Part shown: positions 1-45,030 of the stretch, in pieces
How positions within the stretch are numbered: the first letter of the stretch is position 1
Layout: each line of letters starts with the position of its first letter
Program-made: the position numbers and the translations under genes
The notes under the pieces: model-generated
The model's input: only the letters and a program-made list of their open reading frames with translations
Database searches by the model: none
What the model was told of the DNA's origin: nothing
DNA from: a virus
IMG/VR virus record: IMGVR_UViG_3300011442_000006
Coordinates: 1-45,030 of that record
Reading direction: 5' to 3' (one strand)
Length of the DNA stretch: 45,030 nt

Positions 1-123
1 GCGGGTATGATGCTGAGTGGCGTTGCCTTTCGGCTGCACAATTTGGACTTCCCCACGTTCGGGAGCGGGTGTTCATTGTTGCCTACGCCAGGGGCTCAGC
101 CGCACGGGGTCGCTGGGTCGAAC
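1..123. repeat. Terminal overlap, exact copy of 44908-45030 (circular closure of the contig)
   Basis: Read directly: gcgggtatgatgctgagtgg...ggtcgctgggtcgaac is present at both ends. The repeat lies inside one reading frame (methyltransferase), so it is an assembly or permutation overlap rather than a functional terminal repeat. Confidence 0.9.
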
Positions 124-668
124 GCGTGCTACCAACTGAAATCGCAGATTGGCCGGGATTTCTTGTACGTGCAAGAGAGCGAGGCCCTAATGGGCTTTCC
201 CGAAGGATGGTGCGATTAGATGGCCGTGAACTGGGCGGCGAGGAAGGCGGCACAGCGGGCCTTCCCAATCCTGAAGGCGTGCGAACATTGCGGGGCGACT
301 ACGGGTCTCGAGCGACACCATCCAGATTTGAGCAAGCCGGTGGAAATAATAGTACTCTGTCGGACGTGCCATGTAGCGGAGCACAACAAGACGGCTCGAG
401 GGTGGGGCGGCGGCCGAAGCGGGCGGAAGCAGCTGAGGCCATGCAAGGAATGTGGGACGATGTTTCTACCGACTCACTCAAAGAACCACACGCTTTGCAG
501 TCTAAAATGCAGATCGGTCGCGGGCCGTCGAAACGCAATGAAACGCTGGCATCCTACTCTCACCTCTCCCGCGACCTAAACCGACTGAAAGGGTACGGTA
601 ACGCGGTAGTGCCCGCCTGCGCCGAATGGATCGGTAAAAGACTTATGGCAGCTGCGCCGAAAGCCTGA
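1..668 (+). CDS. DNA (cytosine-5)-methyltransferase, 3' portion (continues from 44523-45030 through the circular junction); probably interrupted
   Basis: Frame 3 is open from GTG 44523 through the junction to TGA 666-668 (350 codons). Motif VIII QFGLPHVRERVFIV is at 39-80 and motif X GYGNAVVPACAEWIG at 591-635. Frame 3 between ~100 and ~560 is Arg/Gly-rich and motif-less. The expected ESEALMGFPEGW peptide (175-210) is in frame 1. Confidence 0.6.
   Translation, partial: GYDAEWRCLSAAQFGLPHVRERVFIVAYARGSAARGRWVERVLPTEIADWPGFLVRARERGPNGLSRRMVRLDGRELGGEEGGTAGLPNPEGVRTLRGDYGSRATPSRFEQAGGNNSTLSDVPCSGAQQDGSRVGRRPKRAEAAEAMQGMWDDVSTDSLKEPHALQSKMQIGRGPSKRNETLASYSHLSRDLNRLKGYGNAVVPACAEWIGKRLMAAAPKA
220..579 (+). 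CDS. HNH endonuclease (119 aa) nested inside the methyltransferase gene
   Basis: ATG 220 directly follows TAG 217-219. CEHCG-x8-HH...LCRTCHVAEHN is an HNH signature. A second Cys ribbon CKECG...CSLKC follows. The stop at 577-579 lies just upstream of MTase motif X. Confidence 0.75.
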   Translation: MAVNWAARKAAQRAFPILKACEHCGATTGLERHHPDLSKPVEIIVLCRTCHVAEHNKTARGWGGGRSGRKQLRPCKECGTMFLPTHSKNHTLCSLKCRSVAGRRNAMKRWHPTLTSPAT

Positions 669-674
669 TACAAT
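666..674 (+). promoter_or_regulatory. Extended -10 box TGATACAAT, 7 nt upstream of ATG 682 (leaderless configuration)
   Basis: TGATACAAT is followed by tacgccc then ATG, with no purine-rich SD in the gap. It overlaps the MTase stop codon. Confidence 0.5.
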
Positions 675-681
675 TACGCCC

Positions 682-870
682 ATGGCAAAGACTACTGCCC
701 CGACCGAAAAGCACCGCTTTAGTCAGTTTCTCCCGCACTGGCTGCATAAGCGGGTCCAGGCTCATGTCCGAGCCGAGAAGAAAAAGGGGCTCTCGACATC
801 AGTCACTCAGGTTATCGAGGAACTGGTGTACCAGGCGTTCAGCGGGAAACAGAAAAAAAGGGCAGCGTGA
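682..870 (+). CDS. small DNA-binding protein, ribbon-helix-helix-like (62 aa)
   Basis: HRFSQFLPHWLHKRVQAHV...STSVTQVIEELV resembles the strand plus two helices of Arc/CopG-type RHH proteins. The C-terminus is basic. Confidence 0.45.
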   Translation: MAKTTAPTEKHRFSQFLPHWLHKRVQAHVRAEKKKGLSTSVTQVIEELVYQAFSGKQKKRAA

Positions 871-1364
871 TGTTCCATAGCCACCACTACTACGATTTCA
901 AAGTAGACGTCACGATTCGCAATGGGCCGGCTGGGCCGGTGGAAGTCGACGAAGTTTTCAAAACGCTGGTAACTCAGCAACTTTCAACAATCATTACTCA
1001 AGGAGAAAAACTCATGGCATTTACAGCGGCCCAAACGAAGGCAATTCAGGACAAGCTCGACGACATGGAGCAAAAGGTTACCACGGCGGTATCGACAGCG
1101 ACCGCCGAAGCAGTAGCGAAGGAGTTGGGCGAAATCAAGAGCCAGCTTCAGAAGCTACGAGATATCATCGCCGAGGGCGGAACGGTGTCTGATGCGGATG
1201 TCGCCCAGGTAATCGGTTCGGTGGACGCGACCGGGACCCGGATGGCGACGAACCTCGGGACCGCTATTGCGGCCGCGATCGACAAGATCAGCGAGGACGA
1301 TGGGGGAACCGACACCGGCAGCGGCAGCGGAACACCGACGCCGAATCCCAACCCGGAACCGTAG
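867..1364 (+). CDS. hypothetical protein, coiled-coil with Pro/Asn-rich tail (165 aa)
   Basis: GTG 867 / ATG 870 overlaps the upstream stop (GTGATG). High GC3 ORF with no recognisable family. Confidence 0.6.
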   Translation: MMFHSHHYYDFKVDVTIRNGPAGPVEVDEVFKTLVTQQLSTIITQGEKLMAFTAAQTKAIQDKLDDMEQKVTTAVSTATAEAVAKELGEIKSQLQKLRDIIAEGGTVSDADVAQVIGSVDATGTRMATNLGTAIAAAIDKISEDDGGTDTGSGSGTPTPNPNPEP

Positions 1365-1401
1365 TACAATCGTCGTAGCTTACAATTCTGATCTATCGAG
1401 T

Positions 1402-1434
1402 GGGGCCGGTCTCAGATCGGCCCTTTTCGTTTTT
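1402..1434 (+). terminator. Rho-independent terminator
   Basis: GGGCCG (1403-1408) pairs with CGGCCC (1418-1423) around a 9-nt loop, followed by TTTTCGTTTTT. Confidence 0.7.
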
Positions 1435-1441
1435 GGCGCCA

Positions 1442-1450
1442 TGATAGAAT
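1442..1450 (+). promoter_or_regulatory. Extended -10 box TGATAGAAT, 7 nt upstream of ATG 1458 (leaderless)
   Basis: TGATAGAAT then cgcaggc then ATG, with no SD. It lies directly after the terminator. Confidence 0.55.
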
Positions 1451-1457
1451 CGCAGGC

Positions 1458-1931
1458 ATGAAGATCTTAGACACCTATCGAACAGGGCAAACCGGCTATA
1501 GCAACGGGGCCCCCGGCATCGTCCTGATTACCGACGCCATGCCCGACTGGAACCAGCAGCAGTGGCGGGACCTGATGAAGGCTCACAACATTGAACCTGA
1601 TCCGAAACCTTTTGAACCGTCTTACAAGCTGGTGTTCGGGGTCGACACGTTCACCGGGCGACGTTGGGAGATGAACTCCCGGCTATTTGCCGACACGGCG
1701 ACTCTGACTTTCCTCGCTCAACGTTACGGCAACGGCAAGACGAGAGAGACCGATATTCTCGGCCAGGGCGGAACGTTCGTGATCGAGGCGAAGCCTGCGG
1801 AGTTTCAGCTACTCGACGGGCGGTGGGTGAACGCTGGCATGATCGCCGGTTTCTATACCGACAATCCGGAAGGTGAGTTTCCGGGAGTGGCCGACCGGCA
1901 GATCAAGGCGATACTCGCCAAGGACGAGTAG
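1458..1931 (+). CDS. hypothetical protein (157 aa)
   Basis: ORF track. Natural amino-acid composition, no family recognised. Confidence 0.6.
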   Translation: MKILDTYRTGQTGYSNGAPGIVLITDAMPDWNQQQWRDLMKAHNIEPDPKPFEPSYKLVFGVDTFTGRRWEMNSRLFADTATLTFLAQRYGNGKTRETDILGQGGTFVIEAKPAEFQLLDGRWVNAGMIAGFYTDNPEGEFPGVADRQIKAILAKDE

Positions 1932-1937
1932 ATAGCC

Positions 1938-2129
1938 ATGGACCCGTTATCGCTTATTGCCGGGGCTGTCAAAGCGTTTTTTGATTTCTTATGTACCCCG
2001 GAGGGGCAGGAGTTTTGCAAAGCCAACCGAGAGGCTATTGCCCGATTTAACGCTATGATCGATACTCTGGTCGGGAAAGCGAAGCCATTGCCCCCGGCGC
2101 CGCCCGTGCAAGCAAAGCCTTTGCCGTAG
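1938..2129 (+). CDS. hypothetical small protein (63 aa)
   Basis: ORF track. The start is 7 nt after the upstream stop. The C-terminus is Pro-rich. Confidence 0.5.
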   Translation: MDPLSLIAGAVKAFFDFLCTPEGQEFCKANREAIARFNAMIDTLVGKAKPLPPAPPVQAKPLP

Positions 2130-2414
2130 TACCGTACTATTGCGCCATTTGGCAAAGTGTGTCTATTATGGCTCTGGGTCGGCGTTCACGTTGTTAGCAG
2201 CGCTTCACTGTTAAAGCGAGACGATAGGTAGAGCCCGCTTATGAGGTACGCCGACCGCGATCTTTGCTCCATCGTCTTTCCGCTTTCATCGTTAGCGGTT
2301 TCCCCGATGGACTTAGCGTCCGCTTGACCAGCGGCCCGCCGATGCGTAAGACGGCAACCGGGGCCCCTTCCGAGAGATTCGGGGCCCTGGTACTACGTAA
2401 GGCAAAATAGTACA

Positions 2415-2442
2415 TTGTGAAAGTGCGCATGTGGTGTATTCT
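2415..2442 (+). promoter_or_regulatory. Candidate sigma70-type promoter of the main early operon (TTGTGA-16 nt-TATTCT)
   Basis: -35 TTGTGA at 2415-2420 and -10 TATTCT at 2437-2442, preceded by TG. A TAGTACATT box at 2408-2416 overlaps it. Confidence 0.4.
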
Positions 2443-2448
2443 TACATC

Positions 2449-2469
2449 AGATCAGCTAGTCACTGATCT
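2449..2469. promoter_or_regulatory. Inverted repeat AGATCAG-7 nt-CTGATCT between promoter and RBS (candidate operator or 5'-UTR hairpin)
   Basis: Perfect 7-bp arms containing two GATC sites, immediately upstream of AAAGGAG and ATG 2487. Confidence 0.4.
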
Positions 2470-2486
2470 TAAAGGAGAAAAAAGAA

Positions 2487-2852
2487 ATGAACAACACACA
2501 CATAGCAGGGCGGGAATGGTCGGGAATCTTCACCGGCCGTCTTGAGATTCGGCCCTCACTCACTGCCGACGATGTCACGATTCAAGATGAGTTTGGTATG
2601 AAGTTCTACACGGGCAGTCAGATCATTGACGTATGCGGCGATGAGAGGCTACTGCATGTAGTTGCCTCTTTCCCGGCCGTGTTTCCGACGTTGCCGGTCG
2701 CCAATCCGAACATCATCTGCCCGAAGTGCTGGACACGCGCCGCGAAAGGGCTCGGCGAGATGGTATGCGGCTTCTGCGGTGAAAGCGGCTGCGAGTCCTG
2801 CATCACAGACGACGGCGAGATGGTCTGCAACCATTGCCGGGAGCGTGCGTAA
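2487..2852 (+). CDS. hypothetical Cys-rich zinc-ribbon protein (121 aa)
   Basis: RBS AAAGGAG. The C-terminal half has CPKC...CGFCG..GCESC...CNHC motifs. Confidence 0.65.
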   Translation: MNNTHIAGREWSGIFTGRLEIRPSLTADDVTIQDEFGMKFYTGSQIIDVCGDERLLHVVASFPAVFPTLPVANPNIICPKCWTRAAKGLGEMVCGFCGESGCESCITDDGEMVCNHCRERA

Positions 2853-3031
2853 TGGCCAAACTCGAATGCAAGTGCATCCACTGCGGTAAGGTTACCGGCT
2901 CGACCTTGGACCCGGCCCGCGTTGGCACGGTCTGTCATGATTACGTCTGGCAAAAGCTGTTCAAGGAAGGGGCCCGGCGGCGGGCCCGCACCATACGACG
3001 TCAAATCATGGAGCAGGCCGCCAAACAGTAG
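2852..3031 (+). CDS. hypothetical small Cys-rich protein (59 aa)
   Basis: ATG 2852 overlaps the upstream TAA (TAATG). CKCIHCG...CHD motif with a basic tail. Confidence 0.5.
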   Translation: MAKLECKCIHCGKVTGSTLDPARVGTVCHDYVWQKLFKEGARRRARTIRRQIMEQAAKQ

Positions 3032-3063
3032 TATACTCGACTGCGCAATGTACAGGAGGTGTC

Positions 3064-4278
3064 ATGTCTGAAACGAAAGATCTTGAGATTATTACCCCAC
3101 GGGCCGGCCGCGAAGTGGTCAAGGCCGACGACTTCATGCCGCTGCTATCGGTTGAGCAAGCAGTCGACCGTAAGAGCAAGATCAACCAGTTTATCGGGCA
3201 GGTTCTCAAAGAAGGCGACGATTACGGCAAGATGCCAGGGGACACGCGGAAAGACGCGAAGAAGGTCCTGCTGAAACCCGGCGCCGAGAAGCTCTGCTCG
3301 ATCTTTGGGCTCGCCCCGCAATACCTCGAAGACAAGATCACCGAGGACTGGACCGGCAGGGATCACGGCGGGGAACCACTGTTCTACTACGCCTACCGCT
3401 GTCAACTGATGCGGGGCGACCGGTTCATGGGTGAGGCGATCGGTTCGGCGAACTCATGGGAAATCAAGTATCGCTACCGCTGGGTGACGGAAGACACCGC
3501 CGAGGCGGCTGGATTTGAACCGGACGCGTTAACAAAGCGGGGCAGCCGGGCGACTAAATTCGAGCCTGATTTCGCCATCGCGAAGCGGGAGAGCTCGGGG
3601 CAGTATGGACACCCGGCCGAGTATTGGGATCAATTCACCGCGGCGGCCGGCGCGAAGCGGGTCACCGATAAGCAGCTTGGAACGCGGAAGTTTAACGGCT
3701 GGGAGATCTCGCTCGATCAGACACAATACCGGATACCCAATCCGGACGTCGCCGACGTGATCAACACGCTCCAGAAGATGGCCCAGAAGCGGGCACTGGT
3801 CGCGGCCGTCCTGGTGGTAACGAACTGCTCGGACGCGTTCACGCAAGACCTTGAAGACGGACTACCGGGCGAGGACGGGTCGAATGGTGGTACATCGACG
3901 CCGGCCGCCCACGGAGCCCAGCAGCAGACGTTACCGGCCGAGGAGCCCCCGTTGCAGCTTCCCGAGGAATTGGCGGCCCTGTTCGGCCCCAACGCCCCGG
4001 CAAAGGGGACAACAACCGCGTTCGCTATCGTCAAACGCGAACTGATGGAAGCTTTGCCGCAGAATGGCGAAGACGAGTATCGGCGCATTCTGGCGGTGAA
4101 CGGGATCAAGGACAAGGGCAACAAGATCGAGGACGTCAAAAAGGCGTTGATTCAGGGCTGGACGCTCGCCCGGTCAGTGAAGGCAAAGACCGGCTGGAAG
4201 CCGATACCGCTTACTGATCCGGCTGGCCAAGATAGTCACGAGAGCGAGAGCGACGACTGGGGGGAGGGCCGGGAATGA
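3064..4278 (+). CDS. putative single-strand annealing / recombination protein (Erf/Rad52-like, tentative; 404 aa)
   Basis: RBS AGGAGG. LLKPGAEKLCSIFGL and LQKMAQKRALVAAVL resemble conserved SSAP blocks recalled from memory. It sits upstream of a Gp157-like gene and nucleases. Confidence 0.4.
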   Translation: MSETKDLEIITPRAGREVVKADDFMPLLSVEQAVDRKSKINQFIGQVLKEGDDYGKMPGDTRKDAKKVLLKPGAEKLCSIFGLAPQYLEDKITEDWTGRDHGGEPLFYYAYRCQLMRGDRFMGEAIGSANSWEIKYRYRWVTEDTAEAAGFEPDALTKRGSRATKFEPDFAIAKRESSGQYGHPAEYWDQFTAAAGAKRVTDKQLGTRKFNGWEISLDQTQYRIPNPDVADVINTLQKMAQKRALVAAVLVVTNCSDAFTQDLEDGLPGEDGSNGGTSTPAAHGAQQQTLPAEEPPLQLPEELAALFGPNAPAKGTTTAFAIVKRELMEALPQNGEDEYRRILAVNGIKDKGNKIEDVKKALIQGWTLARSVKAKTGWKPIPLTDPAGQDSHESESDDWGEGRE

Positions 4279-4733
4279 CCGGTAAAGCGCTACTCGGACA
4301 GATACTGGCGATAGAGCCCGATGCCGCTGGGTGGCGTAAGCTGCCCAGTGGCAACTGGGTGAAGCTCGGCGACGGGGTGACGCTCGGCAACGAGGTGAAG
4401 CTCGGCGACGGGGTGACGCTCGGCAACTGGGTGAAGCTCGGCAACGAGGTGAAGCTCGGCGACGGGGTGACGCTCGGCAACTGGGTGAAGCTCGGCGACG
4501 AGGTGACGCTCGGCGACGAGGTGACGGAGGCCATCTATCTGGGGCACTGTGAAGGTTACCCGAAAACCATCGCGAGCGTGAAAGGCGTAGCTTACATATC
4601 GGCGGGATGTCGGTGGTTTACATTGACGGCGGCGCTGAAACACTGGGAAAGCCGTGATGATCGGCCAATCACAAGGGCGGTCATGCTGGCGGCGGTGGAA
4701 ATCGCACGGATTAAGGGCTGGACTCACGAATAA
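4275..4733 (+). CDS. hexapeptide-repeat protein (152 aa) with conserved C-terminal domain
   Basis: About ten consecutive LG(D/N)xV(K/T) hexapeptides encoded by an 18-nt tandem repeat. The C-terminal block is ISAGCRWFTLTAALKHWESR. The ATGA start overlaps the upstream stop. Confidence 0.7.
   Translation: MTGKALLGQILAIEPDAAGWRKLPSGNWVKLGDGVTLGNEVKLGDGVTLGNWVKLGNEVKLGDGVTLGNWVKLGDEVTLGDEVTEAIYLGHCEGYPKTIASVKGVAYISAGCRWFTLTAALKHWESRDDRPITRAVMLAAVEIARIKGWTHE
4350..4526 (+). repeat. 18-nt (36-nt super-unit) tandem repeat, ~9.8 copies, coding
   Basis: ggcaactgggtgaagctc / ggcgacggggtgacgctc / ggcaacgaggtgaagctc units are repeated almost without substitutions. Confidence 0.9.
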
Positions 4734-4780
4734 GGCGCAAATACCCTTGTAATCGAGTGGCGCCTTAGTCGCATACTCGG

Positions 4781-4975
4781 ATGATGATGACGACGACACG
4801 GGCCCAGAGAGCTTTTGCGATACAGGTGCTGGCAGAGGCACAGCGAAGATTGAAGGCATGCGATATATCAATGGCCCTGGAGCCGGTCCAGGTTGCCGCG
4901 CTGATAGATTTTACAGAGGAGGAGTATGGGGCTAACGAAAACGACGCGAGAGAAACTGGAAGACGCCTTTTTTGA
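4781..4975 (+). CDS. hypothetical protein (64 aa), uncertain
   Basis: ORF track. It overlaps the next, better supported gene by 50 nt. Confidence 0.35.
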   Translation: MMMTTTRAQRAFAIQVLAEAQRRLKACDISMALEPVQVAALIDFTEEEYGANENDARETGRRLF

Positions 4976-5246
4976 CTTATCGGTAGTCGACCAGGCGGGA
5001 CTGCTTGATTCGTTGAACACGCTACACCGGATGAAGAAACGGCAGCCGGGGGAGACTCAGGCGGTACGGAGGGCGCATCGATTCGGCGCAAGTACGGTGT
5101 GTTCCGTGTGCGGGCTCGATGGCGACCAGGCGGTTCCCGGCAAGTGTCCGGGGCGGCCGGGACAACCAGAGCAACAGGAGTCGTTACTCGACGGGCTCAA
5201 CTCCGGTGTGGGTCCGCGGCAGGGCCCAAATGGAGATGAAGGATGA
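4926..5246 (+). CDS. hypothetical protein (106 aa)
   Basis: Strong RBS GAGGAGGAG directly upstream of ATG 4926. Confidence 0.6.
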   Translation: MGLTKTTREKLEDAFFDLSVVDQAGLLDSLNTLHRMKKRQPGETQAVRRAHRFGASTVCSVCGLDGDQAVPGKCPGRPGQPEQQESLLDGLNSGVGPRQGPNGDEG

Positions 5247-5941
5247 GCGACGAACTAGTAGCCAAGCCCCGCGAGACCCTGTTTCAGATCAATGAGACGT
5301 TGGCCGATCTGCTGGCGGTTCGTAGCGACATGCTGGCGAGCGACCCTCCGGAGGATGTCTCGGCGATCGACGGGGAGATCATCAAGTATTTCCAGAAAGA
5401 GGTAGCCAAGGCCGATGCGATCATCCCGCTCTGGCGATACTTCGAAACGGCCGCGGCAACCGCTCGAGCGGAAGCAGTGCGGCTGAAAGCCTACGCCGAG
5501 GACGTCGAGGGCCAGCTTGAGCACCTGAAATTGCGGGTGAAAGAAGTGATGATCCAGTTCGAAAAGAAGAGTATCGCCGGCACGCACGGGCGGCTGATGC
5601 TCAAAGGGAACGGGGGCTCGGCGCCGATCCAGATCAACGAAGAGGTGCTACCAGACGATCTTTGTAAGTGGGAGGGCACTATCTACGGTACGGCGTGGTG
5701 CCATATTCCTCCACACTTCAAGGCCCGGTCCGACGTGAAGATGAAGCGGCTGCCGAGTAACACGAGGATACGTGAGGCCCTGGCGAAGCGTTGTGAGCCG
5801 TGTCAAGGGACTGGAAAAGCTATCGACGGCCGGCACATGGGCGATGAAGCTATGACGTGCGCCGAGTGTGAGGGTGATGGCAAGGCCCGCGTACCTGGGG
5901 CCCGGCTGCTCGAGCGGGGAAACCACGTCGAGATACGCTGA
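5243..5941 (+). CDS. Gp157-family protein fused to a DnaJ-type zinc finger (232 aa)
   Basis: The N-terminal 120 aa have the coiled-coil pattern typical of siphovirus Gp157 family proteins. The C-terminus has CEPCQGTGK and CAECEGDGK (CxxCxGxG x2). Confidence 0.55.
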   Translation: MSDELVAKPRETLFQINETLADLLAVRSDMLASDPPEDVSAIDGEIIKYFQKEVAKADAIIPLWRYFETAAATARAEAVRLKAYAEDVEGQLEHLKLRVKEVMIQFEKKSIAGTHGRLMLKGNGGSAPIQINEEVLPDDLCKWEGTIYGTAWCHIPPHFKARSDVKMKRLPSNTRIREALAKRCEPCQGTGKAIDGRHMGDEAMTCAECEGDGKARVPGARLLERGNHVEIR

Positions 5942-5988
5942 GATCCCGCAAGGGAACGGCGTCTAAATCCACACGTCTAGTGCGCACA

Positions 5989-5999
5989 TGTGATAGACT
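5989..5999 (+). promoter_or_regulatory. Extended -10 box TGTGATAGACT (same 13-mer as at 13132-13144)
   Basis: catgtgatagact is identical at both loci. Here it is followed by a short leader carrying GAGGAG and then ATG 6016. Confidence 0.5.
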
Positions 6000-6015
6000 C
6001 TCCCGAGGAGAAAAT

Positions 6016-6552
6016 ATGCAACTGACATTTGGAAAAGTAGTGCTGTTAAAGTTCGACCGCGCGGTCAAGAGCGGGAAGGCCCGCTTTTCCGCGGCTCTCA
6101 CGGCGCCGGTAAAGAAGGCGATGGGCTGGGAGGAAATCGCCGATTGGGAGACGTCTTGCACGCCGAAGGGCCGGCTAGTCGCAACCAGGATCGAACTCGA
6201 GCCCAAGCCGGGTATGGGGCTTTCAGGGAAGGCCGTCGAGCTCGAGACGTCACTGATCGATTCTTTCGAACTGATCAAAATAGAGGCGAAGGGCAAAGGC
6301 TCCAAGAAGACGAAATCAGTCAAGATCGAGCTACGGTTCAACGTGACGTACTCGGACGTGGGCGGGGCCGGGAAGCTTGAAAAGTACCTGTTGACCACCG
6401 GTAACGAGGGGGCAATGAACGTAGTGTATGAGAAGGAGGCCGAGAACCAAAACCTGGAAGGGATGGACGAAGAAACCGATACCCGACAAGGCGAACTGGA
6501 ACACATGGTTGAAGATGTAAAGAAAAAGCGTGGCTCCAAAGAAGTGAACTGA
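6016..6552 (+). CDS. hypothetical protein with acidic C-terminal tail (178 aa)
   Basis: ATG 6016 is preceded by GAGGAG (6005-6010). The GTG at 5980 given in the track lies upstream of the promoter-like box. Confidence 0.6.
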   Translation: MQLTFGKVVLLKFDRAVKSGKARFSAALTAPVKKAMGWEEIADWETSCTPKGRLVATRIELEPKPGMGLSGKAVELETSLIDSFELIKIEAKGKGSKKTKSVKIELRFNVTYSDVGGAGKLEKYLLTTGNEGAMNVVYEKEAENQNLEGMDEETDTRQGELEHMVEDVKKKRGSKEVN

Positions 6553-6553
6553 A

Positions 6554-7114
6554 ATGGGGGCGCCCTTGTCGATCATTGGAGTGGTGTACGGACGCTTCAC
6601 CGTCCTAGCGGAGGCTGGATTTCACACCACTCCAAATGGAACGCAGTTTCGGCTGGTCAAGTGTCGGTGTGAGTGCGGAAACGTTAAGACGGTTCGTGCG
6701 AATGACCTTCGGTCAGGTCGTACCGTTTCCTGCGGCTGCTTTCACGCGGACGTCATGGCCACGGTACAGATTGACCGTCATGAAGTTCACGGTCTCGCTA
6801 AAGACAGCGGCAAGCACTATCTGTACGTGTGCTGGTCTCACATCAAGGCACGGTGTTTGAACCCAGATCATCCCGATTACGTCAACTATGGCGGGCGGGG
6901 TATTGCGATGTGGATCGCATGGCAGAAGGACCCCTGTGCGTTCTACTCCTACATTCTCAAGGAACTGGGAGAGCGGCCAACTGGATACAGCATCGACCGC
7001 AAAGATAATAATCGAGGGTACGAGCCCGGCAACTTACGGTGGGCTACGGACGATCAACAGAGGCGGAATAGACGTCCACCGTCTGAGTGGCGAAAACGAA
7101 AGGCGGTTGCGTGA
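6554..7114 (+). CDS. AP2/HNH-associated DNA-binding protein of the phage 'HNH endonuclease' type (186 aa)
   Basis: YGRFTV...CRCECG...SCGC, then YxxWxxIKARCLNP...YVNYGGRGI...YSIDRKDNNRGYEPGNLRWAT. This is the block pattern common in phage stand-alone endonuclease-like proteins. Confidence 0.65.
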   Translation: MGAPLSIIGVVYGRFTVLAEAGFHTTPNGTQFRLVKCRCECGNVKTVRANDLRSGRTVSCGCFHADVMATVQIDRHEVHGLAKDSGKHYLYVCWSHIKARCLNPDHPDYVNYGGRGIAMWIAWQKDPCAFYSYILKELGERPTGYSIDRKDNNRGYEPGNLRWATDDQQRRNRRPPSEWRKRKAVA

Positions 7115-7542
7115 TGGCGACCAAACGGCGACTCCCCGACAAGCTCTTCACACTGAAAGAGTGCGATATTCAGAAGGCATGCGAGGACCTATTGCAATGG
7201 GATGGCTGGCGCATCTTCCGGCTTGAGCAAAACTGGAGTGAGAAGAAATGTAAGGACGTGGGCGAAGCTGGGGCCCCGGATTGTCTAGCGATCCGATATG
7301 TCGGCGAGAGCATGGCCCCAACAGGGATGCGTCTCGATACAAACCTGCAAGCGTTGAGCCAGGTGCTGATGGTCGAATGGAAGCGGCCAGGCGGCAAGGC
7401 CGCGCAACGTCAAAGCGACTGGCATTTGCTCGAGCGGAAACGCGGGGCCCTCGTCTGGTTGGCCGGGGTAGAATTCCCGGCATCCGTCGACGGCTTTCTG
7501 GCACATTACCGAGCGAGCGGTCTCAATCGGCGGCCGATATGA
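7114..7542 (+). CDS. VRR-NUC domain nuclease (142 aa)
   Basis: ECDIQKACEDLLQWDGWRIFR...GAPDCLAI...MVEWKRPGGKAAQRQSDW matches the PD-(D/E)xK VRR-NUC pattern. ATG 7114 overlaps the upstream TGA. Confidence 0.7.
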   Translation: MATKRRLPDKLFTLKECDIQKACEDLLQWDGWRIFRLEQNWSEKKCKDVGEAGAPDCLAIRYVGESMAPTGMRLDTNLQALSQVLMVEWKRPGGKAAQRQSDWHLLERKRGALVWLAGVEFPASVDGFLAHYRASGLNRRPI

Positions 7543-7850
7543 TTTACACCGCACGGGAAATGCTCGCTACGGCCCGAATGGTGGAGGAGAAGTTTGGATT
7601 CATCGTCGTAGGGGTCAAGAAAGGATTCGATATCTATGAACCGGGGTCGATCATCGCGGCGATTTGGGGAGTAGACCTCCCGGACGACATAGCTTTCACC
7701 GTGCTTGAGTGGGGATCGATTGCGGATTGGCGCCGACAGGGTTTGTTTCTTTTTAAGCGAACCGGCAAGCTGGTTGCGAATGTAAACGAGGAGCCGAACG
7801 CTCGTTTCGTAAAACTGAGACGGGTTGCAAATGGCGCCAAGGTCGGGTAG
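7539..7850 (+). CDS. hypothetical protein (103 aa)
   Basis: ATG 7539 overlaps the upstream stop (ATGA). The upstream part of track ORF 7281-7850 is an Arg-rich shadow frame. Confidence 0.55.
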   Translation: MIYTAREMLATARMVEEKFGFIVVGVKKGFDIYEPGSIIAAIWGVDLPDDIAFTVLEWGSIADWRRQGLFLFKRTGKLVANVNEEPNARFVKLRRVANGAKVG

Positions 7851-7879
7851 AGTAGCAACGTCGCCAAACGACAACTAGA

Positions 7880-8731
7880 ATGCCGGTCCAGCGGGAGTAC
7901 TTCACTACTCCCGCCCCGGCGCTCCGTGAAGGGAGCTTTTTGATACTTTACAAAATTACGGATTGGAATAAGCGCTTCGAAAACCATCGCAGTCGCGAGT
8001 TGCGGCGTATGGATTGGGTTCCCCTTCCAAATGAGATGGATAGCGACGAATACACCGAACTGATAGACGACCCCCAAGGCGCCTCTTTCCTGGGGGTATG
8101 GCTCGCCCTCATTCTCCTGGCCTCTAAGTGCGAACCGAGGGGAACTTTGGTACGTTCTGGCGGTCGGCCGCACGATCCCGCGTCAATCTCGCGGATATCC
8201 CGCATCGATCTCGCGGTTTGTCGCGACGCCATCGCGAAAATCCGCGAGGTTGGATGGCTCACCGCCGAAGTCTATGAAAACAGCGACGTTGCGGAATCCC
8301 GCGACGATCTCGCGGAAAGTCGCGGCGATCTCGCGGAAAACCGTGCTACAGGGAAGGGAAGGGAAGGGAACGGAACCGAAGGGAACGGAACGGAACGCGC
8401 GTGCGTGCTCCTGGACGATTTCGGGAAATTCGCGGAAATGAGCCATGCTGCGGAATTGACCGCCAGCGAGACGGACATGGACGCCGCCCGCTTCGAGTGG
8501 AACCGCCTAGACTTCCAGCAGAAAATAGACGCCGTCAGGGGCCTTTCCGAGCGGATAGCGGCTGGTGAGTTTTCGGACCCGGCGTTTCGGCCACTCCCGC
8601 AGAATTATCTCAAAAGGCGTATTTGGCAGCGGGTCGTACGCGAAAAGCAGGCTGGTCCAGGGGAAAGAGATAGGGCTAAACGTCGGGAAGTACTAGAGTT
8701 ATCCAAATACATAGGAGGGCTGAAAAAGTGA
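7880..8731 (+). CDS. putative replication initiator / replisome organiser (283 aa)
   Basis: The N-terminal winged-helix-like block WVPLPNEMDSDEYTELIDDPQGASFLGVWLALILLASK is typical of phage replication proteins. The gene contains iteron-like repeats internally, as lambda O does. Confidence 0.5.
   Translation: MPVQREYFTTPAPALREGSFLILYKITDWNKRFENHRSRELRRMDWVPLPNEMDSDEYTELIDDPQGASFLGVWLALILLASKCEPRGTLVRSGGRPHDPASISRISRIDLAVCRDAIAKIREVGWLTAEVYENSDVAESRDDLAESRGDLAENRATGKGREGNGTEGNGTERACVLLDDFGKFAEMSHAAELTASETDMDAARFEWNRLDFQQKIDAVRGLSERIAAGEFSDPAFRPLPQNYLKRRIWQRVVREKQAGPGERDRAKRREVLELSKYIGGLKK
8186..8336. repeat. Iteron cluster: (G)ATCTCGCGG x4 in two pairs with 21-bp phasing, plus related inverted copies; candidate origin
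   Basis: Copies are at 8186-8194, 8207-8216, 8306-8315 and 8327-8336. Related elements are TCGCGAcgccaTCGCGA (8221-8237) and CCGCGAcgatcTCGCGG (8299-8315). Confidence 0.55.
8351..8396 (+). repeat. Purine-only tract (GGGAA)n/(GGAAC)n next to the iterons
   Basis: gggaagggaagggaagggaacggaaccgaagggaacggaacggaacg. It is strongly strand-asymmetric and encodes GKGREGNGTEGNGTE. Confidence 0.85.
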
Positions 8732-9102
8732 CGCACGAAGAGGCTGGTTTGGTGGTCGAGGCAATGGCGGCGATACCGTATTTCCCACGGGACGGGGCCG
8801 CTAAAGCCATGGTTGCAGCCGAGTTAGTGGATATGGTCGAAACGATCGAGCAAGGTATGTGGCTGGCCCGGCGATATGCCCGGCTTTACGAGGAATGGAA
8901 AGGGCTCGGGGAAATGCGGGCGGTGTACTGCTCGAAATTCCAGCCCCAGGACGGGCTGGAGGCGGTTTCGGCCCTGTACCTCGAAGGGATACCCTCCGAG
9001 CGTGCCACGGCCCCCGTATCGCTAACGTCGCTACCTCCTAAGGGCTCGCCGGTAGCTAAACTACTTGCCGGGGCGGTACGGCGGGTTAAGGCGCTTCCAT
9101 GA
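8728..9102 (+). CDS. hypothetical protein (124 aa)
   Basis: ORF track. GTGA overlap with the upstream stop. Confidence 0.55.
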   Translation: MTHEEAGLVVEAMAAIPYFPRDGAAKAMVAAELVDMVETIEQGMWLARRYARLYEEWKGLGEMRAVYCSKFQPQDGLEAVSALYLEGIPSERATAPVSLTSLPPKGSPVAKLLAGAVRRVKALP

Positions 9103-9374
9103 CTCCGGCCGAGCGGGTGAAACTCTACGACAAAATTGGGGAAGTTCGGGTTGCTCCGCTGAAGAAAAAGACGTATCGGCGCCACGTGGAGCCGGTTGGG
9201 GACGGAAACCCAAAGCCGGGCTGCGTCAAGCCCCATATCCCGAAGCCGATACCTCCGAGCGTGCTGGCGGCGTCGGCGGACGAACTGGTGGCGGCCGGGT
9301 ACGGGAACTGGGAGCGGTCCCGGATACCGGGAGACTGGAAATCAAAGCCACGGGCTCGGGGCGTTGATGAGTAG
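9099..9374 (+). CDS. hypothetical protein (91 aa)
   Basis: ORF track. ATGA overlap with the upstream stop. Confidence 0.55.
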   Translation: MTPAERVKLYDKIGEVRVAPLKKKTYRRHVEPVGDGNPKPGCVKPHIPKPIPPSVLAASADELVAAGYGNWERSRIPGDWKSKPRARGVDE

Positions 9375-9385
9375 TCTAAACCAGA

Positions 9386-9697
9386 ATGAATCGTAGCGAC
9401 TCAGTTCGGCTCTCGACGGTGATAGCGAATATCTACAACCGAATTGGTTCGCAGGTATCGAACGAAATCGTTGTAGCGGCTCTGGCGTGCCCGGTATGTC
9501 ACGCCAGGGCGGATGAAGGATGCACGGGGCAGTACGGCACGCGAAGCCGGTCTAACCTGCATGCGGATCGGCGAGTAGCGGCCCGGCAAGTGTTGAAATC
9601 CGAGGCGTGGGTCAAGTTCAGGGATGAACTAAAGGCCCGGCTGATCGACCGAGAATTAGAGGAGTACGGCATATTCCGATTACTCGAAAAGCTATAA
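9386..9697 (+). CDS. hypothetical zinc-finger protein (103 aa)
   Basis: CPVCHARADEGC...H motif. ATG lies 8 nt after TAGTCT. Confidence 0.55.
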   Translation: MNRSDSVRLSTVIANIYNRIGSQVSNEIVVAALACPVCHARADEGCTGQYGTRSRSNLHADRRVAARQVLKSEAWVKFRDELKARLIDRELEEYGIFRLLEKL

Positions 9698-9750
9698 GGA
9701 AACGCCGACCCGGGCCCCCACGCCGGGGCCGAGTCGTCAATCCGAAGTAC

Positions 9751-10011
9751 ATGGCTTGGATGCATGAGACGCAGGCCTGCCTCGTTACCGGCACTATCCG
9801 GTTGCTCGAATTTCACCACGTGCGAAAGCATGCCGGCGACCAGAAAGACGACACACGCGGGGTAATGCTCACGGTTGGGTATCATCGGATCGGCGTCGAC
9901 GCGGTCGAAACGATCGGCGATCGCCGGTTTCAGGAGAAGTTCGACGTGGACTTCGAGGCGGAAATCAAGCGGTGTAACGCGGAGTATGTGGCGCAGGGTG
10001 GGAAGCTGTGA
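9751..10011 (+). CDS. DUF968/Ref-like HNH-fold protein (tentative; 86 aa from first ATG)
   Basis: YMAWMHETQACLVTG...EFHHVRKHAG...D resembles the DUF968 pattern. The frame is open and family-like (RKRRPGPPRRGRVVNPKY) back to 9628 without a canonical start. Confidence 0.4.
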   Translation: MAWMHETQACLVTGTIRLLEFHHVRKHAGDQKDDTRGVMLTVGYHRIGVDAVETIGDRRFQEKFDVDFEAEIKRCNAEYVAQGGKL

Positions 10012-10253
10012 TCGACGAAGCTCTGGCGAAGAAGTTACGGCTGCAAGGGATCAGTAAGCACGCGCGGCCGGCATTCTTCCAGGGACATCGAATCGACCGC
10101 AACGCGAACTTTACCCACCATTGTTGCTGGCTCTGTGGACGTTGGGAGCCGTGCGAGATGGAGCAATGCGACCATGCGGTATGTGTTCGAATCCTTCCGT
10201 GTTGTGACCCGAACGTGATCGAACGGCAGGGTAAGCGGAAGGCGAAGCGATGA
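10008..10253 (+). CDS. Cys/His-rich small protein (81 aa), Com-like position upstream of the Mom-like gene
   Basis: HHCCWLCGRWEPCEMEQCDHAVCVRILPCC. The GTGA overlap is at the 5' end and the ATGA overlap with the Mom-like gene is at the 3' end. Confidence 0.5.
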   Translation: MIDEALAKKLRLQGISKHARPAFFQGHRIDRNANFTHHCCWLCGRWEPCEMEQCDHAVCVRILPCCDPNVIERQGKRKAKR

Positions 10254-10825
10254 ATCAGGGGAATCTTTTCGGGATCGACGGCATGAGCACGGGCGAGCTA
10301 CTGGCTGAGAATCACTACCTTGGTCAATCGCAGCGAGGGCAGACGTATCGAGATGAACACGGCGTCATGATGTTCGCGAATCCGTCGTCTCGCCGGCTAC
10401 CTCAACACTCATGGCTCGAACTGGTGCGATGGTGTATCGTCGACCGGGAGAAAAACGCCGGCTCGCGGCAGTGGGGCAAGGTGCGACTGTGGCTGTTGCG
10501 AGAGTTTCCAGAGGTAACGACAATCGTTAGTTACAGCGATCCCGCAGCGGGACATACGGGCTCGCTATACCGGGCTTGCAACTGGCTTTGGGCGCCGACA
10601 TGGCATCGGTTGCGACCACCGCCGAGCGGAAACGGTTCATGGACGGACGGTAAGCGGCAGGAGGTAAAAGACCGCTGGGTTTTCCCTCTGAGAAAATCGT
10701 CGGAGCGGGCGTCTATTCTGGCGATCAACGATGAAGGCGTTCGGGCAGCGATGCCGTGGGCGGAGTTTCAGGAGAAGCGGGGCGGCGATTATAAACGGTG
10801 GCTCGCAGGGGTCACAAGACCGTGA
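10250..10825 (+). CDS. Mom-like GNAT-fold DNA-modification enzyme candidate (191 aa)
   Basis: NHYLG...LELVRWCI...NAGSRQWG...IVSYSDPAAGHTGSLYRACNWLW parallels Mu Mom blocks HYSRS / LELNRM / NAES / LLSFSDGKEGNVGYIYQATNWLY. The Mu sequence is recalled from memory. Confidence 0.6.
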   Translation: MNQGNLFGIDGMSTGELLAENHYLGQSQRGQTYRDEHGVMMFANPSSRRLPQHSWLELVRWCIVDREKNAGSRQWGKVRLWLLREFPEVTTIVSYSDPAAGHTGSLYRACNWLWAPTWHRLRPPPSGNGSWTDGKRQEVKDRWVFPLRKSSERASILAINDEGVRAAMPWAEFQEKRGGDYKRWLAGVTRP

Positions 10826-10995
10826 GGCGAAAGAAGAAAGTAAAACGGCCCCTCCCGCCATCGTGCAGAGCGTGCGGCTTCTCTGGTCAGATTTATGATG
10901 AAAGGTTGGAAGCAGTACGCTTTTGCTCTTGCCCGCTTGGTATCTGGAGAAAACAGCAATGGCAGAGAAGACAGTACCTCACAGCGGAAAGATGA
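10822..10995 (+). CDS. hypothetical small Cys-rich protein (57 aa)
   Basis: GTG 10822 overlaps the upstream TGA (GTGA). CRACG...CSCPLG motif with a basic N-terminus. Confidence 0.4.
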   Translation: MRRKKKVKRPLPPSCRACGFSGQIYDERLEAVRFCSCPLGIWRKQQWQRRQYLTAER

Positions 10996-11144
10996 AACGA
11001 GAGCGGTGTTACAGCATTCCAACCAAAGACGGGGAGTCGACAATCCGGATCAGGGCATCGAAGCGGCCGACCGGCAAAACCCTCAAGGCTCTACAAAACT
11101 TGTTCGCCGTAGCTCTGAAGAACTTGACCGATTGCGCCCAATAA
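10992..11144 (+). CDS. hypothetical small protein (50 aa)
   Basis: ATG 10992 overlaps the upstream TGA (ATGA). Alternative in-frame starts are at 10959 and 10923. Confidence 0.4.
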   Translation: MKRERCYSIPTKDGESTIRIRASKRPTGKTLKALQNLFAVALKNLTDCAQ

Positions 11145-11170
11145 GATACCCTGTGCTCTAAAGTATAAGC

Positions 11171-11674
11171 ATGGACCCCGGTTACAAATTCCCAAAGACG
11201 GGCGGCCGTAAAAAAGGCACGCCCAACAAGAAAATAACCAGTCTCAAAGAACTGATCGCCAAGTACGAGAAGAGCCCAGAAGTGCTCATGCTCGAAATTA
11301 TCAACAATACTCTGGCGTGTGGCGTGTGCCGCGGCAAGAAGCGGACGCCGTACATTCTCCCGGCCACGCCGATGCAGAAATGCCCGAATTGCAAGCACGT
11401 CGCCGAGGGCTCGAAAAAGTTCATCGTGTGCCCCAATTGCAAATACGAGCCAGAGATCCGGACGGCTCTGAGAAAGTGCATGTCCTGTCTCGGGACGACG
11501 CGCGAGAACTGCAACCCCTCGCTACGCGGGGCGATGGCGGCCGAACTGATGGGCTACATCTACGCTAAGCGGAAGGCAATCGAAGTATCAGCCGGCGAGG
11601 ATGAGGACGGCGACAAGATACCGTTGACAGTGCACGTCAATTTCGTGAAACCCGCTCCCGCGGCGGAATCGTAG
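11171..11674 (+). CDS. putative terminase small subunit with zinc-ribbon insert (167 aa)
   Basis: The N-terminal KTGGRKKGTPNKK motif is typical of small terminases. It lies directly upstream of terL. Internal CGVC...CPNC...CPNC...CMSC motifs. Confidence 0.5.
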   Translation: MDPGYKFPKTGGRKKGTPNKKITSLKELIAKYEKSPEVLMLEIINNTLACGVCRGKKRTPYILPATPMQKCPNCKHVAEGSKKFIVCPNCKYEPEIRTALRKCMSCLGTTRENCNPSLRGAMAAELMGYIYAKRKAIEVSAGEDEDGDKIPLTVHVNFVKPAPAAES

Positions 11675-11808
11675 CACGAATTGGTAAGCATGAGAGCCAC
11701 CTGCCGGGAACCGGCTTTAAAGGACTTAGTAACGGTTTCACCGGGAAAACACTTTCGGCCCGAGCCGGGCATTGCTGGCATTCCTCCGGCGACTCCGTAG
11801 CACGATTC

Positions 11809-13125
11809 ATGCGATCTAAAGGTCTTAGGATCGACGCCCAATTTCCCGAAAAGCTTCAATGCCTATTCGAGCCCGAGTGGCAGTACATCGTCGCCAAGGG
11901 CGGCCGGGGCGGGGCGAAGTCGTGGGCATTCGCGCGGGCTCTACTGATCAAGGCAAGCGATAAGCGTCTACGCTGGCTCTGCGCCCGCGAGACCATGATC
12001 AGCATCAAGGACTCGGTCCACGCTCTATTGCGGGACCAGGTCGAGCGGATGGGCTTGCAGCGTGAGTTCGAGATAGGCGAGCGGATCATTCGATCGCGGC
12101 ATGGCTCAGAGATCACCTTCGCCGGGCTCAAGCACAATGTGCAGAACATCAAGAGCTATGAGGGCGCCGATGGCTGTTGGATCGAGGAGGCTCAGACGCT
12201 CTCCATGGATTCGTGGAACACGCTCGACCCGACCATCCGAAAAGCGGGCTCGCAAATCTGGATCAGCTATAACCCGACGTTTGAGACAGACGCCGTACAC
12301 CAGCTTTTCGTAATTCAAGAGCCCCCGCCGCGGACGATTGTGGTCGACATTGGTTGGGAGGACAATCCATGGTTCCCGGAAGAACTTGAGATTAAACGCC
12401 GGCAGATGCTGAAGGTCAACCCGGTGCTCTATACGCATATCTGGGGCGGCAAGTGCCGGTCGACGATCGAGGGCGCCGTATTCGGCAAAGAGATCGAGAA
12501 GGCGATGGAAAAAGGGCAGATGTCAGACTGGCCCCACGATCCACGCCGGCCGGTCAACACGTACTGGGATCTGGGATTCGGCGACAAATGCGCGATCTGG
12601 TTCGTGCAGAGCTACGGCGGGTACTACTATTTCATCGACTACGTGGAATCGAAGGGCGAAACAATCGAGTGGTACGTGAGGCACTTGCGGACTAAGGAAT
12701 ACAACTACGGCGAGCACTGGATACCGCACGATGGCGTGGACGCGGAGATTCACAAAAAGTTCGTCAATTCGAAGGACAAGAGCCCGGAGATGGTCATGCG
12801 AGAGCTTGGGCTCAATGTGCGGATCGCGGCGAAGAATCTGGTGTCGATCGGGATCGACGCGGCGAGGACAATCTTTCCGCTCTGCCGCTTCAACACCGAT
12901 AACTGCGAAGCAGGCCTCAGGGCTCTGAGGATGTACCAATGGGGTCCGCCATCGAAGACCGGGGTTATCAAGCGAGAGCCGTTGCACGATGACGCCAGCC
13001 ACGGGGCCGACGCGTTTCGTACTGCGGCGATGCGGTTAAAGCAACCGGTCAAGGAAGAGGAAAAGAAGCCGCCTCTGCCCCCGCCACGGGTGAAGATACC
13101 GGGCCCGTATAGACCTTTTGGGTAG
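11809..13125 (+). CDS. terL: terminase large subunit (438 aa)
   Basis: Walker A GGRGGAKS and Walker B CWIEEA. The C-terminal nuclease region has WDLGFGD...HD...DDASHGADA. Confidence 0.9.
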   Translation: MRSKGLRIDAQFPEKLQCLFEPEWQYIVAKGGRGGAKSWAFARALLIKASDKRLRWLCARETMISIKDSVHALLRDQVERMGLQREFEIGERIIRSRHGSEITFAGLKHNVQNIKSYEGADGCWIEEAQTLSMDSWNTLDPTIRKAGSQIWISYNPTFETDAVHQLFVIQEPPPRTIVVDIGWEDNPWFPEELEIKRRQMLKVNPVLYTHIWGGKCRSTIEGAVFGKEIEKAMEKGQMSDWPHDPRRPVNTYWDLGFGDKCAIWFVQSYGGYYYFIDYVESKGETIEWYVRHLRTKEYNYGEHWIPHDGVDAEIHKKFVNSKDKSPEMVMRELGLNVRIAAKNLVSIGIDAARTIFPLCRFNTDNCEAGLRALRMYQWGPPSKTGVIKREPLHDDASHGADAFRTAAMRLKQPVKEEEKKPPLPPPRVKIPGPYRPFG

Positions 13126-13133
13126 TTGCGCCA

Positions 13134-13144
13134 TGTGATAGACT
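13134..13144 (+). promoter_or_regulatory. Extended -10 box TGTGATAGACT, 8 nt upstream of ATG 13153 (leaderless)
   Basis: TGTGATAGACT then ggtcgcct then ATG, with no SD. Confidence 0.5.
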
Positions 13145-13152
13145 GGTCGCCT

Positions 13153-13467
13153 ATGAAGACCTTTGAAGAGGCTCTTAGTTTACTCCTGTCGGAAACTCCA
13201 GAGGGCGAAGAGCCTCAGGCTAAGATTGCCAATGTCGACGATTTTGCGGAAGTTGAAGCGATCGGACTCGTTAAGCATTTTGGAATCGTTAAAGAGATCC
13301 AGGAGAGTGAGAGAGCACGCGCTTTCATCCACACATACGTTGCAGAAGTGGGTCCTAATATCGATTTCTCGGTTACCGCGTTAGCTCTTAGCATGTTCGC
13401 CAACGGTGTAATCGTCGGAATGGAGATGAACCGGGTGGAGTTTGATGAGAAAGTGCTCGGCCTGTAA
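13153..13467 (+). CDS. hypothetical acidic protein (104 aa)
   Basis: ATG 13153 is preferred over the TTG at 13126 given in the track because of the promoter box. Confidence 0.55.
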   Translation: MKTFEEALSLLLSETPEGEEPQAKIANVDDFAEVEAIGLVKHFGIVKEIQESERARAFIHTYVAEVGPNIDFSVTALALSMFANGVIVGMEMNRVEFDEKVLGL

Positions 13468-13479
13468 GGCGCAGGTTCG

Positions 13480-13488
13480 TGATAGCAT
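13480..13488 (+). promoter_or_regulatory. Extended -10 box TGATAGCAT, 9 nt upstream of ATG 13498
   Basis: TGATAGCAT then gatgcctat then ATG, with no SD. Confidence 0.45.
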
Positions 13489-13497
13489 GATGCCTAT

Positions 13498-13845
13498 ATG
13501 TATCCAGACAAAACCACGTTGAACCAGGGAATCGAGTCACGGCAGCGGGTCGGATCGAGCGACTCTAGTGCTACTAACTCCACTCTCAAATCGCCAGCCG
13601 CCCCACCGGCGCCGACCGTTGTGATCCAGCTACAGGATCTACTGGCGGGCCTGGTCGACATTCACGCAATGCAGGTTGAGACGATTAGGAACTTTAGCGG
13701 AGAAGGAGCGGTAGAACCTGAAGCGGATCGGGGAAAGGATCGAGAGAGCCCGCAGGGCGTCGACCGCTTGCTTGAGATGACGGCCCACTACGTCGAAATG
13801 ATCACTCGCAATGCTTGCGTTCTGCGGCAACGGGTCGGCGGATAG
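13498..13845 (+). CDS. hypothetical protein (115 aa)
   Basis: ORF track. Confidence 0.55.
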   Translation: MYPDKTTLNQGIESRQRVGSSDSSATNSTLKSPAAPPAPTVVIQLQDLLAGLVDIHAMQVETIRNFSGEGAVEPEADRGKDRESPQGVDRLLEMTAHYVEMITRNACVLRQRVGG

Positions 13846-13851
13846 TATAAT
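13843..13851 (+). promoter_or_regulatory. TAGTATAAT box (stop codon fused to a consensus -10), 6 nt upstream of ATG 13858
   Basis: TAG stop of the upstream gene plus TATAAT, then ccctgc, then ATG. Confidence 0.5.
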
Positions 13852-13857
13852 CCCTGC

Positions 13858-13989
13858 ATGCCACACGCCCTACACGAGAAACTGAAGAAGCAGTACGGGG
13901 AAAAGAGCAAGATCCCGTACAAGATCCTGGCCAGCCTCGACAAAAAGCACGGCAATGGCGTCGCCGGCATGATGCGACGTAAAAAGTAG
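13858..13989 (+). CDS. small Lys-rich protein (43 aa), not in the ORF track
   Basis: My translation is MPHALHEKLKKQYGEKSKIPYKILASLDKKHGNGVAGMMRRKK. Third-position GC is very high, like the genuine genes here. Confidence 0.5.
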   Translation: MPHALHEKLKKQYGEKSKIPYKILASLDKKHGNGVAGMMRRKK

Positions 13990-14016
13990 TACAATCGCCG
14001 GAAAGGAGAATTACCG

Positions 14017-15033
14017 ATGCCTGGACTGGCAGTGCAACAAAACGGGGGAGCTTTGACTCAACCCACTCTACAGACAATCATGGCTCTGCGTTCAGGCGCC
14101 GGCCTATTCCCTACACAGGGAAACATTTTCGTGGTCAACCCACGAACCGGGAGCGATAACAACCCGGCCTCTTATGAGGCTCCGCTCAAGGGCCTCCGTA
14201 CCGCCTACGAAATGGCGACGGCCAACCAGAACGATACTATCTATCTACTCGGCTCTGGAAACGCTGCGGGCGACACGACGGCACGGCTCGCAGCTTCGCT
14301 CGTCTGGGCCAAAGATCTGGTGCACCTGATCGGCGTCAACGACGGGCCCTTGGTCTCACAGCGTTCGCGGATCGCGTTTGAGCCAGCCTACAATTCGGCG
14401 GCGCCGATGGTGGATGTCACGGGTTCGAACTGTTTCTTCGCCAATGTGCAGATGTTTATGGGGGTAGCTGGGACCGTCCCGCTGGGCTCTCTACGTGTGG
14501 CTGGCTCTCGGAATGTGTTCCAGAACTGCCATATTGCCGGCATCGGCAACGACGCGAACGATATCGCCGGGGCGTACTCGCTATTCCTCGATGGCGCCGC
14601 CGAGAACATGTTCATCGGTGGAGCAATCGGGCTCGACACAGTGGCCCGTGGCACTAACGCGAACTCCGAGATTCTTATCGACACCGCGTCGGCTCGGAAT
14701 GTGTTCGATGGGACGCTGATCTACGCGATGCTCGAGCACGCCACCAATCACCCGTTAGTCAAGCTGGTGGACGCGACCTCGATCGATCGTTTCTTGCGGT
14801 TCCGAAACTGCATGTTCCTGAATGAGAGCGTGAACTACGCAATCGCTCAGGCCGGCAACTTTAAACTGGTGTCGGCTCTCACGCAGGGCTTTATCACCCT
14901 CGAGAACTGCATCACGAACTCGAGCGACAATTCCACGGCCGTTAAGTGGGACGTCGACGACCGCAACCAGATTTCCCTGTTCAACTCTCCGACGCCCGCC
15001 GCGGATACGGCCGGCTGCGGACGGCAGGTATAG
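14017..15033 (+). CDS. right-handed beta-helix (pectate-lyase-like) protein (338 aa)
   Basis: RBS AAGGAG. The N-terminus NIFVVNPRTGSDNNPASYEAPLKGLRTAYEMATANQNDTIYLLGSG is the usual cap of pectate-lyase-fold proteins. Repeated NxxFxNCxI / GxxN coils follow. Confidence 0.6.
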   Translation: MPGLAVQQNGGALTQPTLQTIMALRSGAGLFPTQGNIFVVNPRTGSDNNPASYEAPLKGLRTAYEMATANQNDTIYLLGSGNAAGDTTARLAASLVWAKDLVHLIGVNDGPLVSQRSRIAFEPAYNSAAPMVDVTGSNCFFANVQMFMGVAGTVPLGSLRVAGSRNVFQNCHIAGIGNDANDIAGAYSLFLDGAAENMFIGGAIGLDTVARGTNANSEILIDTASARNVFDGTLIYAMLEHATNHPLVKLVDATSIDRFLRFRNCMFLNESVNYAIAQAGNFKLVSALTQGFITLENCITNSSDNSTAVKWDVDDRNQISLFNSPTPAADTAGCGRQV

Positions 15034-15094
15034 ACATACCCTAAGGGGCGGTGGATCTTACACCCGCCCCGCTTATTAGCGAGCAGTACGATGA

Positions 15095-15133
15095 GGGCCC
15101 CGGCGCTTGTGATGGCCGGGGCCCTTTGCATTT
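15095..15133 (+). terminator. Rho-independent terminator
   Basis: Perfect 10-bp stem GGGCCCCGGC / GCCGGGGCCC with a 10-nt loop, then TTTGCATTT. A weaker hairpin lies at 15045-15070. Confidence 0.75.
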
Positions 15134-15141
15134 GCTATACT
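15133..15141 (+). promoter_or_regulatory. Extended -10 box TGCTATACT, 9 nt upstream of ATG 15151
   Basis: It lies directly after the terminator T-tract. Confidence 0.45.
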
Positions 15142-15150
15142 GCGCCTTGA

Positions 15151-15489
15151 ATGAAATTGTTCCAGCTGCTCAATGGACTTCGAGCCGTCTTACGCCAGCC
15201 CGTATCTGGACGATTTTGCGGCTCACCCGTACAGACGACGACTCGGGACGGCGCTACTATAGACCGGGATTCGATCAAGGTTGGCGCCGCCTTAGAACAC
15301 CCGAAGACTTCGCGGCCCTCAACGCAGCCATTGACCGGATCGCGCCAGTGTGAATGCGGGCGGAAGATATCGGCGAACAAGTCAAGGTGTCGCGACTGCC
15401 TCGCGTTTGAAGTAAAGTTTAACCTTGCGGCCCAAGGGATCAGGGCCGATGAAAACGAAATCCGAAAGGCTCTGAAAGAGAATACATGA
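15151..15489 (+). CDS. hypothetical protein with C-terminal CxC...CxxC motif (112 aa); frame assignment uncertain
   Basis: ATG follows the promoter box. A competing frame-3 ORF (to 15353) also looks protein-like. Confidence 0.4.
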   Translation: MKLFQLLNGLRAVLRQPVSGRFCGSPVQTTTRDGATIDRDSIKVGAALEHPKTSRPSTQPLTGSRQCECGRKISANKSRCRDCLAFEVKFNLAAQGIRADENEIRKALKENT

Positions 15490-15845
15490 ACGCAACCCAC
15501 ACGGTACAGGTTTACGCCCGCTCACGATCTCAGATCATCTACCGCAATAGCGACGGGATCGGCATCGGGCAGCAAAAGGAATGTGTATTGATTTTAGGCG
15601 CCGTGCCGAACAAGCGGAGTTCCCACGTCTTTATCAATGAAGAGGCGGCCGTGAAGTTTCTCCAAGAGAAATGGGCGGCAATCGATTTGGCTCAGCAGAC
15701 GCGGCTCAGCAGGGTGCTTTACAAGCTCTTCGGGATGCTGCCCAAGGTTAGAATCCAGATCGAAGACGCCGACGAACGCAAGATTTTGCTACCAGACGAC
15801 GCGATCAGTCTGCCGGGCGCCTCGGGCAACCTGGTCAAATTCTGA
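15486..15845 (+). CDS. hypothetical protein (119 aa)
   Basis: ATGA overlap with the upstream stop. Confidence 0.55.
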   Translation: MNATHTVQVYARSRSQIIYRNSDGIGIGQQKECVLILGAVPNKRSSHVFINEEAAVKFLQEKWAAIDLAQQTRLSRVLYKLFGMLPKVRIQIEDADERKILLPDDAISLPGASGNLVKF

Positions 15846-15859
15846 TACCATCTCGGGAA

Positions 15860-18097
15860 ATGGCACAGCCAACCCGTAAGGATCTCCCCGCATACGTCCG
15901 CGCTTGCTATGAGGCGTATATCAAGGCCGAGCAGCGGAACCGAAAAGCAGCCGAAGAGCGTTTGAAATTCTATATTGGTGGCGATCTGCAATGGAGGGAA
16001 GAAGAACTCCGAGCCCGTGAGCAGAGCCAGCGGCCCTTTATCACCATCAACCGTTGCAAGCCAGCCGTCGACCAGGTCGAGGGCGACATTCGGCTGAACC
16101 CACCGGGCCCGCAGTGTCACCCAGTCGGCGACGGGGCGGACGCCTCAACCGCCGACATCATCGAAGGACTGATCCGGGAAGTCGAGTCACGATCGAATGC
16201 AAAGACCGCCTACGCGACGGCCGGCAAGTACGTCGCGGCCTCTGGTGAGGCATACCTCGAGCTACGGAGTGAGTTCACCGGCGATCGCGAGTTCAGTCAG
16301 CAACTTTGCATCGATTCCGTGGAAGACCCGGCGACCGTGTTTTATGATCCCACCTCGCGACGCGCGAACCGGCAGGATGCCATGTGGGCGGGCAAGCTCA
16401 AGATGTACAACAAGGTCGACTATATAAGCCAGTTCGGGGCAACCCGCGCGGTGTTGCAGTCAACTGCGGTACAGCGGGCGGGCGGCTGGATTATGGACCG
16501 GATGGGTGTTGGCGGAAATCTAGCGGAGGTACATCGCTGGACCGGGGCCGGCGAAGGCCCGTTTTTTGTCGCCGAGTTCTACATGGTGACCGTCGAGCGG
16601 CGCACGCTCCGTATGTACACCGATCAAATCGCCCGGTACGACGATGAACCAGTTCCACCGGGAGTAACTCCCAAGGTCGACCCCAACGACAAAAAGGCGT
16701 ACACGCGTGAAGTGCCTGTCCGCACGATTACCAAGCACCTGGTCGATGCTCTCGAGGAATTGTCCGATCCGACCGAATGGCTGGGAAGTCTGATCCCGTT
16801 GTTTCCGGTGTTGGGTCCGGAGGTCTACATCAACGGGCAGCTGCATCGGCTTTCGCTTATCTCGGGAGCAATGGACGCTCAGCGAGCCTTGAACTATGTT
16901 GCGACGACGGCCGCGGAACTCGCGGGACTACTTCCGAAGTCGCCATGGATCGGAGCGAAGGGAGCATTTGAGGACCCGCGATGGGAAGCGGCGAATACGG
17001 AAATGTACGCGTACCTCGAATACTCGCCCGTCTTCGCGACCGACGCAATGGGTAACCAGGTGCTCGCCCCGGCCCCGCAACGGAACAACTGGGAAGCCCC
17101 GATTCAATGGCTTGAGATGTTGAAGCGATCGTTTAGCGACGACATCAAGGCGACGACGGCGACCTATGACGCGAGTCTTGGTGCGAATAAGGGCGACCAG
17201 TCGGGGAAAGCCATCGAGCAGTTGCGCTCGGAATCGAACGTCGGTAACTACAGCTACGCGGACAACCTACATCGGGCGATCGGCATTCTCTACGATCAAA
17301 TGTGCTGTATCTTTCCGAAAATCTACGACGGCCCGCGGGCGGTCACCGTGGTCAAGCCCGACTCGCAGCATGAAGTGGTCGACATCAACCGCATTTTCGG
17401 GGAAGACGGGATCGACCCCGACACTGGGCAGAAGGGTAAGGCAAATAATATCTGCCTCGGGCGGTATGTCGCGCGTGTCACGGTCGGTAAGGACTTCGAC
17501 ACCCGAAACCTCGAAGCGGTCGAGGCTCTAACGAACTTCTTCACTGTCGCGCCTCAGGCTCTTGCTGTGCCTGGGATCGCTTCGAACTTCCTCCGGATGA
17601 TCGGCCAGGGCAATCCGAAAGTCGAGCAGATGGCCGACTTGTTGCAGCCGAACGACGGCAACGAAGAGGCAACGCCGCAGGAGATGCAACAGAAGCTCCA
17701 GCAGGCAACCTCTCAGATTCAGGCGATGCAGGAAGTTATGCAGACGCTCGCTCAGAAACTACAGGCCAAGCTTCCGGAGATCGAGGCGAAGAAGTTTATC
17801 GCGGCGATGGACAATCTGACCCGTATCCGCGTTGCGGAGATCAACGCTTCAAAGGCTCTGTTGACCCAGCAGGCCGACGCGGAAGCCCGGCAACTCGAGA
17901 CCTCGCTCGGAATGGCTCACGAGACGGCGAGCGGGGCCGAGCAGCGAGAGCACGAAGACAAGCAGCAGGTACGCGATAAGGTAACTGCGGCGGGATCGCA
18001 GGCGGCCGAGCATGGACACGCGACGGAAATGGCCGAGAGCGCCGCGGACCGGGAAGATGCTCGGGCGGAACTGGCGGCGACCGCTCCCAAGAAGTAG
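15860..18097 (+). CDS. portal protein, P22-like (745 aa)
   Basis: The N-terminal block has QWREEELRAREQSQRPFITINRCKPAVDQVEGDIR and IIEGLIREVESRSNAKTAYATAG. The long C-terminal helical region is Gln/Ala-rich. The position fits between terL and scaffold/coat. Confidence 0.85.
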   Translation: MAQPTRKDLPAYVRACYEAYIKAEQRNRKAAEERLKFYIGGDLQWREEELRAREQSQRPFITINRCKPAVDQVEGDIRLNPPGPQCHPVGDGADASTADIIEGLIREVESRSNAKTAYATAGKYVAASGEAYLELRSEFTGDREFSQQLCIDSVEDPATVFYDPTSRRANRQDAMWAGKLKMYNKVDYISQFGATRAVLQSTAVQRAGGWIMDRMGVGGNLAEVHRWTGAGEGPFFVAEFYMVTVERRTLRMYTDQIARYDDEPVPPGVTPKVDPNDKKAYTREVPVRTITKHLVDALEELSDPTEWLGSLIPLFPVLGPEVYINGQLHRLSLISGAMDAQRALNYVATTAAELAGLLPKSPWIGAKGAFEDPRWEAANTEMYAYLEYSPVFATDAMGNQVLAPAPQRNNWEAPIQWLEMLKRSFSDDIKATTATYDASLGANKGDQSGKAIEQLRSESNVGNYSYADNLHRAIGILYDQMCCIFPKIYDGPRAVTVVKPDSQHEVVDINRIFGEDGIDPDTGQKGKANNICLGRYVARVTVGKDFDTRNLEAVEALTNFFTVAPQALAVPGIASNFLRMIGQGNPKVEQMADLLQPNDGNEEATPQEMQQKLQQATSQIQAMQEVMQTLAQKLQAKLPEIEAKKFIAAMDNLTRIRVAEINASKALLTQQADAEARQLETSLGMAHETASGAEQREHEDKQQVRDKVTAAGSQAAEHGHATEMAESAADREDARAELAATAPKK

Positions 18098-18146
18098 ATC
18101 GGGTTGACATCCTTGGCGCCAAAGGTGTTTGATTGGTAAAACGCCT

Positions 18147-19175
18147 ATGGCTACAACTCCGACCCCCGCAACCCCCGAGCAACTGCAAGAGCAGATAGAA
18201 AGTCGGAACGCTCGTGAGTACGCTCAACGCACGGGCCAAAAACCTCCCGAGAAGCCGGCCGAGCAAGCGAAGCCGGCCAAGCCCGCAGCATCTGCGGCCA
18301 CCGAAAAGGGCGAGGAAGACGGCGAGACACTCGAGCAGTCCCTGCCGAAGATGTCACGCAGCGCCCGGCGAGAGATCAATAGGTTTCGCGATGAAGCGGC
18401 GGAACTCCGGGGCCGCCTGAAAGCATTCGAGGAATTGGGTGTAAAGCCGAAACCGGCCGAAACCACCAAGCCCGGCGATGCTGCAGCCGATACGGATGAT
18501 CCAGAGCCCACGCGGGACAAGTTTGCGACCGATAGCGAATTTGACCGAGCCCTCGGGCGATGGGAGGCCCGCCACGAAGCGAAGAAGATTGTTACCGAGA
18601 GCCAGGCGAGCGAAAAGGAAGTCGCCGATTTGCAGAAGACGCTCGACACCATGTCTACAAAGAAATGGGCCGACGCGGAATTGATTTCCGACTGGGACGA
18701 CGCGGCGAAGAAGGCCGAGTCCATGCCCGAGCTTCAGTGCGACTGGAAAGATCATCGAGCCCTTCAATTACGGCTGTTGACATCCGATACTCAGGCGGCG
18801 ATCTGTCGTCACTGGGTTGACCATCCGGAGGACTTTCAGGCCCTCATCGCCCTCTCGGGCGACATCGTGGCTCAGGACCGGGCTTTTACCCGTCTTGAAG
18901 GTCGCGTTGAAAAGCTGTATACTACCGGAGAATCGAAAGAGAAAAAGGCGGCACCGGCCACGGACTCTAAAAAGTCCGAAACAAAGGGAAGCACTCACCC
19001 CGCAGACGGCGAAAAGCCTGGGCGGAACTCAGCGAGCGAGATCGATGCTCGCAAACCGAAGCCGTCGTCAGAAGTGGCGGCGCCGGGGGGTTCCAGGGCG
19101 CCTGATGCACCACTCCCAGGCTCTAAGGAATGGGTAGCAATGCGAAATGAGCAGAAATTTCGCAGAGCGAACTAA
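18147..19175 (+). CDS. scaffolding protein candidate (342 aa)
   Basis: Highly charged, Ala/Glu/Lys/Pro-rich and helical. It lies between portal and coat. Confidence 0.55.
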   Translation: MATTPTPATPEQLQEQIESRNAREYAQRTGQKPPEKPAEQAKPAKPAASAATEKGEEDGETLEQSLPKMSRSARREINRFRDEAAELRGRLKAFEELGVKPKPAETTKPGDAAADTDDPEPTRDKFATDSEFDRALGRWEARHEAKKIVTESQASEKEVADLQKTLDTMSTKKWADAELISDWDDAAKKAESMPELQCDWKDHRALQLRLLTSDTQAAICRHWVDHPEDFQALIALSGDIVAQDRAFTRLEGRVEKLYTTGESKEKKAAPATDSKKSETKGSTHPADGEKPGRNSASEIDARKPKPSSEVAAPGGSRAPDAPLPGSKEWVAMRNEQKFRRAN

Positions 19176-19238
19176 CCTCAGTCGCTAAAACTTTTAGACG
19201 CGCTCGGATCGCCTTACGGCGAAGAGGGAGAGCGCCCA

Positions 19239-20483
19239 ATGCCATTTAACAGTGTTCCGGTACGTCAGGAAGTGACGGCCGAAGTGCTGCGAGTCCTGTA
19301 TAACAATTGCGCCGCCTTGCGGAGTGTCGGGACCCAGCACCAGAAGTACTTCGAGGAGCGGACGCCGATCGGCTCCGTGCTCCAAATTAAGCGACCTTGG
19401 CGCCCTCAGGGCCGGCAAGGTCAAGCCTTTGACCCCGAGCCCATCATCCAAACCACCGTCCCGCTTACCATTTCGTACTGGCGGGGCGGCGATTTCATTT
19501 TCAATGACACCGATGAAGCTCTCTACCTCGATATGGATCGGTTCCACGAGGATTACTCGAAACCCATGGGTATCATGATTGCGAACCAGGTCGACGGGGA
19601 CTTGCTCGCGTTCATGCAACAGACCATTCCGAACTTCGTCGGCGTTCCTGGTACCCTACCGTCGACCACAGCGGTCTACAACCAGGCTCGGACGGCCTTG
19701 AACAAGCTCCTCGCTCCGGACAATGACCGTACCGTGATTTGGACGTCGGACTATGAACAGAACATGGTCGGACTCTCGCAGACGATCTTTAACCCTCAGC
19801 AAGTCATCGGCAAGCAGTACTTGACCGGCGTCTGCGGGGCGTATGCGGGCTTCGATTTCATGCGGGACGAGCAAATCCCGGCGTTTACGCAAGGAACGTA
19901 TGCCGGAGCCGGCGTCGTCAGTGGCGCCAATCAGTCGGGCTCGAGCATTACTTACGCAAGCTTCACCTCGGCGAGCGTTTCGGTCAACCCAGGCGACCGC
20001 ATCACCTTTGCAGGTGTCTACAAAGTCAACCCAAGCGGCGATCATACCGCCTACACCGGGACTCAGAATCTGTTCCAAGCGGTAATTACTGCGGCGAGCG
20101 TGGATACGACTGGGGCCGGAACGTTCCAAATCTATCCGCCCCTGATTCCGAGTGGACCATTCAAAAATGCATCGAACTCACCGGCCAATGGCGCGGCGAT
20201 CAGCTTTGCAGGGGCTTCCGGGGCTCAATGCAACACTGCCTTTGCGTTCCAGAAAGAAGCGTACACCTCTGCGTTTCTGAAATTACACAAGCCGGGCAAT
20301 GTGATGTGCGAGACGGCCAACAGCCGAGAACTTGGGATGAGCGATGCAAACATCAACATCCGGAGCATTCAGCAATGGCAATCGAGCGGTCCCTACGCCG
20401 GGTATGAGACCGAGCGTATGGACGTCATTTATGGCTTTGCGGCGCAGTACGCGGATTACTTCGCGACTGTGATCTACGGCTAA
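19239..20483 (+). CDS. major capsid protein, P22 coat-protein family (414 aa)
   Basis: RBS GAGGGAGAG. The N-terminal pattern and DRFHEDYSKPMGIMIANQVDGDLL are typical of P22-type coat proteins. A strong terminator follows. Confidence 0.8.
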   Translation: MPFNSVPVRQEVTAEVLRVLYNNCAALRSVGTQHQKYFEERTPIGSVLQIKRPWRPQGRQGQAFDPEPIIQTTVPLTISYWRGGDFIFNDTDEALYLDMDRFHEDYSKPMGIMIANQVDGDLLAFMQQTIPNFVGVPGTLPSTTAVYNQARTALNKLLAPDNDRTVIWTSDYEQNMVGLSQTIFNPQQVIGKQYLTGVCGAYAGFDFMRDEQIPAFTQGTYAGAGVVSGANQSGSSITYASFTSASVSVNPGDRITFAGVYKVNPSGDHTAYTGTQNLFQAVITAASVDTTGAGTFQIYPPLIPSGPFKNASNSPANGAAISFAGASGAQCNTAFAFQKEAYTSAFLKLHKPGNVMCETANSRELGMSDANINIRSIQQWQSSGPYAGYETERMDVIYGFAAQYADYFATVIYG

Positions 20484-20501
20484 GACGAGACCTTTGTAGA
20501 A

Positions 20502-20527
20502 GGGTCTGATAATATCAGACCCTTTTG
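20502..20527 (+). terminator. Rho-independent terminator after the coat gene
   Basis: GGGTCTGA-taata-TCAGACCC followed by TTTT. Confidence 0.8.
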
Positions 20528-20553
20528 CAAAACTCGGATAAGGAGCAACGAAA

Positions 20554-21234
20554 ATGAGCGTTACACTTACTCAGACCACACTATCGGGGGCTTTGGCCCT
20601 CAAGAGCAATATCGCTAACGTCGCGTCGGCGAGCGGCATCGCCGGGCCGACCAACCAGCTTACGCAAAAGCTGTATATCATCAATCCGGAGACTGCCCGC
20701 GGTGAACTGGTCGACGTGGCCGGCGTCTCTGGAACGGCGATCACGCTGTCTCGGCTCGGAGCATTCCGTCAGGCCTTCCTCTCCGGAGCTATCGTTGTCA
20801 TTGGATCTCAGGTCCAGTACAATCCCAGCTTCTTTGGCTACGATCCTGTCGGCGGCGTGGCTGCGGTCGATGTTCCGGCCGTTCCATGGATCAACGTTGT
20901 CAACGGTAACCAGTGGCTTCGCTCTGTCGACGGGTTATGGATTCCCGGCTGGCAAAACACCTCACAGCCTGTAGGCGTATCCGACGTAGTGGCTTCCGCG
21001 GCCGGCGCCATCTTGCCGAGCGGCCCGCTGTTTCATGTGACCGGCACAGCCGCGGTTACTGGGTTCACAATCCCGGTAGGTTTCACGGGCGGCTCGTTTA
21101 CCATCATTCCGGACGGGAACTTTACGTGGACCACGGCTGGTAACATCGGGCTCGCGGGTACCGCTGTGACTGGCCGGGCGATCATTTTCACCTGGGATAG
21201 CAACGCTGGCAAATTCTTTCCTTCGTATGTTTGA
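20554..21234 (+). CDS. hypothetical virion-associated protein (226 aa)
   Basis: RBS AAGGAG. Gly/Ser/Thr/Val-rich, beta-rich composition. Confidence 0.6.
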   Translation: MSVTLTQTTLSGALALKSNIANVASASGIAGPTNQLTQKLYIINPETARGELVDVAGVSGTAITLSRLGAFRQAFLSGAIVVIGSQVQYNPSFFGYDPVGGVAAVDVPAVPWINVVNGNQWLRSVDGLWIPGWQNTSQPVGVSDVVASAAGAILPSGPLFHVTGTAAVTGFTIPVGFTGGSFTIIPDGNFTWTTAGNIGLAGTAVTGRAIIFTWDSNAGKFFPSYV

Positions 21235-21237
21235 TCG

Positions 21238-21726
21238 CTAGACATGCGTCCAGTTGCGGCCATCTCGAATGTGTCGAATCAAGCCCTCGCTAACCCGGTA
21301 AAAGAAGGCGAGGGCCTTCGGCGCCTCTCCCGCCAAAGCTCGAACACGTATCTCGATAGCTTGCTCGGCGGTCAATTTAGTCCACTTACGGCCCTTCTGG
21401 CGCATGTCTTCGTTATTGTCAGCAAACGTTCCGAGAAACAGATGGGAGAATCGAACGCAACGTCTCATGTCGCATCGGTGAAGGACTGGCAGCTCCGGTG
21501 CTTTCCCGGTCTCAAGTTCCCATGCGATCCGGTGCACGGATTTAGATTGACCGCTTCCGTCGTTCAGTTTACCGTAGCCGCCTTCAGTCTTTTTCCAGTC
21601 CTTGCCAGCTGTTGCTCCAGTCCACAGCCAACAATCTCCCCAAGGGCCACGTCCTGGGGTTTTGTCGACCTTCGCCCAAAAGCGAAGTTCAAGCGGACTA
21701 TGAATATGTACACTATGTTTAGGCAT
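21238..21726 (-). CDS. HNH homing-endonuclease-like protein (162 aa), antisense to the late operon
   Basis: CWLWTG...GGYGKL...VHRIAWE...VLHRCDMRRCVRFSHLFLGTFADNNEDM is the classical HNH_3 pattern. Confidence 0.8.
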   Translation of the reverse strand: MPKHSVHIHSPLELRFWAKVDKTPGRGPWGDCWLWTGATAGKDWKKTEGGYGKLNDGSGQSKSVHRIAWELETGKAPELPVLHRCDMRRCVRFSHLFLGTFADNNEDMRQKGRKWTKLTAEQAIEIRVRALAGEAPKALAFFYRVSEGLIRHIRDGRNWTHV

Positions 21727-21876
21727 TGGCGATTTATCCTCGCTGATGTGGGGCCCTCGCTGGTGGTACAGCGGGGGCTCATTTAAGGTAACATGGGAGC
21801 CGTTCTAGTTAACAGGGTCCCTCGGGAATATTCTCGGAATCCTGAGAAACTTCAAATACATGAGGAATTTACCACT

Positions 21877-22371
21877 ATGAGCGGCGCAGTCCAAGTTCAA
21901 GGCATTCCCGGCAAAGGCATGGGAGGCACGAAAGAGGCTCTAACGAAGTTCCGTAAACATCACGTCGAGGTGGGCGACGCTCTACTGAATCTCGCCGATG
22001 GTGTTGACCAGGATGATCCGCGTCCCGAATATGTCAAGCGAGACTTTCCCATGATGGTCTACCACGCGGAAAAGGGCGAATTGACTGTTGAGGGCCTGGA
22101 GGATTTACCGGGCGGTCAATTGGGCTTGAAAGGGGCGCTCCGGGCGGGCTATCGACGGGAACCTTTCCCGAAAACCGTTATTGCTGTAGCGGACCCGGCG
22201 ACCGAAAAACTAGAACTCCAGGCGAAGCTAAAGCAGAAGGACGGGGAGATCGCCACGTTGACGGATCGCTTTGACAAACTGCAAAGCATGATGGAGAAGG
22301 TTTTGGCTGGCCAGGCGGATACGACTCCCCAAGACGGCGCCGAGGCCGATCTCAAAAAGAAAACCAAGTAA
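21877..22371 (+). CDS. hypothetical protein (164 aa)
   Basis: ATG 21877 is preceded by GAGGAA. The C-terminus is coiled-coil. Confidence 0.55.
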   Translation: MSGAVQVQGIPGKGMGGTKEALTKFRKHHVEVGDALLNLADGVDQDDPRPEYVKRDFPMMVYHAEKGELTVEGLEDLPGGQLGLKGALRAGYRREPFPKTVIAVADPATEKLELQAKLKQKDGEIATLTDRFDKLQSMMEKVLAGQADTTPQDGAEADLKKKTK

Positions 22372-22386
22372 CCCGAGGAGGGCGAA

Positions 22387-23292
22387 TTGCCGACAGGACA
22401 GGTTATTATCAGCAACGCCCTTACCTCGCTCAATATCCTTGAGCAGGGAGGAGTACCAAACGCCTCAGATTCCGCCGATGCCCTGGTTGAACTCAATGAT
22501 ATGTGGGACGCGGCGGGTATCGATGAAGGCCTCATCTACGCGATCATTCCGTTCCAGGGCAAGCTAGTCGCCAATCAAGGCGCCTACAATATCGGTTCCG
22601 GGGCTCAGTTTGACACGGCCCGGCCGGCGCGAATCTACAAGGCGTTTGTCGTTCGCGCGGTTTCGTTCGCAGCTGGAACCACCGGCGCCAGCGCGGTAAT
22701 AACCGCGGTATCGACCACGGGGCTCTATATCGGTCAATCTGTCGTTGGCGCCGGTGTCCCTCAGGGCGCCGTCATTCTGTCGATCAGCACGAACGTAAGT
22801 ATTACGATTTCCGCGAATGCAACGGCGACCGCGGCGGTAACACTGCTCGCGGGCGGCAACGATCGGAACCCGCTCGACATCATCGAGGCCCTGAAGTACT
22901 ACAGCAAAAATGACCTTGGCGCCACGGCTCAAACGCCCCAAGAGCTCTACCCCGACTACAACGCGGACGCGAACGGGTTCGGCCGGCTTTATCTGTGGCC
23001 GATACCTCTGCTGGTCGATCCGGGGTTCCTCGAGCTTGACTCGGCGGTAACTTTCTCGGCCTGGGCCCTCGGGACAAATTACAATATCCCGCAGGGATAC
23101 CGGGATTGGCTGAACTATGGGCTTGCCTCCCGCTTGCTGCCGCGGTACGGCGCCGCGGTCGATAAGTCGATCGCCGAATACGTCATGATGCGGGCCGAGA
23201 AAGCGGAAGCCCGGCTCAGGGCGGCCAACGCGTTCAACCGTCGACTACCACCAGAAGCAATGGGTTTGGCGGCCCCCGCGAAGGAGGCGTAA
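22387..23292 (+). CDS. P22 gp4-like head-to-tail adaptor, enlarged (301 aa)
   Basis: TTG start after GAGGAGGG. The N-terminus ISNALTSLNILEQGGVPNASDSADALVELNDMWD parallels P22 gp4 LVRAALRKLGVASDATL...DAVDDLEAMMAEW (recalled). It carries a ~45-aa insert GLYIGQSVVGAGVPQGAVILSIS. Confidence 0.6.
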   Translation: MPTGQVIISNALTSLNILEQGGVPNASDSADALVELNDMWDAAGIDEGLIYAIIPFQGKLVANQGAYNIGSGAQFDTARPARIYKAFVVRAVSFAAGTTGASAVITAVSTTGLYIGQSVVGAGVPQGAVILSISTNVSITISANATATAAVTLLAGGNDRNPLDIIEALKYYSKNDLGATAQTPQELYPDYNADANGFGRLYLWPIPLLVDPGFLELDSAVTFSAWALGTNYNIPQGYRDWLNYGLASRLLPRYGAAVDKSIAEYVMMRAEKAEARLRAANAFNRRLPPEAMGLAAPAKEA

Positions 23293-23293
23293 G

Positions 23294-24268
23294 TTGACCG
23301 CTGCTGATTTCCTGTACGGCTGCTTCCGGAAGTGCGGGCAGATGCGCCCCGGCTACACCAACAGCCCAGAACTGCTCGCCGATGGGTTGAGAGAGTGGCT
23401 CGCCTGGTTTGACGCCTTGAACGCCCGGCGCACCAACCAGTTCACAACCCCCGACTACGTTTATCCGATCGGAAGTAACACCGGATTAAACGGGATCTAT
23501 GGGCCGAATGTTCAATTTACGCTGGGCCCGGTTTTTACGGTATCGGCGACTCTGACGATAGGATCCGCTGTAGCGGTGATTCCGAACACGGCCGGGCTCA
23601 TCATCGGCCAGTACATCACCGGAACCGGGATTCCCGCGAACACCTACATTACGGCGATCGCGGTTAATACGAGCGTGACTTTGAGCGTAGTGGCGACGGC
23701 GGCCGGGGCGCAGACGCTGACAATCACTCCGACTTTCACCGGCCCGCGGCCGGAGAAAATTCTGCGAATGAATCTATGGCTCACTGCGACGCCAACGAGC
23801 CCGACGCGTATCCCGATGGCGATCATTGATGTTGAAGAGTGGAACCGGATCAACGTGGTTCAGTTCACGGCTACCGATGTAGCGACGACGTGTTACCCCG
23901 ATTATCAGTTTCCACAGATGGTCTTGAATATCTGGCCCCCGCTCAACGGGAACTCGCTCGAGATCTTCACATGGGGCTTTCTGAACGCTCCAGCGACTTT
24001 GACGGCAAGCTATTCGGCGCCGCCTGGGTATCAGGATGCAATCGAGTGGACGCTGGCCACGCGGCTGTGGGGCTTGTGTACGAATCAGGTCGCCGTCAAT
24101 CGGGTCGATCTGAGATGGCTTGAGGGCAAGGCGGCAAAGGCCCGGCAGGCGGTACGGGACGTTAACCGTTCCATGCCGAAACTGCGAAACGACTTCGGGG
24201 GCGGCCGGGCGACGTCGCACACTGCCGTATGTGATTGGGGTTTGCTTTTGGTCGGCTCGCCGTATTAA
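23294..24268 (+). CDS. second gp4-like adaptor paralog (324 aa)
   Basis: TTG start 2 nt after the upstream stop. Same architecture and same insert type (GLIIGQYITGTGIPANTYITAIA). Confidence 0.5.
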   Translation: MTAADFLYGCFRKCGQMRPGYTNSPELLADGLREWLAWFDALNARRTNQFTTPDYVYPIGSNTGLNGIYGPNVQFTLGPVFTVSATLTIGSAVAVIPNTAGLIIGQYITGTGIPANTYITAIAVNTSVTLSVVATAAGAQTLTITPTFTGPRPEKILRMNLWLTATPTSPTRIPMAIIDVEEWNRINVVQFTATDVATTCYPDYQFPQMVLNIWPPLNGNSLEIFTWGFLNAPATLTASYSAPPGYQDAIEWTLATRLWGLCTNQVAVNRVDLRWLEGKAAKARQAVRDVNRSMPKLRNDFGGGRATSHTAVCDWGLLLVGSPY

Positions 24269-24294
24269 CTTGACGGCCATACTACAATGACTGA

Positions 24295-24903
24295 GTGTCC
24301 AATCAATACTTTAAGCACAAGACCAAAGACCAGCGATTCGCGGACTTGTTTGTTGTCTCCGATGCGCTCTTTCATCTCGGTTTTCCGTGCTGGCTTTGGA
24401 TTGGGGCTGTCAAGAAAAAGGGATATGGAAGCTTTGGTTGGGACAAGCGAGCCGAAACAGTGGAAGCACACCGGGCGGCGTGGCTTCTTATGCGTGGCCC
24501 GATTACGAAAGGTTTGGAGCTCGACCATCTTTGCCGTCGTCGTCATTGCGTCAACCCTAACCACCTGGAACCGGTCAGCGGCAAAGAAAACAAGCGACGG
24601 GGTGTGGGACCCGAGTTGGCCCGGCAGCGCCAATTGGGGAAAACCCATTGCCCTGCTGGGCATGAGTACACGCCTGAAAATATCTATTCCCCTCCCGGTA
24701 AAAACATTCGGCAATGTCGGACATGTAAGCGGGCGGCTGAAAAGGCGAAGTGTGTCGGTCGAACTATCAAGACCCACTGTGCGAACGGGCACGAATTTAC
24801 CGCTGGAACGACTTATATCGATAAGCACGGCTGGAGGTCTTGTTTAACATGCAGACGCGAATCTATGGCTCGGTTGTTAAAGCGGCGCAAGTCCTCACCC
24901 TAA
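24295..24903 (+). CDS. HNH endonuclease with repeated zinc-finger tail (202 aa)
   Basis: CWLWIGAVKKKGYGSF...AHRAAW...LDHLCRRRHCVNPNHLEPVSGKENKRR, then two CxxGHE(Y/F)T...CxxC units. GTG start lies ~7 nt after TACAAT. Confidence 0.8.
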   Translation: MSNQYFKHKTKDQRFADLFVVSDALFHLGFPCWLWIGAVKKKGYGSFGWDKRAETVEAHRAAWLLMRGPITKGLELDHLCRRRHCVNPNHLEPVSGKENKRRGVGPELARQRQLGKTHCPAGHEYTPENIYSPPGKNIRQCRTCKRAAEKAKCVGRTIKTHCANGHEFTAGTTYIDKHGWRSCLTCRRESMARLLKRRKSSP

Positions 24904-27458
24904 TGGTCTTCGCCGGGCGTGTGATGGCACAACCGACTCTGCCGAATGCCGTCCCTATGCCAGGGCCGGAAATCCAGTATCTGAACCAGGACGGCTCGCC
25001 AATGGTGGGTGGCAAGCTGTGTACTTATGCGGCGAACACCTCGACACCGCTTGCCACATATACGAGCTCGACAGCCGGCACGCCCAACACGAACCCTATC
25101 ATTCTGGACGCAGCCGGCCGGGCGAGCGTTTGGGTTGGACCATCGCTGTACAAATTCGTGCTCCGGACGGGCGGAACGGCGAATAGTTGCAACGACGGAA
25201 CCATCGTTTGGACTCAAGACAACGTCGCCGACACCACTCTCTATTTTGTCAACTATGTAAAGACGATCGGCACGTCGACACTGATCACCTACACCAACCC
25301 GCGGACGGGGGGCGTTACCAGAACTGTGTCCTCGAGGCTCGCCGATGCGGTCGACGCCGCAGACTTCGGAATGGTCTGCGATGGAGCGACGGACGGCCGG
25401 GCGGCTCTCGCCCTGGCGTTGGGCTCGGGGGGCCGGGCCGTACGGCTTCCGGAGGGAACCTGTGTACTCGGGCAGGCCGATGTAGGCGTCACAACGTTCA
25501 AGGCTGGCGTCCAGATCCCTTCGAATTCGACGCTAATCTTTAGCCCCGGCACGATCCTGCAAGCCAAGACCGCTTACCAAGCGAATTCGTTTCTGATCTC
25601 GATGTATGGCGTTGACAACGTCACAATCTACGGGCAGGGCGGTATTGCCGAGATGCTTAAATCCGAGTACATGTCGGGTGAGCAGCGCCATACCGTGTTC
25701 ATTGGGCAGTCAACAAATATCGCGATTTACGATCTGACGGCTCGAGACTCGGGAGGTGATAATTTCCTGATTCAAGGCGCAATCGGGGGCGGGGGTACGA
25801 AGTCGGAGAACGTACTCTTAGTAAACTGTGTTGCGGACAACGCCCGACGTAATGGGCTATCGATCACCCACGCCAAGGGCGTGCGGGTGCTCGGCGGGGT
25901 CTATAAGAACAGCATCGGTACGTCGCCTGAGGTGGGAATCGATATCGAGCCCAACGCGAACGAGGACGTAATAGGCGCCGAACTACTGAATGTGACCACG
26001 TCGGGAAACAACGCGTCGGGGCTCTTACTTGCTCCCGTGTATGCTGCCGTAAGTCAAGGACGCGTCTATAGCGTTTCGGTACGTAATTTCGTATCCACTG
26101 GGGACGGGGCTTCGGACTCGCTTACTTCGAATGGGATCACATTTGCCAACGGAAACCAAGTAGCCGTTTATGATGTCGCCGGCATGGTCGTGATTGACGG
26201 AGCTACTATTGACCAGCCATGGGCAACGGGGATCGGTATCATTCGTTGGGATTCGCACATGCCCCCCGTGTTCATTAAAAACGTGACGGTCAAGGACCCC
26301 AACCGAACAGGCGCGGGACTGTATCAGCCGGGTAACGTGGGCTGGTCTTCTCCAGAGCGAGTACTAGGGGCGAACTCCGGATTTGTGGTCTCGACCACCA
26401 CGGGTGAGCCGGCGTCTGCGTTGACGGGCTATATCCAGTTCGACAATTGCACCGCGATTGATACGCGAGCCTCCCCGACCATGAACCTTGGATTTTATCT
26501 ACACGGGATCACGCAGGGCATTAACGCGTTGGTTCGGAATCCTCAGGCCTTAAACTACACCCTCTCGGCGACTAACAGCCCGGTCAACTGGAATACCGGG
26601 GCCGGAGATGTGATCTATGATGTGAAACCTATTATCACGCCTTCCGGGTCGTTCTCGCCAGAGCCTTTCATCGGTTACGAGATCCAGGCGCAGGCCGGCG
26701 CCAATCTGACACTTGGAACCGAGGGGAACGTGGTCGGCGCTCACTACTACTTTAGAGCCATTGGTGGAGGCTTTACGGTCGATCCAAACATAGCGGACAC
26801 AATCGATATTTTCCCGCTGGTTGCGGGAGAAGCCATCACTGTAGCGTCAACTGGGCGCGGTATCCGTGCTATTGCGCTTCGTTCAGGCGGTAACAATACA
26901 TGGCTTGTCGATAATTGGGTCTCGTATTACCCGGCCAATGGGCCATTGTATTTGGTCGGCGGGACCGTGGGAGGAGATCCAGCGGGACCGAACGACGCAA
27001 ATAGTCTAGCGTGCTCTTCTCAAAACGATGCTCCGGCCCCTATTCGCTGTTCGTTTGGAGCCGGCGCCGGGAGCCGATGGGATTTCGGGTATCATACCAA
27101 CGTCACCGATCCGACCACCTGGGTTAAAACCTCGAGCATTTACGATAATGGCCGCTACGACATGACGGCTCTCCAGGTCGGCGGCGGAATGTTGATCGTT
27201 AAGATTGCGACCGGAGGGGTTAATTTTGACCCTGGGAACTTGGCGGATGGCGCAGTCGATTCGGTCAATGTGACAGTTACCGGGGCAACTGTGACGTCGG
27301 CATGCTCGGGGAGTTTTGACAGCATCGGGGCCCGTAACTATCTGGTCAGTTCGAACGTGACGACTACCAACACAGTCAGATTTGTAATCATGAATAAGAC
27401 GGGCGGCGCCTCCGATCTTGCGTCCGGTAGCGTTTGGGTGAGCTGTCTGATTCAATGA
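24903..27458 (+). CDS. tailspike / depolymerase with pectate-lyase-type beta-helix (851 aa)
   Basis: Fibre-type N-terminus (YLNQDGSPMVGGKLCTYAANTSTPLATY...NPIILDAAGRASVW), then DFGMVCDGATDGRAALALAL...VRLPEGTC and beta-helix repeats. ATG 24903 overlaps the upstream TAA. Confidence 0.75.
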   Translation: MVFAGRVMAQPTLPNAVPMPGPEIQYLNQDGSPMVGGKLCTYAANTSTPLATYTSSTAGTPNTNPIILDAAGRASVWVGPSLYKFVLRTGGTANSCNDGTIVWTQDNVADTTLYFVNYVKTIGTSTLITYTNPRTGGVTRTVSSRLADAVDAADFGMVCDGATDGRAALALALGSGGRAVRLPEGTCVLGQADVGVTTFKAGVQIPSNSTLIFSPGTILQAKTAYQANSFLISMYGVDNVTIYGQGGIAEMLKSEYMSGEQRHTVFIGQSTNIAIYDLTARDSGGDNFLIQGAIGGGGTKSENVLLVNCVADNARRNGLSITHAKGVRVLGGVYKNSIGTSPEVGIDIEPNANEDVIGAELLNVTTSGNNASGLLLAPVYAAVSQGRVYSVSVRNFVSTGDGASDSLTSNGITFANGNQVAVYDVAGMVVIDGATIDQPWATGIGIIRWDSHMPPVFIKNVTVKDPNRTGAGLYQPGNVGWSSPERVLGANSGFVVSTTTGEPASALTGYIQFDNCTAIDTRASPTMNLGFYLHGITQGINALVRNPQALNYTLSATNSPVNWNTGAGDVIYDVKPIITPSGSFSPEPFIGYEIQAQAGANLTLGTEGNVVGAHYYFRAIGGGFTVDPNIADTIDIFPLVAGEAITVASTGRGIRAIALRSGGNNTWLVDNWVSYYPANGPLYLVGGTVGGDPAGPNDANSLACSSQNDAPAPIRCSFGAGAGSRWDFGYHTNVTDPTTWVKTSSIYDNGRYDMTALQVGGGMLIVKIATGGVNFDPGNLADGAVDSVNVTVTGATVTSACSGSFDSIGARNYLVSSNVTTTNTVRFVIMNKTGGASDLASGSVWVSCLIQ

Positions 27459-29077
27459 GCATCCCATTCGAGGGCTTCTGCGGGCCCAGCTACCAGCTCG
27501 AGGATAAGTACGCGGCGGTCGAACGGCTGGCCAACTGGCGGCTAGTCGCCAACGAATCACCAACAGAAAAGAAGTGGCGTCTTGCTCTGGGCCGCACGCC
27601 GGGAAATAAGCAGTTCTGTGAACTTCCTGTACCGGCTCCCTATAACGTTGCAAATCGTGGACTAATCGAAAACCGCGGCAAGGTCTTTGGCGTCAATGGC
27701 GCGATCGTCTTCGAAATGGATAGCGCCGGCGCCTTTGTTAACAATATCGGCACGGTAGTTGATGACGGGAAGCCGGTCGGCATGGTAGCGAACGGGAACG
27801 GTCAGATCTTCATTTGCTCGGCTAATCGCGGTTACGTGATCCCGAATCAAGCGATTCTCGGCGGGGCTCTGATCACGATCCCTTATCCGCATATTCCGAC
27901 CGCGTTTCTTGGCGCGACGTACACAACGTTCCAGGACGGCTACATCATCAACATTGTCCCGAACTCGAACCAGTTCCAGATAAGCGGCGATCCTGCGACG
28001 CCTGTCGGCGACGCGACGATATGGAACGCTCAAAACGTGGCGGTTCTCGCGGGCCAGTCCGACAAGTTACGGGCGTGCATCTCGCGACGTGAATACTTGC
28101 GAATCCTGGGGCAGCGCCGGTCAGAGATCTTTCAGAATGTCGGCACGGCCGGGATCGGAGCTTTCCCGTTCCAGAACTTTAACTCTACGTTTATCGAAAC
28201 CGGCATATCTGCGCCATTCTCGCTCGCCGACGTCGGCGACGGGTATATGTGGATGGGCGAAGACGCTCGAGGTATCCGGGCTTGTTGGCTCGATCGATCT
28301 TTCAACCCGCAGCGGGTCTCTAACTTTGCTGTCGAGCACTTCTGGCAATCTTATGACCACATTGACGACGCCGTAGCGTTCACCTATATCTGGAAGGGGC
28401 ACCTGATCTACCGGATTACGTTTCCGCGGGCCTATGAATCGGCGGTTCGCTTTCCGCTCGGGGCGACAAGCGGGGCCTTGACGAGCGCAACGTGGGAATA
28501 CGATGCGACTTTGTCGGAACTGATGGGCCGGCCGATCTGGTCTGAGCTCCAATTCCTCACCGGGAACGGGTTCTTTCAGGGCCGGCCGGAACTGTTTCAC
28601 TGTTACGCGTTCGGTAAACACTTGATCGGCTCTGGCGGCGTCGACGGAAACCCGGGCGCTATCTACCAAATGAGCGATACCGCGTACACCGATTGCGGGA
28701 CGGATGCGGCCGGGGCCCAGTCCCAGCAAGCCATCGTGCGGGACCGGATTTGTCCTCATCTCTACGCGGATAATGTGCGCATCCGGTACGATCGAATATC
28801 GTTCGATGTAATGCGGGGCGTGGGGCTTGACGGGTTCGCCGAGGATTCGATGGAGCCGGGGGCCGATCCTCAGTTACTGTTGCGGTGGTCAAACGACGCT
28901 GGCAACACGTTCGGGAACGAATTTAACCTGCCGGTGGGCAAGATCGGCCGATTTGGGACACTGGTCAGATTAAATCGGCTGGGACAGGGCCGCGATCGAG
29001 TGTACTGGGTTCGTTATACCGAGCCTACCGATATGGGGTTTGTCGGCGCCTCTCTCGACATCCGGCCCGGCACGTAG
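27455..29077 (+). CDS. P22 gp10-like tail hub / DNA stabilisation protein (540 aa)
   Basis: GPSYQLEDKYAAVERLANW...LGRTPG...RGL...VFGVNG...FQDGYII...QFQISG...WNA...SEIFQNVG...FPFQ follows the beta-propeller pattern of that family. ATGA overlap. Confidence 0.6.
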   Translation: MSIPFEGFCGPSYQLEDKYAAVERLANWRLVANESPTEKKWRLALGRTPGNKQFCELPVPAPYNVANRGLIENRGKVFGVNGAIVFEMDSAGAFVNNIGTVVDDGKPVGMVANGNGQIFICSANRGYVIPNQAILGGALITIPYPHIPTAFLGATYTTFQDGYIINIVPNSNQFQISGDPATPVGDATIWNAQNVAVLAGQSDKLRACISRREYLRILGQRRSEIFQNVGTAGIGAFPFQNFNSTFIETGISAPFSLADVGDGYMWMGEDARGIRACWLDRSFNPQRVSNFAVEHFWQSYDHIDDAVAFTYIWKGHLIYRITFPRAYESAVRFPLGATSGALTSATWEYDATLSELMGRPIWSELQFLTGNGFFQGRPELFHCYAFGKHLIGSGGVDGNPGAIYQMSDTAYTDCGTDAAGAQSQQAIVRDRICPHLYADNVRIRYDRISFDVMRGVGLDGFAEDSMEPGADPQLLLRWSNDAGNTFGNEFNLPVGKIGRFGTLVRLNRLGQGRDRVYWVRYTEPTDMGFVGASLDIRPGT

Positions 29078-29107
29078 CTGCTCACCTCGCCGCTCGGCAT
29101 TTTGCCG

Positions 29108-29116
29108 TGGTATCGT
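29108..29116 (+). promoter_or_regulatory. Extended -10 box TGGTATCGT, 7 nt upstream of ATG 29124
   Basis: TGGTATCGT then atgtccc then ATG, with no SD. Confidence 0.4.
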
Positions 29117-29123
29117 ATGTCCC

Positions 29124-29492
29124 ATGCAGGTTGTTCGTGGTCCTTTGATGGGCTGCCCTATCGATATTCCGCATGCGTGGCGAAACTGTCGATTTTGTTG
29201 CAATTCCAATACTCGCCGGGTACGAAAGTACGGCCCTCGCAAGCCTCAGACTTTTGAACAACGGACCCGCCAGCTATTGAGGACGGCGGTTCGGTTGGGT
29301 CACATCGAGCGGTTACCGTGCCAACATCCAGGGTGCGAACATCCCTTGACTCAAGGGCATCATGAAGACTACCGATTCCCTTTCGTTGTAACGTGGCTGT
29401 GTCAGAAACACCACAGTGAAGTAACAAGACAGCGGCGTTTTACCGCATTGTTGGCCAGCCTTCCCCCCGTCGAGGACCGGATGTTGCAGTAA
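29124..29492 (+). CDS. small HNH endonuclease (122 aa)
   Basis: CQHPGCEHPLTQGHHEDYRFPFVVTWLCQKHHSEV is the C..GC....HH.DY..P..V.WLC..HH signature. Confidence 0.7.
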   Translation: MQVVRGPLMGCPIDIPHAWRNCRFCCNSNTRRVRKYGPRKPQTFEQRTRQLLRTAVRLGHIERLPCQHPGCEHPLTQGHHEDYRFPFVVTWLCQKHHSEVTRQRRFTALLASLPPVEDRMLQ

Positions 29493-29495
29493 GAG

Positions 29496-29516
29496 CGTGA
29501 AACATAATGTTTCACG
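29496..29516. promoter_or_regulatory. Perfect 9-3-9 palindrome CGTGAAACAtaaTGTTTCACG
   Basis: Read directly. It lies 4 nt after the HNH stop and ~30 nt upstream of a TGGTATCAAT box preceding the fibre gene. Confidence 0.4.
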
Positions 29517-29592
29517 GAGGCACTTTTGAAGGATCTCCGGGAATGGTATCAATGAGATCCGTGTTAGCGTAGAGGTCTCAAGGACTTAGTTC

Positions 29593-31263
29593 ATGCCCGT
29601 TCCTCCCAGCCCCGGAAACCCCCGAAAGCTTCAAAACCCCCCGAAATTCGGCGGGGATGCTGGCGCCGTCTCCTGGCCCCGCAATATTGGCGAGGCGGTA
29701 CAGTTTACGCGGTGGCTGGTGAGCCTCTGGCGGGTCGCCAGCGAATCGATCGACACGCCCGAGTCGTTGGCGTTCGCCCGGCAACCGGGACGGCAGGGAA
29801 GCGATCAGGAGACCCTTGGCGGGGCCCAGGCTCTCGCCCCGGTCTCGACACGCCTGCCACCGGACATTGCCGCTACGTTAGGCCTGGGAACCTCACCGCG
29901 GGCCGTTCCTTTGACGGAACTCGACCAGGCGGCGGTATTTCAGCGGGTTTCCGGCAAACCGCTTCCAGACGAGCTCACAACCCTGATCGCAGCCGGGCGG
30001 GTTCCGTACCCTTACCCGCTCCGTGGCGGGGCGATCATGGTCGGCACGCACGCCGAGCGACTCCTCCTGCCGGCAGCGTCCTACCCGTTCTTTGGATTCT
30101 GGGAAACCGATCGAACCGTTTTCTATATCAGCAATGGAACCGATTGGCGGTACGTGGCGGGCGTTATGCGAGCTGTAGTCGCGTCGCTCCCAGGCGACCT
30201 CGGCGCCGGCGACGTAGGCTTTGAGTTCTATTCGACGGATCTGGGGCGAGGAGTCTACTGGAGCGGTGCCGCCTGGATTGAAGCTCCGCTCTCGATTCGA
30301 ATCGGTCTCGACGCGGCAAGGACCAACGTGGCGGCCAACGAGGCCATGCTCACGGGCGGCTCGGCTCGATCGCTTGCCGTCTGTTTTGGCGACGACACGA
30401 CCAATTTCGCGGCGGTCTTTGGAACTCCCGTAGCTGGCGTATTTACGAACCGGCTGGCCATCCTCGCCGCGGGTGGACTACTCGGCTATACCGGAGCGGG
30501 CCCAACGATCACGTGGCAGATTGGGGCCAATGGGGCGTTTTTTCCAAACAACACCGCGGCGGGGATCTATGCCGGGGCCGGCTCACCTGAAGGCGTCATT
30601 GTGGCGGCCAAGGGCAGCCTTTACATGCAGACCAACGCGAGCGATGGAACGGTCGCGATCTGGGACAAAGAAACCGGGTCCGGAAACACCGGATGGGAAC
30701 TTATGTTCTCGGGCTCTTCGGTGCTCGATGCCGATCACGGGGGGACCGGCATTGCTGGCGGGTACTCGGTCGGTGACATTCTCGCGGCGTCGGCGGCCAG
30801 CGTGCTCGATGCGGTTCCGGTTGGCGCCGATGGCGAGGTTCTGACGGCCGACTCGGGCGCAGCACCCGGCGTATCGTGGCAGGCGGCGAGCGGTGGCAGT
30901 AGTTACAAATTCTCGCGGGCAAACACTAACGTAACGCTCACAACGTCGTTGCAGGATACCGGAGCGACGGTCACCCTCGACCGTGTCGGCGACTGGCTGG
31001 TTACAGGCGTGTTCGCGATAAATATGGCCACCAACGGGACCGAGGGCCAGGGACACTTAGACGTTGGTGGAGCCGACCAAACCGATTATGCAAAGTTGGG
31101 CGACTTCAATGGAGCGGGCGTCGCCGGCACCGTGGTCCAACAGTGGATCGTATCAAGCGGCGGCTCGGATGTCCTAAAGCTCCGGGTCAAGGAAAGCGTT
31201 AACGTCGGCGTCAATACCTGCTCAGCCGCAAACACGACCCTGATTGCCCATTTTATTAGTTAG
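29593..31263 (+). CDS. tail fibre protein (556 aa)
   Basis: FWETDRTVFYISNGTDWRYVAG and DADHGGTGIAGGYSVGDILAA...VPVGADGEVLTADSGAAPGVSW are motifs recurrent in phage fibres. Confidence 0.6.
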   Translation: MPVPPSPGNPRKLQNPPKFGGDAGAVSWPRNIGEAVQFTRWLVSLWRVASESIDTPESLAFARQPGRQGSDQETLGGAQALAPVSTRLPPDIAATLGLGTSPRAVPLTELDQAAVFQRVSGKPLPDELTTLIAAGRVPYPYPLRGGAIMVGTHAERLLLPAASYPFFGFWETDRTVFYISNGTDWRYVAGVMRAVVASLPGDLGAGDVGFEFYSTDLGRGVYWSGAAWIEAPLSIRIGLDAARTNVAANEAMLTGGSARSLAVCFGDDTTNFAAVFGTPVAGVFTNRLAILAAGGLLGYTGAGPTITWQIGANGAFFPNNTAAGIYAGAGSPEGVIVAAKGSLYMQTNASDGTVAIWDKETGSGNTGWELMFSGSSVLDADHGGTGIAGGYSVGDILAASAASVLDAVPVGADGEVLTADSGAAPGVSWQAASGGSSYKFSRANTNVTLTTSLQDTGATVTLDRVGDWLVTGVFAINMATNGTEGQGHLDVGGADQTDYAKLGDFNGAGVAGTVVQQWIVSSGGSDVLKLRVKESVNVGVNTCSAANTTLIAHFIS

Positions 31264-31305
31264 TAGTCCTATACGATATAATCACGCAAAAGGAAACGAC
31301 AGCCG

Positions 31306-31689
31306 ATGCCCGTCTATTCGCTCTATCCGATCTATCGCCCGCAATTCGTCGCGAACGCAGCGGCCAAGCTCGTCTTAGCGACCGGCGCGGCCGGGAACGT
31401 CGTTCCTGCCGGCTACAACTACAAGATCGACGTATTCCATGTCATCAACGTGACAGCGGCGCCGGTGACTCTCAAGATCTGGCGGGTTCCTTCCGGGGGG
31501 GCGTCCGGTAACGGTAATATCGTAGTTCCGGTTACCGTATTGGTTCCGGTGGCGTCTCAGACCTTCCCGCAGTTCGATGTAACGAGCCTATGGGGCGCGG
31601 TGTTGACTGAGGGCGAATGGATCGAGGCGTTGGCGGGCTCGGCGAGCGCGTTGGTCGCAGAAGCAGACGGCGTGATCGTCCAGATTTAG
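31306..31689 (+). CDS. hypothetical virion protein (127 aa)
   Basis: ORF track. RBS AAAGGAAA, beta-rich. Confidence 0.55.
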   Translation: MPVYSLYPIYRPQFVANAAAKLVLATGAAGNVVPAGYNYKIDVFHVINVTAAPVTLKIWRVPSGGASGNGNIVVPVTVLVPVASQTFPQFDVTSLWGAVLTEGEWIEALAGSASALVAEADGVIVQI

Positions 31690-31691
31690 CA

Positions 31692-32186
31692 ATGATTGAT
31701 AAGTTCACGGTCCAAGAAAAGTTTCCAGATGTTGACGAAATGGCCAGGCTCTGGGGATGGATACAGGAATGTCCAGAAGCGAACATAGACGACGCCGGCC
31801 CCAAGAGCATCGACGACTTTTACGTCGTCATGAAGGCAAAGGCGCAACGCGGTGTAGTTCTGTTCGTCGTTTCGACCGACCTGTTTGGCCCGATCGGGTG
31901 TTTCGGTCTCGAGGCATTCGGTAACGGCCTGGTCAAGTTCGCCGGGCTCTGTTTTGCCCCTTACGTGCGGGGCACCGGTCTCGCTCAGCGATCGGTTACC
32001 GGTGTTCTCGAAAGACTATCGCCGAGGAAGGTAGTAGTCGAGTTTTTCGAGACGAATAAGCGGGCGGTCAGCTTCTTCGAAGATCTTGGCTTCACGTTTG
32101 AGGGCCGGTTTACTGATGAGACGATCATCAAGGGCGAGCCGGTAGCGGTAGTGCGGTGGGTCAAGTTTCCGAAGAGGGAGGAGTAA
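31692..32186 (+). CDS. GNAT-family N-acetyltransferase (164 aa)
   Basis: Motif A-like FAPYVRGTGLAQRSVTGVLERL and NKRAVSFFEDLGFTFEG. ATG lies 2 nt after the upstream TAG. Confidence 0.7.
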   Translation: MIDKFTVQEKFPDVDEMARLWGWIQECPEANIDDAGPKSIDDFYVVMKAKAQRGVVLFVVSTDLFGPIGCFGLEAFGNGLVKFAGLCFAPYVRGTGLAQRSVTGVLERLSPRKVVVEFFETNKRAVSFFEDLGFTFEGRFTDETIIKGEPVAVVRWVKFPKREE

Positions 32187-32190
32187 ACGT

Positions 32191-33027
32191 ATGCCGTTCG
32201 GTGGCCTTCTTACGCTCGGTTTAATCGGCGGCGGCTCGTCGCTTTTTAGTGGCATATTGGGCTCTAAGGCGTCAGGGAAAGCTTCTCAGCAGCAAGGGGC
32301 CGCGGCTGACAAAGCGATCGACTTTCAAAAGGAAATCTACGGCGACCAGCGGCGAGACCAGCAACCCTATCAGGACCTCGGTACGGCGGCGATCGCTCAA
32401 CTGATGAAGCGTATCGGGATGGGAACGCCAGACTTTCAGACGCCAGACGATTTCAAGGGGCCAGACGATTTCACGGCGCCCTCTCTCGAGGAGGCCCGTA
32501 ACTCGCCTGGTTATCAGTTCGCAAAGCAAGAGGGAGAATCAAGCATAGTCAAGGGCCAGGCGGCGGCCGGCGGGGCGTTTACGGGCGGAACGTTGCGGGC
32601 TCTCGATTCGTTCGGGACCGGGCTTGCTGATTCGACCTATTCGAACGTCTTCAACCGGTCGCTATCGACGTACAAGCAAAACCTCGACAAAAACCTGGGG
32701 GTGTTTAATACCAACCTGAATAAGAACCTGGGCGGGTATCAGGCGAACCTGGCCGGCGACGCTCAGGAGTTTTCGCAACTACTCGCCCCGGCTCAACTGG
32801 GCGAGAACGCGACGGCGCAGATAGGAAACGTCGGTTCCCATGCGGCGACCAGTATTGCAGACTTAATGACGGGCAAGGGCAACGCCCAGGCGGCCGGCAC
32901 GGTCGGAAGCGCGAACGCATGGGGCGGGGCATTGAGCGGTCTCTCTCAGACGGCCAATGATACATTCCTACTCTCTGAGTTCATGAAGAGGAATAAGCAG
33001 CAAGCGCCCAAACTCGCGGCAGGGTAG
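32191..33027 (+). CDS. internal virion / ejection-type protein (278 aa)
   Basis: RBS GGGAGGAG. Gly-rich hydrophobic N-terminus. SPGYQFAKQEGESSIVKGQAAAGGAFTGGTLRAL is a block common in podovirus internal proteins. Confidence 0.55.
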   Translation: MPFGGLLTLGLIGGGSSLFSGILGSKASGKASQQQGAAADKAIDFQKEIYGDQRRDQQPYQDLGTAAIAQLMKRIGMGTPDFQTPDDFKGPDDFTAPSLEEARNSPGYQFAKQEGESSIVKGQAAAGGAFTGGTLRALDSFGTGLADSTYSNVFNRSLSTYKQNLDKNLGVFNTNLNKNLGGYQANLAGDAQEFSQLLAPAQLGENATAQIGNVGSHAATSIADLMTGKGNAQAAGTVGSANAWGGALSGLSQTANDTFLLSEFMKRNKQQAPKLAAG

Positions 33028-33033
33028 TAGAAT
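33025..33033 (+). promoter_or_regulatory. TAGTAGAAT box, 6 nt upstream of ATG 33040
   Basis: The stop codon TAG is fused to TAGAAT, followed by agcccc then ATG. Confidence 0.45.
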
Positions 33034-33039
33034 AGCCCC

Positions 33040-34689
33040 ATGCCCGGTATTGATGCAAGTATCCCGCTCCACGTCCAGCAACCTCAGGTACAAAGCCCAA
33101 TGCAATCGATTGGGCGGCTCATGCAGCTACAGGGGCAGATAGACGCACGGGCTCTCCATGCGGCTCAGATTCAAAACGAGCATATTCAGCAACAGGCTCA
33201 GCAGATCAAGCTCGATGAGGCAAAGCGGGAAGTCGGCGAGCAACAAACGTTCCAGGAAGCCTTGAAAGGCGGGCTCGGGTACGAGGGTACGTTGACGGAG
33301 CTCGAGAAAGCGGGCAAGGTTTCGCCGGCGTTTACCGTCAAGGCTCGCGAGAACTTCGCGAAGACGGTCAAAGAACGGGCCCTTGCCGGTTCCGCCGAGC
33401 TCGAGGGCCACAACAAGCGACTACAGACGCTGGGCGGGGGTCTCGCGGCGATCGAGCTCTTAGATCCGGCCGAGCGGCCCGGCGCCTTTAGTCAGTGGCG
33501 TACCCAGATGATCGCCGATCCAGATCTAGCGGAAGACGCGAAAAAGCTTCCTGAGCAATACAGCGACTCGCTCGCGAGCCGGGCGAAATGGATGGGAGGA
33601 CTAACCAAGGACATCAACGACGCGGCTATCAAGCTTCAAGGTGAGGAACGGGCGGCAGCGAAGGAAAAACGCGACGTTCAGTTATTCGCCGAGACTCTCA
33701 AAGAAAAGAAGGCCCAGGCGACGCACGCCGAGCAAGTCGCGGCCGGCACGGTTCCAGAAACGCCCGCTCAGAAGCAGGCTCATGAAGACGCTCAGAAAAC
33801 GCAAGACATCAAAGATTTCGAGTACTCGGTAAAGCAGGGGTACAAGGGCAACTTTGAGCAGTGGAAGACGACGGAAGCGAACCGGCGCCGTCCCATTACG
33901 CAAATTATCCAACCCCAGTACAAAGACGGTAAGCTTGTCGTATCGCCAACAGCGCAGATGGCGGCCGAGGGACGGCTTGACCCAGTCACCTTGCGGGCGG
34001 TCATTCGAAAGAATCCGACAATTGTCGCCGAGATCAAGCAGGCGGCCCCGGAATGGGATGAGGCCGATATCGAGAAGCGGTACGCGGTCGGGAAAGAGTT
34101 TAGTAGCACGTCGAACACGAAGGCGGGCGGCCAAGTCGTCGCTCTCAATACCCTGATCCATCACGCCGAGCTCTACCAGCAGGCGGCCGATGCTTTGAAA
34201 AACGGATCGTTCAAACCGGGTAACGCGGCGTACAATGCGGTCGCGAACCTCTTCGGCTCGGCGCCGCCTCAGAACGCGGCCCTGGTCGCGCGGTTCCTTG
34301 CTGGAGAGACGGGTAAGGTAGCCACGGGCGGTGTGCCTGCCGAGGGCGAAATCAAAGGCGTTCTGGCGAATCTGACGACAGACGCAAGCCCCGAGCAAAT
34401 CGCTGGCGCCGGAAAGACGCTGCTACAGATTGCGGCAGGCCGAGCCATTCCGCTCAAGGAAAAGCTCGTTGACGCCAAGCTTGAAAAGCAATACAAAATC
34501 TTGGGAGATGACGCCAAAGAGATCCTGGGGCGGCGGGGCTTTGATCCGGAGACCCTGAAACCTCGAGCGGCTACCGGCGCGGGCAGCGGTGGGGCCCCCG
34601 CGGGTAAGATCTACGCTCGAGATCCTCAGGGCCAGCGACACGAGGCGAAGGCCGGGACGCCACTACCGGTCGGCTGGAAGGCGGAATAA
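33040..34689 (+). CDS. internal virion / ejection-type protein, coiled-coil rich (549 aa)
   Basis: Gln/Ala/Lys/Glu-rich helical protein in the position of P22 gp20-like ejection proteins. Confidence 0.5.
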   Translation: MPGIDASIPLHVQQPQVQSPMQSIGRLMQLQGQIDARALHAAQIQNEHIQQQAQQIKLDEAKREVGEQQTFQEALKGGLGYEGTLTELEKAGKVSPAFTVKARENFAKTVKERALAGSAELEGHNKRLQTLGGGLAAIELLDPAERPGAFSQWRTQMIADPDLAEDAKKLPEQYSDSLASRAKWMGGLTKDINDAAIKLQGEERAAAKEKRDVQLFAETLKEKKAQATHAEQVAAGTVPETPAQKQAHEDAQKTQDIKDFEYSVKQGYKGNFEQWKTTEANRRRPITQIIQPQYKDGKLVVSPTAQMAAEGRLDPVTLRAVIRKNPTIVAEIKQAAPEWDEADIEKRYAVGKEFSSTSNTKAGGQVVALNTLIHHAELYQQAADALKNGSFKPGNAAYNAVANLFGSAPPQNAALVARFLAGETGKVATGGVPAEGEIKGVLANLTTDASPEQIAGAGKTLLQIAAGRAIPLKEKLVDAKLEKQYKILGDDAKEILGRRGFDPETLKPRAATGAGSGGAPAGKIYARDPQGQRHEAKAGTPLPVGWKAE

Positions 34690-36171
34690 ATGCCCGATGG
34701 ATGGGAGCCGGTAGCTGACACGTCCGCTTGGACGCCGGTAGACGACAAGCCAGGGCCTGGCCCGATCAAGCGTTTCCTCGAGCCGTTGAATCCGATGCCG
34801 TTGGTACACCGGCTTTTTGAGCCGAGCGGCAATCACGCCCTTGACCTGTCTGGATACACTCTCGGCAAGAACGTCTTAAAGCTGGTCGAAGATATGGGCA
34901 TGGCCCAGGTGGAAGAGGGTAAGGCGGCCGTCAAAGCTTTTCAGGATGGCGACCACACGACGGCGATCGCCCGGGGGCTCGCGGCATTAACGCCGGTGTT
35001 GGGGCCCATGTCTCAGCAGGCGGCCGACAAGTTCATAGCTGGCGATACTGCCGGCGGATTGGGCACGTTGACGGCGATGGCTCTCCCGGAAATCATCAAG
35101 GAAGCCCCCGGCGTCGCGAAAGCGGCCGGCAAGAGAGCGGCGGCGGTAGTCGAGAAGGTTAAGTCCGCGGAAGTTCCGCCGATCGTCGGGAAGATGATCG
35201 ACAAGTCGACTAACCGAATCCCTGGCGTCAAGGCGGTAAAGACCCTCTACCGGGCCGCGCAGGACTTCCAGGAAGCGCGGGCCGAGCAGGCAGCCGAGGT
35301 GGCCAAGACGGCAGCGGCGGCCCCGGTAGAGGCCCCGCGGCCAGCCCCTGTACGTCCTCCGCTCGCCGAGCCCAACCCGCTTCCCCCCGAGCAGCCCCCC
35401 GCCATGCCGCGGACCGGCCCGGTGCAACCTCCCCTCAAACCAGGGGGAAAAGTGAGCAGTGAGGCCCCGCAAGCCGTTGAATCGGTGGCCCCGGAAATTC
35501 CTCTCCGCGATCGCGTAACGTCAGAAGCGACGGTCCCCCCAGGTCCAGCGAGCCCGGCCGCAGAAGTTCCGCCGATCGCGAGCCCCGTCGAGCCTGTCGA
35601 GGCGGTACCTTCAGGCGGGCCCGTTAACTCTGGCGGGGCCGGATCCGTCGAAACTGGCGGGAGTACTCCCACGCCAAAGCCAGCGTTGAGTCCGGGAGCC
35701 CAGGCGGCGGCGGAAGCCCTTGGAGATCTCGGCACGTCGGATCTGAAGCCGGCCGAGGACTTTCCCGCTCCCGAGCATTACCAGAGCAAAGCCCAGATCG
35801 ACAAGGCCCGACGTGTCGCCGAGCAATTGAAGCAGCACGGCATCACCTCGGAAGATATGGCGTTGCTCGAGCACGATGATCCGGCATGGAACACGCTATT
35901 CGAAGGGCTCGGCGAAAACGGGCCCGGTAAGTTCTCGGGAGATCCGAAACAGACCGTCGCACAGACGTTGCTACACCTCCGGGAACTGGAGAAGATGGAC
36001 ACCCCCAAGGCGGCTCCCAATCCTATTGCCAAGTCCTCTACCGCCGTACTGGGCGAGCCTCGACCGATGAACCCAAAAGCGCAAGCGATTTCCGAAGAGT
36101 TGGCGGCGGCTCTCGATGAAGTCGACCCCGGTGTTGCTGCAGTCATGAAGAAGCGGCCCCGTAAAAAGTAA
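34690..36171 (+). CDS. internal virion / ejection-type protein, Pro/Ala-rich centre (493 aa)
   Basis: ATG directly follows the upstream TAA. Extreme-GC Pro/Ala low-complexity core at about 35280-35700. Confidence 0.5.
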   Translation: MPDGWEPVADTSAWTPVDDKPGPGPIKRFLEPLNPMPLVHRLFEPSGNHALDLSGYTLGKNVLKLVEDMGMAQVEEGKAAVKAFQDGDHTTAIARGLAALTPVLGPMSQQAADKFIAGDTAGGLGTLTAMALPEIIKEAPGVAKAAGKRAAAVVEKVKSAEVPPIVGKMIDKSTNRIPGVKAVKTLYRAAQDFQEARAEQAAEVAKTAAAAPVEAPRPAPVRPPLAEPNPLPPEQPPAMPRTGPVQPPLKPGGKVSSEAPQAVESVAPEIPLRDRVTSEATVPPGPASPAAEVPPIASPVEPVEAVPSGGPVNSGGAGSVETGGSTPTPKPALSPGAQAAAEALGDLGTSDLKPAEDFPAPEHYQSKAQIDKARRVAEQLKQHGITSEDMALLEHDDPAWNTLFEGLGENGPGKFSGDPKQTVAQTLLHLRELEKMDTPKAAPNPIAKSSTAVLGEPRPMNPKAQAISEELAAALDEVDPGVAAVMKKRPRKK

Positions 36172-36183
36172 GTACTGTGTGGG

Positions 36184-36192
36184 TGATATAAT
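36184..36192 (+). promoter_or_regulatory. Extended -10 box TGATATAAT, 7 nt upstream of ATG 36200
   Basis: TGATATAAT then cacccgc then ATG, with no SD. Confidence 0.55.
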
Positions 36193-36199
36193 CACCCGC

Positions 36200-36655
36200 A
36201 TGCGTACACTTCTGCTATTGCTCGGTCTCGGGCTCTCCCTCTTCGCCCAGGCCCCGCCCAATCGTTATTTCGTCTCGGCCTCGACGACAAAGGTTACTAT
36301 CCAGGAGCCTGCAAGCGGCGGGAACCAGGTGCAGGGGGAGCAAGCCTCGATCTATTGCGTGGCGGCTCAGACGGCGACCGAGGAATGGAACGGCGCTGCA
36401 GCCACGGCGACCACGGCGACGGTCAAGAAAGCGATTGGAACCTTCCAGCCCGCTTTGGCAACGGCATGGACCGCAAGTAACGTGGGTGGAGGCACTAGCG
36501 GGCCAGTTTACAACATCCCAGCCGGCGCGACGATCTTTCTCGATATCTCCCCTGTCCATCTTGGAACCACCGGAACGGGAACAAACTACAGTATCGGGAC
36601 AAGCGGAACCTGCACCATTACCATCTACTGGACCGAAGGATCGGGGAGGCGTTAA
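36200..36655 (+). CDS. protein with signal-peptide-like N-terminus (151 aa)
   Basis: MRTLLLLLGLGLSLFAQA|PPN. The mature part is Thr/Ala/Gly-rich. Confidence 0.6.
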   Translation: MRTLLLLLGLGLSLFAQAPPNRYFVSASTTKVTIQEPASGGNQVQGEQASIYCVAAQTATEEWNGAAATATTATVKKAIGTFQPALATAWTASNVGGGTSGPVYNIPAGATIFLDISPVHLGTTGTGTNYSIGTSGTCTITIYWTEGSGRR

Positions 36656-37993
36656 GTGTTAAAGCTGCTCGTGGTCGTTTTGCTATTCGCCGGTCCCCTT
36701 TTTCCCCAGGGGCTGTTGATGCCGGGGCCATTTATCGGAGGGGTAGGCGGGGGCGGGGGCGGCAGCGGTACAGTTACCAGCGTTTCGTTTACGGGAGGCT
36801 TGATCTCGGTAGCTAATCCCACCACAACGCCAGCGTTTACGGTTGCTGGAACAAGCGGCGGTGTGCCCTGTTTTACTAGTGCGTCTACATGGGCGTCCAG
36901 TTCCGCCCTAGCCGCCACGTCGCTAATGTTAGGAGGTGGCGCAGGTGTATGTCCATCGACCACGAGCACCGATCTTCAGTTCGCGAGCCATACTCTCACT
37001 CTAGGCTCAGCCGGAATCGTCGATGTTAGCCCTGGTAAGTTCGTTCTGCCATCCTCGGCGGCGGGGACCGGGATTACCCTGACGACGACGAGCGGAAGTA
37101 CGGTCATCTCGACAAATTCGGCGGCGTTGTCTGGGGCGATGCTTCTCGCGGGGAATAACACCACTTGGGTTCCAGGCGCGGGAGGGAACGTCTGTACCAA
37201 TAGCGCCACGACGCCATGTATTGTTCTGCCGGGGGCGGCGGTTCCAAATACGCCGATCGCTGGCGGGATCGGAATCAATAACGTGAGCCCGAACGGTTGG
37301 TTTTATTGGTACGGCGGAGCTGCATTTAAGTACGCGGTGGCGAGTGCGACTTCGACACAGGATTTGTCGGCGCTTGCGACCGGAGTTCTCCATAACACCA
37401 CCACAACGGGCGTTTTATCTAGTTCTGCTATTGTTAGCGCTGATCTGAGCATTACTGGAACCACCTGTACAAATCAATTTGTATCAGCTATTAGTTCATC
37501 AGCGGCGGGAACTTGTACGACGGTTACATTGGCGGGTGCCCAATTCGCCAATCAAGGCACAACGACCACGGTTCTTCATGGTAATGCCGCCGGTAACCCA
37601 TCGTTTGGGGCCATTGTCGCCGCTGATATTACGACAGCGACAATTACAGCCGCAAAGATGGCCGCTACCACGTTCGACTCTCAGACTGATGCTGCCACGA
37701 TCACATGGGCGATTGCTTCCGTGTTAAACGCACAGGCGACCGTTACTCTCGGTGGGAACCGAACGCTGAACATCACCAACCCAGTTGTCGGCGGAAACTA
37801 CGTTTTCAAAATTACCCAAGACGGTACAGGATCGCGCACGTTGACCAAGGGGTCTGGATGCACCTGGAAGGAGCTAGGCAGCAGCGCGGCGACATTTGGA
37901 CTCAGCACGGCAGCGAGCGCCATTGATGTTCTCACGTTTACATATGATGGAACGAATTGCCTAGCCAGCGTGGGTAAGGCTTACGGAGGTTAG
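36656..37993 (+). CDS. fibre-like protein with signal-peptide-like N-terminus (445 aa)
   Basis: GTG start directly after TAA. MLKLLVVVLLFAGPLFPQG, a Gly run, then VLHGNAAGNPSFGAIVAADI and a C-terminal ITQDGTGSRTLT... block like phage fibre tips. Confidence 0.6.
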   Translation: MLKLLVVVLLFAGPLFPQGLLMPGPFIGGVGGGGGGSGTVTSVSFTGGLISVANPTTTPAFTVAGTSGGVPCFTSASTWASSSALAATSLMLGGGAGVCPSTTSTDLQFASHTLTLGSAGIVDVSPGKFVLPSSAAGTGITLTTTSGSTVISTNSAALSGAMLLAGNNTTWVPGAGGNVCTNSATTPCIVLPGAAVPNTPIAGGIGINNVSPNGWFYWYGGAAFKYAVASATSTQDLSALATGVLHNTTTTGVLSSSAIVSADLSITGTTCTNQFVSAISSSAAGTCTTVTLAGAQFANQGTTTTVLHGNAAGNPSFGAIVAADITTATITAAKMAATTFDSQTDAATITWAIASVLNAQATVTLGGNRTLNITNPVVGGNYVFKITQDGTGSRTLTKGSGCTWKELGSSAATFGLSTAASAIDVLTFTYDGTNCLASVGKAYGG

Positions 37994-37994
37994 A

Positions 37995-38738
37995 ATGAGG
38001 CTACTTTTAGTCGGACTTCTTGTTACATCGTCGGCATTCGGACAAGCGTTGTTTAGGGCTCAAAACAAAACAGTAGCAAGTGCTGCTCCAGCTATCGTTC
38101 AGTCCGACGTCCGAGACAATGTATCGTGCAATGGGGCAAATACCAGCTCAGCAATTTGTTCCAACGCAATCAGCACTACCACTGGAAATCTAATTCACGT
38201 TTTCGGAGGAACCTCGTTAGGAAGTGGAACAATAGCTGTTTCTGATACCGCAGGGAACACCTATACCTGTGAAACTACCGCAACGCAAGCGACCTCAGAA
38301 GGTACCAGTTGTTACGCAAAAAACATCACAGGAAACGCAGCGAATGTTGTCAAGTTTGATTTTACAGATGTCAATACCTGTGGTCTAGCTTTGTGCGGGC
38401 TCGTAGTATATGAGATTGCGAATGCCAGCACATCAACTCCATTAGATGTTCATCAATCAAAGACAAATGCAGTTGGAGTAGGGACGCCTTGCCTGTCAGA
38501 CTCGTTCTCTACGGGTACCGCCAATGAAGTAATTACTATGAGTTGTTATACCGGCTATGATGGGTCCACGTTCTCGGCGGGAGCGATCACAGGTACAACT
38601 GGGACATTGAATGCAGGCGGCAACGATGCAATTGCGGGCGAGTATAGAGCAGTAACTAGTACGCAAAGTGGCACGGCGGCAATTGGACGCAGTAGTGGCG
38701 TTCCAGGTTCTATCAGTTTTGTGATGTCTTATAAATAG
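37995..38738 (+). CDS. protein with signal-peptide-like N-terminus (247 aa), lower-GC
   Basis: MRLLLVGLLVTSSAFGQA|LF. Thr/Ser/Gly/Cys-rich. The block VSDTAGNTYTC...CYAKNITG is lectin-like. Confidence 0.6.
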   Translation: MRLLLVGLLVTSSAFGQALFRAQNKTVASAAPAIVQSDVRDNVSCNGANTSSAICSNAISTTTGNLIHVFGGTSLGSGTIAVSDTAGNTYTCETTATQATSEGTSCYAKNITGNAANVVKFDFTDVNTCGLALCGLVVYEIANASTSTPLDVHQSKTNAVGVGTPCLSDSFSTGTANEVITMSCYTGYDGSTFSAGAITGTTGTLNAGGNDAIAGEYRAVTSTQSGTAAIGRSSGVPGSISFVMSYK

Positions 38739-38742
38739 TCTA

Positions 38743-41700
38743 ATGAAAACTTTAGTATTATTCTTCCTCTCCTATCCTCTTTTCGCGAATTACTCGGGCG
38801 GGATTTTCGTCGCGCTCGCTACTGGGAAAACAACCTACACGTTGACCAACAGCGGTCCTCAGGGCGGCGTCGAACAGCGGACGGCTGGTCTTGCGGCCTT
38901 CGGCGGGAGCTTCCAGCGAATCGGTGTCACGATCTCGATGGACCACATCTCGCTGCAAAATACGACCTCCTACACATCTTGCGCCGACCCATGCGGAGTT
39001 GGAGGGACGGCGGCGATGATGACGATCAATCGCCAGAAGGGTATCGTCTATGCGCGTTACGAGAAGCTCGACTCTTCTGGGAATCAACTTTTCCCGCGTC
39101 AGTATCTCGATGCCGGGTCTGCTTATGACAACAATACCTGCGCACCGCTCGATACATTTCCTCACATCTCCTATTCCACCGTCACCACGTCGCCGATGCC
39201 AATGCCGCTTGTCATGGTTTGGCACGATTGCTATGTAGGCCAGCTTCAGTTTCCACTCGTCAGCGGGCATGCGTTCGCAAGCCAGCGCTTATACGTTAGG
39301 ATTAGCAATCCTGGGTATAGCAATCCTAATCGACCGGATGGGAAATTCAGTTTCCAGATCAATGGAGGCGCATGGGTTCCATTGACGAACGCTGTCTGTA
39401 CTGGAGTAGACGCCTCGGCTGACTACGGAGGTATTGGTAGCTTCGATCAGACGCGGGAATTTACCTGCTCAATATCCGATGGGTCAATCCTAGTTGGAGA
39501 CACCACGATAACCATTGGAATTCGATTTAACGGTACAGATGGTATCACTTCGGGCGGGCGAATCCTGGCGATCAACATCATCGAAGCGAATGTGGCTTGC
39601 TCTTCGATCACTACTACTACCGGATCGCCCGCCTCTTCGGTTATTACGTGCGCAGGTCATGGATTCACGAACGGTAACGATTTTGTTGTTCTGCACGCCC
39701 CGGATATCTGGATGATGTACCATGGCCTGCGGCACTCGACGGCGGCGACATCCAGTACACTAACGTTTCGCCCATGTAATACCGGGAATCCATGGGATAC
39801 TGCATGCGTTCCGGCGAATGAGACAGTTGCGCCACCAGTCAGCACTGACCCAAGTGGCAATGCGATTACAGCAACGCGAGTGATGTATGTCGCCCGAGCT
39901 GCTATCGCGGCCTCTTCTTTCGTGCAGATAGACCCTACAACATGGACGGCCCCAGGCGGGGGTGACGCAACACGTGGAGGCAAGATATTCCGTACGGGTA
40001 ACGCATCCGGCACAACGGGCCAGTTCGATCAATTGATGAGCCCCAATACGCCATTCCTGAACGACAAATTTCACGTAGCCACGTGCGGCGGTCCCAATGG
40101 TTGTCACACCTCCGGCAATTCCACCGGCGTTCCATCGGGATCGGATTTGAAACGCTTCAACTACGACAATGGATCTATTGGGGTCCGCACGGAGTTTCAC
40201 GGCTTCTCGGAGCAGGACGGGCTCGATATCGAGGCTTATATTCGTGGGCTGAGCGTCACGGTCCCGGTCAACGGGCGTCCTTGGAATCCGCCTATGCAAC
40301 CATGCCCTGGCCTCTCCTCTGGTTCGACTGAGGATTTCTGGGCTGGTGGGGCTAGGGACTGTGTTCTAGAGTACGGGTACGCTGATTGGATCAAATACGC
40401 CGCGCCGGGGGGTGATAAATCTAAGTGGGTTTGGACGGAGAAGTTTGAGACTCGCGATGTGCCTACTATTTACCCGTTTCAAGATTGGAACAAAATGCTT
40501 CCGACACTTCACCCAGCGGATGCTTATCCTAACGGCGATTTTCTTTCCTCAACCCCCTTCACAACGCACCGCGACATCATGGACAATATGACGGAGAATA
40601 ACTTCTCGTCGTTTCAGTCCTACAACTATGGGCAGACCTGTGGCCCATATGTAACCTGGATGAACTCTCAGTACGTGTTCAATGGAACGACAGCCGGGGC
40701 CAACGGAACCGATACAGCAGCGGGTAATTGGTTTCCCGGCAATCTTGCCCAGATTCGTTACAGCGCTATGCAGTACTACTTCATCCGGCAGTACGATATC
40801 TCCGTGGATAAGCAGACCTTTCAGTTTGAAGGTCAACGTAATAATGCTGTTAATGGAGCATCCAATAATGTCAATTGGCCACACGCTACGGGATTTTCTG
40901 GTTTTGGGCTGTTCACCTGTATGGCCCCTCATAAAATCACCACAGCGGAACCTGCGAACCTGCGTAAGACGTGGCCCAATGATGGCTTGATAAAATCTTT
41001 CGATGCAACATCTAACTGGGCTTACGTAGGTAATACGGTCCTGTACTGCGGTGATGGATGGGATTCGGCTAATAGTCCATGTGACAACGCATATTTGAAC
41101 ACCTACACCGTGCGTATGGGTCAATATCGTCCTGGAGGGTACTTGACAACCTTCTTAGGATCGATGGTAGTGCCTCAGCAGGGGTCAGCAAGCAAATATT
41201 TCTTTCAATATCAGTTCAACGGGGCATTTACTACAAGCGACGGCACCCACTTAGTTTGGAGTTCCGGCGATCATTTTGATCCTTCCATGACTGGTCAGGT
41301 AGGGCTTTGGAACGGAGTAGCCGGAACAGCTACATATGTCGATTCTACGCACCTGACGACATCCGCGAGCACAACTACAGGGACTTATGCCATTAATAGC
41401 GGTGGGGCAGGTACGGATTATACCTCGGTCTGGAGTAAAACTCTGACTTATGATTTTCGCTATACCTACCCATGGTTCAGTTCGGCGGCATGGCTGCAAA
41501 ATACGATTGACTACTTAGGCAACATCAACGCGATTACCAGCGCCCACACCGTGGATTATTGGAACCGGGTGTTTACCAACTCTGGGGATGTGAGCCCGAA
41601 CGCCTCCGCTGCCTGGGGATTATCAAGCGGTGGCACAGCCCCAACGACGGCGATGCTTCTTACATTGTTCAAGGTTTGGTGTAATGGCGACTCGACCTGC

Positions 41701-42156
41701 AACACAGCCCTGACCACATACCTGGATTGGGCAAAGAGCATCACCCAGGCTGGATGGGCAGCGCATAATTTTGACAACGATATTGCAGCGGCGTCGAATG
41801 GGGCGGGAACTACCAATGGCGCGGCGACAACTACGGGAGACTTGACGGCGGGCAGCAATCGAACTATCACATTTGACACGATGGGCGGGCATACCGGCTG
41901 TCCTGCTGCGGCAAGTGCGACAACTGGCGTTCAGTTCACATTCTGGGGAGGAACTGGTAGTCCAGAATCCACTCGGCCTGTCGGGGGGACCTGCGCCTCT
42001 GCGGGCTCAGCCGGTACTCTCGTTTTCAATCTACGCTACAACCATACTGGGGCATGGAAGATCAGTTACGGCCTCGATATCGGTATCCCGCCTAATTATG
42101 ACTTCAATGGTCTTGGGACTGAGCCGAACTGGTGGGCTGGCTCGAACATGCTTTAA
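38743..42156 (+). CDS. giant protein with signal-peptide-like N-terminus, unknown function (1137 aa), lower-GC
   Basis: MKTLVLFFLSYPLFA|NYSGG. No family recognised. Aromatic, Asn/Thr/Gly-rich with many Cys. Confidence 0.65.
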   Translation: MKTLVLFFLSYPLFANYSGGIFVALATGKTTYTLTNSGPQGGVEQRTAGLAAFGGSFQRIGVTISMDHISLQNTTSYTSCADPCGVGGTAAMMTINRQKGIVYARYEKLDSSGNQLFPRQYLDAGSAYDNNTCAPLDTFPHISYSTVTTSPMPMPLVMVWHDCYVGQLQFPLVSGHAFASQRLYVRISNPGYSNPNRPDGKFSFQINGGAWVPLTNAVCTGVDASADYGGIGSFDQTREFTCSISDGSILVGDTTITIGIRFNGTDGITSGGRILAINIIEANVACSSITTTTGSPASSVITCAGHGFTNGNDFVVLHAPDIWMMYHGLRHSTAATSSTLTFRPCNTGNPWDTACVPANETVAPPVSTDPSGNAITATRVMYVARAAIAASSFVQIDPTTWTAPGGGDATRGGKIFRTGNASGTTGQFDQLMSPNTPFLNDKFHVATCGGPNGCHTSGNSTGVPSGSDLKRFNYDNGSIGVRTEFHGFSEQDGLDIEAYIRGLSVTVPVNGRPWNPPMQPCPGLSSGSTEDFWAGGARDCVLEYGYADWIKYAAPGGDKSKWVWTEKFETRDVPTIYPFQDWNKMLPTLHPADAYPNGDFLSSTPFTTHRDIMDNMTENNFSSFQSYNYGQTCGPYVTWMNSQYVFNGTTAGANGTDTAAGNWFPGNLAQIRYSAMQYYFIRQYDISVDKQTFQFEGQRNNAVNGASNNVNWPHATGFSGFGLFTCMAPHKITTAEPANLRKTWPNDGLIKSFDATSNWAYVGNTVLYCGDGWDSANSPCDNAYLNTYTVRMGQYRPGGYLTTFLGSMVVPQQGSASKYFFQYQFNGAFTTSDGTHLVWSSGDHFDPSMTGQVGLWNGVAGTATYVDSTHLTTSASTTTGTYAINSGGAGTDYTSVWSKTLTYDFRYTYPWFSSAAWLQNTIDYLGNINAITSAHTVDYWNRVFTNSGDVSPNASAAWGLSSGGTAPTTAMLLTLFKVWCNGDSTCNTALTTYLDWAKSITQAGWAAHNFDNDIAAASNGAGTTNGAATTTGDLTAGSNRTITFDTMGGHTGCPAAASATTGVQFTFWGGTGSPESTRPVGGTCASAGSAGTLVFNLRYNHTGAWKISYGLDIGIPPNYDFNGLGTEPNWWAGSNML

Positions 42157-42164
42157 GTTTCCCA

Positions 42165-42368
42165 CTAGTCCCTAAGGCCACATTGGCCGCAAACGAATCT
42201 GAGTGATGGATCAAGCCGCGGGGCTTGCCATTGACACCGTGGGCAGGTGGTCGCAATTCTTCGTATCACCAACCAAAATCTATAGATGTCGACTATGGTA
42301 ACGGCTCCCAGCAGTATCCAAAAGAAGTTCGGTTGTGGAATGTGGGAGAGTTGCGCATTGTTGTACAT
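42165..42368 (-). CDS. small membrane zinc-ribbon protein (67 aa), uncertain
   Basis: TM segment FFWILLGAVTIVDIYRFWLVI followed by CPRC-x14-CGQC. Convergent with the giant gene. GTG 42383 is an alternative start. Confidence 0.4.
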   Translation of the reverse strand: MYNNAQLSHIPQPNFFWILLGAVTIVDIYRFWLVIRRIATTCPRCQWQAPRLDPSLRFVCGQCGLRD

Positions 42369-42386
42369 GCTGATATCATACACAAC

Positions 42387-42623
42387 ATGAAAAAAATAGC
42401 AATACTGCTGGGTGCGGGAATGGTACTAGCAGGGTGCAAAAGGGACCCGTACTTGGAGTGGCATCGGTTGCAGGCCGAGATCCAGGAAATCAACAATCGC
42501 GAGTCGATCAACTGCAAAAAGCAGGGCAAGGAATGGGGCATGGACCGTAACGGGTTCGGGCCGATATGCGTAACGGTCCAGACTCCTCCCGCTTCCACTC
42601 CAGCCCCGGAGGCGAAGAAGTGA
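42387..42623 (+). CDS. lipoprotein (78 aa)
   Basis: MKKIAILLGAGMVLAG|C lipobox. Pro/Thr-rich C-terminus. Confidence 0.65.
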   Translation: MKKIAILLGAGMVLAGCKRDPYLEWHRLQAEIQEINNRESINCKKQGKEWGMDRNGFGPICVTVQTPPASTPAPEAKK

Positions 42624-42865
42624 GCGCTTTGGCTACCACTAAGGGGCGGCACAGACACAACTGGCCACGGCAGTCAATAGATTTCGCTGATTCACAAACT
42701 ATAACCGTTGCCCCGTTTCGATCGAGTAAATTTCTAGCACTCGAAGTTGCGGTTCAAAAGGCTGAGCAGTATCGCGACCGCGAGTCCCATCAGGGCATGG
42801 TTCACGTCCTGATGGAGGAAGGTAAGCCTTATGACAAATGGATTCCGTATAACCGAGAATCATGA
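42620..42865 (+). CDS. hypothetical protein (81 aa)
   Basis: GTG 42620 overlaps the lipoprotein stop (GTGA), matching the coupling pattern used throughout this genome. Confidence 0.4.
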   Translation: MSALATTKGRHRHNWPRQSIDFADSQTITVAPFRSSKFLALEVAVQKAEQYRDRESHQGMVHVLMEEGKPYDKWIPYNRES

Positions 42866-43026
42866 TATCGTAGGACCGTTCCTTCAAGAAGGGGCTGGTA
42901 GCGACTAGCGGCGGTATCCAGTCCACCGCACGCGGCGATCATGTCACCATGAGAACCCGACACGAAGCCCCGGCCCTTTCCCGAACCTTCCTGATATAAT
43001 CACTCTGATTCAGTTAACATGTACTT

Positions 43027-43671
43027 GTGAACGCCCGAGCGAAACGCTTGATCGCCACCACTATATCTACGGAGATGTCAGTCTCCGCTAAACGATCGTT
43101 TACTTTCCTGATGACGCCCCCGCCTAGCTGGACGTTCGGCATCGCCACGCTTGGGGCGTTTTTCCTTTCCCTTCCTCAGTCCTACCGGCTGCTGTTGACG
43201 GTCATGCTGTTCAGCTTGGCAAGTAGCGGTCTCGTTGCATTGAAAAAGCACCGCATTAGCGCCTGGGATGCGTTCTGGAGCGTCGTGAGGGTCTTCGCTG
43301 AGGTGGGCCTGCTGTACATCACGCACTTAGTCTTTGACGGTTTCTCGAATCATTTCGGCGTGCCGATGGCGTCGACGGTGACGGCGATCGTGGCTCTAAT
43401 CTTTACGGGAATCGAGTTTCTGTCATTCACGGAAGATTGCAAGAACCTCGGTGTACCTGTTCCGAAGTTAGTCACCTCCCGAATGAAACAGTTCATGGAC
43501 AAGCTCGAGGCGGCCGGCGAAATGGAGCTCCAGACCCAAACGACAAAACTGTCACCAGCCGGAAACGTGTTAAGCGTTGAGCAGAGCGTTACCGTGTTGC
43601 GGCCGACCGGGCCGGCCCCAGAGGCCCCGATAGTGATCGCTCCCGACATAGTCGGCAAAAAGGAAGTGTAG
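43027..43671 (+). CDS. holin (phage_holin_4-like; 214 aa from GTG)
   Basis: 3-4 TM segments and FTGIEFLSFTEDCKNLGVPVPKLV, resembling the E..SI.EN....G.P.P signature of that holin family. A TGATATAAT box lies at 42992-43000. An alternative ATG is at 43075. Confidence 0.6.
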   Translation: MNARAKRLIATTISTEMSVSAKRSFTFLMTPPPSWTFGIATLGAFFLSLPQSYRLLLTVMLFSLASSGLVALKKHRISAWDAFWSVVRVFAEVGLLYITHLVFDGFSNHFGVPMASTVTAIVALIFTGIEFLSFTEDCKNLGVPVPKLVTSRMKQFMDKLEAAGEMELQTQTTKLSPAGNVLSVEQSVTVLRPTGPAPEAPIVIAPDIVGKKEV

Positions 43672-43673
43672 CC

Positions 43674-43886
43674 ATGTCGCCAGTTGTCAACTTTATCTTT
43701 ATCGCTCTTGTGATAGCCGTCATTTTGGGAGCTTTGAACAAGTTCCCGGAATTGCTCGACGCCACCACGGTTTCAGTGATTCGCTTTGTGCTGCTGGTGG
43801 TTCTCGGTATCCTGTTTATCGACGTGTTGCTCTGGATGTTCACCGGACAGCACATCACCCACTACACGGGCGGCGTCTACCGGTAA
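43674..43886 (+). CDS. small two-TM membrane protein (70 aa), holin/antiholin-like
   Basis: Two hydrophobic helices. ATG lies 2 nt after the holin stop. Confidence 0.55.
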   Translation: MSPVVNFIFIALVIAVILGALNKFPELLDATTVSVIRFVLLVVLGILFIDVLLWMFTGQHITHYTGGVYR

Positions 43887-43903
43887 AAGGCGCACCTTGG
43901 CAG

Positions 43904-44119
43904 TTGGCGTGCTACGATTGTGTCATGTTCGACCAAATCCGCGACGTTGCCGGCTCGCTAGGGATCAGGGACGGGCAACTTGTCAAACTTGCACGCGATA
44001 TTGCCCACGATGGCGCATTGCTCGATCTTGAGTACATGCGGGAAGCCGATGCGTTAGAACTGTTGGCTTTTCTTCGAAAAGCCCGGCTTTATGAAGCGCG
44101 TGAATTGATCCCAGCCTGA
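43904..44119 (+). CDS. hypothetical protein (71 aa)
   Basis: ORF track. Confidence 0.5.
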   Translation: MACYDCVMFDQIRDVAGSLGIRDGQLVKLARDIAHDGALLDLEYMREADALELLAFLRKARLYEARELIPA

Positions 44120-44123
44120 TAGA

Positions 44124-44495
44124 ATGGCCGTCATGTGGATATGGCGGCAGCGGTTGGGCGTTCTCTACCATAACGACGTCAAGCAGGGCGAGGGCTACAG
44201 CGGGGCCGGGGTCGACAAGAACCAGCCGGCGAGCCAAGAACTTAAGAACAAGGGCCCCATTCCGGCCGGCGTCTACGGGATCGGACCGCCACACAGGACG
44301 GACACGCACGGGGATCATGTCCTATCGCTTACTCCGTGGAAGCAAAATTACATGTTCGGCCGTGATGCGTTCCTGATCCATGGCGACTCGATCGCCGACC
44401 CTGGAACCGCGAGTGAGGGATGCGTCATTCTGTCTCGGGCTCTGCGAGAGCAAATCTCGAACAGTGGCGACACGGTACTTGTTGTACTCGCGTAA
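44124..44495 (+). CDS. DUF2778 / Tlde1-like L,D-transpeptidase-fold enzyme (123 aa); endolysin candidate
   Basis: GEGYSGAGVDKNQP...NKGPIPAGVYGIG...LTP...FGRDAFLIHGDS...ASEGCVILSRALREQISNSGDTVLVV matches the DUF2778 consensus, including the catalytic H...SxGC. The second ATG at 44133 is the leaderless start, 7 nt after TAGAAT. Confidence 0.8.
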   Translation: MAVMWIWRQRLGVLYHNDVKQGEGYSGAGVDKNQPASQELKNKGPIPAGVYGIGPPHRTDTHGDHVLSLTPWKQNYMFGRDAFLIHGDSIADPGTASEGCVILSRALREQISNSGDTVLVVLA

Positions 44496-44506
44496 TTTGC
44501 GCAGTG

Positions 44507-44515
44507 TGGTATAGT
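44507..44515 (+). promoter_or_regulatory. Extended -10 box TGGTATAGT, 7 nt upstream of GTG 44523
   Basis: TGGTATAGT then tcaccct then GTG, with no SD. Confidence 0.45.
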
Positions 44516-44522
44516 TCACCCT

Positions 44523-45030
44523 GTGACGTTCGGCTCGCTCTTTAGTGGGATCGGTGGAATGGACTTAGGCCTTGAGCGGGCAGGGCTCGAGGTACGCTGG
44601 CAAGTCGAAATAGACCCCTACTGCAATACCATCCTAGAAAAGCATTGGCCCGAGGTGAAACGCTATGGAGACATCGAAGAAGCCCGCGGCTCCGAGCTCG
44701 AGCCCGTTGACGTCCTTGCCGGGGGGTTCCCTTGTGTTGACGTTAGCCGGGTTGGACTACGAGCCGGCATCGGCGCCGAGCGATCCGGCCTTTGGTCGCA
44801 GTTCTTTCGATTGGTCGGTGAGTTACGACCCGGTTTCGTGCTCGTGGAAAACGTCCCAGGTTTGCTTGACGGGGGACTCAGCAGAGTTCTCGGAGACCTG
44901 GCCACGGGCGGGTATGATGCTGAGTGGCGTTGCCTTTCGGCTGCACAATTTGGACTTCCCCACGTTCGGGAGCGGGTGTTCATTGTTGCCTACGCCAGGG
45001 GCTCAGCCGCACGGGGTCGCTGGGTCGAAC
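44523..45030 (+). CDS. DNA (cytosine-5)-methyltransferase, 5' portion (continues at nt 124 of the window)
   Basis: My translation gives motif I FSGIGG (44541-44558), motif IV GGFPCVDVS (44721-44747, Val in place of the usual Gln), motif VI ENVPGLL (44847-44867), and the start of motif VIII. Confidence 0.85.
   Translation, partial: MTFGSLFSGIGGMDLGLERAGLEVRWQVEIDPYCNTILEKHWPEVKRYGDIEEARGSELEPVDVLAGGFPCVDVSRVGLRAGIGAERSGLWSQFFRLVGELRPGFVLVENVPGLLDGGLSRVLGDLATGGYDAEWRCLSAAQFGLPHVRERVFIVAYARGSAARGRWVE
44908..45030. repeat. Terminal overlap, exact copy of 1-123
   Basis: See the first feature. Confidence 0.9.

Follow-up and report, generated by a model that had tools for sequence, protein, structure and literature searches.

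A viral C5 cytosine methyltransferase gene that appears to encode two chains in nested frames and to harbour an HNH nuclease gene as a third nested open reading frame

In the window analysed here, that is, the whole stretch of 45,030 nt of viral DNA, an open reading frame (ORF) for an HNH-like endonuclease lies inside a C5 cytosine methyltransferase gene, and one conserved part of the methyltransferase is readable only in a different frame from the rest. How is such a gene read, and how does it tolerate the nuclease ORF? A sequence-only reading had offered three explanations: an HNH-carrying group I intron or other homing element, a split or decayed gene, or overprinted genes with a divergent TRD in frame 3. 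We consider it likely that nested frames of the locus specify a C5 cytosine methyltransferase made of two polypeptides, with the HNH nuclease gene inside as a third nested ORF.

The two ends of the window overlap by 123 nt (1-123 = 44908-45030), indicating a circular assembly, and the segments 44523-45030 and 1-668, previously proposed as partners, form a single gene spanning the circular junction. This gene, alpha, is an ORF of 350 codons in frame 3 (GTG 44523 to TGA 666-668; Table 1). As had been described, the C5-methyltransferase signature motifs I (FxGxGG), IV (PC), VI (ENV), VIII (QxRxR) and X (GNxVP) are all on the alpha chain and all in frame 3. Pfam PF00145 matched alpha residues 2-162 (E = 2e-43), homologs of alpha share 60-73% identity with it, and its frame 3 aligned with ...RARERGVNGLSRELDRLKGYGNAVVP of homolog P0001. 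In an AF2 model of a mini-alpha, most of the 10-residue blocks covering residues 1-160 had pLDDT above 90 (range of the blocks, 79-98); the motif X helix (residues 209-225) reached 90-95 and the spacer only 51-66. The 123-nt overlap was considered as an assembly artefact and rejected; since independent assemblies (L009, L014-L093) show the same frames, it plays no part in the frame effect, and the earlier concern about nt 100-123 can be set aside. A blastn search of window 1-1200 against phage records gave no match, and the annotated phage context was obtained by tblastn with the +1 peptide.

Table 1. Positions of the features of the methyltransferase locus in the window
Feature	Position	Strand	Details
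Alpha, 5ʹ part	44523..45030	+	GTG start; motifs I, IV, VI, VIII; 44908-45030 repeats window 1-123
Alpha motif I	44541..44558		FSGIGG, frame 3
Alpha motif IV	44721..44735		GGFPC, frame 3
Alpha motif VI	44847..44855		ENV, frame 3
Alpha motif VIII	39..74 (= 44946..44981)		QFGLPHVRERVF, frame 3
Alpha, 3ʹ part	1..668	+	Frame 3: end of motif VIII, spacer, predicted read-through of the HNH gene, then motif X and the stop codon (666-668)
Alpha motif X core	591..614		GYGNAVVP, frame 3
Alpha motif X	591..635	+	GYGNAVVPACAEWIG, frame 3; matching helix modelled confidently in homolog P0003
Shine-Dalgarno-like GAGGTG	44652..44657	+	7 nt 5ʹ of the beta start; within alpha codons for W-P-E-V
Beta, 5ʹ part	44665..45030	+	+1 relative to alpha; ATG 44665-44667; open, not conserved as protein
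Beta, 3ʹ part	1..219	+	Frame 1, ends TAG 217-219; phrog_1008 E = 1.7e-12
Selected part of beta	73..216	+	SLLPTPGAQPHGVAGSNACYQLKSQIGRDFLYVQESEALMGFPEGWCD; mini variable region + motif IX; substitution pattern vs L009
HNH-like nuclease ORF	220..579	+	119 aa, frame 1 (the beta frame); ATG adjoins the beta TAG; TAA 577-579
Target copy 1	195..219	+	CTTTCCCGAAGGATGGTGCGATTAG; 17/25 nt identical to the L009 target CTTTCCCGAGAACTGGACCGATTGA; keeps beta FPEGWCD*
Unique inserted DNA	220..563	+	344 nt, missing from the uninterrupted homolog L009
Target copy 2	564..588	+	CTCTCCCGCGACCTAAACCGACTGA; 19/25 nt identical to the L009 target; keeps alpha LSRDLNRLK
Extra alpha codons	204..572	+	123 codons, frame 3, vs uninterrupted homologs; Arg/Gly/Glu-rich, stop-free

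The variable region and motif IX, which belong between motifs VIII and X, are absent from the alpha chain, and motif IX (LMGFPEGW) is readable in frame 1 only. As reported before, the peptide preceding motif X, ESEALMGFPEGW at 175-210, is likewise found in frame 1 alone, and this frame ends at the TAG of 217-219. The frame-1 peptide LLPTPGA...LMGFPEGW turned out to be the conserved terminus of beta, a nested ORF of 153 aa, which lies wholly inside alpha in a different frame (44665..219 within 44523..668). A further +1 shift at about nt 100-150 had been thought necessary to reach this peptide; that interpretation is dispensable, because beta has its own ATG and putative ribosome-binding site, from which it would be translated separately. 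The 5ʹ part of beta in the window has a probability of 0.035 of being stop-free under synonymous shuffles of alpha. The arrangement of GAGGT and ATG at the beta start recurs in six relatives (L009, L014, L050, L072, L082 and L093), and across relatives the first beta ATG occurs at a few fixed places, each with GGAG or GAGGT upstream. Beta ORFs on their own matched no Pfam family.

Aligning the gene with an uninterrupted homolog, as had been suggested for placing the insertion, set the borders of a 344-nt unique insert (220..563) against L009, which is uninterrupted and syntenic with the window. The insert is flanked by a diverged duplication of a 25-nt target, the uninterrupted L009-type sequence of which reads ...GGGCTTTCCCGAGAACTGGACCGATTGAAAGGCTACGG... 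The HNH ORF takes its final codons and its stop from copy 2, whose frame-1 reading is broken (T*TD*) and whose alpha reading is LSRDLNRLK vs LSRELDRLK in L009. The net insert amounts to 369 nt, which is a multiple of three and in frame with alpha.

As the earlier reading had it, the ATG of the 119-codon HNH ORF at 220 directly follows the beta stop, and the ORF ends (TAA 577-579) just before motif X, 11 nt upstream of it. The motif layout is CxxC...RHH...LCxxCHxxxH followed by a C-terminal zinc ribbon, and the signature residues C21, C24, H33, H34, C47, C50, H51 and H55 are present, with the usual Asn absent; the first seven of these (C21, C24, H33, H34, C47, C50, H51) are invariant in six HNH relatives. 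The ORF matched phrog_2340, annotated as 'endonuclease', with E = 1.9e-9, while Pfam HNH gave the window ORF E = 0.11, below the cut-off, with 0.0023 for the best family member. An AF2 model (mean pLDDT 75) had strands at 30-33 and 44-47 and a helix at 48-58. Foldseek of this model against PDB found nothing at E <= 0.001, with HNH proteins only at E of 1-3, and the profile of the HNH alignment searched against PDB sequences gave chance zinc-finger matches only. Selection on the HNH frame was moderate, 33-42% of the differences being synonymous vs 20-26% in the third frame. The ORF is predicted to have nuclease activity.

At least seven lineages carry related HNH ORFs at this site (the window, L001-6, L007/L097/L098-100, L053, L095, L096 and L102), the same-site loci having been gathered also by a metagenome scan. 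An IMG/VR search with three HNH sequences returned the L053 contig only, and the HNH ORF is present in one of 80 IMG/VR relatives. One possibility is that alpha, beta and the HNH protein work together as one module, such as a compact restriction-modification or exclusion cassette in which the nuclease is translationally coupled to a methyltransferase subunit. Such a module would agree with the persistence of the arrangement in diverse hosts, with the invariance of the HNH Cys/His residues across lineages at 42-57% identity, and with the position of the HNH start, which in most lineages adjoins the beta stop as TAGATG or lies no more than 3 nt from it. In our preferred reading, too, HNH translation is probably coupled to that of beta, since the HNH start of the window abuts the beta stop (TAGATG). 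However, the closest relative, L009, and 79 of the 80 IMG/VR relatives are devoid of the HNH ORF, so the methyltransferase does not need it, and several other roles of small phage HNH proteins are known; we regard the module as unlikely. Sporadic presence at one site together with absence from close relatives is what is expected of a free-standing homing endonuclease, and the HNH gene may have spread by homing. HNH and host identity were not correlated, an observation that is only suggestive with regard to homing.

Part of the case for the nested methyltransferase reading is which frame is under selection. Using L009, the closest uninterrupted homolog, as the reference for substitutions, we found nucleotide differences at codon positions 1/2/3 of 6/3/20 in alpha codons 1-47 and of 12/7/25 in motifs IV-VIII. 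From the end of motif VIII to the beta stop (alpha codons 158-197), the differences were 14/2/2 at alpha positions 1/2/3, and the amino-acid differences over these 40 codons were 13/2/14 in frames 0/+1/+2. Among 18 related pairs, the counts at alpha positions 1/2/3 were 243/84/612 in motifs I-VIII, 422/261/235 in the variable region and 49/27/149 downstream of the beta stop. Alpha position 1 is beta position 3, where the variable-region differences concentrate; immediately after motif VIII, the substitutions cease to favour the third positions of alpha and favour those of beta, until at motif X they return to the alpha pattern.

With 2 amino-acid changes in frame 1 and 13 in frame 3 of the same DNA, the frame-1 peptide is not a chance match. 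We also considered frame-1 LMGFP as a relic or shadow of a conserved frame-3 motif in the same DNA (EPDVGRVA.G.P.RVDRL); for the window clade this was rejected, as the changes relative to L009 are silent in frame 1 but not in frame 3. The substitution pattern indicates that purifying selection acts on both the alpha and the beta frames, and that in frame 3 the variable stretch reads as a spacer free of constraint rather than as a divergent TRD. Overprinting, as the earlier reading had suggested, therefore held as far as the overlap of the genes is concerned, but its TRD assignment was reversed: the variable region and motif IX are in frame 1 (beta), and frame 3 carries the spacer. The same reading had named, as telling against it, homologs with a conserved frame-3 TRD and without the frame-1 LMGFPEGW similarity; in homologs frame 3 is continuous, but LMGFPEGW is present and conserved.

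The layout extends beyond the window. In 66 of the 80 related IMG/VR loci, motifs VIII and X are in frame 0 and motif IX is in +1 between them, and the alpha spacer ranges from about 50 to about 400 residues across the family. Between motifs VIII and IX openness was found in 66/66, a test that is partly circular because the loci were selected for sharing that open frame with motif X. The +1 ORFs match phrog_1008 ('DNA methyltransferase'), with E = 1.7e-12 for the window and 6e-72 for Bloom_57, and the beta ORF of a related locus, L021, matches 6186 database clusters. GenBank records already annotate nested or overlapping pairs (BLOOM_56/57, Phanphagia gp65/66 and Samy 49/50). A chimera query built from L021 matched M.HhaI and M.HaeIII. 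Upon comparing chimeras (alpha I-VIII, beta end and motif X) with read-through alpha against Pfam and PDB sequences, we obtained scores only 1-2 bits apart; both sets of matches end at motif VIII, and the comparison was uninformative.

A canonical single methyltransferase could also arise by recoding, the ribosome shifting to +1 after motif VIII and regaining frame 3 ahead of motif X; the HNH allele would then need a long bypass. As beta shows no protein-level conservation between the window and L009 in its N-terminal ~100 residues, a +1 shift after motif VIII fits the substitution data equally well: these data show only the selected frame per segment, which a fused product would match too. 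The 25-nt duplicates (195-219 and 564-588) can, moreover, be read as take-off and landing sites. On the other side, 58 of the 66 loci have no stop in the +1 frame over the 92 codons leading to motif VIII, vs 4.6 expected from synonymous shuffles, whereas a shift would not need about 100 open codons upstream of its site, and an ATG with a Shine-Dalgarno sequence recurs at the head of the open +1 stretch. Against a +1 shift at that point as such count only this upstream open frame and the ATG/Shine-Dalgarno pattern. Frame 0 is also open through the variable region and the HNH gene, of which a bypass has no need; it has no stop after the putative take-off, and no slippery sequence was evident at the junction, as inspected by eye in the window and L009. 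To our knowledge, a translational hop of 369 nt has no precedent, the hop in T4 gene 60 being 50 nt. M.EcoHK31I works as two chains (PMC2836561). Taken together, we find recoding quite unlikely and retain two separately translated chains.

The openness of frame 3 also bears on decay, that is, on whether the HNH insertion inactivated the methyltransferase, frame 3 being open by chance in a 57% G+C genome and the nuclease being a selfish element in a decaying gene. A 123-residue insertion directly before motif X could do harm, a caveat that applies to our model as well, in which it might impair the enzyme. For the most G+C-rich HNH copies a frame open by chance is not improbable (0.16-0.34). But the openness and the Arg/Gly-rich composition of frame 3 across the insert, noted earlier, were borne out, with no stop in 204-572 (P about 0.01 for the window insert under synonymous shuffles of the HNH ORF), and the frame leading to motif X is stop-free through the HNH gene in all nine HNH-bearing sequences examined, from at least seven lineages. 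The individual probabilities were 0.013, 0.11, 0.044, <0.0003, 0.0007, 0.24, 0.34, 0.16 and 0.0003, four of them at or below 0.013; taken jointly, they come to far less than 1e-10. The length of the insert is divisible by three, the alpha reading survives in the downstream target copy and the beta reading in the upstream one, and beta and the alpha N-terminus are under purifying selection in a comparison that includes the window. With all the invariant Cys/His of the HNH family present in addition, a split or decayed gene, as the sequence-only reading had allowed, is in our judgement decidedly unlikely. A separately initiated motif-X peptide, from a frame-3 ATG near 507, was also considered; it is unlikely and fails to explain why frame 3 is open over the whole HNH region.

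A spliced element, either a group I or II intron with an HNH homing endonuclease or an intein, would suit an insert at a highly conserved site of a conserved gene, and phage HNH-type homing endonucleases are often intron-borne, but it is extremely unlikely: the covariance search that had been proposed for a group I intron found no intron or other Rfam family in window 1-1200 (E <= 10) or in a further seven loci with an HNH ORF (E <= 0.1), all 344 nt of the unique DNA are coding, so that a ribozyme core could not be accommodated outside the ORF, splicing would make unnecessary the frame 3 that is open in 9/9, and an intein is precluded because the HNH motifs (frame 1) and the host protein (frame 3) differ in frame, the frame-3 insert peptide (RMVRLDG...SHLSR) having neither an N-terminal Cys/Ser nor a C-terminal His-Asn with Cys/Ser/Thr.

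We propose, then, that alpha (frame 3, 44523..668) would be the catalytic large domain, with motifs I-VIII, a spacer unconstrained in sequence and the motif X helix, and that beta would be translated from its own ribosome-binding site within alpha (ATG 44665 to TAG 219). The first ~100 residues of beta would be a mere other-frame reading of alpha, free to evolve, and the last ~47 (LLPTPGA...LMGFPEGW) the small-domain part with the variable region and motif IX, which, as in M.EcoHK31I, would presumably associate with alpha in trans. The predicted product is an alpha-beta assembly with methylation activity. Here the frames, the selection pattern, the recurrence of the insert at one site and the maintained open frame are direct observations. 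The HNH ORF (220-579) would have been inserted just 3ʹ of the beta stop along with a ~25-nt target duplication, such that the upstream copy serves beta (motif IX and stop) and the downstream copy serves alpha (pre-motif-X codons). The division of the two readings between the copies, beta in one and alpha in the other, argues for both being functional in the overlapped segment. Because the 369-nt insert (123 codons) is in frame and stop-free, alpha would be translated through the nuclease gene in another frame, its already variable spacer merely becoming longer; the host gene is apparently not broken by the insertion because its protein is read straight through.

About 1 kb of DNA would code for the catalytic chain, for the recognition chain nested in it and for a nested nuclease, with measurable selection keeping each frame open. 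If expression confirms this, a mobile nuclease gene could persist inside essential-site coding sequence without splicing, and overlapping genes, with their doubly constrained DNA, would offer a natural target for homing. A broader proposal, for which we see about even chances, is that the HNH ORFs are a homing endonuclease lineage specialised on the doubly coded motif IX/pre-motif-X segment, the host gene being spared by overprinting, a third route beside introns and inteins, with each target copy serving one host frame, and that the wider family makes up a very large group of two-chain phage methyltransferases, mostly unannotated, whose whole small domain comes from a nested ORF. Thousands of database 'methyltransferase' proteins of the nested family would include a stretch that is only an other-frame reading of the recognition domain, so that specificity prediction for nested phage methyltransferases should use the nested ORF, and more than 6000 nested-ORF clusters are filed as hypothetical proteins.

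Free-standing phage HNH homing endonuclease genes are known, such as the mob genes of T4 and mobE, which splits nrdA in Aeromonas phage Aeh1. The window ORF resembles them in being a small ORF with its own start that occurs sporadically at one conserved site of a conserved gene and is absent from close relatives. The HNH homing insertions that we know of are intergenic, split the host gene in two or are removed by intron or intein splicing, whereas in the window the host ORF is whole and runs through the nuclease gene, and a target duplication of 20-45 nt flanks the insertion. The T4 gene 60 bypass element, associated with mobA, is a nuclease-associated mobile insertion in a coding sequence that spares the host protein and has matching flanking codons, and in all these respects the window is similar. 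The two differ in that the window insert is 369 nt and protein-coding vs 50 nt in gene 60, and that no host-frame stop follows the first copy; no bypass is needed because the host frame is open.

Among the methyltransferases, M.AquI is encoded by two ORFs, alpha with motifs I-VIII and beta with motifs IX-X (PMC3404938). Phanphagia gp65/66, Samy 49/50 and L096 are arranged in this way, their second ORF sharing DNA with the first in the +1 frame; in the window, the small-domain ORF is fully nested and does not follow alpha as in M.AquI, since motif X stays on alpha. In Paenibacillus phage Bloom (BLOOM_56/BLOOM_57), a phrog_1008 member is annotated as nested in a C5 methyltransferase gene, as beta is in the window, but the variable region of the window beta is much shorter than in phrog_1008 members (about 47 conserved residues), and the annotated phage examples of phrog_1008 pairs that we saw are all without an HNH ORF. 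The closest parallel is M.EcoHK31I (YGGCCR; Lee, Kam & Shaw 1995), in which beta is wholly within alpha in another frame and the chains must associate for activity (PMC2836561, PMC3404938). Unlike the window, M.EcoHK31I has no nuclease ORF inside, and its TRD is placed on alpha by the published description, whereas the variable region of the window is selected in the beta frame. In both, the N-terminal part of beta carries little weight, being dispensable in M.EcoHK31I and unconstrained in the window, and alpha with motifs I-VIII and X encloses a nested, other-frame beta with motif IX.

The ends of the window overlap exactly by 123 nt (1-123 = 44908-45030); the genome is therefore circular, or terminally redundant or circularly permuted, with a length of 44,907 bp, and 44523-45030 continues into 1-668, placing the junction inside the methyltransferase gene. 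The long ORFs (every ORF >200 aa) are all on the + strand, and the presence of a terminase large subunit and a portal protein indicates a tailed-phage genome. The C5-methyltransferase ORF (alpha) matches Pfam PF00145 at residues 2-162 (E = 2e-43). Re-reading of the frames confirmed what the sequence-only reading had described: motifs I, IV, VI and VIII are in frame 3, with motif X (GYGNAVVP, 591-614) much further downstream; the peptide ESEALMGFPEGW (175-210) is readable solely in frame 1, which is ended by TAG 217-219; the ATG of an HNH ORF follows; and frame 3 is stop-free across that ORF. Just 3ʹ of the methyltransferase there is a 62-aa ORF (682-870), conserved and syntenic in the related contig L009 (MAKTTAPTEKHRFSQFLPHWLH... 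vs MAAQTQARDKHRFSQFLPFWLH...), for which a PHROG search gave no match at E <= 1e-5.

Coordinates of the features located in the window
Feature	Position	Strand	Detail
Alpha ORF	GTG 44523 to stop 666-668	+	350 codons, frame 3
Beta start	ATG 44665	+	GAGGTG 44652-44657
Target copy 1	195-219	+	base-level match to L009 segment
HNH ORF	ATG 220 to 579	+	119 codons, frame 1
Unique inserted DNA	220-563	+	344 nt, between the target copies
Target copy 2	564-588	+	base-level match to L009 segment
Terminase large subunit	11809-13125	+	
Portal protein	15860-18097	+	

A database search showed that C5 methyltransferases with only a very short interval between motifs VIII and X, ~225 aa in length, number in the thousands. 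The top match to alpha, P0001 (73% identity), reads ...RGRWVQRVLPATLPDRAGFLIRARERGVNGLSRELDRLKGYGNAVVP, and frame 3 of the window reads ...RGRWVERVLPTEIADWPGFLVRARERGPNGLSR, the insert and DLNRLKGYGNAVVP at the same place, alpha having 123 codons more than P0001. Apart from this insert, frame 3 aligns continuously with P0001 and is thus continuous with homologs without a frameshift, and the extra +1 shift proposed earlier is not needed. L009, the contig encoding P0001, has the same downstream gene as the window and is therefore the uninterrupted allele of the same locus; its +1 frame, LLPTPGAQPHGVAGSNACYQLRSQIGRDFLYVQESEALMGFPENWTD*, is nearly the same as frame 1 of the window.

Differences between the window and L009 were counted by alpha codon position (1/2/3) and, for amino acids, by frame (0/+1/+2). 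There were 6/3/20 nucleotide and 6/22/21 amino acid differences in codons 1-47, 12/7/25 and 14/31/38 in codons 48-157 (motifs IV-VIII), and 14/2/2 and 13/2/14 in codons 158-197 (past motif VIII to the +1 stop). These counts show that purifying selection moves from frame 3 to frame 1 directly past motif VIII and returns at motif X. The frame-1 peptide is the conserved C-terminal part of a nested ORF. Other loci, compared in 18 related pairs, gave the same pattern by codon position (243/84/612 for motifs I-VIII, 422/261/235 for the variable region and 49/27/149 past the +1 stop).

The nested ORF (beta) is common to most of the family. Motifs VIII and X shared one open frame, with motif IX between them in +1 (consensus ...NP.WVEWLMGFP.GWT...), in 66 of the 80 related IMG/VR loci, whose G+C ranged from 0.42 to 0.72. 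In 58 of these 66, the 92 codons leading to motif VIII contained no stop in the +1 frame, whereas synonymous shuffling of alpha predicts 4.6 such loci; for the window itself, the same shuffles gave P = 0.035. The open stretch starts a median of 113 codons 5ʹ of motif VIII, and its first ATG falls at a few fixed places, each with GGAG/GAGGT upstream. Frame 0 was open through the variable region in 66/66 loci vs 9.7 expected, a result that is partly circular because the set was chosen with motif X in frame. The +1 ORFs are members of phrog_1008, named 'DNA methyltransferase', with E = 1.7e-12 for the window. In GenBank, BLOOM_57 is annotated as nested in BLOOM_56 of Paenibacillus phage Bloom, and Mycobacterium phage Phanphagia (gp65/66) and Streptomyces phage Samy (49/50) have overlapping pairs in which motif X, too, is on the second ORF. 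The beta ORF of the related locus L021 matches at least 6186 database clusters, most being named hypothetical proteins, and an apparently free-standing match, P0138, is in fact nested too. A double ribosomal frameshift or bypass would be compatible with the substitution data, but it leaves unexplained the open upstream +1 frame with its ATG and SD, neither of which a shift at motif VIII requires, as well as the open frame 0 and the 369-nt gap without a stop.

One stretch of DNA, read in two frames, gives both the widespread frame-0 motif EPDVGRVA.G(V/I)P.RVDRL(R/K)GLGNAVVPQ and, in +1, the motif NP.WVEWLMGFP.GWTDLEDSETP (L007, L016-L093), just as the 'VADA/ADTD' strings of database methyltransferases are WPTP(T/S)A modules read in the other frame; many deposited family proteins therefore include a stretch that probably forms no folded domain. 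The AF2 model of the mini-alpha P0003 was confident for residues 1-160 (means of 79-98 over 10-residue blocks) and for the motif X helix (209-225), and the spacer scored only 51-66, which agrees with a spacer predicted not to be a folded domain. In L004 (1-300), alpha carries ~34 additional codons between its GDI region and motif IV, which in +1 read as a PTP-type module (FYPTPRASDAERGGRGELL) resembling the modules in the variable region of beta, so that a recognition-type module lies far upstream in an otherwise unconstrained part of beta. L104 (NCBI MAG contig JAZHBT013185629.1, 391-1748) has motifs I-III in the frame of a beta-type sequence (P0236), motifs IV-X at -1 to that frame and a separate Pfam-HNH gene directly upstream (391-804); it represents a third arrangement or else results from a frameshift or an error of assembly, and P0152 and P0172 resemble it. 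L070 (IMGVR_UViG_3300005531_000248, 617-2000) differs from its close relative L035 in having its variable region, motif IX and motif X spread over three frames, reflecting either a decaying copy or assembly indel errors.

The 119-aa product of the HNH ORF contains CxxC...RHH...LCxxCHxxxH and a second zinc ribbon, matches phrog_2340 'endonuclease' (1.9e-9) and has a beta-beta-alpha unit at 30-58 in its AF2 model. Because the Pfam HNH match was weak (E = 0.11) and Foldseek with this model found nothing significant, the HNH assignment is probable, not proven. Relatives reside in other methyltransferase genes at the same place, directly past the stop of beta and sharing its frame (L001-L006, L007/L097/L098-100, L053, L095 and L102), with 42-57% identity between lineages and invariant Cys/His residues. 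In L096, the target recognition domain (TRD), motif IX and motif X are read in a single frame; here the HNH ORF separates motif IX from motif X, +1 to that frame and with no beta stop ahead of it. More distant relatives occur outside methyltransferase genes, namely P0123 (L008), adjoining a GntR-like regulator ORF, and P0124, with its zinc ribbon N-terminal, not C-terminal; the nuclease family is therefore not confined to this insertion site. HNH identity did not follow, and was often higher than, host catalytic-domain identity (e.g., 48% vs 33%), and the insert was missing from the closest allele (L009) and from 79 of 80 IMG/VR relatives. A putatively mobile, homing-type element would fit. 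Functional coupling of nuclease and methyltransferase in a restriction-like module would fit the abutting stop and start (TAGATG), but the nuclease is missing from most relatives.

Base-level comparison revealed that the L009 segment CTTTCCCGAGAACTGGACCGATTGA is present twice in the window. Copy 1 preserves the beta reading FPEGWCD* (FPENWTD* in L009), its frame 3 having drifted (LSRRMVRLD vs LSRELDRLK); copy 2 preserves the frame-3 reading LSRDLNRLK, has lost the frame-1 reading (T*TD*) and provides the final codons and stop of the HNH ORF. This split was also seen in other lineages at the protein level, as in L001, with WLQGFPPGWTEV* upstream in the beta frame and PRVASDIPHRVDRLRGLGNAVVP downstream in the alpha frame. 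That each copy retained one of the two readings argues that, in genes without the insert, both readings of this overlapped stretch are important. A small duplication (~25 codons) of the motif IX/pre-motif-X segment was observed without an HNH ORF in L047 (IMGVR_UViG_3300036851_000513, ~2300-2500), its frame-0 readings being EPSVGQLVDELPPDV ... IPRVAKGIARRVPWLRSDGNAV and its +1 reading NPVWVNWLMNFPLTW; an HNH ORF may have been lost there, or the duplication may precede insertion.

The frame leading to motif X was stop-free across the HNH ORF in all nine sequences, with P values from synonymous shuffles of each HNH ORF of 0.013, 0.11, 0.044, <0.0003, 0.0007, 0.24, 0.34, 0.16 and 0.0003. Selection thus maintains an open host frame through the nuclease gene. 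Among three related copies, the synonymous share of differences was largest in the HNH frame (33-42%), followed by the host frame (30-32%) and the third frame (20-26%). An intron is not supported: no Rfam family matched in window 1-1200 (E <= 10) or in seven other HNH-bearing loci (E <= 0.1), the insert consists wholly of ORF, and splicing would remove the need for an open host frame. Nor is an intein, as the nuclease motifs and host protein are in different frames, and a decayed gene is at odds with the selection seen on both frames and with the open-frame statistics.

The finding is real. The methyltransferase would be a nested two-chain C5 enzyme of the M.EcoHK31I kind, with an HNH nuclease gene lodged directly past the nested beta ORF and a host protein (alpha) reading through it in another frame; the functional steps, from beta translation and chain assembly to methylation, cleavage and homing, are what we infer from the sequences. 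Nested two-chain methyltransferases and HNH nuclease genes are known kinds; the triple nesting, the maintained read-through of the nuclease gene, the target duplication that leaves one host reading to each copy and the seemingly large extent of the unannotated nested-ORF family are new. In M.AquI, alpha carries motifs I-VIII and beta IX-X (PMC3404938), the layout of Phanphagia and Samy. In M.EcoHK31I, motifs I-VIII and X are on alpha and motif IX is on beta, beta is encoded wholly inside alpha in another frame, activity requires association of both chains, and the first 42 beta residues are dispensable in vitro (PMC2836561; PMC3404938). This layout fits the window; however, unlike in M.EcoHK31I, where the TRD has been assigned to alpha, the variable region of the window evolves under the beta frame.

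Follow-up and report, generated by a model that had tools for sequence, protein, structure and literature searches.

A divergent Mom-family GNAT gene and its small Cys-rich neighbors in an IMG/VR virus genome

Through Mom-type hypermodification, one gene can confer broad resistance to restriction. The window analyzed here, a stretch of 45,030 nucleotides covering positions 1 to 45,030 of the IMG/VR virus record IMGVR_UViG_3300011442_000006, contains a 191-aa ORF at 10250-10825 that raises two questions: whether it encodes a Mom enzyme, and whether the small Cys-rich genes that overlap it play the part that com plays in phage Mu. A preliminary description of this DNA had read the region as a com/mom-like pair, in which an upstream Cys-rich mini-protein is translationally coupled to a Mom-like acyltransferase. 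The chemistry of Mom has been solved only recently, and Mu Mom is now known to take glycine from a charged tRNA, Gly-tRNA(Gly) (PMC13219725); the preliminary description still carried the older picture of a GNAT acyltransferase. From sequence comparison, a structural model and analogy with Mu, we consider it probable that the ORF encodes a divergent Mom-family GNAT, most likely carrying out a Mu-like modification of adenine in double-stranded DNA, and that the flanking Cys-rich genes are not Com.

The Mom-like gene and its place in the genome

The genes of this region are the following.

9751-10011, + strand: HNH-like small ORF of 86 aa with the pattern C..G...HHVR...KDD...YH, at the head of a chain of 4-nt overlaps
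10008-10253, + strand: conserved basic 81-aa protein with a Cys/His cluster, from GTG at 10008 to TGA at 10251-10253, containing HHCCWLCGRWEPCEMEQCDHAVCVRILPCC
10250-10825, + strand: Mom-family GNAT gene encoding 191 aa, from ATG at 10250 to TGA at 10823-10825, a candidate post-replicative DNA adenine-modifying enzyme
10822-10995, + strand: very basic 57-aa zinc-ribbon-like protein (pI 10.6, CxxC...CxC), whose GTG at 10822 overlaps the Mom-like stop codon as GTGA
11171-11674, + strand: gene for a probable small terminase-like protein (PHROG 15261; four CxxC pairs), the first in the packaging module that follows the Mom block
11809-13125: TerL, with 120 bits on Terminase_3, directly downstream of the 11171-11674 gene

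The three ORFs between 10008 and 10995 and their 4-nt overlaps are as the preliminary description had them, with the upstream stop codon (10251-10253) and the Mom-like start sharing ATGA. The Mom block order that it had read in the 191-aa protein was recovered in full: HY at residues 22-23, LELVR at 56-60, NAGS at 69-72, and SYSDPAAGHTGSLYRACNW at 94-112. It had also proposed a Pfam search and an AlphaFold model of this ORF, and both lead to Mom. The Pfam profile PF25680 matches the 191-aa protein with 48.7 bits (E = 9.8e-13), above its curated cut-off of 27.1, in an alignment restricted to residues 16-115 of the protein and positions 14-129 of the 202 in the profile; Mu Mom, as a control, scored 253 bits over the whole profile. 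PHROG 1384, annotated as 'Mom-like DNA modification protein', matches the same protein with E = 4.1e-15. Judged from these matches, the resemblance to Mom is far beyond chance. Both proteins are basic, with a pI of 9.7 here and 9.9 for Mu Mom. The protein also has a weak, sub-threshold match to NCBIfam XF1762, which shows the generic nature of the core.

Mom-like proteins of this kind are numerous. There are 1,661 homologues and 951 representative clusters, and the best 120 of the 1,661 matches are 56-77% identical to the window protein, all with PF25680 and all unnamed or 'hypothetical'. They define an uncharacterized, metagenomic subfamily with the signature SYSDPxxGH...NWLWAPTWHRLRPPP or SYSDPxxGH...WAPTWHRLRPPP, whose members come from phage contigs and from MAGs that span several bacterial phyla. 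Typical of this subfamily, the window protein shares the invariant blocks and is set apart only by its flanking small-gene combination, which is particular to the window phage and its two closest relatives. The window gene is thus a genuine, if fairly ordinary and divergent, addition to the known Mom family.

The position of the gene is also conserved. It lies at the end of a replication and accessory module, just before the packaging genes, and in its closest relatives, the loci L021 and L022/L023, it likewise precedes TerS/TerL by a few genes. The small terminase-like protein is 37% identical to the gene preceding TerL in L021. For the 86-aa ORF at 9751-10011, counterparts were recognized by inspection upstream in L021 (224-496) and L023 (254-592), with no link by tblastn at 1e-3; PHROG 7566 is its sole family match, and a weak one. 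A possible 50-aa ORF at 10992-11144 yielded no homologues. Several members of the subfamily adjoin or are fused with DNA methyltransferases (L022, with N6_N4_Mtase, L042, L085 and P0035), those of L042 and L085 having C5-methyltransferase motifs as read from their translations. The window phage itself has the C5-methyltransferase named in the preliminary description; it lies at the window ends and matches PF00145 with 149 bits over the N-terminal half of the profile only.

The predicted structure and the likely reaction

The AF2 model of the 191-aa protein is a confident one (pLDDT 90.8, pTM 0.86), and its top Foldseek match in the PDB is Mu Mom, 8bv8, with a probability of 1.00, TM scores of 0.53/0.50 and 171 aligned columns (E = 5.8e-6 for 8bv8_B and 4.3e-5 for 8bv8_A). 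Ordinary GNATs rank after 8bv8, with E values of at least 1e-3 and TM scores of 0.33-0.41, and the BFVD matches of the model include 'Mom [Salmonella phage FSL SP-031]'. The residues that matter most in Mu Mom are retained. H58, Y59, R111, S124, D149 and Y159 of Mu Mom have each been found important by mutagenesis (PMC13219725; PMC7261163), and they align to H22, Y23, R60, S72, D97 and Y107 of the window protein; the six positions are near-invariant in the family, being kept in 65-75 of 79 alignment rows (77 family representatives). The window protein passes the Mom profile threshold, has the GNAT core fold of Mu Mom with its six active-site residues and, like mom, is encoded by a single phage gene placed beside late genes.

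Mu Mom and the window protein nevertheless differ considerably. Their identity is 30% over 88 residues only, those of the GNAT core, and the hhalign probability, over 84 columns, reaches only 71%. Ahead of the HY motif the window protein is some 26-36 residues shorter than Mu Mom, H22 corresponding to H48 or H58 of Mu depending on the start. W48, which makes a dimer contact in Mu Mom, is not conserved and is absent from the window protein. The counterpart of R151, an essential residue in Mu Mom, is Ala99, as is normal for the family, in which this position is mostly Ser, Ala or Thr and is Arg in 3 of 79 rows; on this alignment, R151 characterizes Mu rather than the Mom family. Loss of R151 was considered as a marker of changed chemistry and was rejected, since the majority of the family likewise has no Arg at that position.

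A further difference lies outside the catalytic core. Mu Mom has an HTH-like insertion, residues 175-209, that separates the alpha4 region from the next beta strand and is essential for its activity (PMC13219725). At the same site, the stretch from the NW motif to the KDRW strand is about 27 residues long in the window protein, as opposed to about 51 in Mu, and includes a Pro/Gly-rich loop (116-140; pLDDT 63-68) that is predicted to be mostly loop with one 4-residue helix. The strictly conserved part of this loop reads W114-A-P-T-W-H-R-L-R-P-P-P-x-G-x-G-x-W131. Mu Mom has no counterpart of the C-terminal extension (147-191, some 45 residues), which is helical in the model. With a shorter loop and a C-terminal extension apparently taking over from the HTH-like insertion of Mu, recognition of DNA may differ between the two enzymes.

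By analogy with Mu, the most likely activity of the window protein is an aminoacyl-tRNA-dependent modification of adenine N6 in double-stranded DNA, a reaction established only for Mu Mom. The enzyme would act late, on double-stranded phage DNA after replication. An aminoacyl group, which in Mu is glycine from Gly-tRNA(Gly), would be transferred to adenine N6, the adduct would rearrange to N6-carbamoylmethyl-adenine, and the modified adenine would shield the phage DNA from restriction enzymes. The donor, the target base, the timing of expression and the role against restriction are all parts of this scheme that we infer from Mu.

An unlikely alternative is that the protein is a Mom-family GNAT with changed chemistry, using another aminoacyl or acyl donor, modifying another base, or acting on a non-DNA substrate such as tRNA or protein. 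The apparent replacement of the essential DNA-binding insertion of Mu by a different, strictly conserved loop and a new helical extension is in keeping with such a change, as is the generic core seen in the XF1762 match; in distant members of the family the profile match is confined to its N-terminal core, positions ~10-115, and the authors of the Mom structure have stated that neither donor nor substrate can be predicted from structure or alignments. Against this, R60 is kept, and its Mu equivalent, R111, is a conserved residue of Mom homologues, though not of GNATs in general, and has been proposed to function in substrate recognition (PMC7261163). The other five active-site residues are kept as well, and a genomic context with methyltransferases and packaging genes is in keeping with DNA modification. 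Two metagenomic Mom homologues, picked at random from a similarity network, were described by the authors as active (PMC13219725), and these may or may not belong to the subfamily of the window protein. A Mu-like adenine modification thus remains the preferred reading. The subfamily is a large uncharacterized branch in which the catalytic core is kept and the putative DNA-binding region is different, which makes it a candidate for testing the generality of the Mom reaction.

The small Cys-rich genes beside the Mom-like gene

The window has no recognizable com gene and no Mu-type operon. Its two flanking ORFs resemble Com in being small, basic and Cys-rich and in each overlapping the Mom-like gene, and both, from their pattern of substitution (synonymous sites saturated, dN 0.19-0.46), are real genes under purifying selection. 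Neither ORF has any sequence or profile similarity to Mu Com. The Zn_ribbon_Com profile, PF10122, matched neither the 81-aa protein, the 57-aa protein nor two homologues of the latter with the threshold relaxed to E <= 1; the positive control of the same scan, Mu Com, scored 36.8 bits. With BLASTP against Mu Com, the 81-aa protein gave E = 3.1, indicating no similarity, and the 57-aa protein gave no alignment. On this and the evidence given below, a com/mom-like regulatory pair is not supported, and the practical value of the locus is at the level of annotation.

The 57-aa gene nevertheless offers a weak lead as a clade-specific partner of the Mom-like enzyme. It could encode a regulator of Mom translation or activity, or a nucleic acid-binding subunit, in a two-gene cassette, as an analogue of Com rather than a homologue; we judge this a slim prospect. 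In all three of the closest lineages the 57-aa gene adjoins the Mom-like gene and shares 4 nt with it, while the other small genes of the region vary. Its side varies too: its homologues lie directly upstream of the Mom-like gene in L021 (1438-1629) and in L022/L023 (672-851 and 589-768), and the window gene lies downstream, which for a regulator is not the arrangement of Mu. The spacing of its four Cys, CxxC-x16-CxC, is close to the CxxC-x16-CxxC of Mu Com, and the protein is very basic and, as noted above, under purifying selection. On the other hand, the three lineages belong to related phages whose Mom-like proteins are 71-77% identical, and shared ancestry could explain the adjacency. Some 80 further loci of this Mom subfamily contain neither the 57-aa nor the 81-aa gene, which indicates that the Mom-like enzyme does not generally need the 57-aa protein. 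The protein had no match in Pfam, PHROG or NCBIfam; additional homologues were recovered neither through a word index of the protein database nor in two IMG/VR scans with alignments, and among 280 retrieved proteins there were no fusions of either small protein to a Mom-like protein. An equally doubtful extension of this idea is that the subfamily with the WAPTWHRLRPPPxGxGxW loop and the helical C-terminal module installs a modification other than N6-carbamoylmethyl-adenine, differing in donor or target context, perhaps in the clade of the window with the 57-aa zinc-ribbon-like protein as part of a two-gene cassette.

Small Cys-rich ORFs also flank other Mom-like genes, at about 12 of 50 loci, and are mutually non-homologous. 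An enrichment of such neighbors was considered and rejected, this frequency being no more than the background of about 1 gene in 6, a rough by-eye ORF count with the background taken from the window, where small Cys-rich genes make up about 10 of 60 ORFs. The figure also weighs against a special role for the 57-aa gene. Its start was placed at GTG 10822 in preference to GTG 10798 because it corresponds in position to the starts of the L021 and L023 homologues, whose sequences open with M/S-R-(R/K)-K-K.

It is highly improbable that the 81-aa Cys/His-rich ORF encodes a zinc-finger activator of translation like Com and that its overlap couples and controls translation of the Mom-like gene, even though the ORF lies upstream with the ATGA overlap that the preliminary description gave and encodes a conserved, basic protein. 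It has 10 database homologues with 56-80% identity, and eight Cys and His residues (H38, C40, C43, C49, C54, H56, C65 and C66) are invariant among them; a scan of IMG/VR for the family found none. Its AF2 model is poor (pLDDT 63.6) and had no Foldseek match (best E = 5.5). The genomic contexts of the homologues argue against the proposal. In five other contexts (L014-L017, L018, L019, L020 and L021) none lies directly before a Mom-like gene: unrelated genes follow it in L014-L017, L018, L019 and L020, and in L019 there is no Mom-like gene between the homologue and TerL. A 39-kb phage that carries both an 81-aa homologue and a Mom-like gene has them in separate regions of the genome. Only in L021 does a homologue share the neighborhood, where it precedes the Mom-like gene by two genes; the remaining Mom-like loci have none.

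Overlaps and the start of the Mom-like gene

The gene overlaps themselves are of an ordinary kind. Overlaps of 4 nt occur at eight or more junctions in the window genome, and from 9751 to about 11144 they follow one another without a break, whereas com and mom of Mu overlap by 50 nt. The 4-nt overlaps would represent ordinary translational coupling along an operon rather than a Com-type activation switch. A scan for promoters and terminators across 9300-11900 gave nothing above chance on the + strand, and an Rfam scan of the whole window gave no match.

In Mu, the start of mom is sequestered in a stem, and no such hairpin is evident in the window by a fold test of low power. A segment of 101 nt that includes the start of the Mom-like gene (10195-10295) folds no better than shuffled sequences (z = +0.85), in a comparison whose low power is seen from the Mu control, which gave z = -0.57 despite the presence of the known start-sequestering stem in its MFE structure. 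In the centroid structure of 10195-10295, as far as this test can discriminate, no hairpin covers the SD or the AUG, and the Mom-like start is preceded by an exposed AAGG at -11 to -8.

Family membership, fold and active site of the 191-aa protein

The preliminary description assigned ORF 10250-10825 to the Mom family on the basis of the motif blocks HY, LELVR, NAGS and SYSDPAAGHTGSLYRACNW, all of which are found in the 191-aa protein, and the assignment is borne out by profile matches, fold and conserved catalytic residues. The protein matches Pfam PF25680 (Mom) at 48.7 bits, above the curated cut-off of 27.1 (E = 9.8e-13), and PHROG 1384, 'Mom-like DNA modification protein' (E = 4.1e-15). 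BLASTP aligns 88 residues with Mu Mom at 30% identity, and an hhalign profile of 60 subfamily members aligns to it over 84 columns at 71% probability. An AlphaFold2 model, for which an alignment of 60 subfamily members served as input, is confident (pLDDT 90.8, pTM 0.86), and its top matches among solved structures are both chains of the Mu Mom S124A crystal structure 8bv8 (E = 5.8e-6 and 4.3e-5, probability 1.00, TM about 0.5, 171-173 aligned columns). Generic GNATs rank behind (E >= 1e-3, TM 0.33-0.41), and the matching predicted viral structures include a Salmonella phage FSL SP-031 protein named Mom.

Mutagenesis in two studies has identified residues important for Mu Mom activity (PMC13219725, PMC7261163). 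In the numbering of Silva et al. the Mu residues are H58, Y59, R111, S124, D149, R151, Y159, W48 and W181, and an HTH-like insertion at about 175-209 is essential (PMC13219725); the numbering of Karambelkar et al. is 10 lower (PMC7261163). These residues were mapped onto the 191-aa protein by HMMER and hhalign alignments and by a 79-row MAFFT alignment in which the window protein and Mu Mom were joined by 77 representatives recovered in an exhaustive profile search. The protein keeps H22, Y23, R60, S72, D97 and Y107 at Mu H58, Y59, R111, S124, D149 and Y159, positions that are near-invariant in the MAFFT alignment (65-75 of the 79 rows). Mu R151 corresponds to Ala99, which we do not interpret as a loss of function because arginine occurs there in only 3 of 79 rows. 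Most of the family carries Ser, Ala or Thr within the signature SYSDP(S/A)xGH, which makes Mu the outlier.

Outside this core, the large divergence from Mu Mom that had been noted earlier extends beyond the 30% identity to a different insertion and an additional C-terminal extension. PF25680 aligns only residues 16-115 of the window protein, and distant family members in the exhaustive search likewise align only over about positions 10-115 of the profile. Mu Mom has about 51 residues, including the HTH-like insertion, separating the N-F/W motif from the conserved strand that comes next (QYRYIRFL in Mu, KDRWVFPL in the window protein), whereas the window subfamily has about 27. The subfamily instead has a strictly conserved loop, W114-A-P-T-W-H-R-L-R-P-P-P-x-G-x-G-x-W131, which is modeled mostly as loop at pLDDT 63-68. 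The KDRWVFPL strand leads into a helical extension of about 45 residues with no counterpart in Mu Mom, the N-terminus before HY is shorter by about 26-36 residues depending on the Mu start chosen (H22 versus H48 or H58), and the dimer contact Mu W48 is not conserved in the family alignment. Thus, the catalytic core is Mom-like, but the presumed DNA-holding region has a different architecture.

The mechanism established for Mu comprises two steps: Gly-tRNA(Gly) donates its glycine to adenine N6 in double-stranded DNA, and rearrangement of the adduct on the base then yields N6-carbamoylmethyl-adenine (PMC13219725). On the best-supported reading of our analysis, the 191-aa protein would be a functional Mom-family enzyme and would modify the phage DNA at a late stage of infection, presumably with a donor, target base and biological effect like those of its Mu counterpart. 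Given its distinct insertion and C-terminal extension, it could act in another sequence context or by another chemistry, and the authors of the Mom study note that neither donor nor substrate is predictable from structure (PMC13219725). The main residual value of the protein lies in testing how widely Mom chemistry applies.

The protein lies in a large, uncharacterized branch of this known family. A word-indexed search recovered 1,661 proteins, the best 120 of which share 56-77% identity with the window protein, each carrying PF25680 and each unnamed or 'hypothetical'; the exhaustive profile search yielded 951 representative clusters with E <= 1e-3, including 44 that reach 1e-30. Relatives were fetched on 12 IMG/VR, 67 metagenome and 7 MAG contigs, the MAGs being assigned to Alcaligenaceae, Hyphomicrobiaceae, Myxococcota, Solirubrobacteraceae and Deltaproteobacteria. 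Some members adjoin or are fused to DNA methyltransferases: an N6_N4_Mtase in L022/L023 (close relatives of the window), a PF00145 fragment on P0035, and apparent C5-MTase motifs, read from sequence, downstream of the gene in contigs L042 and L085. Others carry fused HTH, LAGLIDADG or treble-clef domains.

Genomic setting

All long ORFs of the window lie on the + strand. Its ends overlap by 123 nt, which identifies a circular source assembly of 44,907 bp. The ORF coordinates and sequences reported previously were correct on re-reading.

Features around the Mom-like gene
Upstream: Gp157-like protein (replication/nuclease-type)
Upstream: HNH endonuclease PHROGs (replication/nuclease-type)
Upstream: replisome-organiser-like protein (replication/nuclease-type)
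Upstream: Phage_zn_bind_8 protein (replication/nuclease-type group)
9751-10011, +: HNH-like ORF, 86 aa, first of the overlap chain; GTGA overlap with the next
10008-10253, +: Cys/His-rich 81-aa ORF, GTG 10008 to TGA 10251-10253; ATGA overlap with the next
10250-10825, +: Mom-like ORF, 191 aa, ATG 10250 to TGA 10823-10825; GTGA overlap at its stop
10822-10995, +: 57-aa ORF, GTG start; ATGA overlap with the next
10992-11144, +: possible 50-aa ORF, last of the chain; no homologues found
11171-11674, +: TerS-like protein, four CxxC pairs
11809-13125, +: TerL (Terminase_3)
15860-18097, +: P22-type portal

With replication/nuclease-type genes on its 5' side and packaging genes on its 3' side, the Mom-like gene lies at the boundary between the accessory/replication and packaging regions.

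Small Cys-rich neighbors

The window is unusually dense in small Cys-rich CxxC proteins (2487-2852, 2834-3031, 5243-5941, 9386-9697, 11171-11674 and 29040-29492), the TerS-like protein among them. About 10 of roughly 60 ORFs are Cys-rich, which sets the background rate for reading any single one as a specific regulator. Overlaps of 4 nt occur at at least 8 junctions, and five consecutive ORFs (9751-11144) are joined by such overlaps without a break; neither the overlaps nor the Cys content is therefore informative about Com-type pairing. In a rough count made on ORFs rather than called genes, a small Cys-rich ORF flanks one side of roughly 12 of about 50 distinct Mom-like loci. These ORFs are mutually unrelated, and their frequency is no more than background would give. 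Folding of a 101-nt segment spanning the Mom-like start gave neither excess stability (z = +0.85) nor a stable hairpin covering it; because Mu in the same test was likewise non-significant (z = -0.57), we regard the result as uninformative.

The 57-aa ORF is a real gene under purifying selection, and is the sole, weak hint of a small protein linked to Mom. It encodes a very basic protein (pI 10.6) with the Cys pattern CxxC-x16-CxC, homologues of 59-63 aa (about 66% aligned identity) and no match in Pfam, PHROGs or NCBIfam or to Com. In all three lineages where it is found it lies next to the Mom-like gene and overlaps it by 4 nt, directly downstream in the window and directly upstream in its closest relatives, L021 (1438-1629) and L022/L023. 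The hint is weak because the three phages are related, the remaining subfamily lacks the gene, and no further homologues were recovered from the protein index or IMG/VR; there is a small chance that it is a clade-specific partner of the enzyme. In two metagenome contigs (L059 1920-2417 and L065 533-736) a Mom-like gene is flanked by an unrelated Cys-rich protein of 67 aa (…CRACGVRLAWPG…CH.CAESG…), upstream in one and downstream in the other, which echoes this switching of sides.

The 81-aa ORF, proposed earlier to be the Com of a com/mom pair, is also a real gene: its ten database homologues (77-85 aa, 56-80% identical) share a basic helix-like N-terminal segment and eight Cys/His residues (H38, C40, C43, C49, C54, H56, C65 and C66), all invariant, with saturated synonymous sites and dN of 0.19-0.46. 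Neither similarity nor linkage supports the proposal, every similarity test run having come out negative. BLASTP against Mu Com gave E = 3.1, and Pfam Zn_ribbon_Com gave no match at E <= 1 in a scan in which Mu Com scored 36.8 bits; the AlphaFold model is poor, and a fold search with it found no match. Linkage to the Mom-like gene does not hold outside the window. In a 39-kb relative (L014-L017) the 81-aa homologue comes after a Malectin/PSCyt1 protein and before unrelated genes, and the Mom-like gene of that phage lies elsewhere, in the HNH-to-TerL region, as seen in L022/L023. In contig L019 the genes after the homologue encode a 58-aa protein, a 100-aa protein and TerL, none of them Mom-like; the genes 3' of it in L018 and L020 are unrelated too. 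Even in L021, the closest relative, a 253-aa gene and the 57-aa homologue separate it from the Mom-like gene, and the 81-aa gene is absent from the other Mom-like loci, roughly 80 examined. The 253-aa gene (L021 689-1450), without a Pfam or NCBIfam match, has the 81-aa homologue on one side and the 57-aa/Mom pair on the other, which marks the region as a hotspot of gene gain and loss.

Methyltransferase, lysis and early loci

A C5 cytosine methyltransferase spans the circle junction (44496-45030 plus 1-665). The C5-MTase named in the preliminary description is thus present at the window ends (PF00145, 149 bits), but only the N-terminal half of the profile is matched (2-166 of 324). The rest of the frame is low-complexity until a 'GYGNAVVP' end resembling motif X, and a second frame, 'LLPTP...ESEALMGFPEGWCD*', is followed by an HNH-like ORF (220-579). 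A related phage methyltransferase (L014 9706-10980) shares this odd layout. Frameshifting, gene splitting or insertion of a mobile HNH element could each account for it.

Two further loci were observed. In the early region (3064-4733) a 404-aa protein (PHROG 10048) is ATGA-coupled to a transferase, and at 43027-44495 a holin (PF05105) precedes a Tlde1-domain protein.

4275-4733, +: hexapeptide-repeat transferase (PF00132)
44124-44495, +: Tlde1-domain protein (PF10908)

Related phage contigs (L014-L017) conserve the Tlde1-domain gene, which is probably part of the lysis cassette.

What the first reader, a model, noticed from the sequence alone, without database searches (positions are those of the whole stretch)
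36200..42156. Four consecutive phage proteins with Sec-type signal-peptide-like N-termini (6 kb)
The N-termini read MRTLLLLLGLGLSLFAQA, MLKLLVVVLLFAGPLFPQG, MRLLLVGLLVTSSAFGQA and MKTLVLFFLSYPLFA. All have a basic n-region, a Leu-rich h-region and an A/G-x-A/Q cleavage-like site.

Virion parts assemble in the cytoplasm, so exported proteins are unexpected at the end of a tail/ejection module. Yet the second protein (36656-37993) has fibre-like blocks: VLHGNAAGNPSFGAIVAADI and a fibre-tip-like C-terminus.

Two readings are possible. The phage may encode a secreted or cell-surface set (surface remodelling, exclusion, decoy, biofilm matrix enzymes). Alternatively the hydrophobic N-termini may be a shared, undescribed virion-attachment or membrane-anchoring module. 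The unit starts with its own leaderless promoter (36184).
Basis: partly seen in the sequence, partly recalled or inferred. Interest (0 to 1): 0.7.

Follow-up and report, generated by a model that had tools for sequence, protein, structure and literature searches.

The report
Exported fibre-like protein cassette in phage
An uncultured P22-like phage carries four neighbouring late genes whose products look like proteins exported from the cell (cleavable signal peptides, paired cysteines, one haem-type motif), including one built from tail-fibre parts; phage fibres are normally made inside the cell, so this recurring cassette is unusual and its job is unknown.

Summary
ORFs A (36200-36655), B (36656-37993), C (37995-38738) and D (38743-42156) all start with a classical n/h/c signal-peptide pattern. 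They are the only 4 of 60 + strand genes that do, and they are consecutive.

The signals look real and cleaved. They are kept in relatives: all 11 close D homologues, 137 of 150 A, and 81 of 120 B. Gln follows the predicted cleavage site in 85-89% of A and B relatives (13% in controls). Mature parts have an even cysteine count in 76/79 B and 129/137 A relatives, while relatives without the signal show roughly random parity. D has an invariant Cx(2/5)CH cytochrome-c-like motif and a Rhodothermus homologue carrying a T9SS sorting domain.

B is a mosaic of tail-fibre modules. Its tip domain carries a signal in Bacteroidota, Acidobacteriota, Verrucomicrobiota and Oligoflexales, but in none of about 40 Pseudomonadota, Actinomycetota or Saccharibacteria proteins. 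A conventional tailspike lies upstream (24924-27458).

Best reading: a mobile, late-expressed cassette of Sec-exported, disulfide-bonded glycan-binding or glycan-processing proteins that act outside the cytoplasm. Export is well supported; function is inferred. Attachment to virions after export is not excluded. The cassette recurs in other uncultured phages and is absent from isolated ones.

The parts
36181..36197 (+). Perfect 17-bp palindrome GGGTGAT-ATA-ATCACCC in the 28-nt gap between the last ejection gene and A. It overlaps the -10 element and could be an operator or a hairpin.
   Evidence: Read directly from the sequence. It is the only zero-mismatch copy in the window.
36184..36192 (+). 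Extended -10 promoter-like element TGATATAAT, 8 nt upstream of ATG 36200, which would give a leaderless or near-leaderless transcript.
   Evidence: Only 2 TGNTATAAT sites occur in 45 kb (0.44 expected). The second is the same 12-mer TGATATAATCAC at 42992, ahead of the holin. There is no -35 element and the motif is not conserved in relatives.
36200..36655 (+). Gene A, 151 aa: signal peptide (aa 1-16, predicted cleavage LFA|QA) followed by a compact beta-sandwich with one Cys pair (C53, C138).
   Evidence: The family has 273 representatives, 137 of 150 with a signal-like N-terminus and 116 of 137 with Gln at +1. Cys count is even in 129 of 137. The AF2 model has pLDDT 93.7, with helix 2-15 and a beta-sandwich that has no significant PDB match.
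36656..37993 (+). Gene B, 445 aa: signal peptide (about aa 1-19, cleavage site ambiguous), Gly-rich linker, fibre-like repeats and a tip domain; 8 Cys in 4 local pairs. No virion-docking N-domain is recognisable by eye, but none was searched for.
   Evidence: There are 1526 relatives sharing individual modules, 81 of 120 listed with a signal-like N-terminus. Gln at +1 in 70 of 79. Cys count is even in 76 of 79.
37439..37630 (+). B repeat module (about aa 262-325): ...TCTNQFVSAISS..GTCTTVTLAGAQFANQGTTTTVLHGNAAGNPSFGAIVAADI. It is present in 1-4 tandem copies in relatives.
   Evidence: Read from the sequences returned (for example P0015, P0017, P0018).
37655..37990 (+). B C-terminal tip domain (aa 334-445) with an invariant Cys pair.
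   Evidence: Alignment A2. The domain was found in 80 genome loci from many phyla. A signal-bearing N-terminus occurs only in Bacteroidota, Acidobacteriota, Verrucomicrobiota and Oligoflexales.
37995..38738 (+). Gene C, 247 aa: signal peptide (aa 1-16, predicted cleavage AFG|QA) and a beta-rich domain with 8 Cys. The protein in the same position in sister phage L099 is a Laminin_G_3 protein.
   Evidence: In family alignment A3, about half the members carry a signal and half start directly at the domain.
38743..42156 (+). Gene D, 1137 aa: signal peptide (aa 1-15, predicted cleavage LFA|NY), beta-rich N-terminal half, cytochrome-c-like segment, helical C-terminal half, 22 Cys, and a C-terminal W[KR]CSNM-type motif conserved in the family.
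   Evidence: All 11 close homologues are signal-bearing. Cys80/84 and Cys345/355 are lost in pairs. The AF2 model has pLDDT 65 and no significant fold match.
39949..40311 (+). Cytochrome-c-like segment of D (aa about 403-523): GDAxxGxxxF ... C448-x5-C454-H455 ... FH486G ... IEAYIRGL ... RPWNPP.
   Evidence: C448, C454, H455, F485 and H486 are invariant in 13 sequences; most have CxxCH, while the window and P0003 have Cx5CH. All 12 PDB sequences reached at E<=10 are c-type cytochromes, best E=0.35. Pfam hits to members are weak: PF13442 at 0.015 and PF00034 at 0.1.
24924..27458 (+). Context: a conventional pectate-lyase-type tailspike upstream, showing that the virion has a receptor-binding protein without a signal. 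The ORF could extend to ATG 24849 or TTG 24840, which would add a weak signal-like segment.
   Evidence: tblastn hits annotated 'colanidase', 'tail spike protein' and 'pectate lyase superfamily' begin at query residue about 34. Relatives L094 and L095 start directly at the domain.
32191..36171 (+). Context: three ejection-protein genes (32191-33027, 33040-34689, 34690-36171) immediately upstream of the cassette.
   Evidence: Only the first matches a family (phrog_598, 'DNA ejection'); the other two are assigned by position and by synteny with L001 and L099.
42387..44495 (+). Context: downstream lysis block. It holds a lipoprotein-like ORF (42387-42623, lipobox LAGC), a holin (43027-43671), a small membrane protein (43674-43886) and a Tlde1-domain protein (44124-44495).
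   Evidence: The Tlde1-domain protein is 56% identical to its counterpart in L099.

Best explanation
A-D are genuine Sec / signal-peptidase-I substrates that form a conserved, mobile accessory cassette transcribed late with the virion genes.

Proposed mechanism:
1. Each pre-protein is translocated across the inner membrane and its signal is cleaved. For A and C this exposes an N-terminal Gln.
2. In the periplasm, disulfide bonds form (1, 4, 4 and up to 11 pairs), and D may receive a c-type haem.
3. The mature proteins then act outside the cytoplasm on host surface glycans. They lack any recognisable outer-membrane sorting signal, so they probably accumulate in the periplasm or envelope and are released in folded form at lysis.

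The mature proteins are a small beta-sandwich (A), a fibre built from receptor-binding modules with a signal peptide where related fibres have their N-terminal domain (B), a small beta-rich and probably lectin-like protein (C), and a large multidomain protein with a cytochrome-c-like module (D).

Status of each step: the signal-peptide features, their conservation, the Gln at +1, the cysteine statistics, the CxxCH motif and the mosaic origin are shown. Cleavage and periplasmic folding are strongly inferred. The extracellular role (receptor masking or destruction, or matrix degradation that helps progeny) is inference.
For: 1. Classical n/h/c N-termini occur in only these 4 of 60 genes, and they are consecutive.
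2. The feature is conserved across families: D 11/11 close homologues, A 137/150, B 81/120.
3. Gln follows the predicted cleavage site in A 116/137 and B 70/79, against 13% in control windows. This matches the host-type Q-rule for SPI substrates (PMC5837995) and implies cleavage.
4. Mature parts have an even Cys count in B 76/79 (p=1e-19) and A 129/137 (p=1e-29). Relatives without a signal show 19/12, 4/8 and 5/8. In D, Cys80/84 and Cys345/355 are lost together. The cassette is 2.0% Cys against 0.92% for the structural module, and all four counts are even.
5. D has an invariant Cx(2/5)CH plus FH motif. All 12 PDB sequences reached by the core profile are c-type cytochromes. c-type haem is attached outside the cytoplasm (established knowledge).
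6. D's only named cellular homologue is a Rhodothermus marinus protein with an N-terminal signal-like segment and a T9SS sorting domain.
7. The same mature domains occur without the N-terminal segment in other phages, so the segment is an add-on rather than part of the fold.
8. A signal-free tailspike lies upstream.
9. The cassette sits at different places in different phage backbones: after the ejection genes, between terminase and portal, or among early-type genes. Its GC is lower (0.49-0.54 against 0.57-0.66).
10. Precedent: phage-encoded SPI proteins obeying the Q-rule in P. gingivalis phages (PMC10367356).
Against: - No dedicated signal-peptide predictor was available; the scorer is my own heuristic.
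- B's cleavage site is ambiguous (LFA|G, FP|QG or PQG|L).
- The window's D has Cx5CH instead of CxxCH. The Pfam cytochrome hits are below threshold, the PDB hits are individually non-significant, and Foldseek gave no cytochrome match.
- The cassette occupies the slot where P22-like phages keep their tailspike (my own knowledge of P22 gene order).
- In L099 the cassette is translationally coupled to the ejection genes, which fits virion proteins equally well.
- B and C are built from tail-fibre-type modules.
- No catalytic domain or function was identified for any of the four.
- The host is unknown.
Confidence: 0.5

Rival explanations
1. Periplasm-matured virion appendages. A-D, or B-D, are exported so they can acquire disulfides (and haem). 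They bind to otherwise complete P22-like particles only when the holin and endolysin mix cytoplasm and periplasm at lysis, so the last virion assembly step happens outside the cytoplasm.
For: All the evidence for export applies. The cassette lies after the ejection genes, where P22-like phages encode the tailspike (gene order from my own knowledge). It is translationally coupled to the structural operon in L099. B and C derive from tail-fibre modules with the mosaic evolution typical of receptor-binding proteins. Phage D proteins have an extra N-terminal domain (aa about 17-135) that is missing from the cellular homologue and could be a docking domain. P22 heads can be 'tailed' in vitro by adding tailspike (established knowledge), so attachment after lysis is physically plausible.
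Against: B has no recognisable docking domain after the signal, only a Gly-rich linker. A conventional signal-free tailspike already exists. The cassette also occurs far from tail genes in other backbones. Signal-bearing proteins with the same tip domain also appear to occur as ordinary chromosomal genes, judged from the N-terminal sequences of their neighbours only. I know of no precedent for this in tailed phages.
Confidence: 0.2
2. Prophage-expressed morons for superinfection exclusion or lysogenic conversion. The cassette is transcribed from its own promoter in lysogens and remodels or masks the cell surface, working like lambda Lom/Bor, P22 SieA/Gtr, T5 Llp or phi80 Cor.
For: The window has an extended -10 element inside a palindrome directly before A. 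The cassette has lower GC and sits at variable locations in other phages. The locus downstream of the ejection genes is where P22 carries sieA (locus position from my own knowledge); PMC10883804 shows SieA is a prophage-expressed inner-membrane exclusion protein. A receptor-binding-like protein could mask a receptor.
Against: No integrase or repressor was found among the 10 genes scanned with Pfam (nine of them early), and all genes are on one strand. The promoter-like element is shared with the lysis block, which suggests late timing, and it is absent in relatives. There is no terminator-like site after D and no PADLOC hit. Six kilobases of large structural-type proteins is atypical for exclusion genes.
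Confidence: 0.15
3. The hydrophobic N-termini are uncleaved and not used for export. They serve as a shared virion-attachment or membrane-tethering module for proteins assembled in the cytoplasm.
For: All four neighbouring proteins carry the segment. In L099 the A-like protein has a longer, anchor-like hydrophobic segment. Signal status is coordinated among neighbouring genes within a phage.
Against: The four segments share composition but not sequence. Their h-regions are 11-13 residues, too short for a membrane span. Gln at +1 is enriched to 85-89%. Even-Cys parity is tied to signal presence. The D family has a haem-c motif and a T9SS-secreted homologue. Homologous domains function without the segment in other phages.
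Confidence: 0.07
4. A chance or gene-calling artefact: hydrophobic N-termini produced by wrong start codons in a GC-rich genome.
For: One similar case does exist in this window. The tailspike ORF acquires a weak signal-like segment only if it is extended to an upstream start that overlaps another ORF.
Against: B and C have strong SD motifs at the right spacing, and their starts abut the preceding stops. An independent gene caller uses the same starts. The feature is conserved in hundreds of homologues from unrelated assemblies.
Confidence: 0.02

Closest known systems
Phage morons encoding exported envelope proteins (lambda Lom and Bor; P22 SieA and GtrABC downstream of gene 16; T5 Llp; phi80/N15 Cor)
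   Same: They are phage-encoded proteins that use the host export machinery. They are encoded at or next to the tail or ejection module, sometimes with their own promoter, and they act at the cell envelope rather than in the virion. PMC10883804 shows P22 SieA is a prophage-expressed inner-membrane exclusion protein; the other examples and the sieA locus position are from my own knowledge.
   Different: Those are single small proteins (a beta-barrel, lipoproteins or inner-membrane proteins) expressed from prophages. Here there are four co-linear proteins totalling about 2,000 aa, built from fibre, lectin-like and large multidomain modules, with no sequence similarity to any of them. The phage shows no lysogeny genes, and in a sister phage the cassette is fused to the late operon.
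Unknown-function Sec/SPI proteins obeying the Bacteroidetes Q-rule in Porphyromonas gingivalis phages (PMC10367356)
   Same: They are phage genes of unknown function with SPI signal peptides whose predicted cleavage exposes Gln. The authors interpret them as adaptation to host secretion with potential to modify the envelope.
   Different: No homology was tested or found. Those are prophages of an oral Bacteroidota species. The present cassette is a defined four-gene unit with fibre-derived members in soil- or water-type uncultured phages whose host is unknown. Shine-Dalgarno use (16 of 49 genes) argues against a typical Bacteroidota host.
Phage tail fibres and receptor-binding proteins
   Same: B shares its repeat module and C-terminal tip domain with proteins whose N-termini I read as canonical tail-fibre N-termini, on contigs assigned to many phyla. 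The C family occurs without a signal next to probable fibre genes in another phage type (L096). Both show module-swapping mosaicism.
   Different: A signal peptide stands where those relatives have their N-terminal domain. There is no Pfam or PHROG fibre family match. Absence of signal peptides is normally taken as a mark of genuine phage virion receptor-binding proteins (PMC6199706).
Rhodothermus marinus T9SS type A sorting-domain protein (P0012) and class I c-type cytochromes
   Same: D aligns with P0012 over the beta-sandwich, the Cx2CH segment and the helical region (E=2e-17). The motif order GDxxxG..F / CxxCH / ..AAYIRxL resembles class I cytochromes c, and only cytochromes are reached in the PDB.
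   Different: Phage D proteins lack the T9SS C-terminal domain and have two extra N-terminal inserts. The window's copy has Cx5CH. The cytochrome assignment is below the curated thresholds.
SAR endolysins and filamentous-phage coat proteins
   Same: They are phage proteins that deliberately use Sec export. Filamentous-phage coat proteins are virion proteins with cleaved signals. Both points are from my own knowledge.
   Different: SAR domains are weakly hydrophobic, uncleaved and attached to muralytic enzymes. Filamentous phages assemble at the membrane. This is a tailed, P22-like, holin-lysing phage, and A-D have Leu-rich, cleavable-type signals.

Membership tests
Sec / signal peptidase I signal peptide (A-D) | Positively charged n-region within the first residues | tested here: met
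   MR-, MLK-, MR- and MK- respectively; net charge +1 in all four.
Sec / signal peptidase I signal peptide (A-D) | Uninterrupted hydrophobic h-region of about 7-15 residues, shorter than a membrane span | tested here: met
   The h-regions are 11-13 residues and Leu/Val/Phe-rich (and direct reading).
Sec / signal peptidase I signal peptide (A-D) | Small neutral residues at -3 and -1 of a c-region cleavage site, with no Pro at +1 | tested here: inconclusive
   -1 is small in A (LFA|Q), C (AFG|Q) and D (LFA|N), but -3 is Leu in A and D (tolerated, not small). B is ambiguous (LFA|G, FP|QG or PQG|L) (direct reading).
Sec / signal peptidase I signal peptide (A-D) | Feature conserved in homologues, with evidence of selection at the new N-terminus | tested here: met
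   D 11/11 close homologues, A 137/150, B 81/120. Gln at +1 is 85-89% in A and B against 13% in controls.
Sec / signal peptidase I signal peptide (A-D) | Call by a trained predictor (SignalP or DeepTMHMM) and experimental cleavage or export | not testable with these tools
Disulfide-bonded extracytoplasmic proteins | Even number of, and co-varying, cysteines in the mature chain | tested here: met
   Window proteins have 2, 8, 8 and 22 Cys. Families: B 76/79 and A 129/137 even, with roughly random parity in relatives without a signal. Paired loss occurs in D.
c-type cytochrome domain (D) | CxxCH haem-attachment motif | tested here: inconclusive
   Cys, Cys and His are invariant in 13 sequences. 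Eleven have CxxCH, but the window and P0003 have Cx5CH.
c-type cytochrome domain (D) | Match to a curated cytochrome c family above threshold | tested here: not met
   The window's D has no Pfam hit. Family members reach only PF13442 at E=0.015 and PF00034 at E=0.1, both below the cut-offs. The PDB profile hits are all cytochromes, but with E of 0.35 or worse.
c-type cytochrome domain (D) | Cytochrome c fold around the motif | tested here: inconclusive
   The AF2 model has pLDDT 70-85 in this region. Whole-chain Foldseek returned no cytochrome among the 50 matches listed. A domain-only search was not run.
Phage tail fibre / receptor-binding protein (B) | Shares fibre shaft or tip modules with proteins that have tail-fibre-type N-termini | tested here: met
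   The tip domain was found in 80 genome loci. Pseudomonadota and Actinomycetota copies have N-termini that I read as canonical tail-fibre N-termini; prophage context was not checked. Repeats are shared with 1526 proteins.
Phage tail fibre / receptor-binding protein (B) | N-terminal virion-docking domain | not tested
   By eye, the signal peptide is followed directly by a Gly-rich linker (QGLLMPGPFIGGVGGGGGGSG) and then the fibre repeats. No search for a docking domain was run.
Phage tail fibre / receptor-binding protein (B) | Match to a curated tail-fibre family (Pfam, PHROG or NCBIfam) | tested here: not met
   No hit in any library. In GenBank phages there is only one short tip-domain hit, annotated as hypothetical.
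Moron (independent accessory transcription unit) | Own promoter upstream and terminator downstream | tested here: inconclusive
   An extended -10 element is present in the window, but there is no -35 and no terminator-like site after D. The promoter is absent in L099, where the cassette is coupled to the upstream gene.
Moron (independent accessory transcription unit) | Composition differing from flanking genes, and variable presence or position among related phages | tested here: met
   GC is 0.49-0.54 across C-D against 0.57-0.66 upstream. The cassette or parts of it lie at three different genomic positions in different backbones.
Known anti-phage or superinfection-exclusion proteins | Similarity to a described defence or exclusion family | tested here: not met
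   There are no PADLOC hits for A-D or the downstream lipoprotein.
Concanavalin/LamG-like lectin (C) | Match to Laminin_G_3 or a related family | tested here: not met
   The window's C has no Pfam hit and the family profile has no meaningful PDB hit. Only the non-homologous protein at the same position in L099 carries PF13385.

The most novel reading that the evidence does not exclude
The receptor-binding appendages of a tailed phage are matured outside the cytoplasm. B-D, with A as a helper, are Sec-exported, disulfide-bonded and possibly haem-loaded in the periplasm. They dock onto finished P22-like particles only when lysis mixes the compartments. This would be a compartmentalised final assembly step that lets phages of certain phyla (Bacteroidota, Acidobacteriota, Verrucomicrobiota) use oxidatively folded, host-surface-protein-like fibres.
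Probability: 0.17. Interest if true: 0.9.

Novelty: new variant of a known kind. Interest (0 to 1): 0.6.

Why it matters
Tailed-phage fibres and spikes are assumed to fold and assemble in the cytoplasm, and the absence of a signal peptide is even used to separate phage receptor-binding proteins from bacterial surface proteins (PMC6199706).

Here a conserved cassette puts cleavable signal peptides on proteins built from fibre modules. Three independent statistics indicate real export: conservation of the signal, Gln at +1, and cysteine parity. The families are large (over 1,500 B relatives and about 270 A representatives), and the signal on B's tip domain depends on host phylum. They are essentially absent from about 50,000 isolated phage genomes.

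If the proteins are free exported factors, they are a new class of late accessory functions acting on the host surface or matrix. If they join the virion after export, that would be a new assembly route.

In either case the finding bears on annotation practice: signal-bearing fibre-like genes in viromes should not automatically be labelled tail fibres, nor be excluded as bacterial. It also gives a concrete test system, for example PhoA fusions, virion against periplasm proteomics, and haem staining of D.

Tried and rejected
- **Family assignment.** Pfam, PHROG, NCBIfam and PADLOC scans of A-D gave nothing. PDB sequence searches with the D, C and B-tip profiles gave nothing significant.
- **Structure.** The whole-chain AF2 model of D (pLDDT 65), searched with Foldseek against the PDB and BFVD, had no match below E=0.01. 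A was modelled at pLDDT 93.7 but has no significant structural neighbour, so the fold gives no functional clue.
- **Host identification.** There is no nucleotide match in GenBank phages. The portal is only 29% identical to P22-like Vibrio and Shewanella phages. No tRNA genes were found. Cluster look-ups returned no organism names. The genome scan with the B tip domain hit many phyla. Shine-Dalgarno use is moderate, while Gln at +1 points to Bacteroidota-like secretion, so the clues conflict and the host stays unknown.
- **A shared 'PGP' motif after the signal.** I considered this as a common docking signal and rejected it, since only 8 of 79 B relatives have it.
- **The apparent conserved N-terminus of C between the window and L099.** I rejected this as functional evidence. 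It is contiguous with the 92%-identical 3' end of B, so it is simply one recombination block.
- **A fifth signal-bearing protein, the tailspike at 24840.** Probably an artefact of the most upstream start.
- **The TGATATAATCAC element as a conserved cassette promoter.** Rejected, because it is absent from all 99 related loci.
- **Literature.** Searches found no description of signal-bearing fibre cassettes in tailed phages.

Full report
**1. What is there**

The window is an almost complete 45-kb genome of an uncultured P22-like podovirus-type phage; the source contig is 45,084 bp. All recognisable genes are on the + strand:
- large terminase at 11809, portal at 15860, scaffold at 18129 and major capsid protein at 19239;
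- a gp10-type 'Hc3' protein at 27434 and an ejection protein at 32191, followed by two further genes assigned as ejection genes by position and synteny.

The closest isolated phages share only 29% portal identity. There is no nucleotide match in GenBank phages.

Directly after the last ejection gene come the four ORFs of the finding:

| ORF | Coordinates | Length | Start codon context |
|---|---|---|---|
| A | 36200-36655 | 151 aa | ATG 36200; an in-frame GTG also lies at 36179 |
| B | 36656-37993 | 445 aa | GTG abutting A's stop, GGGGAGG upstream |
| C | 37995-38738 | 247 aa | ATG, GGAGG upstream |
| D | 38743-42156 | 1137 aa | ATG, 4 nt after C's stop |

An independent gene caller uses the same starts. 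A lysis block follows: a lipoprotein-like ORF, a PF05105 holin, a small membrane protein and a Tlde1-domain protein.

**2.

No SignalP was available, so I wrote a heuristic n/h/c-region scorer. It gives A-D scores of 4.1-4.8, and none of the other 56 + strand genes exceeds 3.05. The h-regions are 11-13 residues long, which is signal-peptide length rather than membrane-span length.

The feature is conserved in relatives:
- all 11 close homologues of D begin MKTxxLLLxxxPLLA|N or similar;
- 137 of 150 representatives of the A family have it;
- 81 of 120 listed B relatives have it, and many of the rest look like fragments or have other N-termini;
- about half of the C family has it.

**3. Evidence that the signals are used and cleaved**

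(a) *Gln at +1.* Gln follows the predicted cleavage site in 116/137 A and 70/79 B relatives, against 13% in control windows from the same proteins. In the window this reads LFA|QA for A and AFG|QA for C. It is the pattern described as the Bacteroidetes Q-rule for signal peptidase I substrates (PMC5837995). Selection on the residue that becomes the new N-terminus only makes sense if cleavage happens.

(b) *Cysteine parity.* The mature parts of signal-bearing relatives have an even number of cysteines in 76/79 (B, p=1e-19) and 129/137 (A, p=1e-29). Full-length relatives without a signal have roughly random parity (19/12, 4/8 and 5/8). In D, Cys80/84 and Cys345/355 are lost together in the same homologues. 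The window's proteins have 2, 8, 8 and 22 Cys, mostly in local pairs, at 2.0% against 0.92% in the structural module. This is the signature of disulfide-bonded extracytoplasmic proteins, and it tracks the signal.

(c) *A haem-c-type motif in D.* The family has an invariant Cys-x(2 or 5)-Cys-His followed by an invariant Phe-His. These sit in a segment that reads like a class I cytochrome c: GDAxxGxxLF ... CxxCH ... AAYIRGL. A profile of this core reaches 12 PDB sequences at E<=10, and all 12 are c-type cytochromes. Each hit is weak, Pfam hits are below threshold, and the window's copy has Cx5CH, so I treat this as supportive only. c-type haem attachment is an extracytoplasmic process (established knowledge).

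(d) *A secreted cellular homologue.* The only named homologue of D is a Rhodothermus marinus protein with an N-terminal signal-like segment and a T9SS sorting domain.

(e) *The segment is an add-on.* C-family members without it start exactly at the conserved domain. P0050 is a signal peptide followed by the same N-terminal domain that begins P0091.

**4. What the proteins are**

*A* is a small beta-sandwich. Its AF2 model has pLDDT 93.7, with helix 2-15 spanning the signal segment. It has no significant structural neighbour.

*B* is a mosaic fibre. After the signal comes a Gly-rich linker, then shaft segments, a TCTNQF...HGNAAGNPSFG repeat that is tandemly multiplied in relatives, and a 112-aa tip domain. 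A genome scan with the tip domain returned 80 loci from many phyla. The N-terminus depends on phylum:
- signal-bearing versions occur in Bacteroidota (about 12 loci), Acidobacteriota, Verrucomicrobiota and Oligoflexales;
- none of about 40 proteins from Pseudomonadota, Actinomycetota or Saccharibacteria has one; many of those start with N-termini that I read as classical tail-fibre N-termini.

In long Acidobacteriota and Chitinophagaceae contigs, the signal-bearing versions sit next to other signal-bearing proteins and genes that look like housekeeping genes, so they appear to be chromosomal surface proteins. This rests on reading neighbour N-termini only.

*C* is a beta-rich protein with 8 Cys. 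In sister phage L099 the protein in the same slot is an unrelated Laminin_G_3 protein, also signal-bearing.

*D* has a beta-rich N-terminal half, the cytochrome-c-like segment and a helical C-terminal half. The model has pLDDT 65 and no significant fold match.

None of the four matches Pfam, PHROG, NCBIfam or PADLOC. Apart from one short tip-domain hit, none has a relative in 50,697 GenBank phage records.

**5. Context that bears on the mechanism**

The cassette is syntenic in two other P22-like contigs:
- L099 has ejection genes followed by A-like, B-like, LamG and D-like genes;
- L001 has ejection genes followed by B-like, C-like and D-like genes.

Parts of it occur elsewhere in other backbones:
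- between the lambda-type terminase and portal in L002;
- among small early-type genes in a 76-kb phage;
- next to other large signal-bearing proteins in several IMG/VR contigs.

In L096, a phage with an SU10-type portal, the C-like protein and its neighbours all lack signals. Signal status therefore seems coordinated within a phage.

The window phage also has a signal-free pectate-lyase-type tailspike at 24924-27458. Its apparent signal-like extension depends on an upstream start that overlaps another ORF, and relatives lack it. ORF 29593-31263 may be a further fibre.

GC drops to 0.49-0.54 across C-D, against 0.57-0.66 upstream. No integrase or repressor was found among the 10 genes scanned with Pfam, nine of them early.

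**6. The promoter claim**

TGATATAAT (an extended -10) lies at 36184-36192, inside the perfect palindrome GGGTGATATAATCACCC and 8 nt before ATG 36200. Only two TGNTATAAT sites occur in the window (0.44 expected). Both are TGATATAATCAC in + strand intergenic gaps, the second before the holin.

This is suggestive of a shared, probably late, promoter type. However, the motif is absent from all 99 related loci, and in L099 the A-like gene overlaps the stop of the last ejection gene. An own promoter is therefore not a defining feature of the cassette.

**7. Interpretation**

I regard export as well supported (about 0.75-0.8). What the exported proteins do is inferred.

*Best explanation (0.5 as a whole).* This is a late accessory cassette of disulfide-bonded glycan-binding or glycan-processing proteins, derived from receptor-binding modules. 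They fold in the periplasm and act on the host envelope or matrix, being released at lysis. Possible roles are receptor masking or destruction that protects progeny, as T5 Llp does (my own knowledge), or matrix degradation.

*Main rival (0.2).* The same exported proteins bind to finished particles at lysis. The cassette occupies the slot where P22-like phages keep their tailspike, and P22 heads can be 'tailed' in vitro (both from my own knowledge). Against it, B has no recognisable docking domain, a normal tailspike exists, the cassette's position varies, and what appear to be chromosomal bacterial homologues exist.

*Other rivals.* A prophage-expressed exclusion or conversion role (0.15) is weakened by the lack of lysogeny genes and by coupling to the late operon. 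An uncleaved virion-attachment module (0.07) conflicts with points 3a-e. A gene-calling artefact (0.02) is excluded by conservation.

**8. Comparison with known systems and novelty**

Exported phage-encoded proteins near tail genes are known: lambda Lom and Bor, P22 SieA and Gtr, T5 Llp and phi80 Cor. PMC10883804 shows P22 SieA is a prophage-expressed inner-membrane exclusion protein; the rest is from my own knowledge. P. gingivalis phages were noted to encode unknown SPI proteins that obey the Q-rule (PMC10367356). The bare fact of phage signal peptides is therefore not new.

What is not described, as far as the literature searches show, is a conserved multi-gene cassette in which fibre-type modules carry cleavable signals. 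Nor are the statistical evidence of export, the phylum-dependent distribution, and the association with a large cytochrome-c-motif protein. I rate it a new variant of a known kind, with a minority reading (periplasmic maturation of virion appendages) that would be categorically new.

**9. Limits**

- The signal-peptide scoring is my own heuristic.
- The host is unknown, and the clues conflict: moderate Shine-Dalgarno use against Q-rule-like signals.
- D's haem domain is unproven.
- No function is assigned to any of the four proteins.
- Virion association cannot be decided computationally.

Noticed in passing
window 21238-21726 (-), 24295-24903 (+), 29040-29492 (+): Three ORFs inside the structural module read like HNH-type homing endonucleases (for example ...DHLCRRRHCVNPNHLEP......HRCDMRRCVRFSHLF......GHHEDYRFPFVVTWLCQKHH...). 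One is on the opposite strand, and one overlaps the 5' end of the tailspike ORF. This is based on motif reading only; NCBIfam gave no hit for 24295-24903.
   Followed up: partly
window 36184-36195 and 42992-43003: The 12-mer TGATATAATCAC (extended -10 type) occurs exactly twice. Both copies are in + strand intergenic gaps, ahead of the cassette and ahead of the holin, which may mark a phage-specific late promoter type. The first copy lies within a perfect 17-bp palindrome (36181-36197).
   Followed up: partly
window 24840-24924: The tailspike ORF can be extended upstream (ATG 24849, with GGAGG 11 nt before it) to give MQTRIYGSVVKAAQVLTLMVFAGRVMA|QP, a weak signal-like segment with Gln at +1. 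Relatives start at the conserved domain, so ATG 24924 is more likely, but the alternative is not excluded.
   Followed up: partly
window 42387-42623: A 78-aa ORF has a lipoprotein-type N-terminus (MKKIAILLGAGMVLAG|C) between D and the holin. It could be an o-spanin or a Cor/Llp-like exclusion lipoprotein. No partner i-spanin was recognised, and there is no PADLOC hit.
   Followed up: partly
window 44124-44495; L099 20256-20681: A Tlde1-domain protein (PF10908, an L,D-transpeptidase-like fold; phrog_24118) sits where an endolysin would be expected. It is 56% identical in the sister phage, and no conventional lysozyme or amidase was seen in the window.
   Followed up: no
window 38001-42000: GC falls to 0.49-0.54 across genes C and D, against 0.57-0.66 in the ejection genes just upstream. 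This is consistent with horizontal acquisition of that part of the cassette.
   Followed up: no
window 42085-42156 (C-terminus of D) and homologues P0001-P0010: D-family proteins end in a conserved W[KR]C[ST]NM[F] motif at or within a few residues of the C-terminus (NWWAGSNML in the window). Its function is unknown, and it is absent from the Rhodothermus homologue, which instead carries a T9SS domain.
   Followed up: no
P0050 versus P0091 (B relatives): The same N-terminal domain (ADRVRETSTTTGTGTLTL...) begins one protein directly and is preceded by a signal peptide in another. This is a clear case of a signal being gained or lost on a fibre-type protein.
   Followed up: no
L014, L017, L019, L023, L025 (Bacteroidota MAG contigs): Very large (1,400-1,700 aa) signal-bearing proteins starting MKKVIFSLALFLTCSLLAVAQKGISYQAVILDP... 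carry the same C-terminal tip domain as B. In L093 and L046, similar proteins lie beside genes that look like housekeeping genes, so these phyla seem to have chromosomal secreted proteins built from phage-fibre modules.
   Followed up: partly
window 10250-10825 and 4275-4733; 31617-32186: There is a Mom-family protein (PF25680, a DNA-modification type) and a hexapeptide-repeat transferase among the early genes. A GNAT-like acetyltransferase ORF sits inside the tail and ejection module and is conserved at the same position in L099 (PF13302).
   Followed up: no
L099 9444-10004: The A-like protein of the sister phage has a longer hydrophobic N-terminal segment (MTMKKLALKVPFVPILMLLAVVLTIVYEEK). 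It looks like an uncleaved signal anchor rather than a cleavable signal, so some family members may be membrane-tethered.
   Followed up: no

Follow-up and report, generated by a model that had tools for sequence, protein, structure and literature searches.

How does a phage that encodes no recognizable endolysin open the wall of its host? The window analyzed here, the whole 45,030-nucleotide stretch of viral DNA, raises this question, as an earlier note on it described a DUF2778/Tlde1 protein beside a holin and proposed that it serves as the endolysin or as a holin-released toxin. Endolysins fall into few chemistries (glycosidases, amidases and a small number of endopeptidases), and these enzymes are in development as antibacterials. 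If the Tlde1-like protein, a free-standing cysteine enzyme of about 120 aa with the L,D-transpeptidase fold, is the sole endolysin, this list would gain both a chemistry and a scissile bond; if it only trims peptide stems, the true endolysin of this phage would be of an unrecognized type.

The ends of the window overlap exactly over 123 bp, which supports the earlier view that this phage genome is complete; without the overlap it measures 44,907 bp, and its portal and coat proteins are P22-like. Pfam and PHROGs searches of its ~57 ORFs revealed no other muralytic domain at E ≤ 0.01, and specifically no match to a lysozyme, amidase, transglycosylase or peptidase, nor did phmmer searches of the genome with a GH108 and an M15_3 endolysin as queries yield a match. 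The claim that no other muralytic motif is present, which a canonical domain in another ORF would have overturned, thus holds at the profile level. About 35 ORFs of the 45-kb genome carry no annotation, so that an unrecognizable lysin could lie among them. Neither a spanin equivalent nor a T6SS-related Pfam match was found in the genome, scans for tRNAs and Rfam families found none, and promoter and terminator scans gave matches at chance level only.

Organization of the lysis cassette

All ORFs that the earlier note had listed for this region are present, at the same positions and on the + strand. The genes for the holin, a protein with two transmembrane segments (2-TM protein), a short ORF and the Tlde1-like enzyme are separated by gaps of 2, 38 and 4 nt and form the end of the late operon. 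The enzyme gene (44124–44495, + strand) thus lies 453 nt 3' of the holin gene within one gene string. Past the initial 120 nt of the holin gene, no terminator-like site was detected inside the cassette, and predicted co-transcription of enzyme and holin is supported. The downstream limit of the cassette is a C5 DNA methyltransferase gene (start at 44559–45030, + strand), which crosses the contig ends and continues at 124–668; translated across the junction, it matches PHROG 363, and its 338-aa product in a public assembly carries PF00145 DNA_methylase.

The holin (+ strand) comprises 214 aa when read from GTG (43027–43671) and 207 aa from the TTG used in public assemblies (43048–43671). It matches PF05105 Phage_holin_4_1 (E = 2.4e-8; 34.5 bits versus a cut-off of 22.2) and PHROG 199 ("holin"). 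Hydropathy analysis gave three segments above threshold and a weaker one at residues 36–54, and the protein has a C-terminal soluble tail of ~80 aa. Its description as a 4-TM holin with a signature motif therefore stands as regards the family, with three to four hydrophobic segments; the motif is also present, in the form E..S..E.....G.P.P, with five rather than four residues preceding the glycine. The 2-TM mini-protein noted before (43674–43886, + strand; 70 aa) was confirmed by hydropathy to have two strongly hydrophobic helices, with Kyte-Doolittle values >2.7. Its gene alone in the cassette has a clear Shine-Dalgarno sequence (upstream sequence AAAAGGAAG), and the protein probably acts as a second holin, as an antiholin or as an accessory to the holin. 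At four other loci (L019, L021, L026 and L041), Tlde1-like genes are immediately preceded by similar small 2-TM ORFs. A hidden Markov model from five seeds found only the seeds and the sister phage (L003), and we therefore claim no conserved 2-TM partner.

The remaining small ORFs of the region are probably not core lysis genes, as neither is conserved in the sister phage. The short ORF, which encodes 71 aa from TTG (43904–44119, + strand) as described earlier, starts in the public assembly at ATG 43925 (43925–44119; 64 aa). Its product is acidic and soluble and has no Pfam or PHROG family; the coding score from our own ORF caller was weak, and a non-homologous 66-aa ORF occupies this position in the sister phage. 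The 78-aa lipoprotein (42387–42623, + strand; MKKIAILLGAGMVLAGC; lipobox LAGC with Cys17, read by eye), likewise without a Pfam or PHROGs family, is missing from the sister phage, where the tail-fiber gene differs too. Rather than to the lysis region, in which it had been included, it probably belongs to a variable tail-fiber module, and it is a candidate for receptor blocking or superinfection exclusion. We also considered this lipoprotein as a spanin and rejected it on account of a missing i-spanin partner, a mature part that is not Pro-rich and its absence from the sister phage. The non-coding stretch 5' of the holin gene (42878–43026, + strand) is partly conserved between the two phages in blastn alignments (70% identity over 42878–42982; 81% from 42986 on) and is a candidate control region of the cassette; one weak promoter-like match at 42831–42860 does not exceed chance expectation.

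Family, fold and catalytic residues of the enzyme

The 123-aa protein is a bona fide Tlde1_dom/L,D-transpeptidase-fold protein. The Pfam search proposed in the earlier note confirmed the DUF2778/Tlde1 assignment: residues 23–109 match PF10908 Tlde1_dom (formerly DUF2778) at profile positions 4–102 of 120, with 56.8 bits versus a cut-off of 30.1 (E = 3.9e-15), and the same family is precomputed on 25 of 25 close homologues. Over its full length, the protein matches phrog_24118 (E = 2.6e-33; label "unknown function"); a match to DUF5675 was sub-threshold. An AF2 model (pLDDT 92.2, pTM 0.86) was compared with the PDB by Foldseek, and the top 47 matches were all L,D-transpeptidase-fold proteins. 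The best TM-score, 0.68, was to Tlde1a (7uo8; 0.50 when normalized to Tlde1a), followed by values of 0.56–0.64 to the cellular L,D-carboxypeptidases Pgp2 (0.64), Bd1075 and Csd6. At its N-terminus, the sequence can be aligned to the consensus MW.Y.Q.TG of the family, and residues 5–23 form three confidently modeled β-strands of the fold; the protein contains no hydrophobic segment, signal peptide or SAR domain. The putative catalytic residues are His86 (codon 44379–44381) and Cys100 (codon 44421–44423; motif HGDSIADPGTASEGC). The predicted signature, H86...S97-E98-G99-C100, fits the pattern H-x(n)-(S/T)-x-G-C, a His/Cys motif defined for Tlde1 (bioRxiv 10.1101/2020.02.18.954545); across 26 sequences, neither H86 nor C100 varies, and H86, S97, G99 and C100 are invariant in 24–26 homologues.

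Tlde1a (Tae5), a T6SS effector of Salmonella Typhimurium (PDB 7UO3/7UO8), shares with the phage protein the Pfam family, the fold and the His...(S/T)xGC signature, and its target compartment, the periplasm, and its substrate, peptidoglycan, are those that we propose for the phage protein. However, Tlde1a has 173 aa, ~50 of which have no counterpart in the phage protein, and its catalytic His and Cys are 10 positions apart (121 to 131) rather than 14 (86 to 100). In Tlde1a, a capping subdomain (β6–7, α1 and η2) lies over the active-site cleft (PMC9638812); the shorter length (by 50 aa) and the TM-score of 0.50 suggest that the modeled phage protein may lack this element. Sequence searches of the PDB with phmmer and with the family profile did not retrieve Tlde1a and gave only a weak match to a YkuD motif, so that the link to Tlde1a rests on Pfam and fold. 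By sequence, the phage enzyme family is distant from Tlde1a, its only characterized relative. As the phage-family profile misses 7uo8, the activity of Tlde1a cannot safely be transferred to it in either direction.

Position of the family in viral genomes

The sister phage keeps the holin (85% identity), the 2-TM protein (86%) and the Tlde1-like enzyme, with 82–86% identity overall, and no other gene of the conserved cassette encodes a product as large as an enzyme. We examined the context of other holin homologues in a large protein database, as tblastn found no match to the holin in GenBank phages and an exact-peptide scan none in IMG/VR. The closest of them (53% identity) sits beside a 137-aa Peptidase_M15_3 gene. 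M15-family endolysins (Peptidase_M15_3/4), small globular enzymes that depend on a holin and occur in phages with Gram-negative hosts, resemble the phage protein in their size of ~120–140 aa, the lack of a signal sequence and the position beside a holin. They are, however, zinc metallopeptidases of another fold that cut L-Ala-D-Glu or D-Ala-mDAP bonds, whereas the phage protein is a predicted cysteine acyl-enzyme whose predicted bond is at the L-center of mDAP3. A similar exchange is seen among small ssDNA phages: in the amoyvirus vB_RpoMi-Mini, an M15 peptidase is encoded between the capsid and Rep genes (PMC9865509), and Citromicrobium phage vB_Cib_ssDNA_P1, a 4.4-kb microvirus with six genes and no other enzyme candidate, carries a homologue of the 123-aa protein in that slot. 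Four small contigs with relatives (L047, L085, L088 and L010) were also considered as microviruses and rejected, as they show no similarity to the Citromicrobium capsid or Rep.

The arrangement is not rare: the family is common in phages, with relatives on 263 IMG/VR contigs and among 58 GenBank phage records, and the PhaLP "YkuD" class of enzymatically active domains (10 entries) includes one with PF10908 (PMC8310338). Around the Tlde1-like gene at 71 non-identical IMG/VR loci, small membrane proteins account for 30% of genes within three positions versus 11% beyond four (Fisher p = 1.3e-9) and for 43% at position +1; genes were taken from our own, approximate ORF caller and membrane proteins were assigned by a crude hydropathy rule. 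Immunity-like genes, as seen in cellular loci, could account for part of the excess of single-pass membrane proteins at +1. Two loci, L019 and L020, are textbook S-R-Rz/Rz1 cassettes with the Tlde1-like enzyme as R: two 2-TM proteins and the enzyme are followed by an Rz-like i-spanin, within whose gene a Pro-rich lipoprotein is encoded. They serve as two clear examples rather than as spanin enrichment, since a screen for Pro-rich o-spanins 3' of the gene was positive at 2 of 68 loci versus one in the opposite-strand control. Among 150 neighbors, the families listed (25 of the 40 matched Pfam families) include GTA_holin_3TM (two members), Rz and DUF2514, and SLT and M15_4 only once each.

Taken together, the conserved sister cassette, the holin paired with an M15 peptidase, the S-R-Rz/Rz1 loci and the membrane-protein enrichment at the 71 loci argue that the 123-aa protein occupies the endolysin slot. 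As a soluble protein that lacks a signal peptide or SAR domain and is encoded in a holin cassette, it shows the traits of a canonical holin-dependent endolysin. We therefore favor, with moderate confidence, the reading that it is a non-canonical endolysin of this phage, and the sole one found. The earlier proposal of a Tlde1-type endolysin is thus upheld as to identity, holin linkage, lack of a canonical endolysin and comparative context, while the function is one that we infer. A role as sole endolysin is not general to the family, because two cultured members, Erwinia phage Y3 and Burkholderia phage JC1, have a canonical endolysin as well. In phage Y3, gp197, annotated as "endolysin", lies 2.7 kb from the family member gp191, which has no membrane-protein neighbors; in JC1, a complete holin-lysozyme-Rz/Rz1 module lies far from the DUF2778 gene. 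Besides JC1, jumbo phages carry the family alongside a canonical endolysin.

Proposed mechanism and alternative roles

As an endolysin, the enzyme would be made late in infection as a soluble cytoplasmic protein from the transcript that also encodes the holin, and it would reach the wall once the Phage_holin_4_1 holin, possibly aided by the 2-TM protein of 70 aa, has opened the inner membrane. There, the Cys100/His86 dyad would attack the carbonyl of the L-center of diaminopimelate at stem position 3, the chemistry of L,D-transpeptidases and Tlde1. Lysis would require L,D-endopeptidase action, with D-Ala (4-3 cross-link) or mDAP (3-3 cross-link) as the leaving group, and such hydrolysis at cross-links, if sufficient for lysis, would uncouple the glycan strands. 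Tlde1a trims stems rather than cutting cross-links: its substrates are free tetrapeptide stems, on which it works as an L,D-carboxypeptidase and exchanges D-amino acids, and it can even make 3-3 cross-links (PMC9638812). Periplasmic Tlde1 in E. coli led to loss of envelope integrity and a lower proportion of cross-linked muropeptides (bioRxiv 10.1101/2020.02.18.954545), but a Tlde1a-type activity alone would not dissolve the sacculus within seconds. Among phage proteins with PF10908, our literature search found none with a published assay.

Precedents for such a use of the fold come from two sides. First, L,D-transpeptidase-fold (MEROPS C82-type) domains occur in proteins annotated or predicted as lysins, namely the entries of the rare PhaLP "YkuD" class and "C82-like" DUF5675 candidates (bioRxiv 10.64898/2026.04.11.717860). 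These are mostly domains of larger modular lysins, whereas the phage protein is free-standing and appears to be the sole wall-active enzyme of its complete genome; they are database classifications, for which we found no biochemical demonstration in the literature. Second, the fold acts as a hydrolase in Csd6 of H. pylori, Pgp2 of C. jejuni, Bd1075 of Bdellovibrio and LdtF/DpaA of E. coli. Unlike the phage protein, these are multidomain, secreted housekeeping or shape enzymes, none of which is phage-encoded or holin-linked. LdtF/DpaA is an E. coli L,D-transpeptidase paralogue that cuts tethers between the outer membrane and peptidoglycan.

The last example illustrates an alternative that we regard as unlikely, though still worth weighing: the protein could be an accessory peptidoglycan remodeler that trims or exchanges stems or cuts such tethers, weakening the wall or freeing the outer membrane, while the true endolysin goes unrecognized elsewhere in the genome, for instance among the ~35 unannotated ORFs. 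Stem trimming and exchange are what the Tlde1a biochemistry would predict, Y3 and JC1 pair the family with canonical endolysins, and one relative (P0059) is fused to a Phage_lysozyme domain, as for a helper activity. Moreover, as no spanin is recognizable in the genome, an outer-membrane-releasing role would fill a gap. On the other hand, two profile libraries yielded no second muralytic candidate, and the conserved cassette and the six-gene microvirus offer no other enzyme. In addition, in L019 and L020 no enzyme other than the Tlde1-like one is encoded between holin-like genes and Rz/Rz1, and canonical lysins are rare among the families listed for the 150 neighbors.

Less probable still is that the protein is a toxin or moron with no part in the lysis of this phage. 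Like Tlde1 effectors, it would harm competing bacteria, or else superinfecting phages, either on release at lysis or from within lysogens, and its gene would adjoin the holin gene only incidentally. This idea draws on cellular relatives with 45–50% identity, which reside in effector/immunity-like pairs: on Terriglobia chromosomes, the gene after the Tlde1-like one encodes a conserved single-pass membrane protein of ~200 aa, and in Xenorhabdus and Paraburkholderia it encodes a membrane protein or lipoprotein of 130–180 aa. Viral and cellular sequences are also intermixed by nearest neighbor, and one relative (P0138) is fused to RHS. Yet the phage gene has as neighbors the holin, the 2-TM protein, the 64-aa ORF and the DNA methylase; unlike Tlde1a, with its T6SS context and Tldi1-type immunity gene, it has no cognate immunity gene (Tldi1/DUF2195-type) and no T6SS, Rhs or PAAR context beside it, and the sister phage lacks an immunity-like gene as well. 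The 123-aa protein has no secretion signal or delivery domain, the outer membrane of other Gram-negative cells is impassable to a small exogenous enzyme, and a moron would not be expected to lie consistently between holin-like genes and spanin genes when the phages are unrelated. The holin-released toxin suggested in the earlier note thus finds no specific support at this locus.

Under the endolysin reading, the family appears to be a widespread endolysin domain common to phages and cellular effector/immunity modules, with exchange between the two. We tentatively put forward, as a possibility somewhat short of an even prospect, that the free-standing phage Tlde1-like proteins (phrog_24118) are distinct, widespread cysteine endolysins that lyse cells as L,D-endopeptidases by cutting after the mDAP L-center of cross-linked stems, are used by dsDNA phages and a minimal ssDNA microvirus, and share recent ancestry with effector/immunity modules of Acidobacteriota and Proteobacteria. 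If so, the same enzyme would be a lysin or a weapon depending on its neighbors, and the lysis enzymes of phages would be related by descent to peptidoglycan toxins of the T6SS type. A family labeled "unknown" on hundreds of viral contigs would gain a function, and some microviruses without a known lysis gene a candidate. Besides the lysozyme fusion, a relative is fused to PG_binding_1 (P0087); these two fusions reinforce the link to peptidoglycan, as do L,D-transpeptidase-fold domains inside annotated phage endolysins and tail lysins, but the fusions do not show phage usage. In IMG/VR, P0059 had no match and P0087 matched only via its PG_binding part; P0087 carries a signal peptide and is therefore probably a cellular enzyme.

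Finally, a virion-associated enzyme that opens the wall locally for DNA ejection is very improbable: L,D-transpeptidase-fold domains do occur inside tape-measure and tail-lysozyme proteins of other phages, and one homologue (L015) lies within a P22-like structural block, adjoining an SU10-type adaptor gene, but the gene studied here follows the tail-fiber and holin genes rather than lying among the ejection-protein genes at 32–36 kb, its free-standing product has no virion-attachment domain, and the L015 homologue has small membrane proteins on either side, so that it resembles a lysis cassette inserted into the block.

The Tlde1-like enzyme and its cassette

The 123-aa protein encoded at 44124-44495, which the earlier note had assigned to the DUF2778/Tlde1 family, indeed matches PF10908 (Tlde1_dom), a Pfam model of the L,D-transpeptidase fold, with 56.8 bits versus a cut-off of 30.1. 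A match to phrog_24118 likewise spans the entire protein (E = 2.6e-33); PHROGs gives this family the function label "unknown". In an alignment of the enzyme with 25 homologues, Y25, G27, G44, P45, P47, G49, L69, R80, F83, H86, G87, A96, S97, G99 and C100 are invariant. H86 and C100, the putative catalytic residues, are the counterparts of His and Cys in the L,D-transpeptidase motif H-x(n)-(S/T)xGC known from Tlde1/Tae5 (bioRxiv 10.1101/2020.02.18.954545).

A confident AlphaFold2 model based on the homologue alignment (pLDDT 92.2, pTM 0.86) matched, among solved structures, exclusively proteins of the L,D-transpeptidase fold down to rank 47. The highest TM-score was obtained with the Salmonella type VI secretion effector Tlde1a (PDB 7uo8; 0.68), while the L,D-carboxypeptidases Pgp2, Bd1075 and Csd6 scored 0.64, 0.60 and 0.56, respectively. 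Its relationship to Tlde1a is nevertheless remote: the enzyme has 50 residues fewer, normalisation to Tlde1a lowers the TM-score to 0.50, and a profile of the phage family run against PDB sequences missed Tlde1a, giving only a weak match to the catalytic motif in a standard YkuD protein. The enzyme may lack the capping subdomain seen in Tlde1a (PMC9638812). Residues 1-23 form three well-modelled β-strands of the fold, and the protein has no hydrophobic segment. The enzyme therefore has neither a signal peptide nor a signal-anchor-release domain, and needs something else to reach the wall.

The ORFs previously noticed between 42165 and 44495 are all present, and public gene calls contain the same set. 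The enzyme gene is preceded by genes for a holin (43027/43048-43671; 214/207 aa), a 70-aa two-transmembrane (2-TM) protein (43674-43886) and a short ORF (43904 or 43925-44119), with intergenic gaps of 2, 38 and 4 nt along this series. The holin, proposed from its sequence to span the membrane four times, matches Phage_holin_4_1 (34.5 bits; cut-off, 22.2) and shows three clear hydrophobic segments plus a weaker one; likewise, the suspected 2-TM mini-protein, which starts 2 nt past the holin stop codon, has two very hydrophobic helices. A Shine-Dalgarno sequence (AGGAAG) is seen only at the 2-TM gene and none is recognisable upstream of 42387, 43027, 43925 or 44124; this scarcity may reflect translation-initiation habits of the phage's host. 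Nothing equivalent to a spanin could be recognised in the window.

A sister phage (L003), 80% identical and assembled as a 44.8-kb contig from a different metagenome, carries the same series of holin, 70-aa 2-TM protein, short ORF, Tlde1-like gene and DNA methylase, with 85% identity for the holin, 86% for the 2-TM protein and 82% for the enzyme. The short ORF (43904-44119) is replaced there by an unrelated ORF of similar size (9787-9987), with the DNA on both sides about 80% identical between the two phages, so that this position looks like a small hypervariable slot within the lysis cassette. From this comparison, the conserved unit consists of the holin, the 2-TM protein and the enzyme.

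The 78-aa lipoprotein encoded upstream of the holin (42387-42623), which had been counted as part of the lysis region, does not belong to this unit. It directly follows a 1137-aa tail-fibre-like gene (38743-42156) and is missing from the sister phage, in which the adjoining tail-fibre gene also differs; the lipoprotein thus seems to travel with the variable tail fibre. Receptor-blocking lipoproteins are encoded beside receptor-binding genes in other phages, such as T5. By analogy, the lipoprotein is more likely a superinfection-exclusion (receptor-blocking) factor than a spanin or lysis gene.

The proposed endolysin slot in this and other phages

The earlier note had seen no other muralytic motif in the genome, and at the level of profiles this holds: when about 57 ORFs of at least 60 aa were scanned against Pfam, and most of them also against PHROGs, none of the families of lysozymes, transglycosylases, amidases or peptidoglycan peptidases was hit at E <= 0.01. 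Two endolysins used as phmmer queries, one of GH108 type (gp197 of Erwinia phage Y3) and one of M15_3 type, had no match in the six-frame translation either. Roughly 35 of the ORFs, however, carry no annotation at all.

Relatives of the holin are few; beyond the sister phage, the nearest is 53% identical and found on 16 contigs. Its cassette (L184, 4197-6621) has the gene order Pro-rich lipoprotein (134 aa), 151-aa protein, Peptidase_M15_3 protein (137 aa), 72-aa protein and holin. Holins of one lineage thus accompany a small endolysin of canonical type there and the Tlde1-like enzyme in the window phage. The L184 cassette adjoins a gene for a giant multidomain protein (helicase/FtsK-gamma; >3,400 aa).

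A tblastn search of GenBank phages also located the family in the Citromicrobium microvirus vB_Cib_ssDNA_P1 (4,360 nt), where gpB (MG214764.1, 1328-1738; 38% identity, E = 8e-16), an ORF left unannotated in the original description (PMC6030365), separates the capsid gene from the Rep gene. The capsid-Rep slot of a related amoyvirus, vB_RpoMi-Mini, is occupied by a horizontally acquired M15-family peptidase (PMC9865509). The microvirus slot is a second case of M15 and Tlde1-like enzymes in one place and, by analogy, gpB is likely the lysis enzyme of a minimal ssDNA phage.

Relatives of the enzyme are encoded on 263 IMG/VR contigs. We compared gene neighbourhoods in 71 non-identical loci among the best 80 of these, with genes called by a self-trained codon model and small membrane proteins defined as having 250 aa or less and one or more hydrophobic segments. 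Such proteins make up 30% of the genes up to three positions from the enzyme versus 11% at more than four (Fisher p = 1.3e-9) and 43% of the genes at position +1; 53 of the 71 loci have one within two genes of the enzyme. One locus (L019) reads tail fibre, 101-aa 2-TM protein, 62-aa 2-TM protein, enzyme and a 163-aa protein whose N-terminus is a membrane anchor and whose Ala/Lys/Gln-rich body looks like a coiled coil. The gene for this last protein holds an out-of-frame embedded ORF (MLLTLAIASC-APVPVAVQCPPYPAPP...) for an Rz1-type lipoprotein; a second locus (L020) encodes the homologous o-spanin. Both are clear, textbook examples of the S-R-Rz/Rz1 arrangement, in which the Tlde1-like family stands in the place of R.

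We also scanned against Pfam 150 neighbouring proteins of 105-360 aa, encoded at most three genes away in 62 loci, one per sequence cluster. Of 40 families matched, 15 with a single member each fall outside the list; the 25 families listed include one SLT and one Peptidase_M15_4, indicating that canonical endolysins rarely adjoin the enzyme at this distance, as well as GTA_holin_3TM (two members), Rz (Phage_lysis) and DUF2514. Together with the microvirus and the S-R-Rz/Rz1 cassettes, this comparative pattern makes it credible that the family constitutes an endolysin class.

Possible roles of the enzyme

The earlier note had proposed that a Tlde1-type enzyme serves as the phage endolysin or as a holin-released toxin. 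Its first suggestion is partly supported, for an endolysin with a non-canonical putative catalytic domain: the holin cassette, the lack of another detected wall domain and the slot occupied in other phages speak for it, while observations on Y3, JC1 and Tlde1a (see below) speak against it. What the analysis shows is the fold with its conserved dyad, a protein free of export signals, its place in the cassette and the comparative pattern. A holin-released endolysin is the best-supported reading, and one that we regard as reasonably probable. The enzyme would accumulate in the cytoplasm and exit through holin lesions; Cys100 would then be acylated by the L-centre carbonyl of mDAP3, and the acyl-enzyme would be hydrolysed. 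The same mDAP3 acyl group takes part in three linkages, to free D-Ala4, to a D-Ala4 joined to an adjacent stem (4-3 cross-link) and to the D-centre amine of an adjacent mDAP (3-3 cross-link). Provided that the leaving-group pocket tolerates a bulky group, both 4-3 and 3-3 cross-links could be cut, as we infer from the chemistry of the fold.

Several observations caution against a simple endolysin reading. Among GenBank phage records with the family, 57 of 58 are cultured dsDNA jumbo phages of Erwinia, Dickeya and Yersinia. In Erwinia phage Y3 (L002, 2717-6369), gp191, annotated as a DUF2778 protein, is encoded 2.7 kb from the annotated GH108-type endolysin gp197, five genes downstream of it and without membrane-protein neighbours; the role of the gene in jumbo phages may differ from that in small phages. 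In Burkholderia phage JC1, a DUF2778 gene that is less closely related stands beside the terminase, and a full holin-holin-lysozyme-Rz-Rz1 module lies elsewhere (PMC9144972). Tlde1a, the one family member studied, trims stems (mDAP3-D-Ala4, free tetrapeptides), exchanges D-amino acids and, as a minor activity, forms 3-3 cross-links (bioRxiv 10.1101/2020.02.18.954545; PMC9638812). Stem trimming or exchange alone does not break the peptidoglycan net. Upon periplasmic expression in E. coli, envelope integrity is nevertheless lost and the share of cross-linked muropeptides is lower (bioRxiv 10.1101/2020.02.18.954545). The enzyme might thus have an accessory role, editing the wall or cutting tethers beside an unrecognised endolysin. 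The separate endolysins of Y3 and JC1 and the unannotated window ORFs fit such a role, the profile searches and the S-R-Rz/Rz1-like cassettes do not favour it, and we consider it rather unlikely.

A toxin or moron role is suggested by the cellular relatives. The family is large, with 3,827 representatives of sequence clusters found at E <= 1e-3, of which 292 remain at E <= 1e-30. Its close members include one secreted PG_binding_1 + Tlde1 protein, one fusion of Tlde1 with Phage_lysozyme, one with RHS repeats, and one DUF5675 + Tlde1 protein. The nearest relatives in reference genomes (up to 58% identity) are mostly from Acidobacteriota, class Terriglobia, with others in Acetobacteraceae, Paraburkholderia, Noviherbaspirillum and Xenorhabdus. 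Many Terriglobia chromosomes share the arrangement PolX-like gene (~580 aa), Tlde1-like gene, ~200-aa membrane protein and lactonase (around 4000-5100 in the Acidobacteriota MAG loci L110, L111, L115, L116, L119, L122, L124, L139 and L171). The Tlde1-like protein there has a hydrophilic N-terminal extension of ~25 residues and no signal peptide, the ~200-aa protein is conserved and single-pass with a Pro-rich N-terminus, and no secretion system is obvious near these pairs. In proteobacterial copies, a 130-180-aa membrane protein or lipoprotein is encoded next downstream. From their gene order, these cellular arrangements look like effector/immunity pairs, whereas phage copies are without an immunity-like partner, and a toxin or moron role appears improbable for the window enzyme, even though viral and cellular sequences interleave by nearest neighbour. 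A virion enzyme is the least probable reading: in one locus (L015) the gene lies inside a structural block, yet even there it is flanked by small membrane proteins.

In the literature searched, we found no study of a PF10908/Tlde1-like protein as a phage lysin. The L,D-transpeptidase fold in phage lytic proteins has already been catalogued, both by annotation and by predicted structure. The PhaLP table groups ten entries, PF10908 among them, into a "YkuD" class of enzymatically active domains (PMC8310338), an older survey lists three YkuD lysins (PMC5017753), and a gut phageome survey reports one multidomain lysin with YkuD. A 2026 preprint applies the term "C82-like" to lysin candidates that contain DUF5675, solely on the basis of structure (bioRxiv 10.64898/2026.04.11.717860). 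Among predicted viral structures, domains of this fold occur within an annotated Nodularia phage endolysin, Synechococcus phage GH19 and tail-lysozyme proteins, and a tape-measure protein. As annotation databases already hint at it, the finding will not astonish a specialist. The window adds a clean case, a complete genome with a free-standing family member beside a holin and nothing else wall-active detectable; at stake is what a widespread family of phage proteins does, and perhaps a new chemistry of lysis.

The phage genome and its possible host

The window ends in an exact 123-bp overlap (1-123 = 44908-45030), leaving 44,907 bp of unique sequence, and the record thus represents a circularly closed or terminally redundant genome, in agreement with the claim that it is complete. 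Nearly every gene lies on the + strand. Pfam identified a Terminase_3 large subunit, a P22-type portal and a P22-type coat protein, and PHROGs added a scaffold, a head-closure protein and a DNA-ejection protein; together with the overlap, these genes show that the window represents a P22-like, podovirus-type phage in full. No tRNA genes or Rfam families were found in the window. Independent assemblies from three public samples contain this genome, in whole or in part. Among cellular sequences, the one that matches the enzyme best (L104) comes from an Acidobacteria bin, where its surroundings resemble a phage; with the G+C content of 57%, this gives a hint, but only a hint, of an acidobacterial host.

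The next gene after the enzyme encodes a 338-aa C5 DNA methyltransferase (PF00145) that runs across the contig junction (44559-45030, then 124-668). A 191-aa protein encoded just upstream of the packaging genes (10250-10825) matches the Mom family (PF25680; E = 9.8e-13) and, with the methylase, points to DNA modification. Among the genes for virion and ejection proteins, a GNAT-type acetyltransferase gene (31617-32186; weak Pfam matches, E about 1e-4) is directly followed by a P22 gp7-like "DNA ejection" gene (32191-33027).
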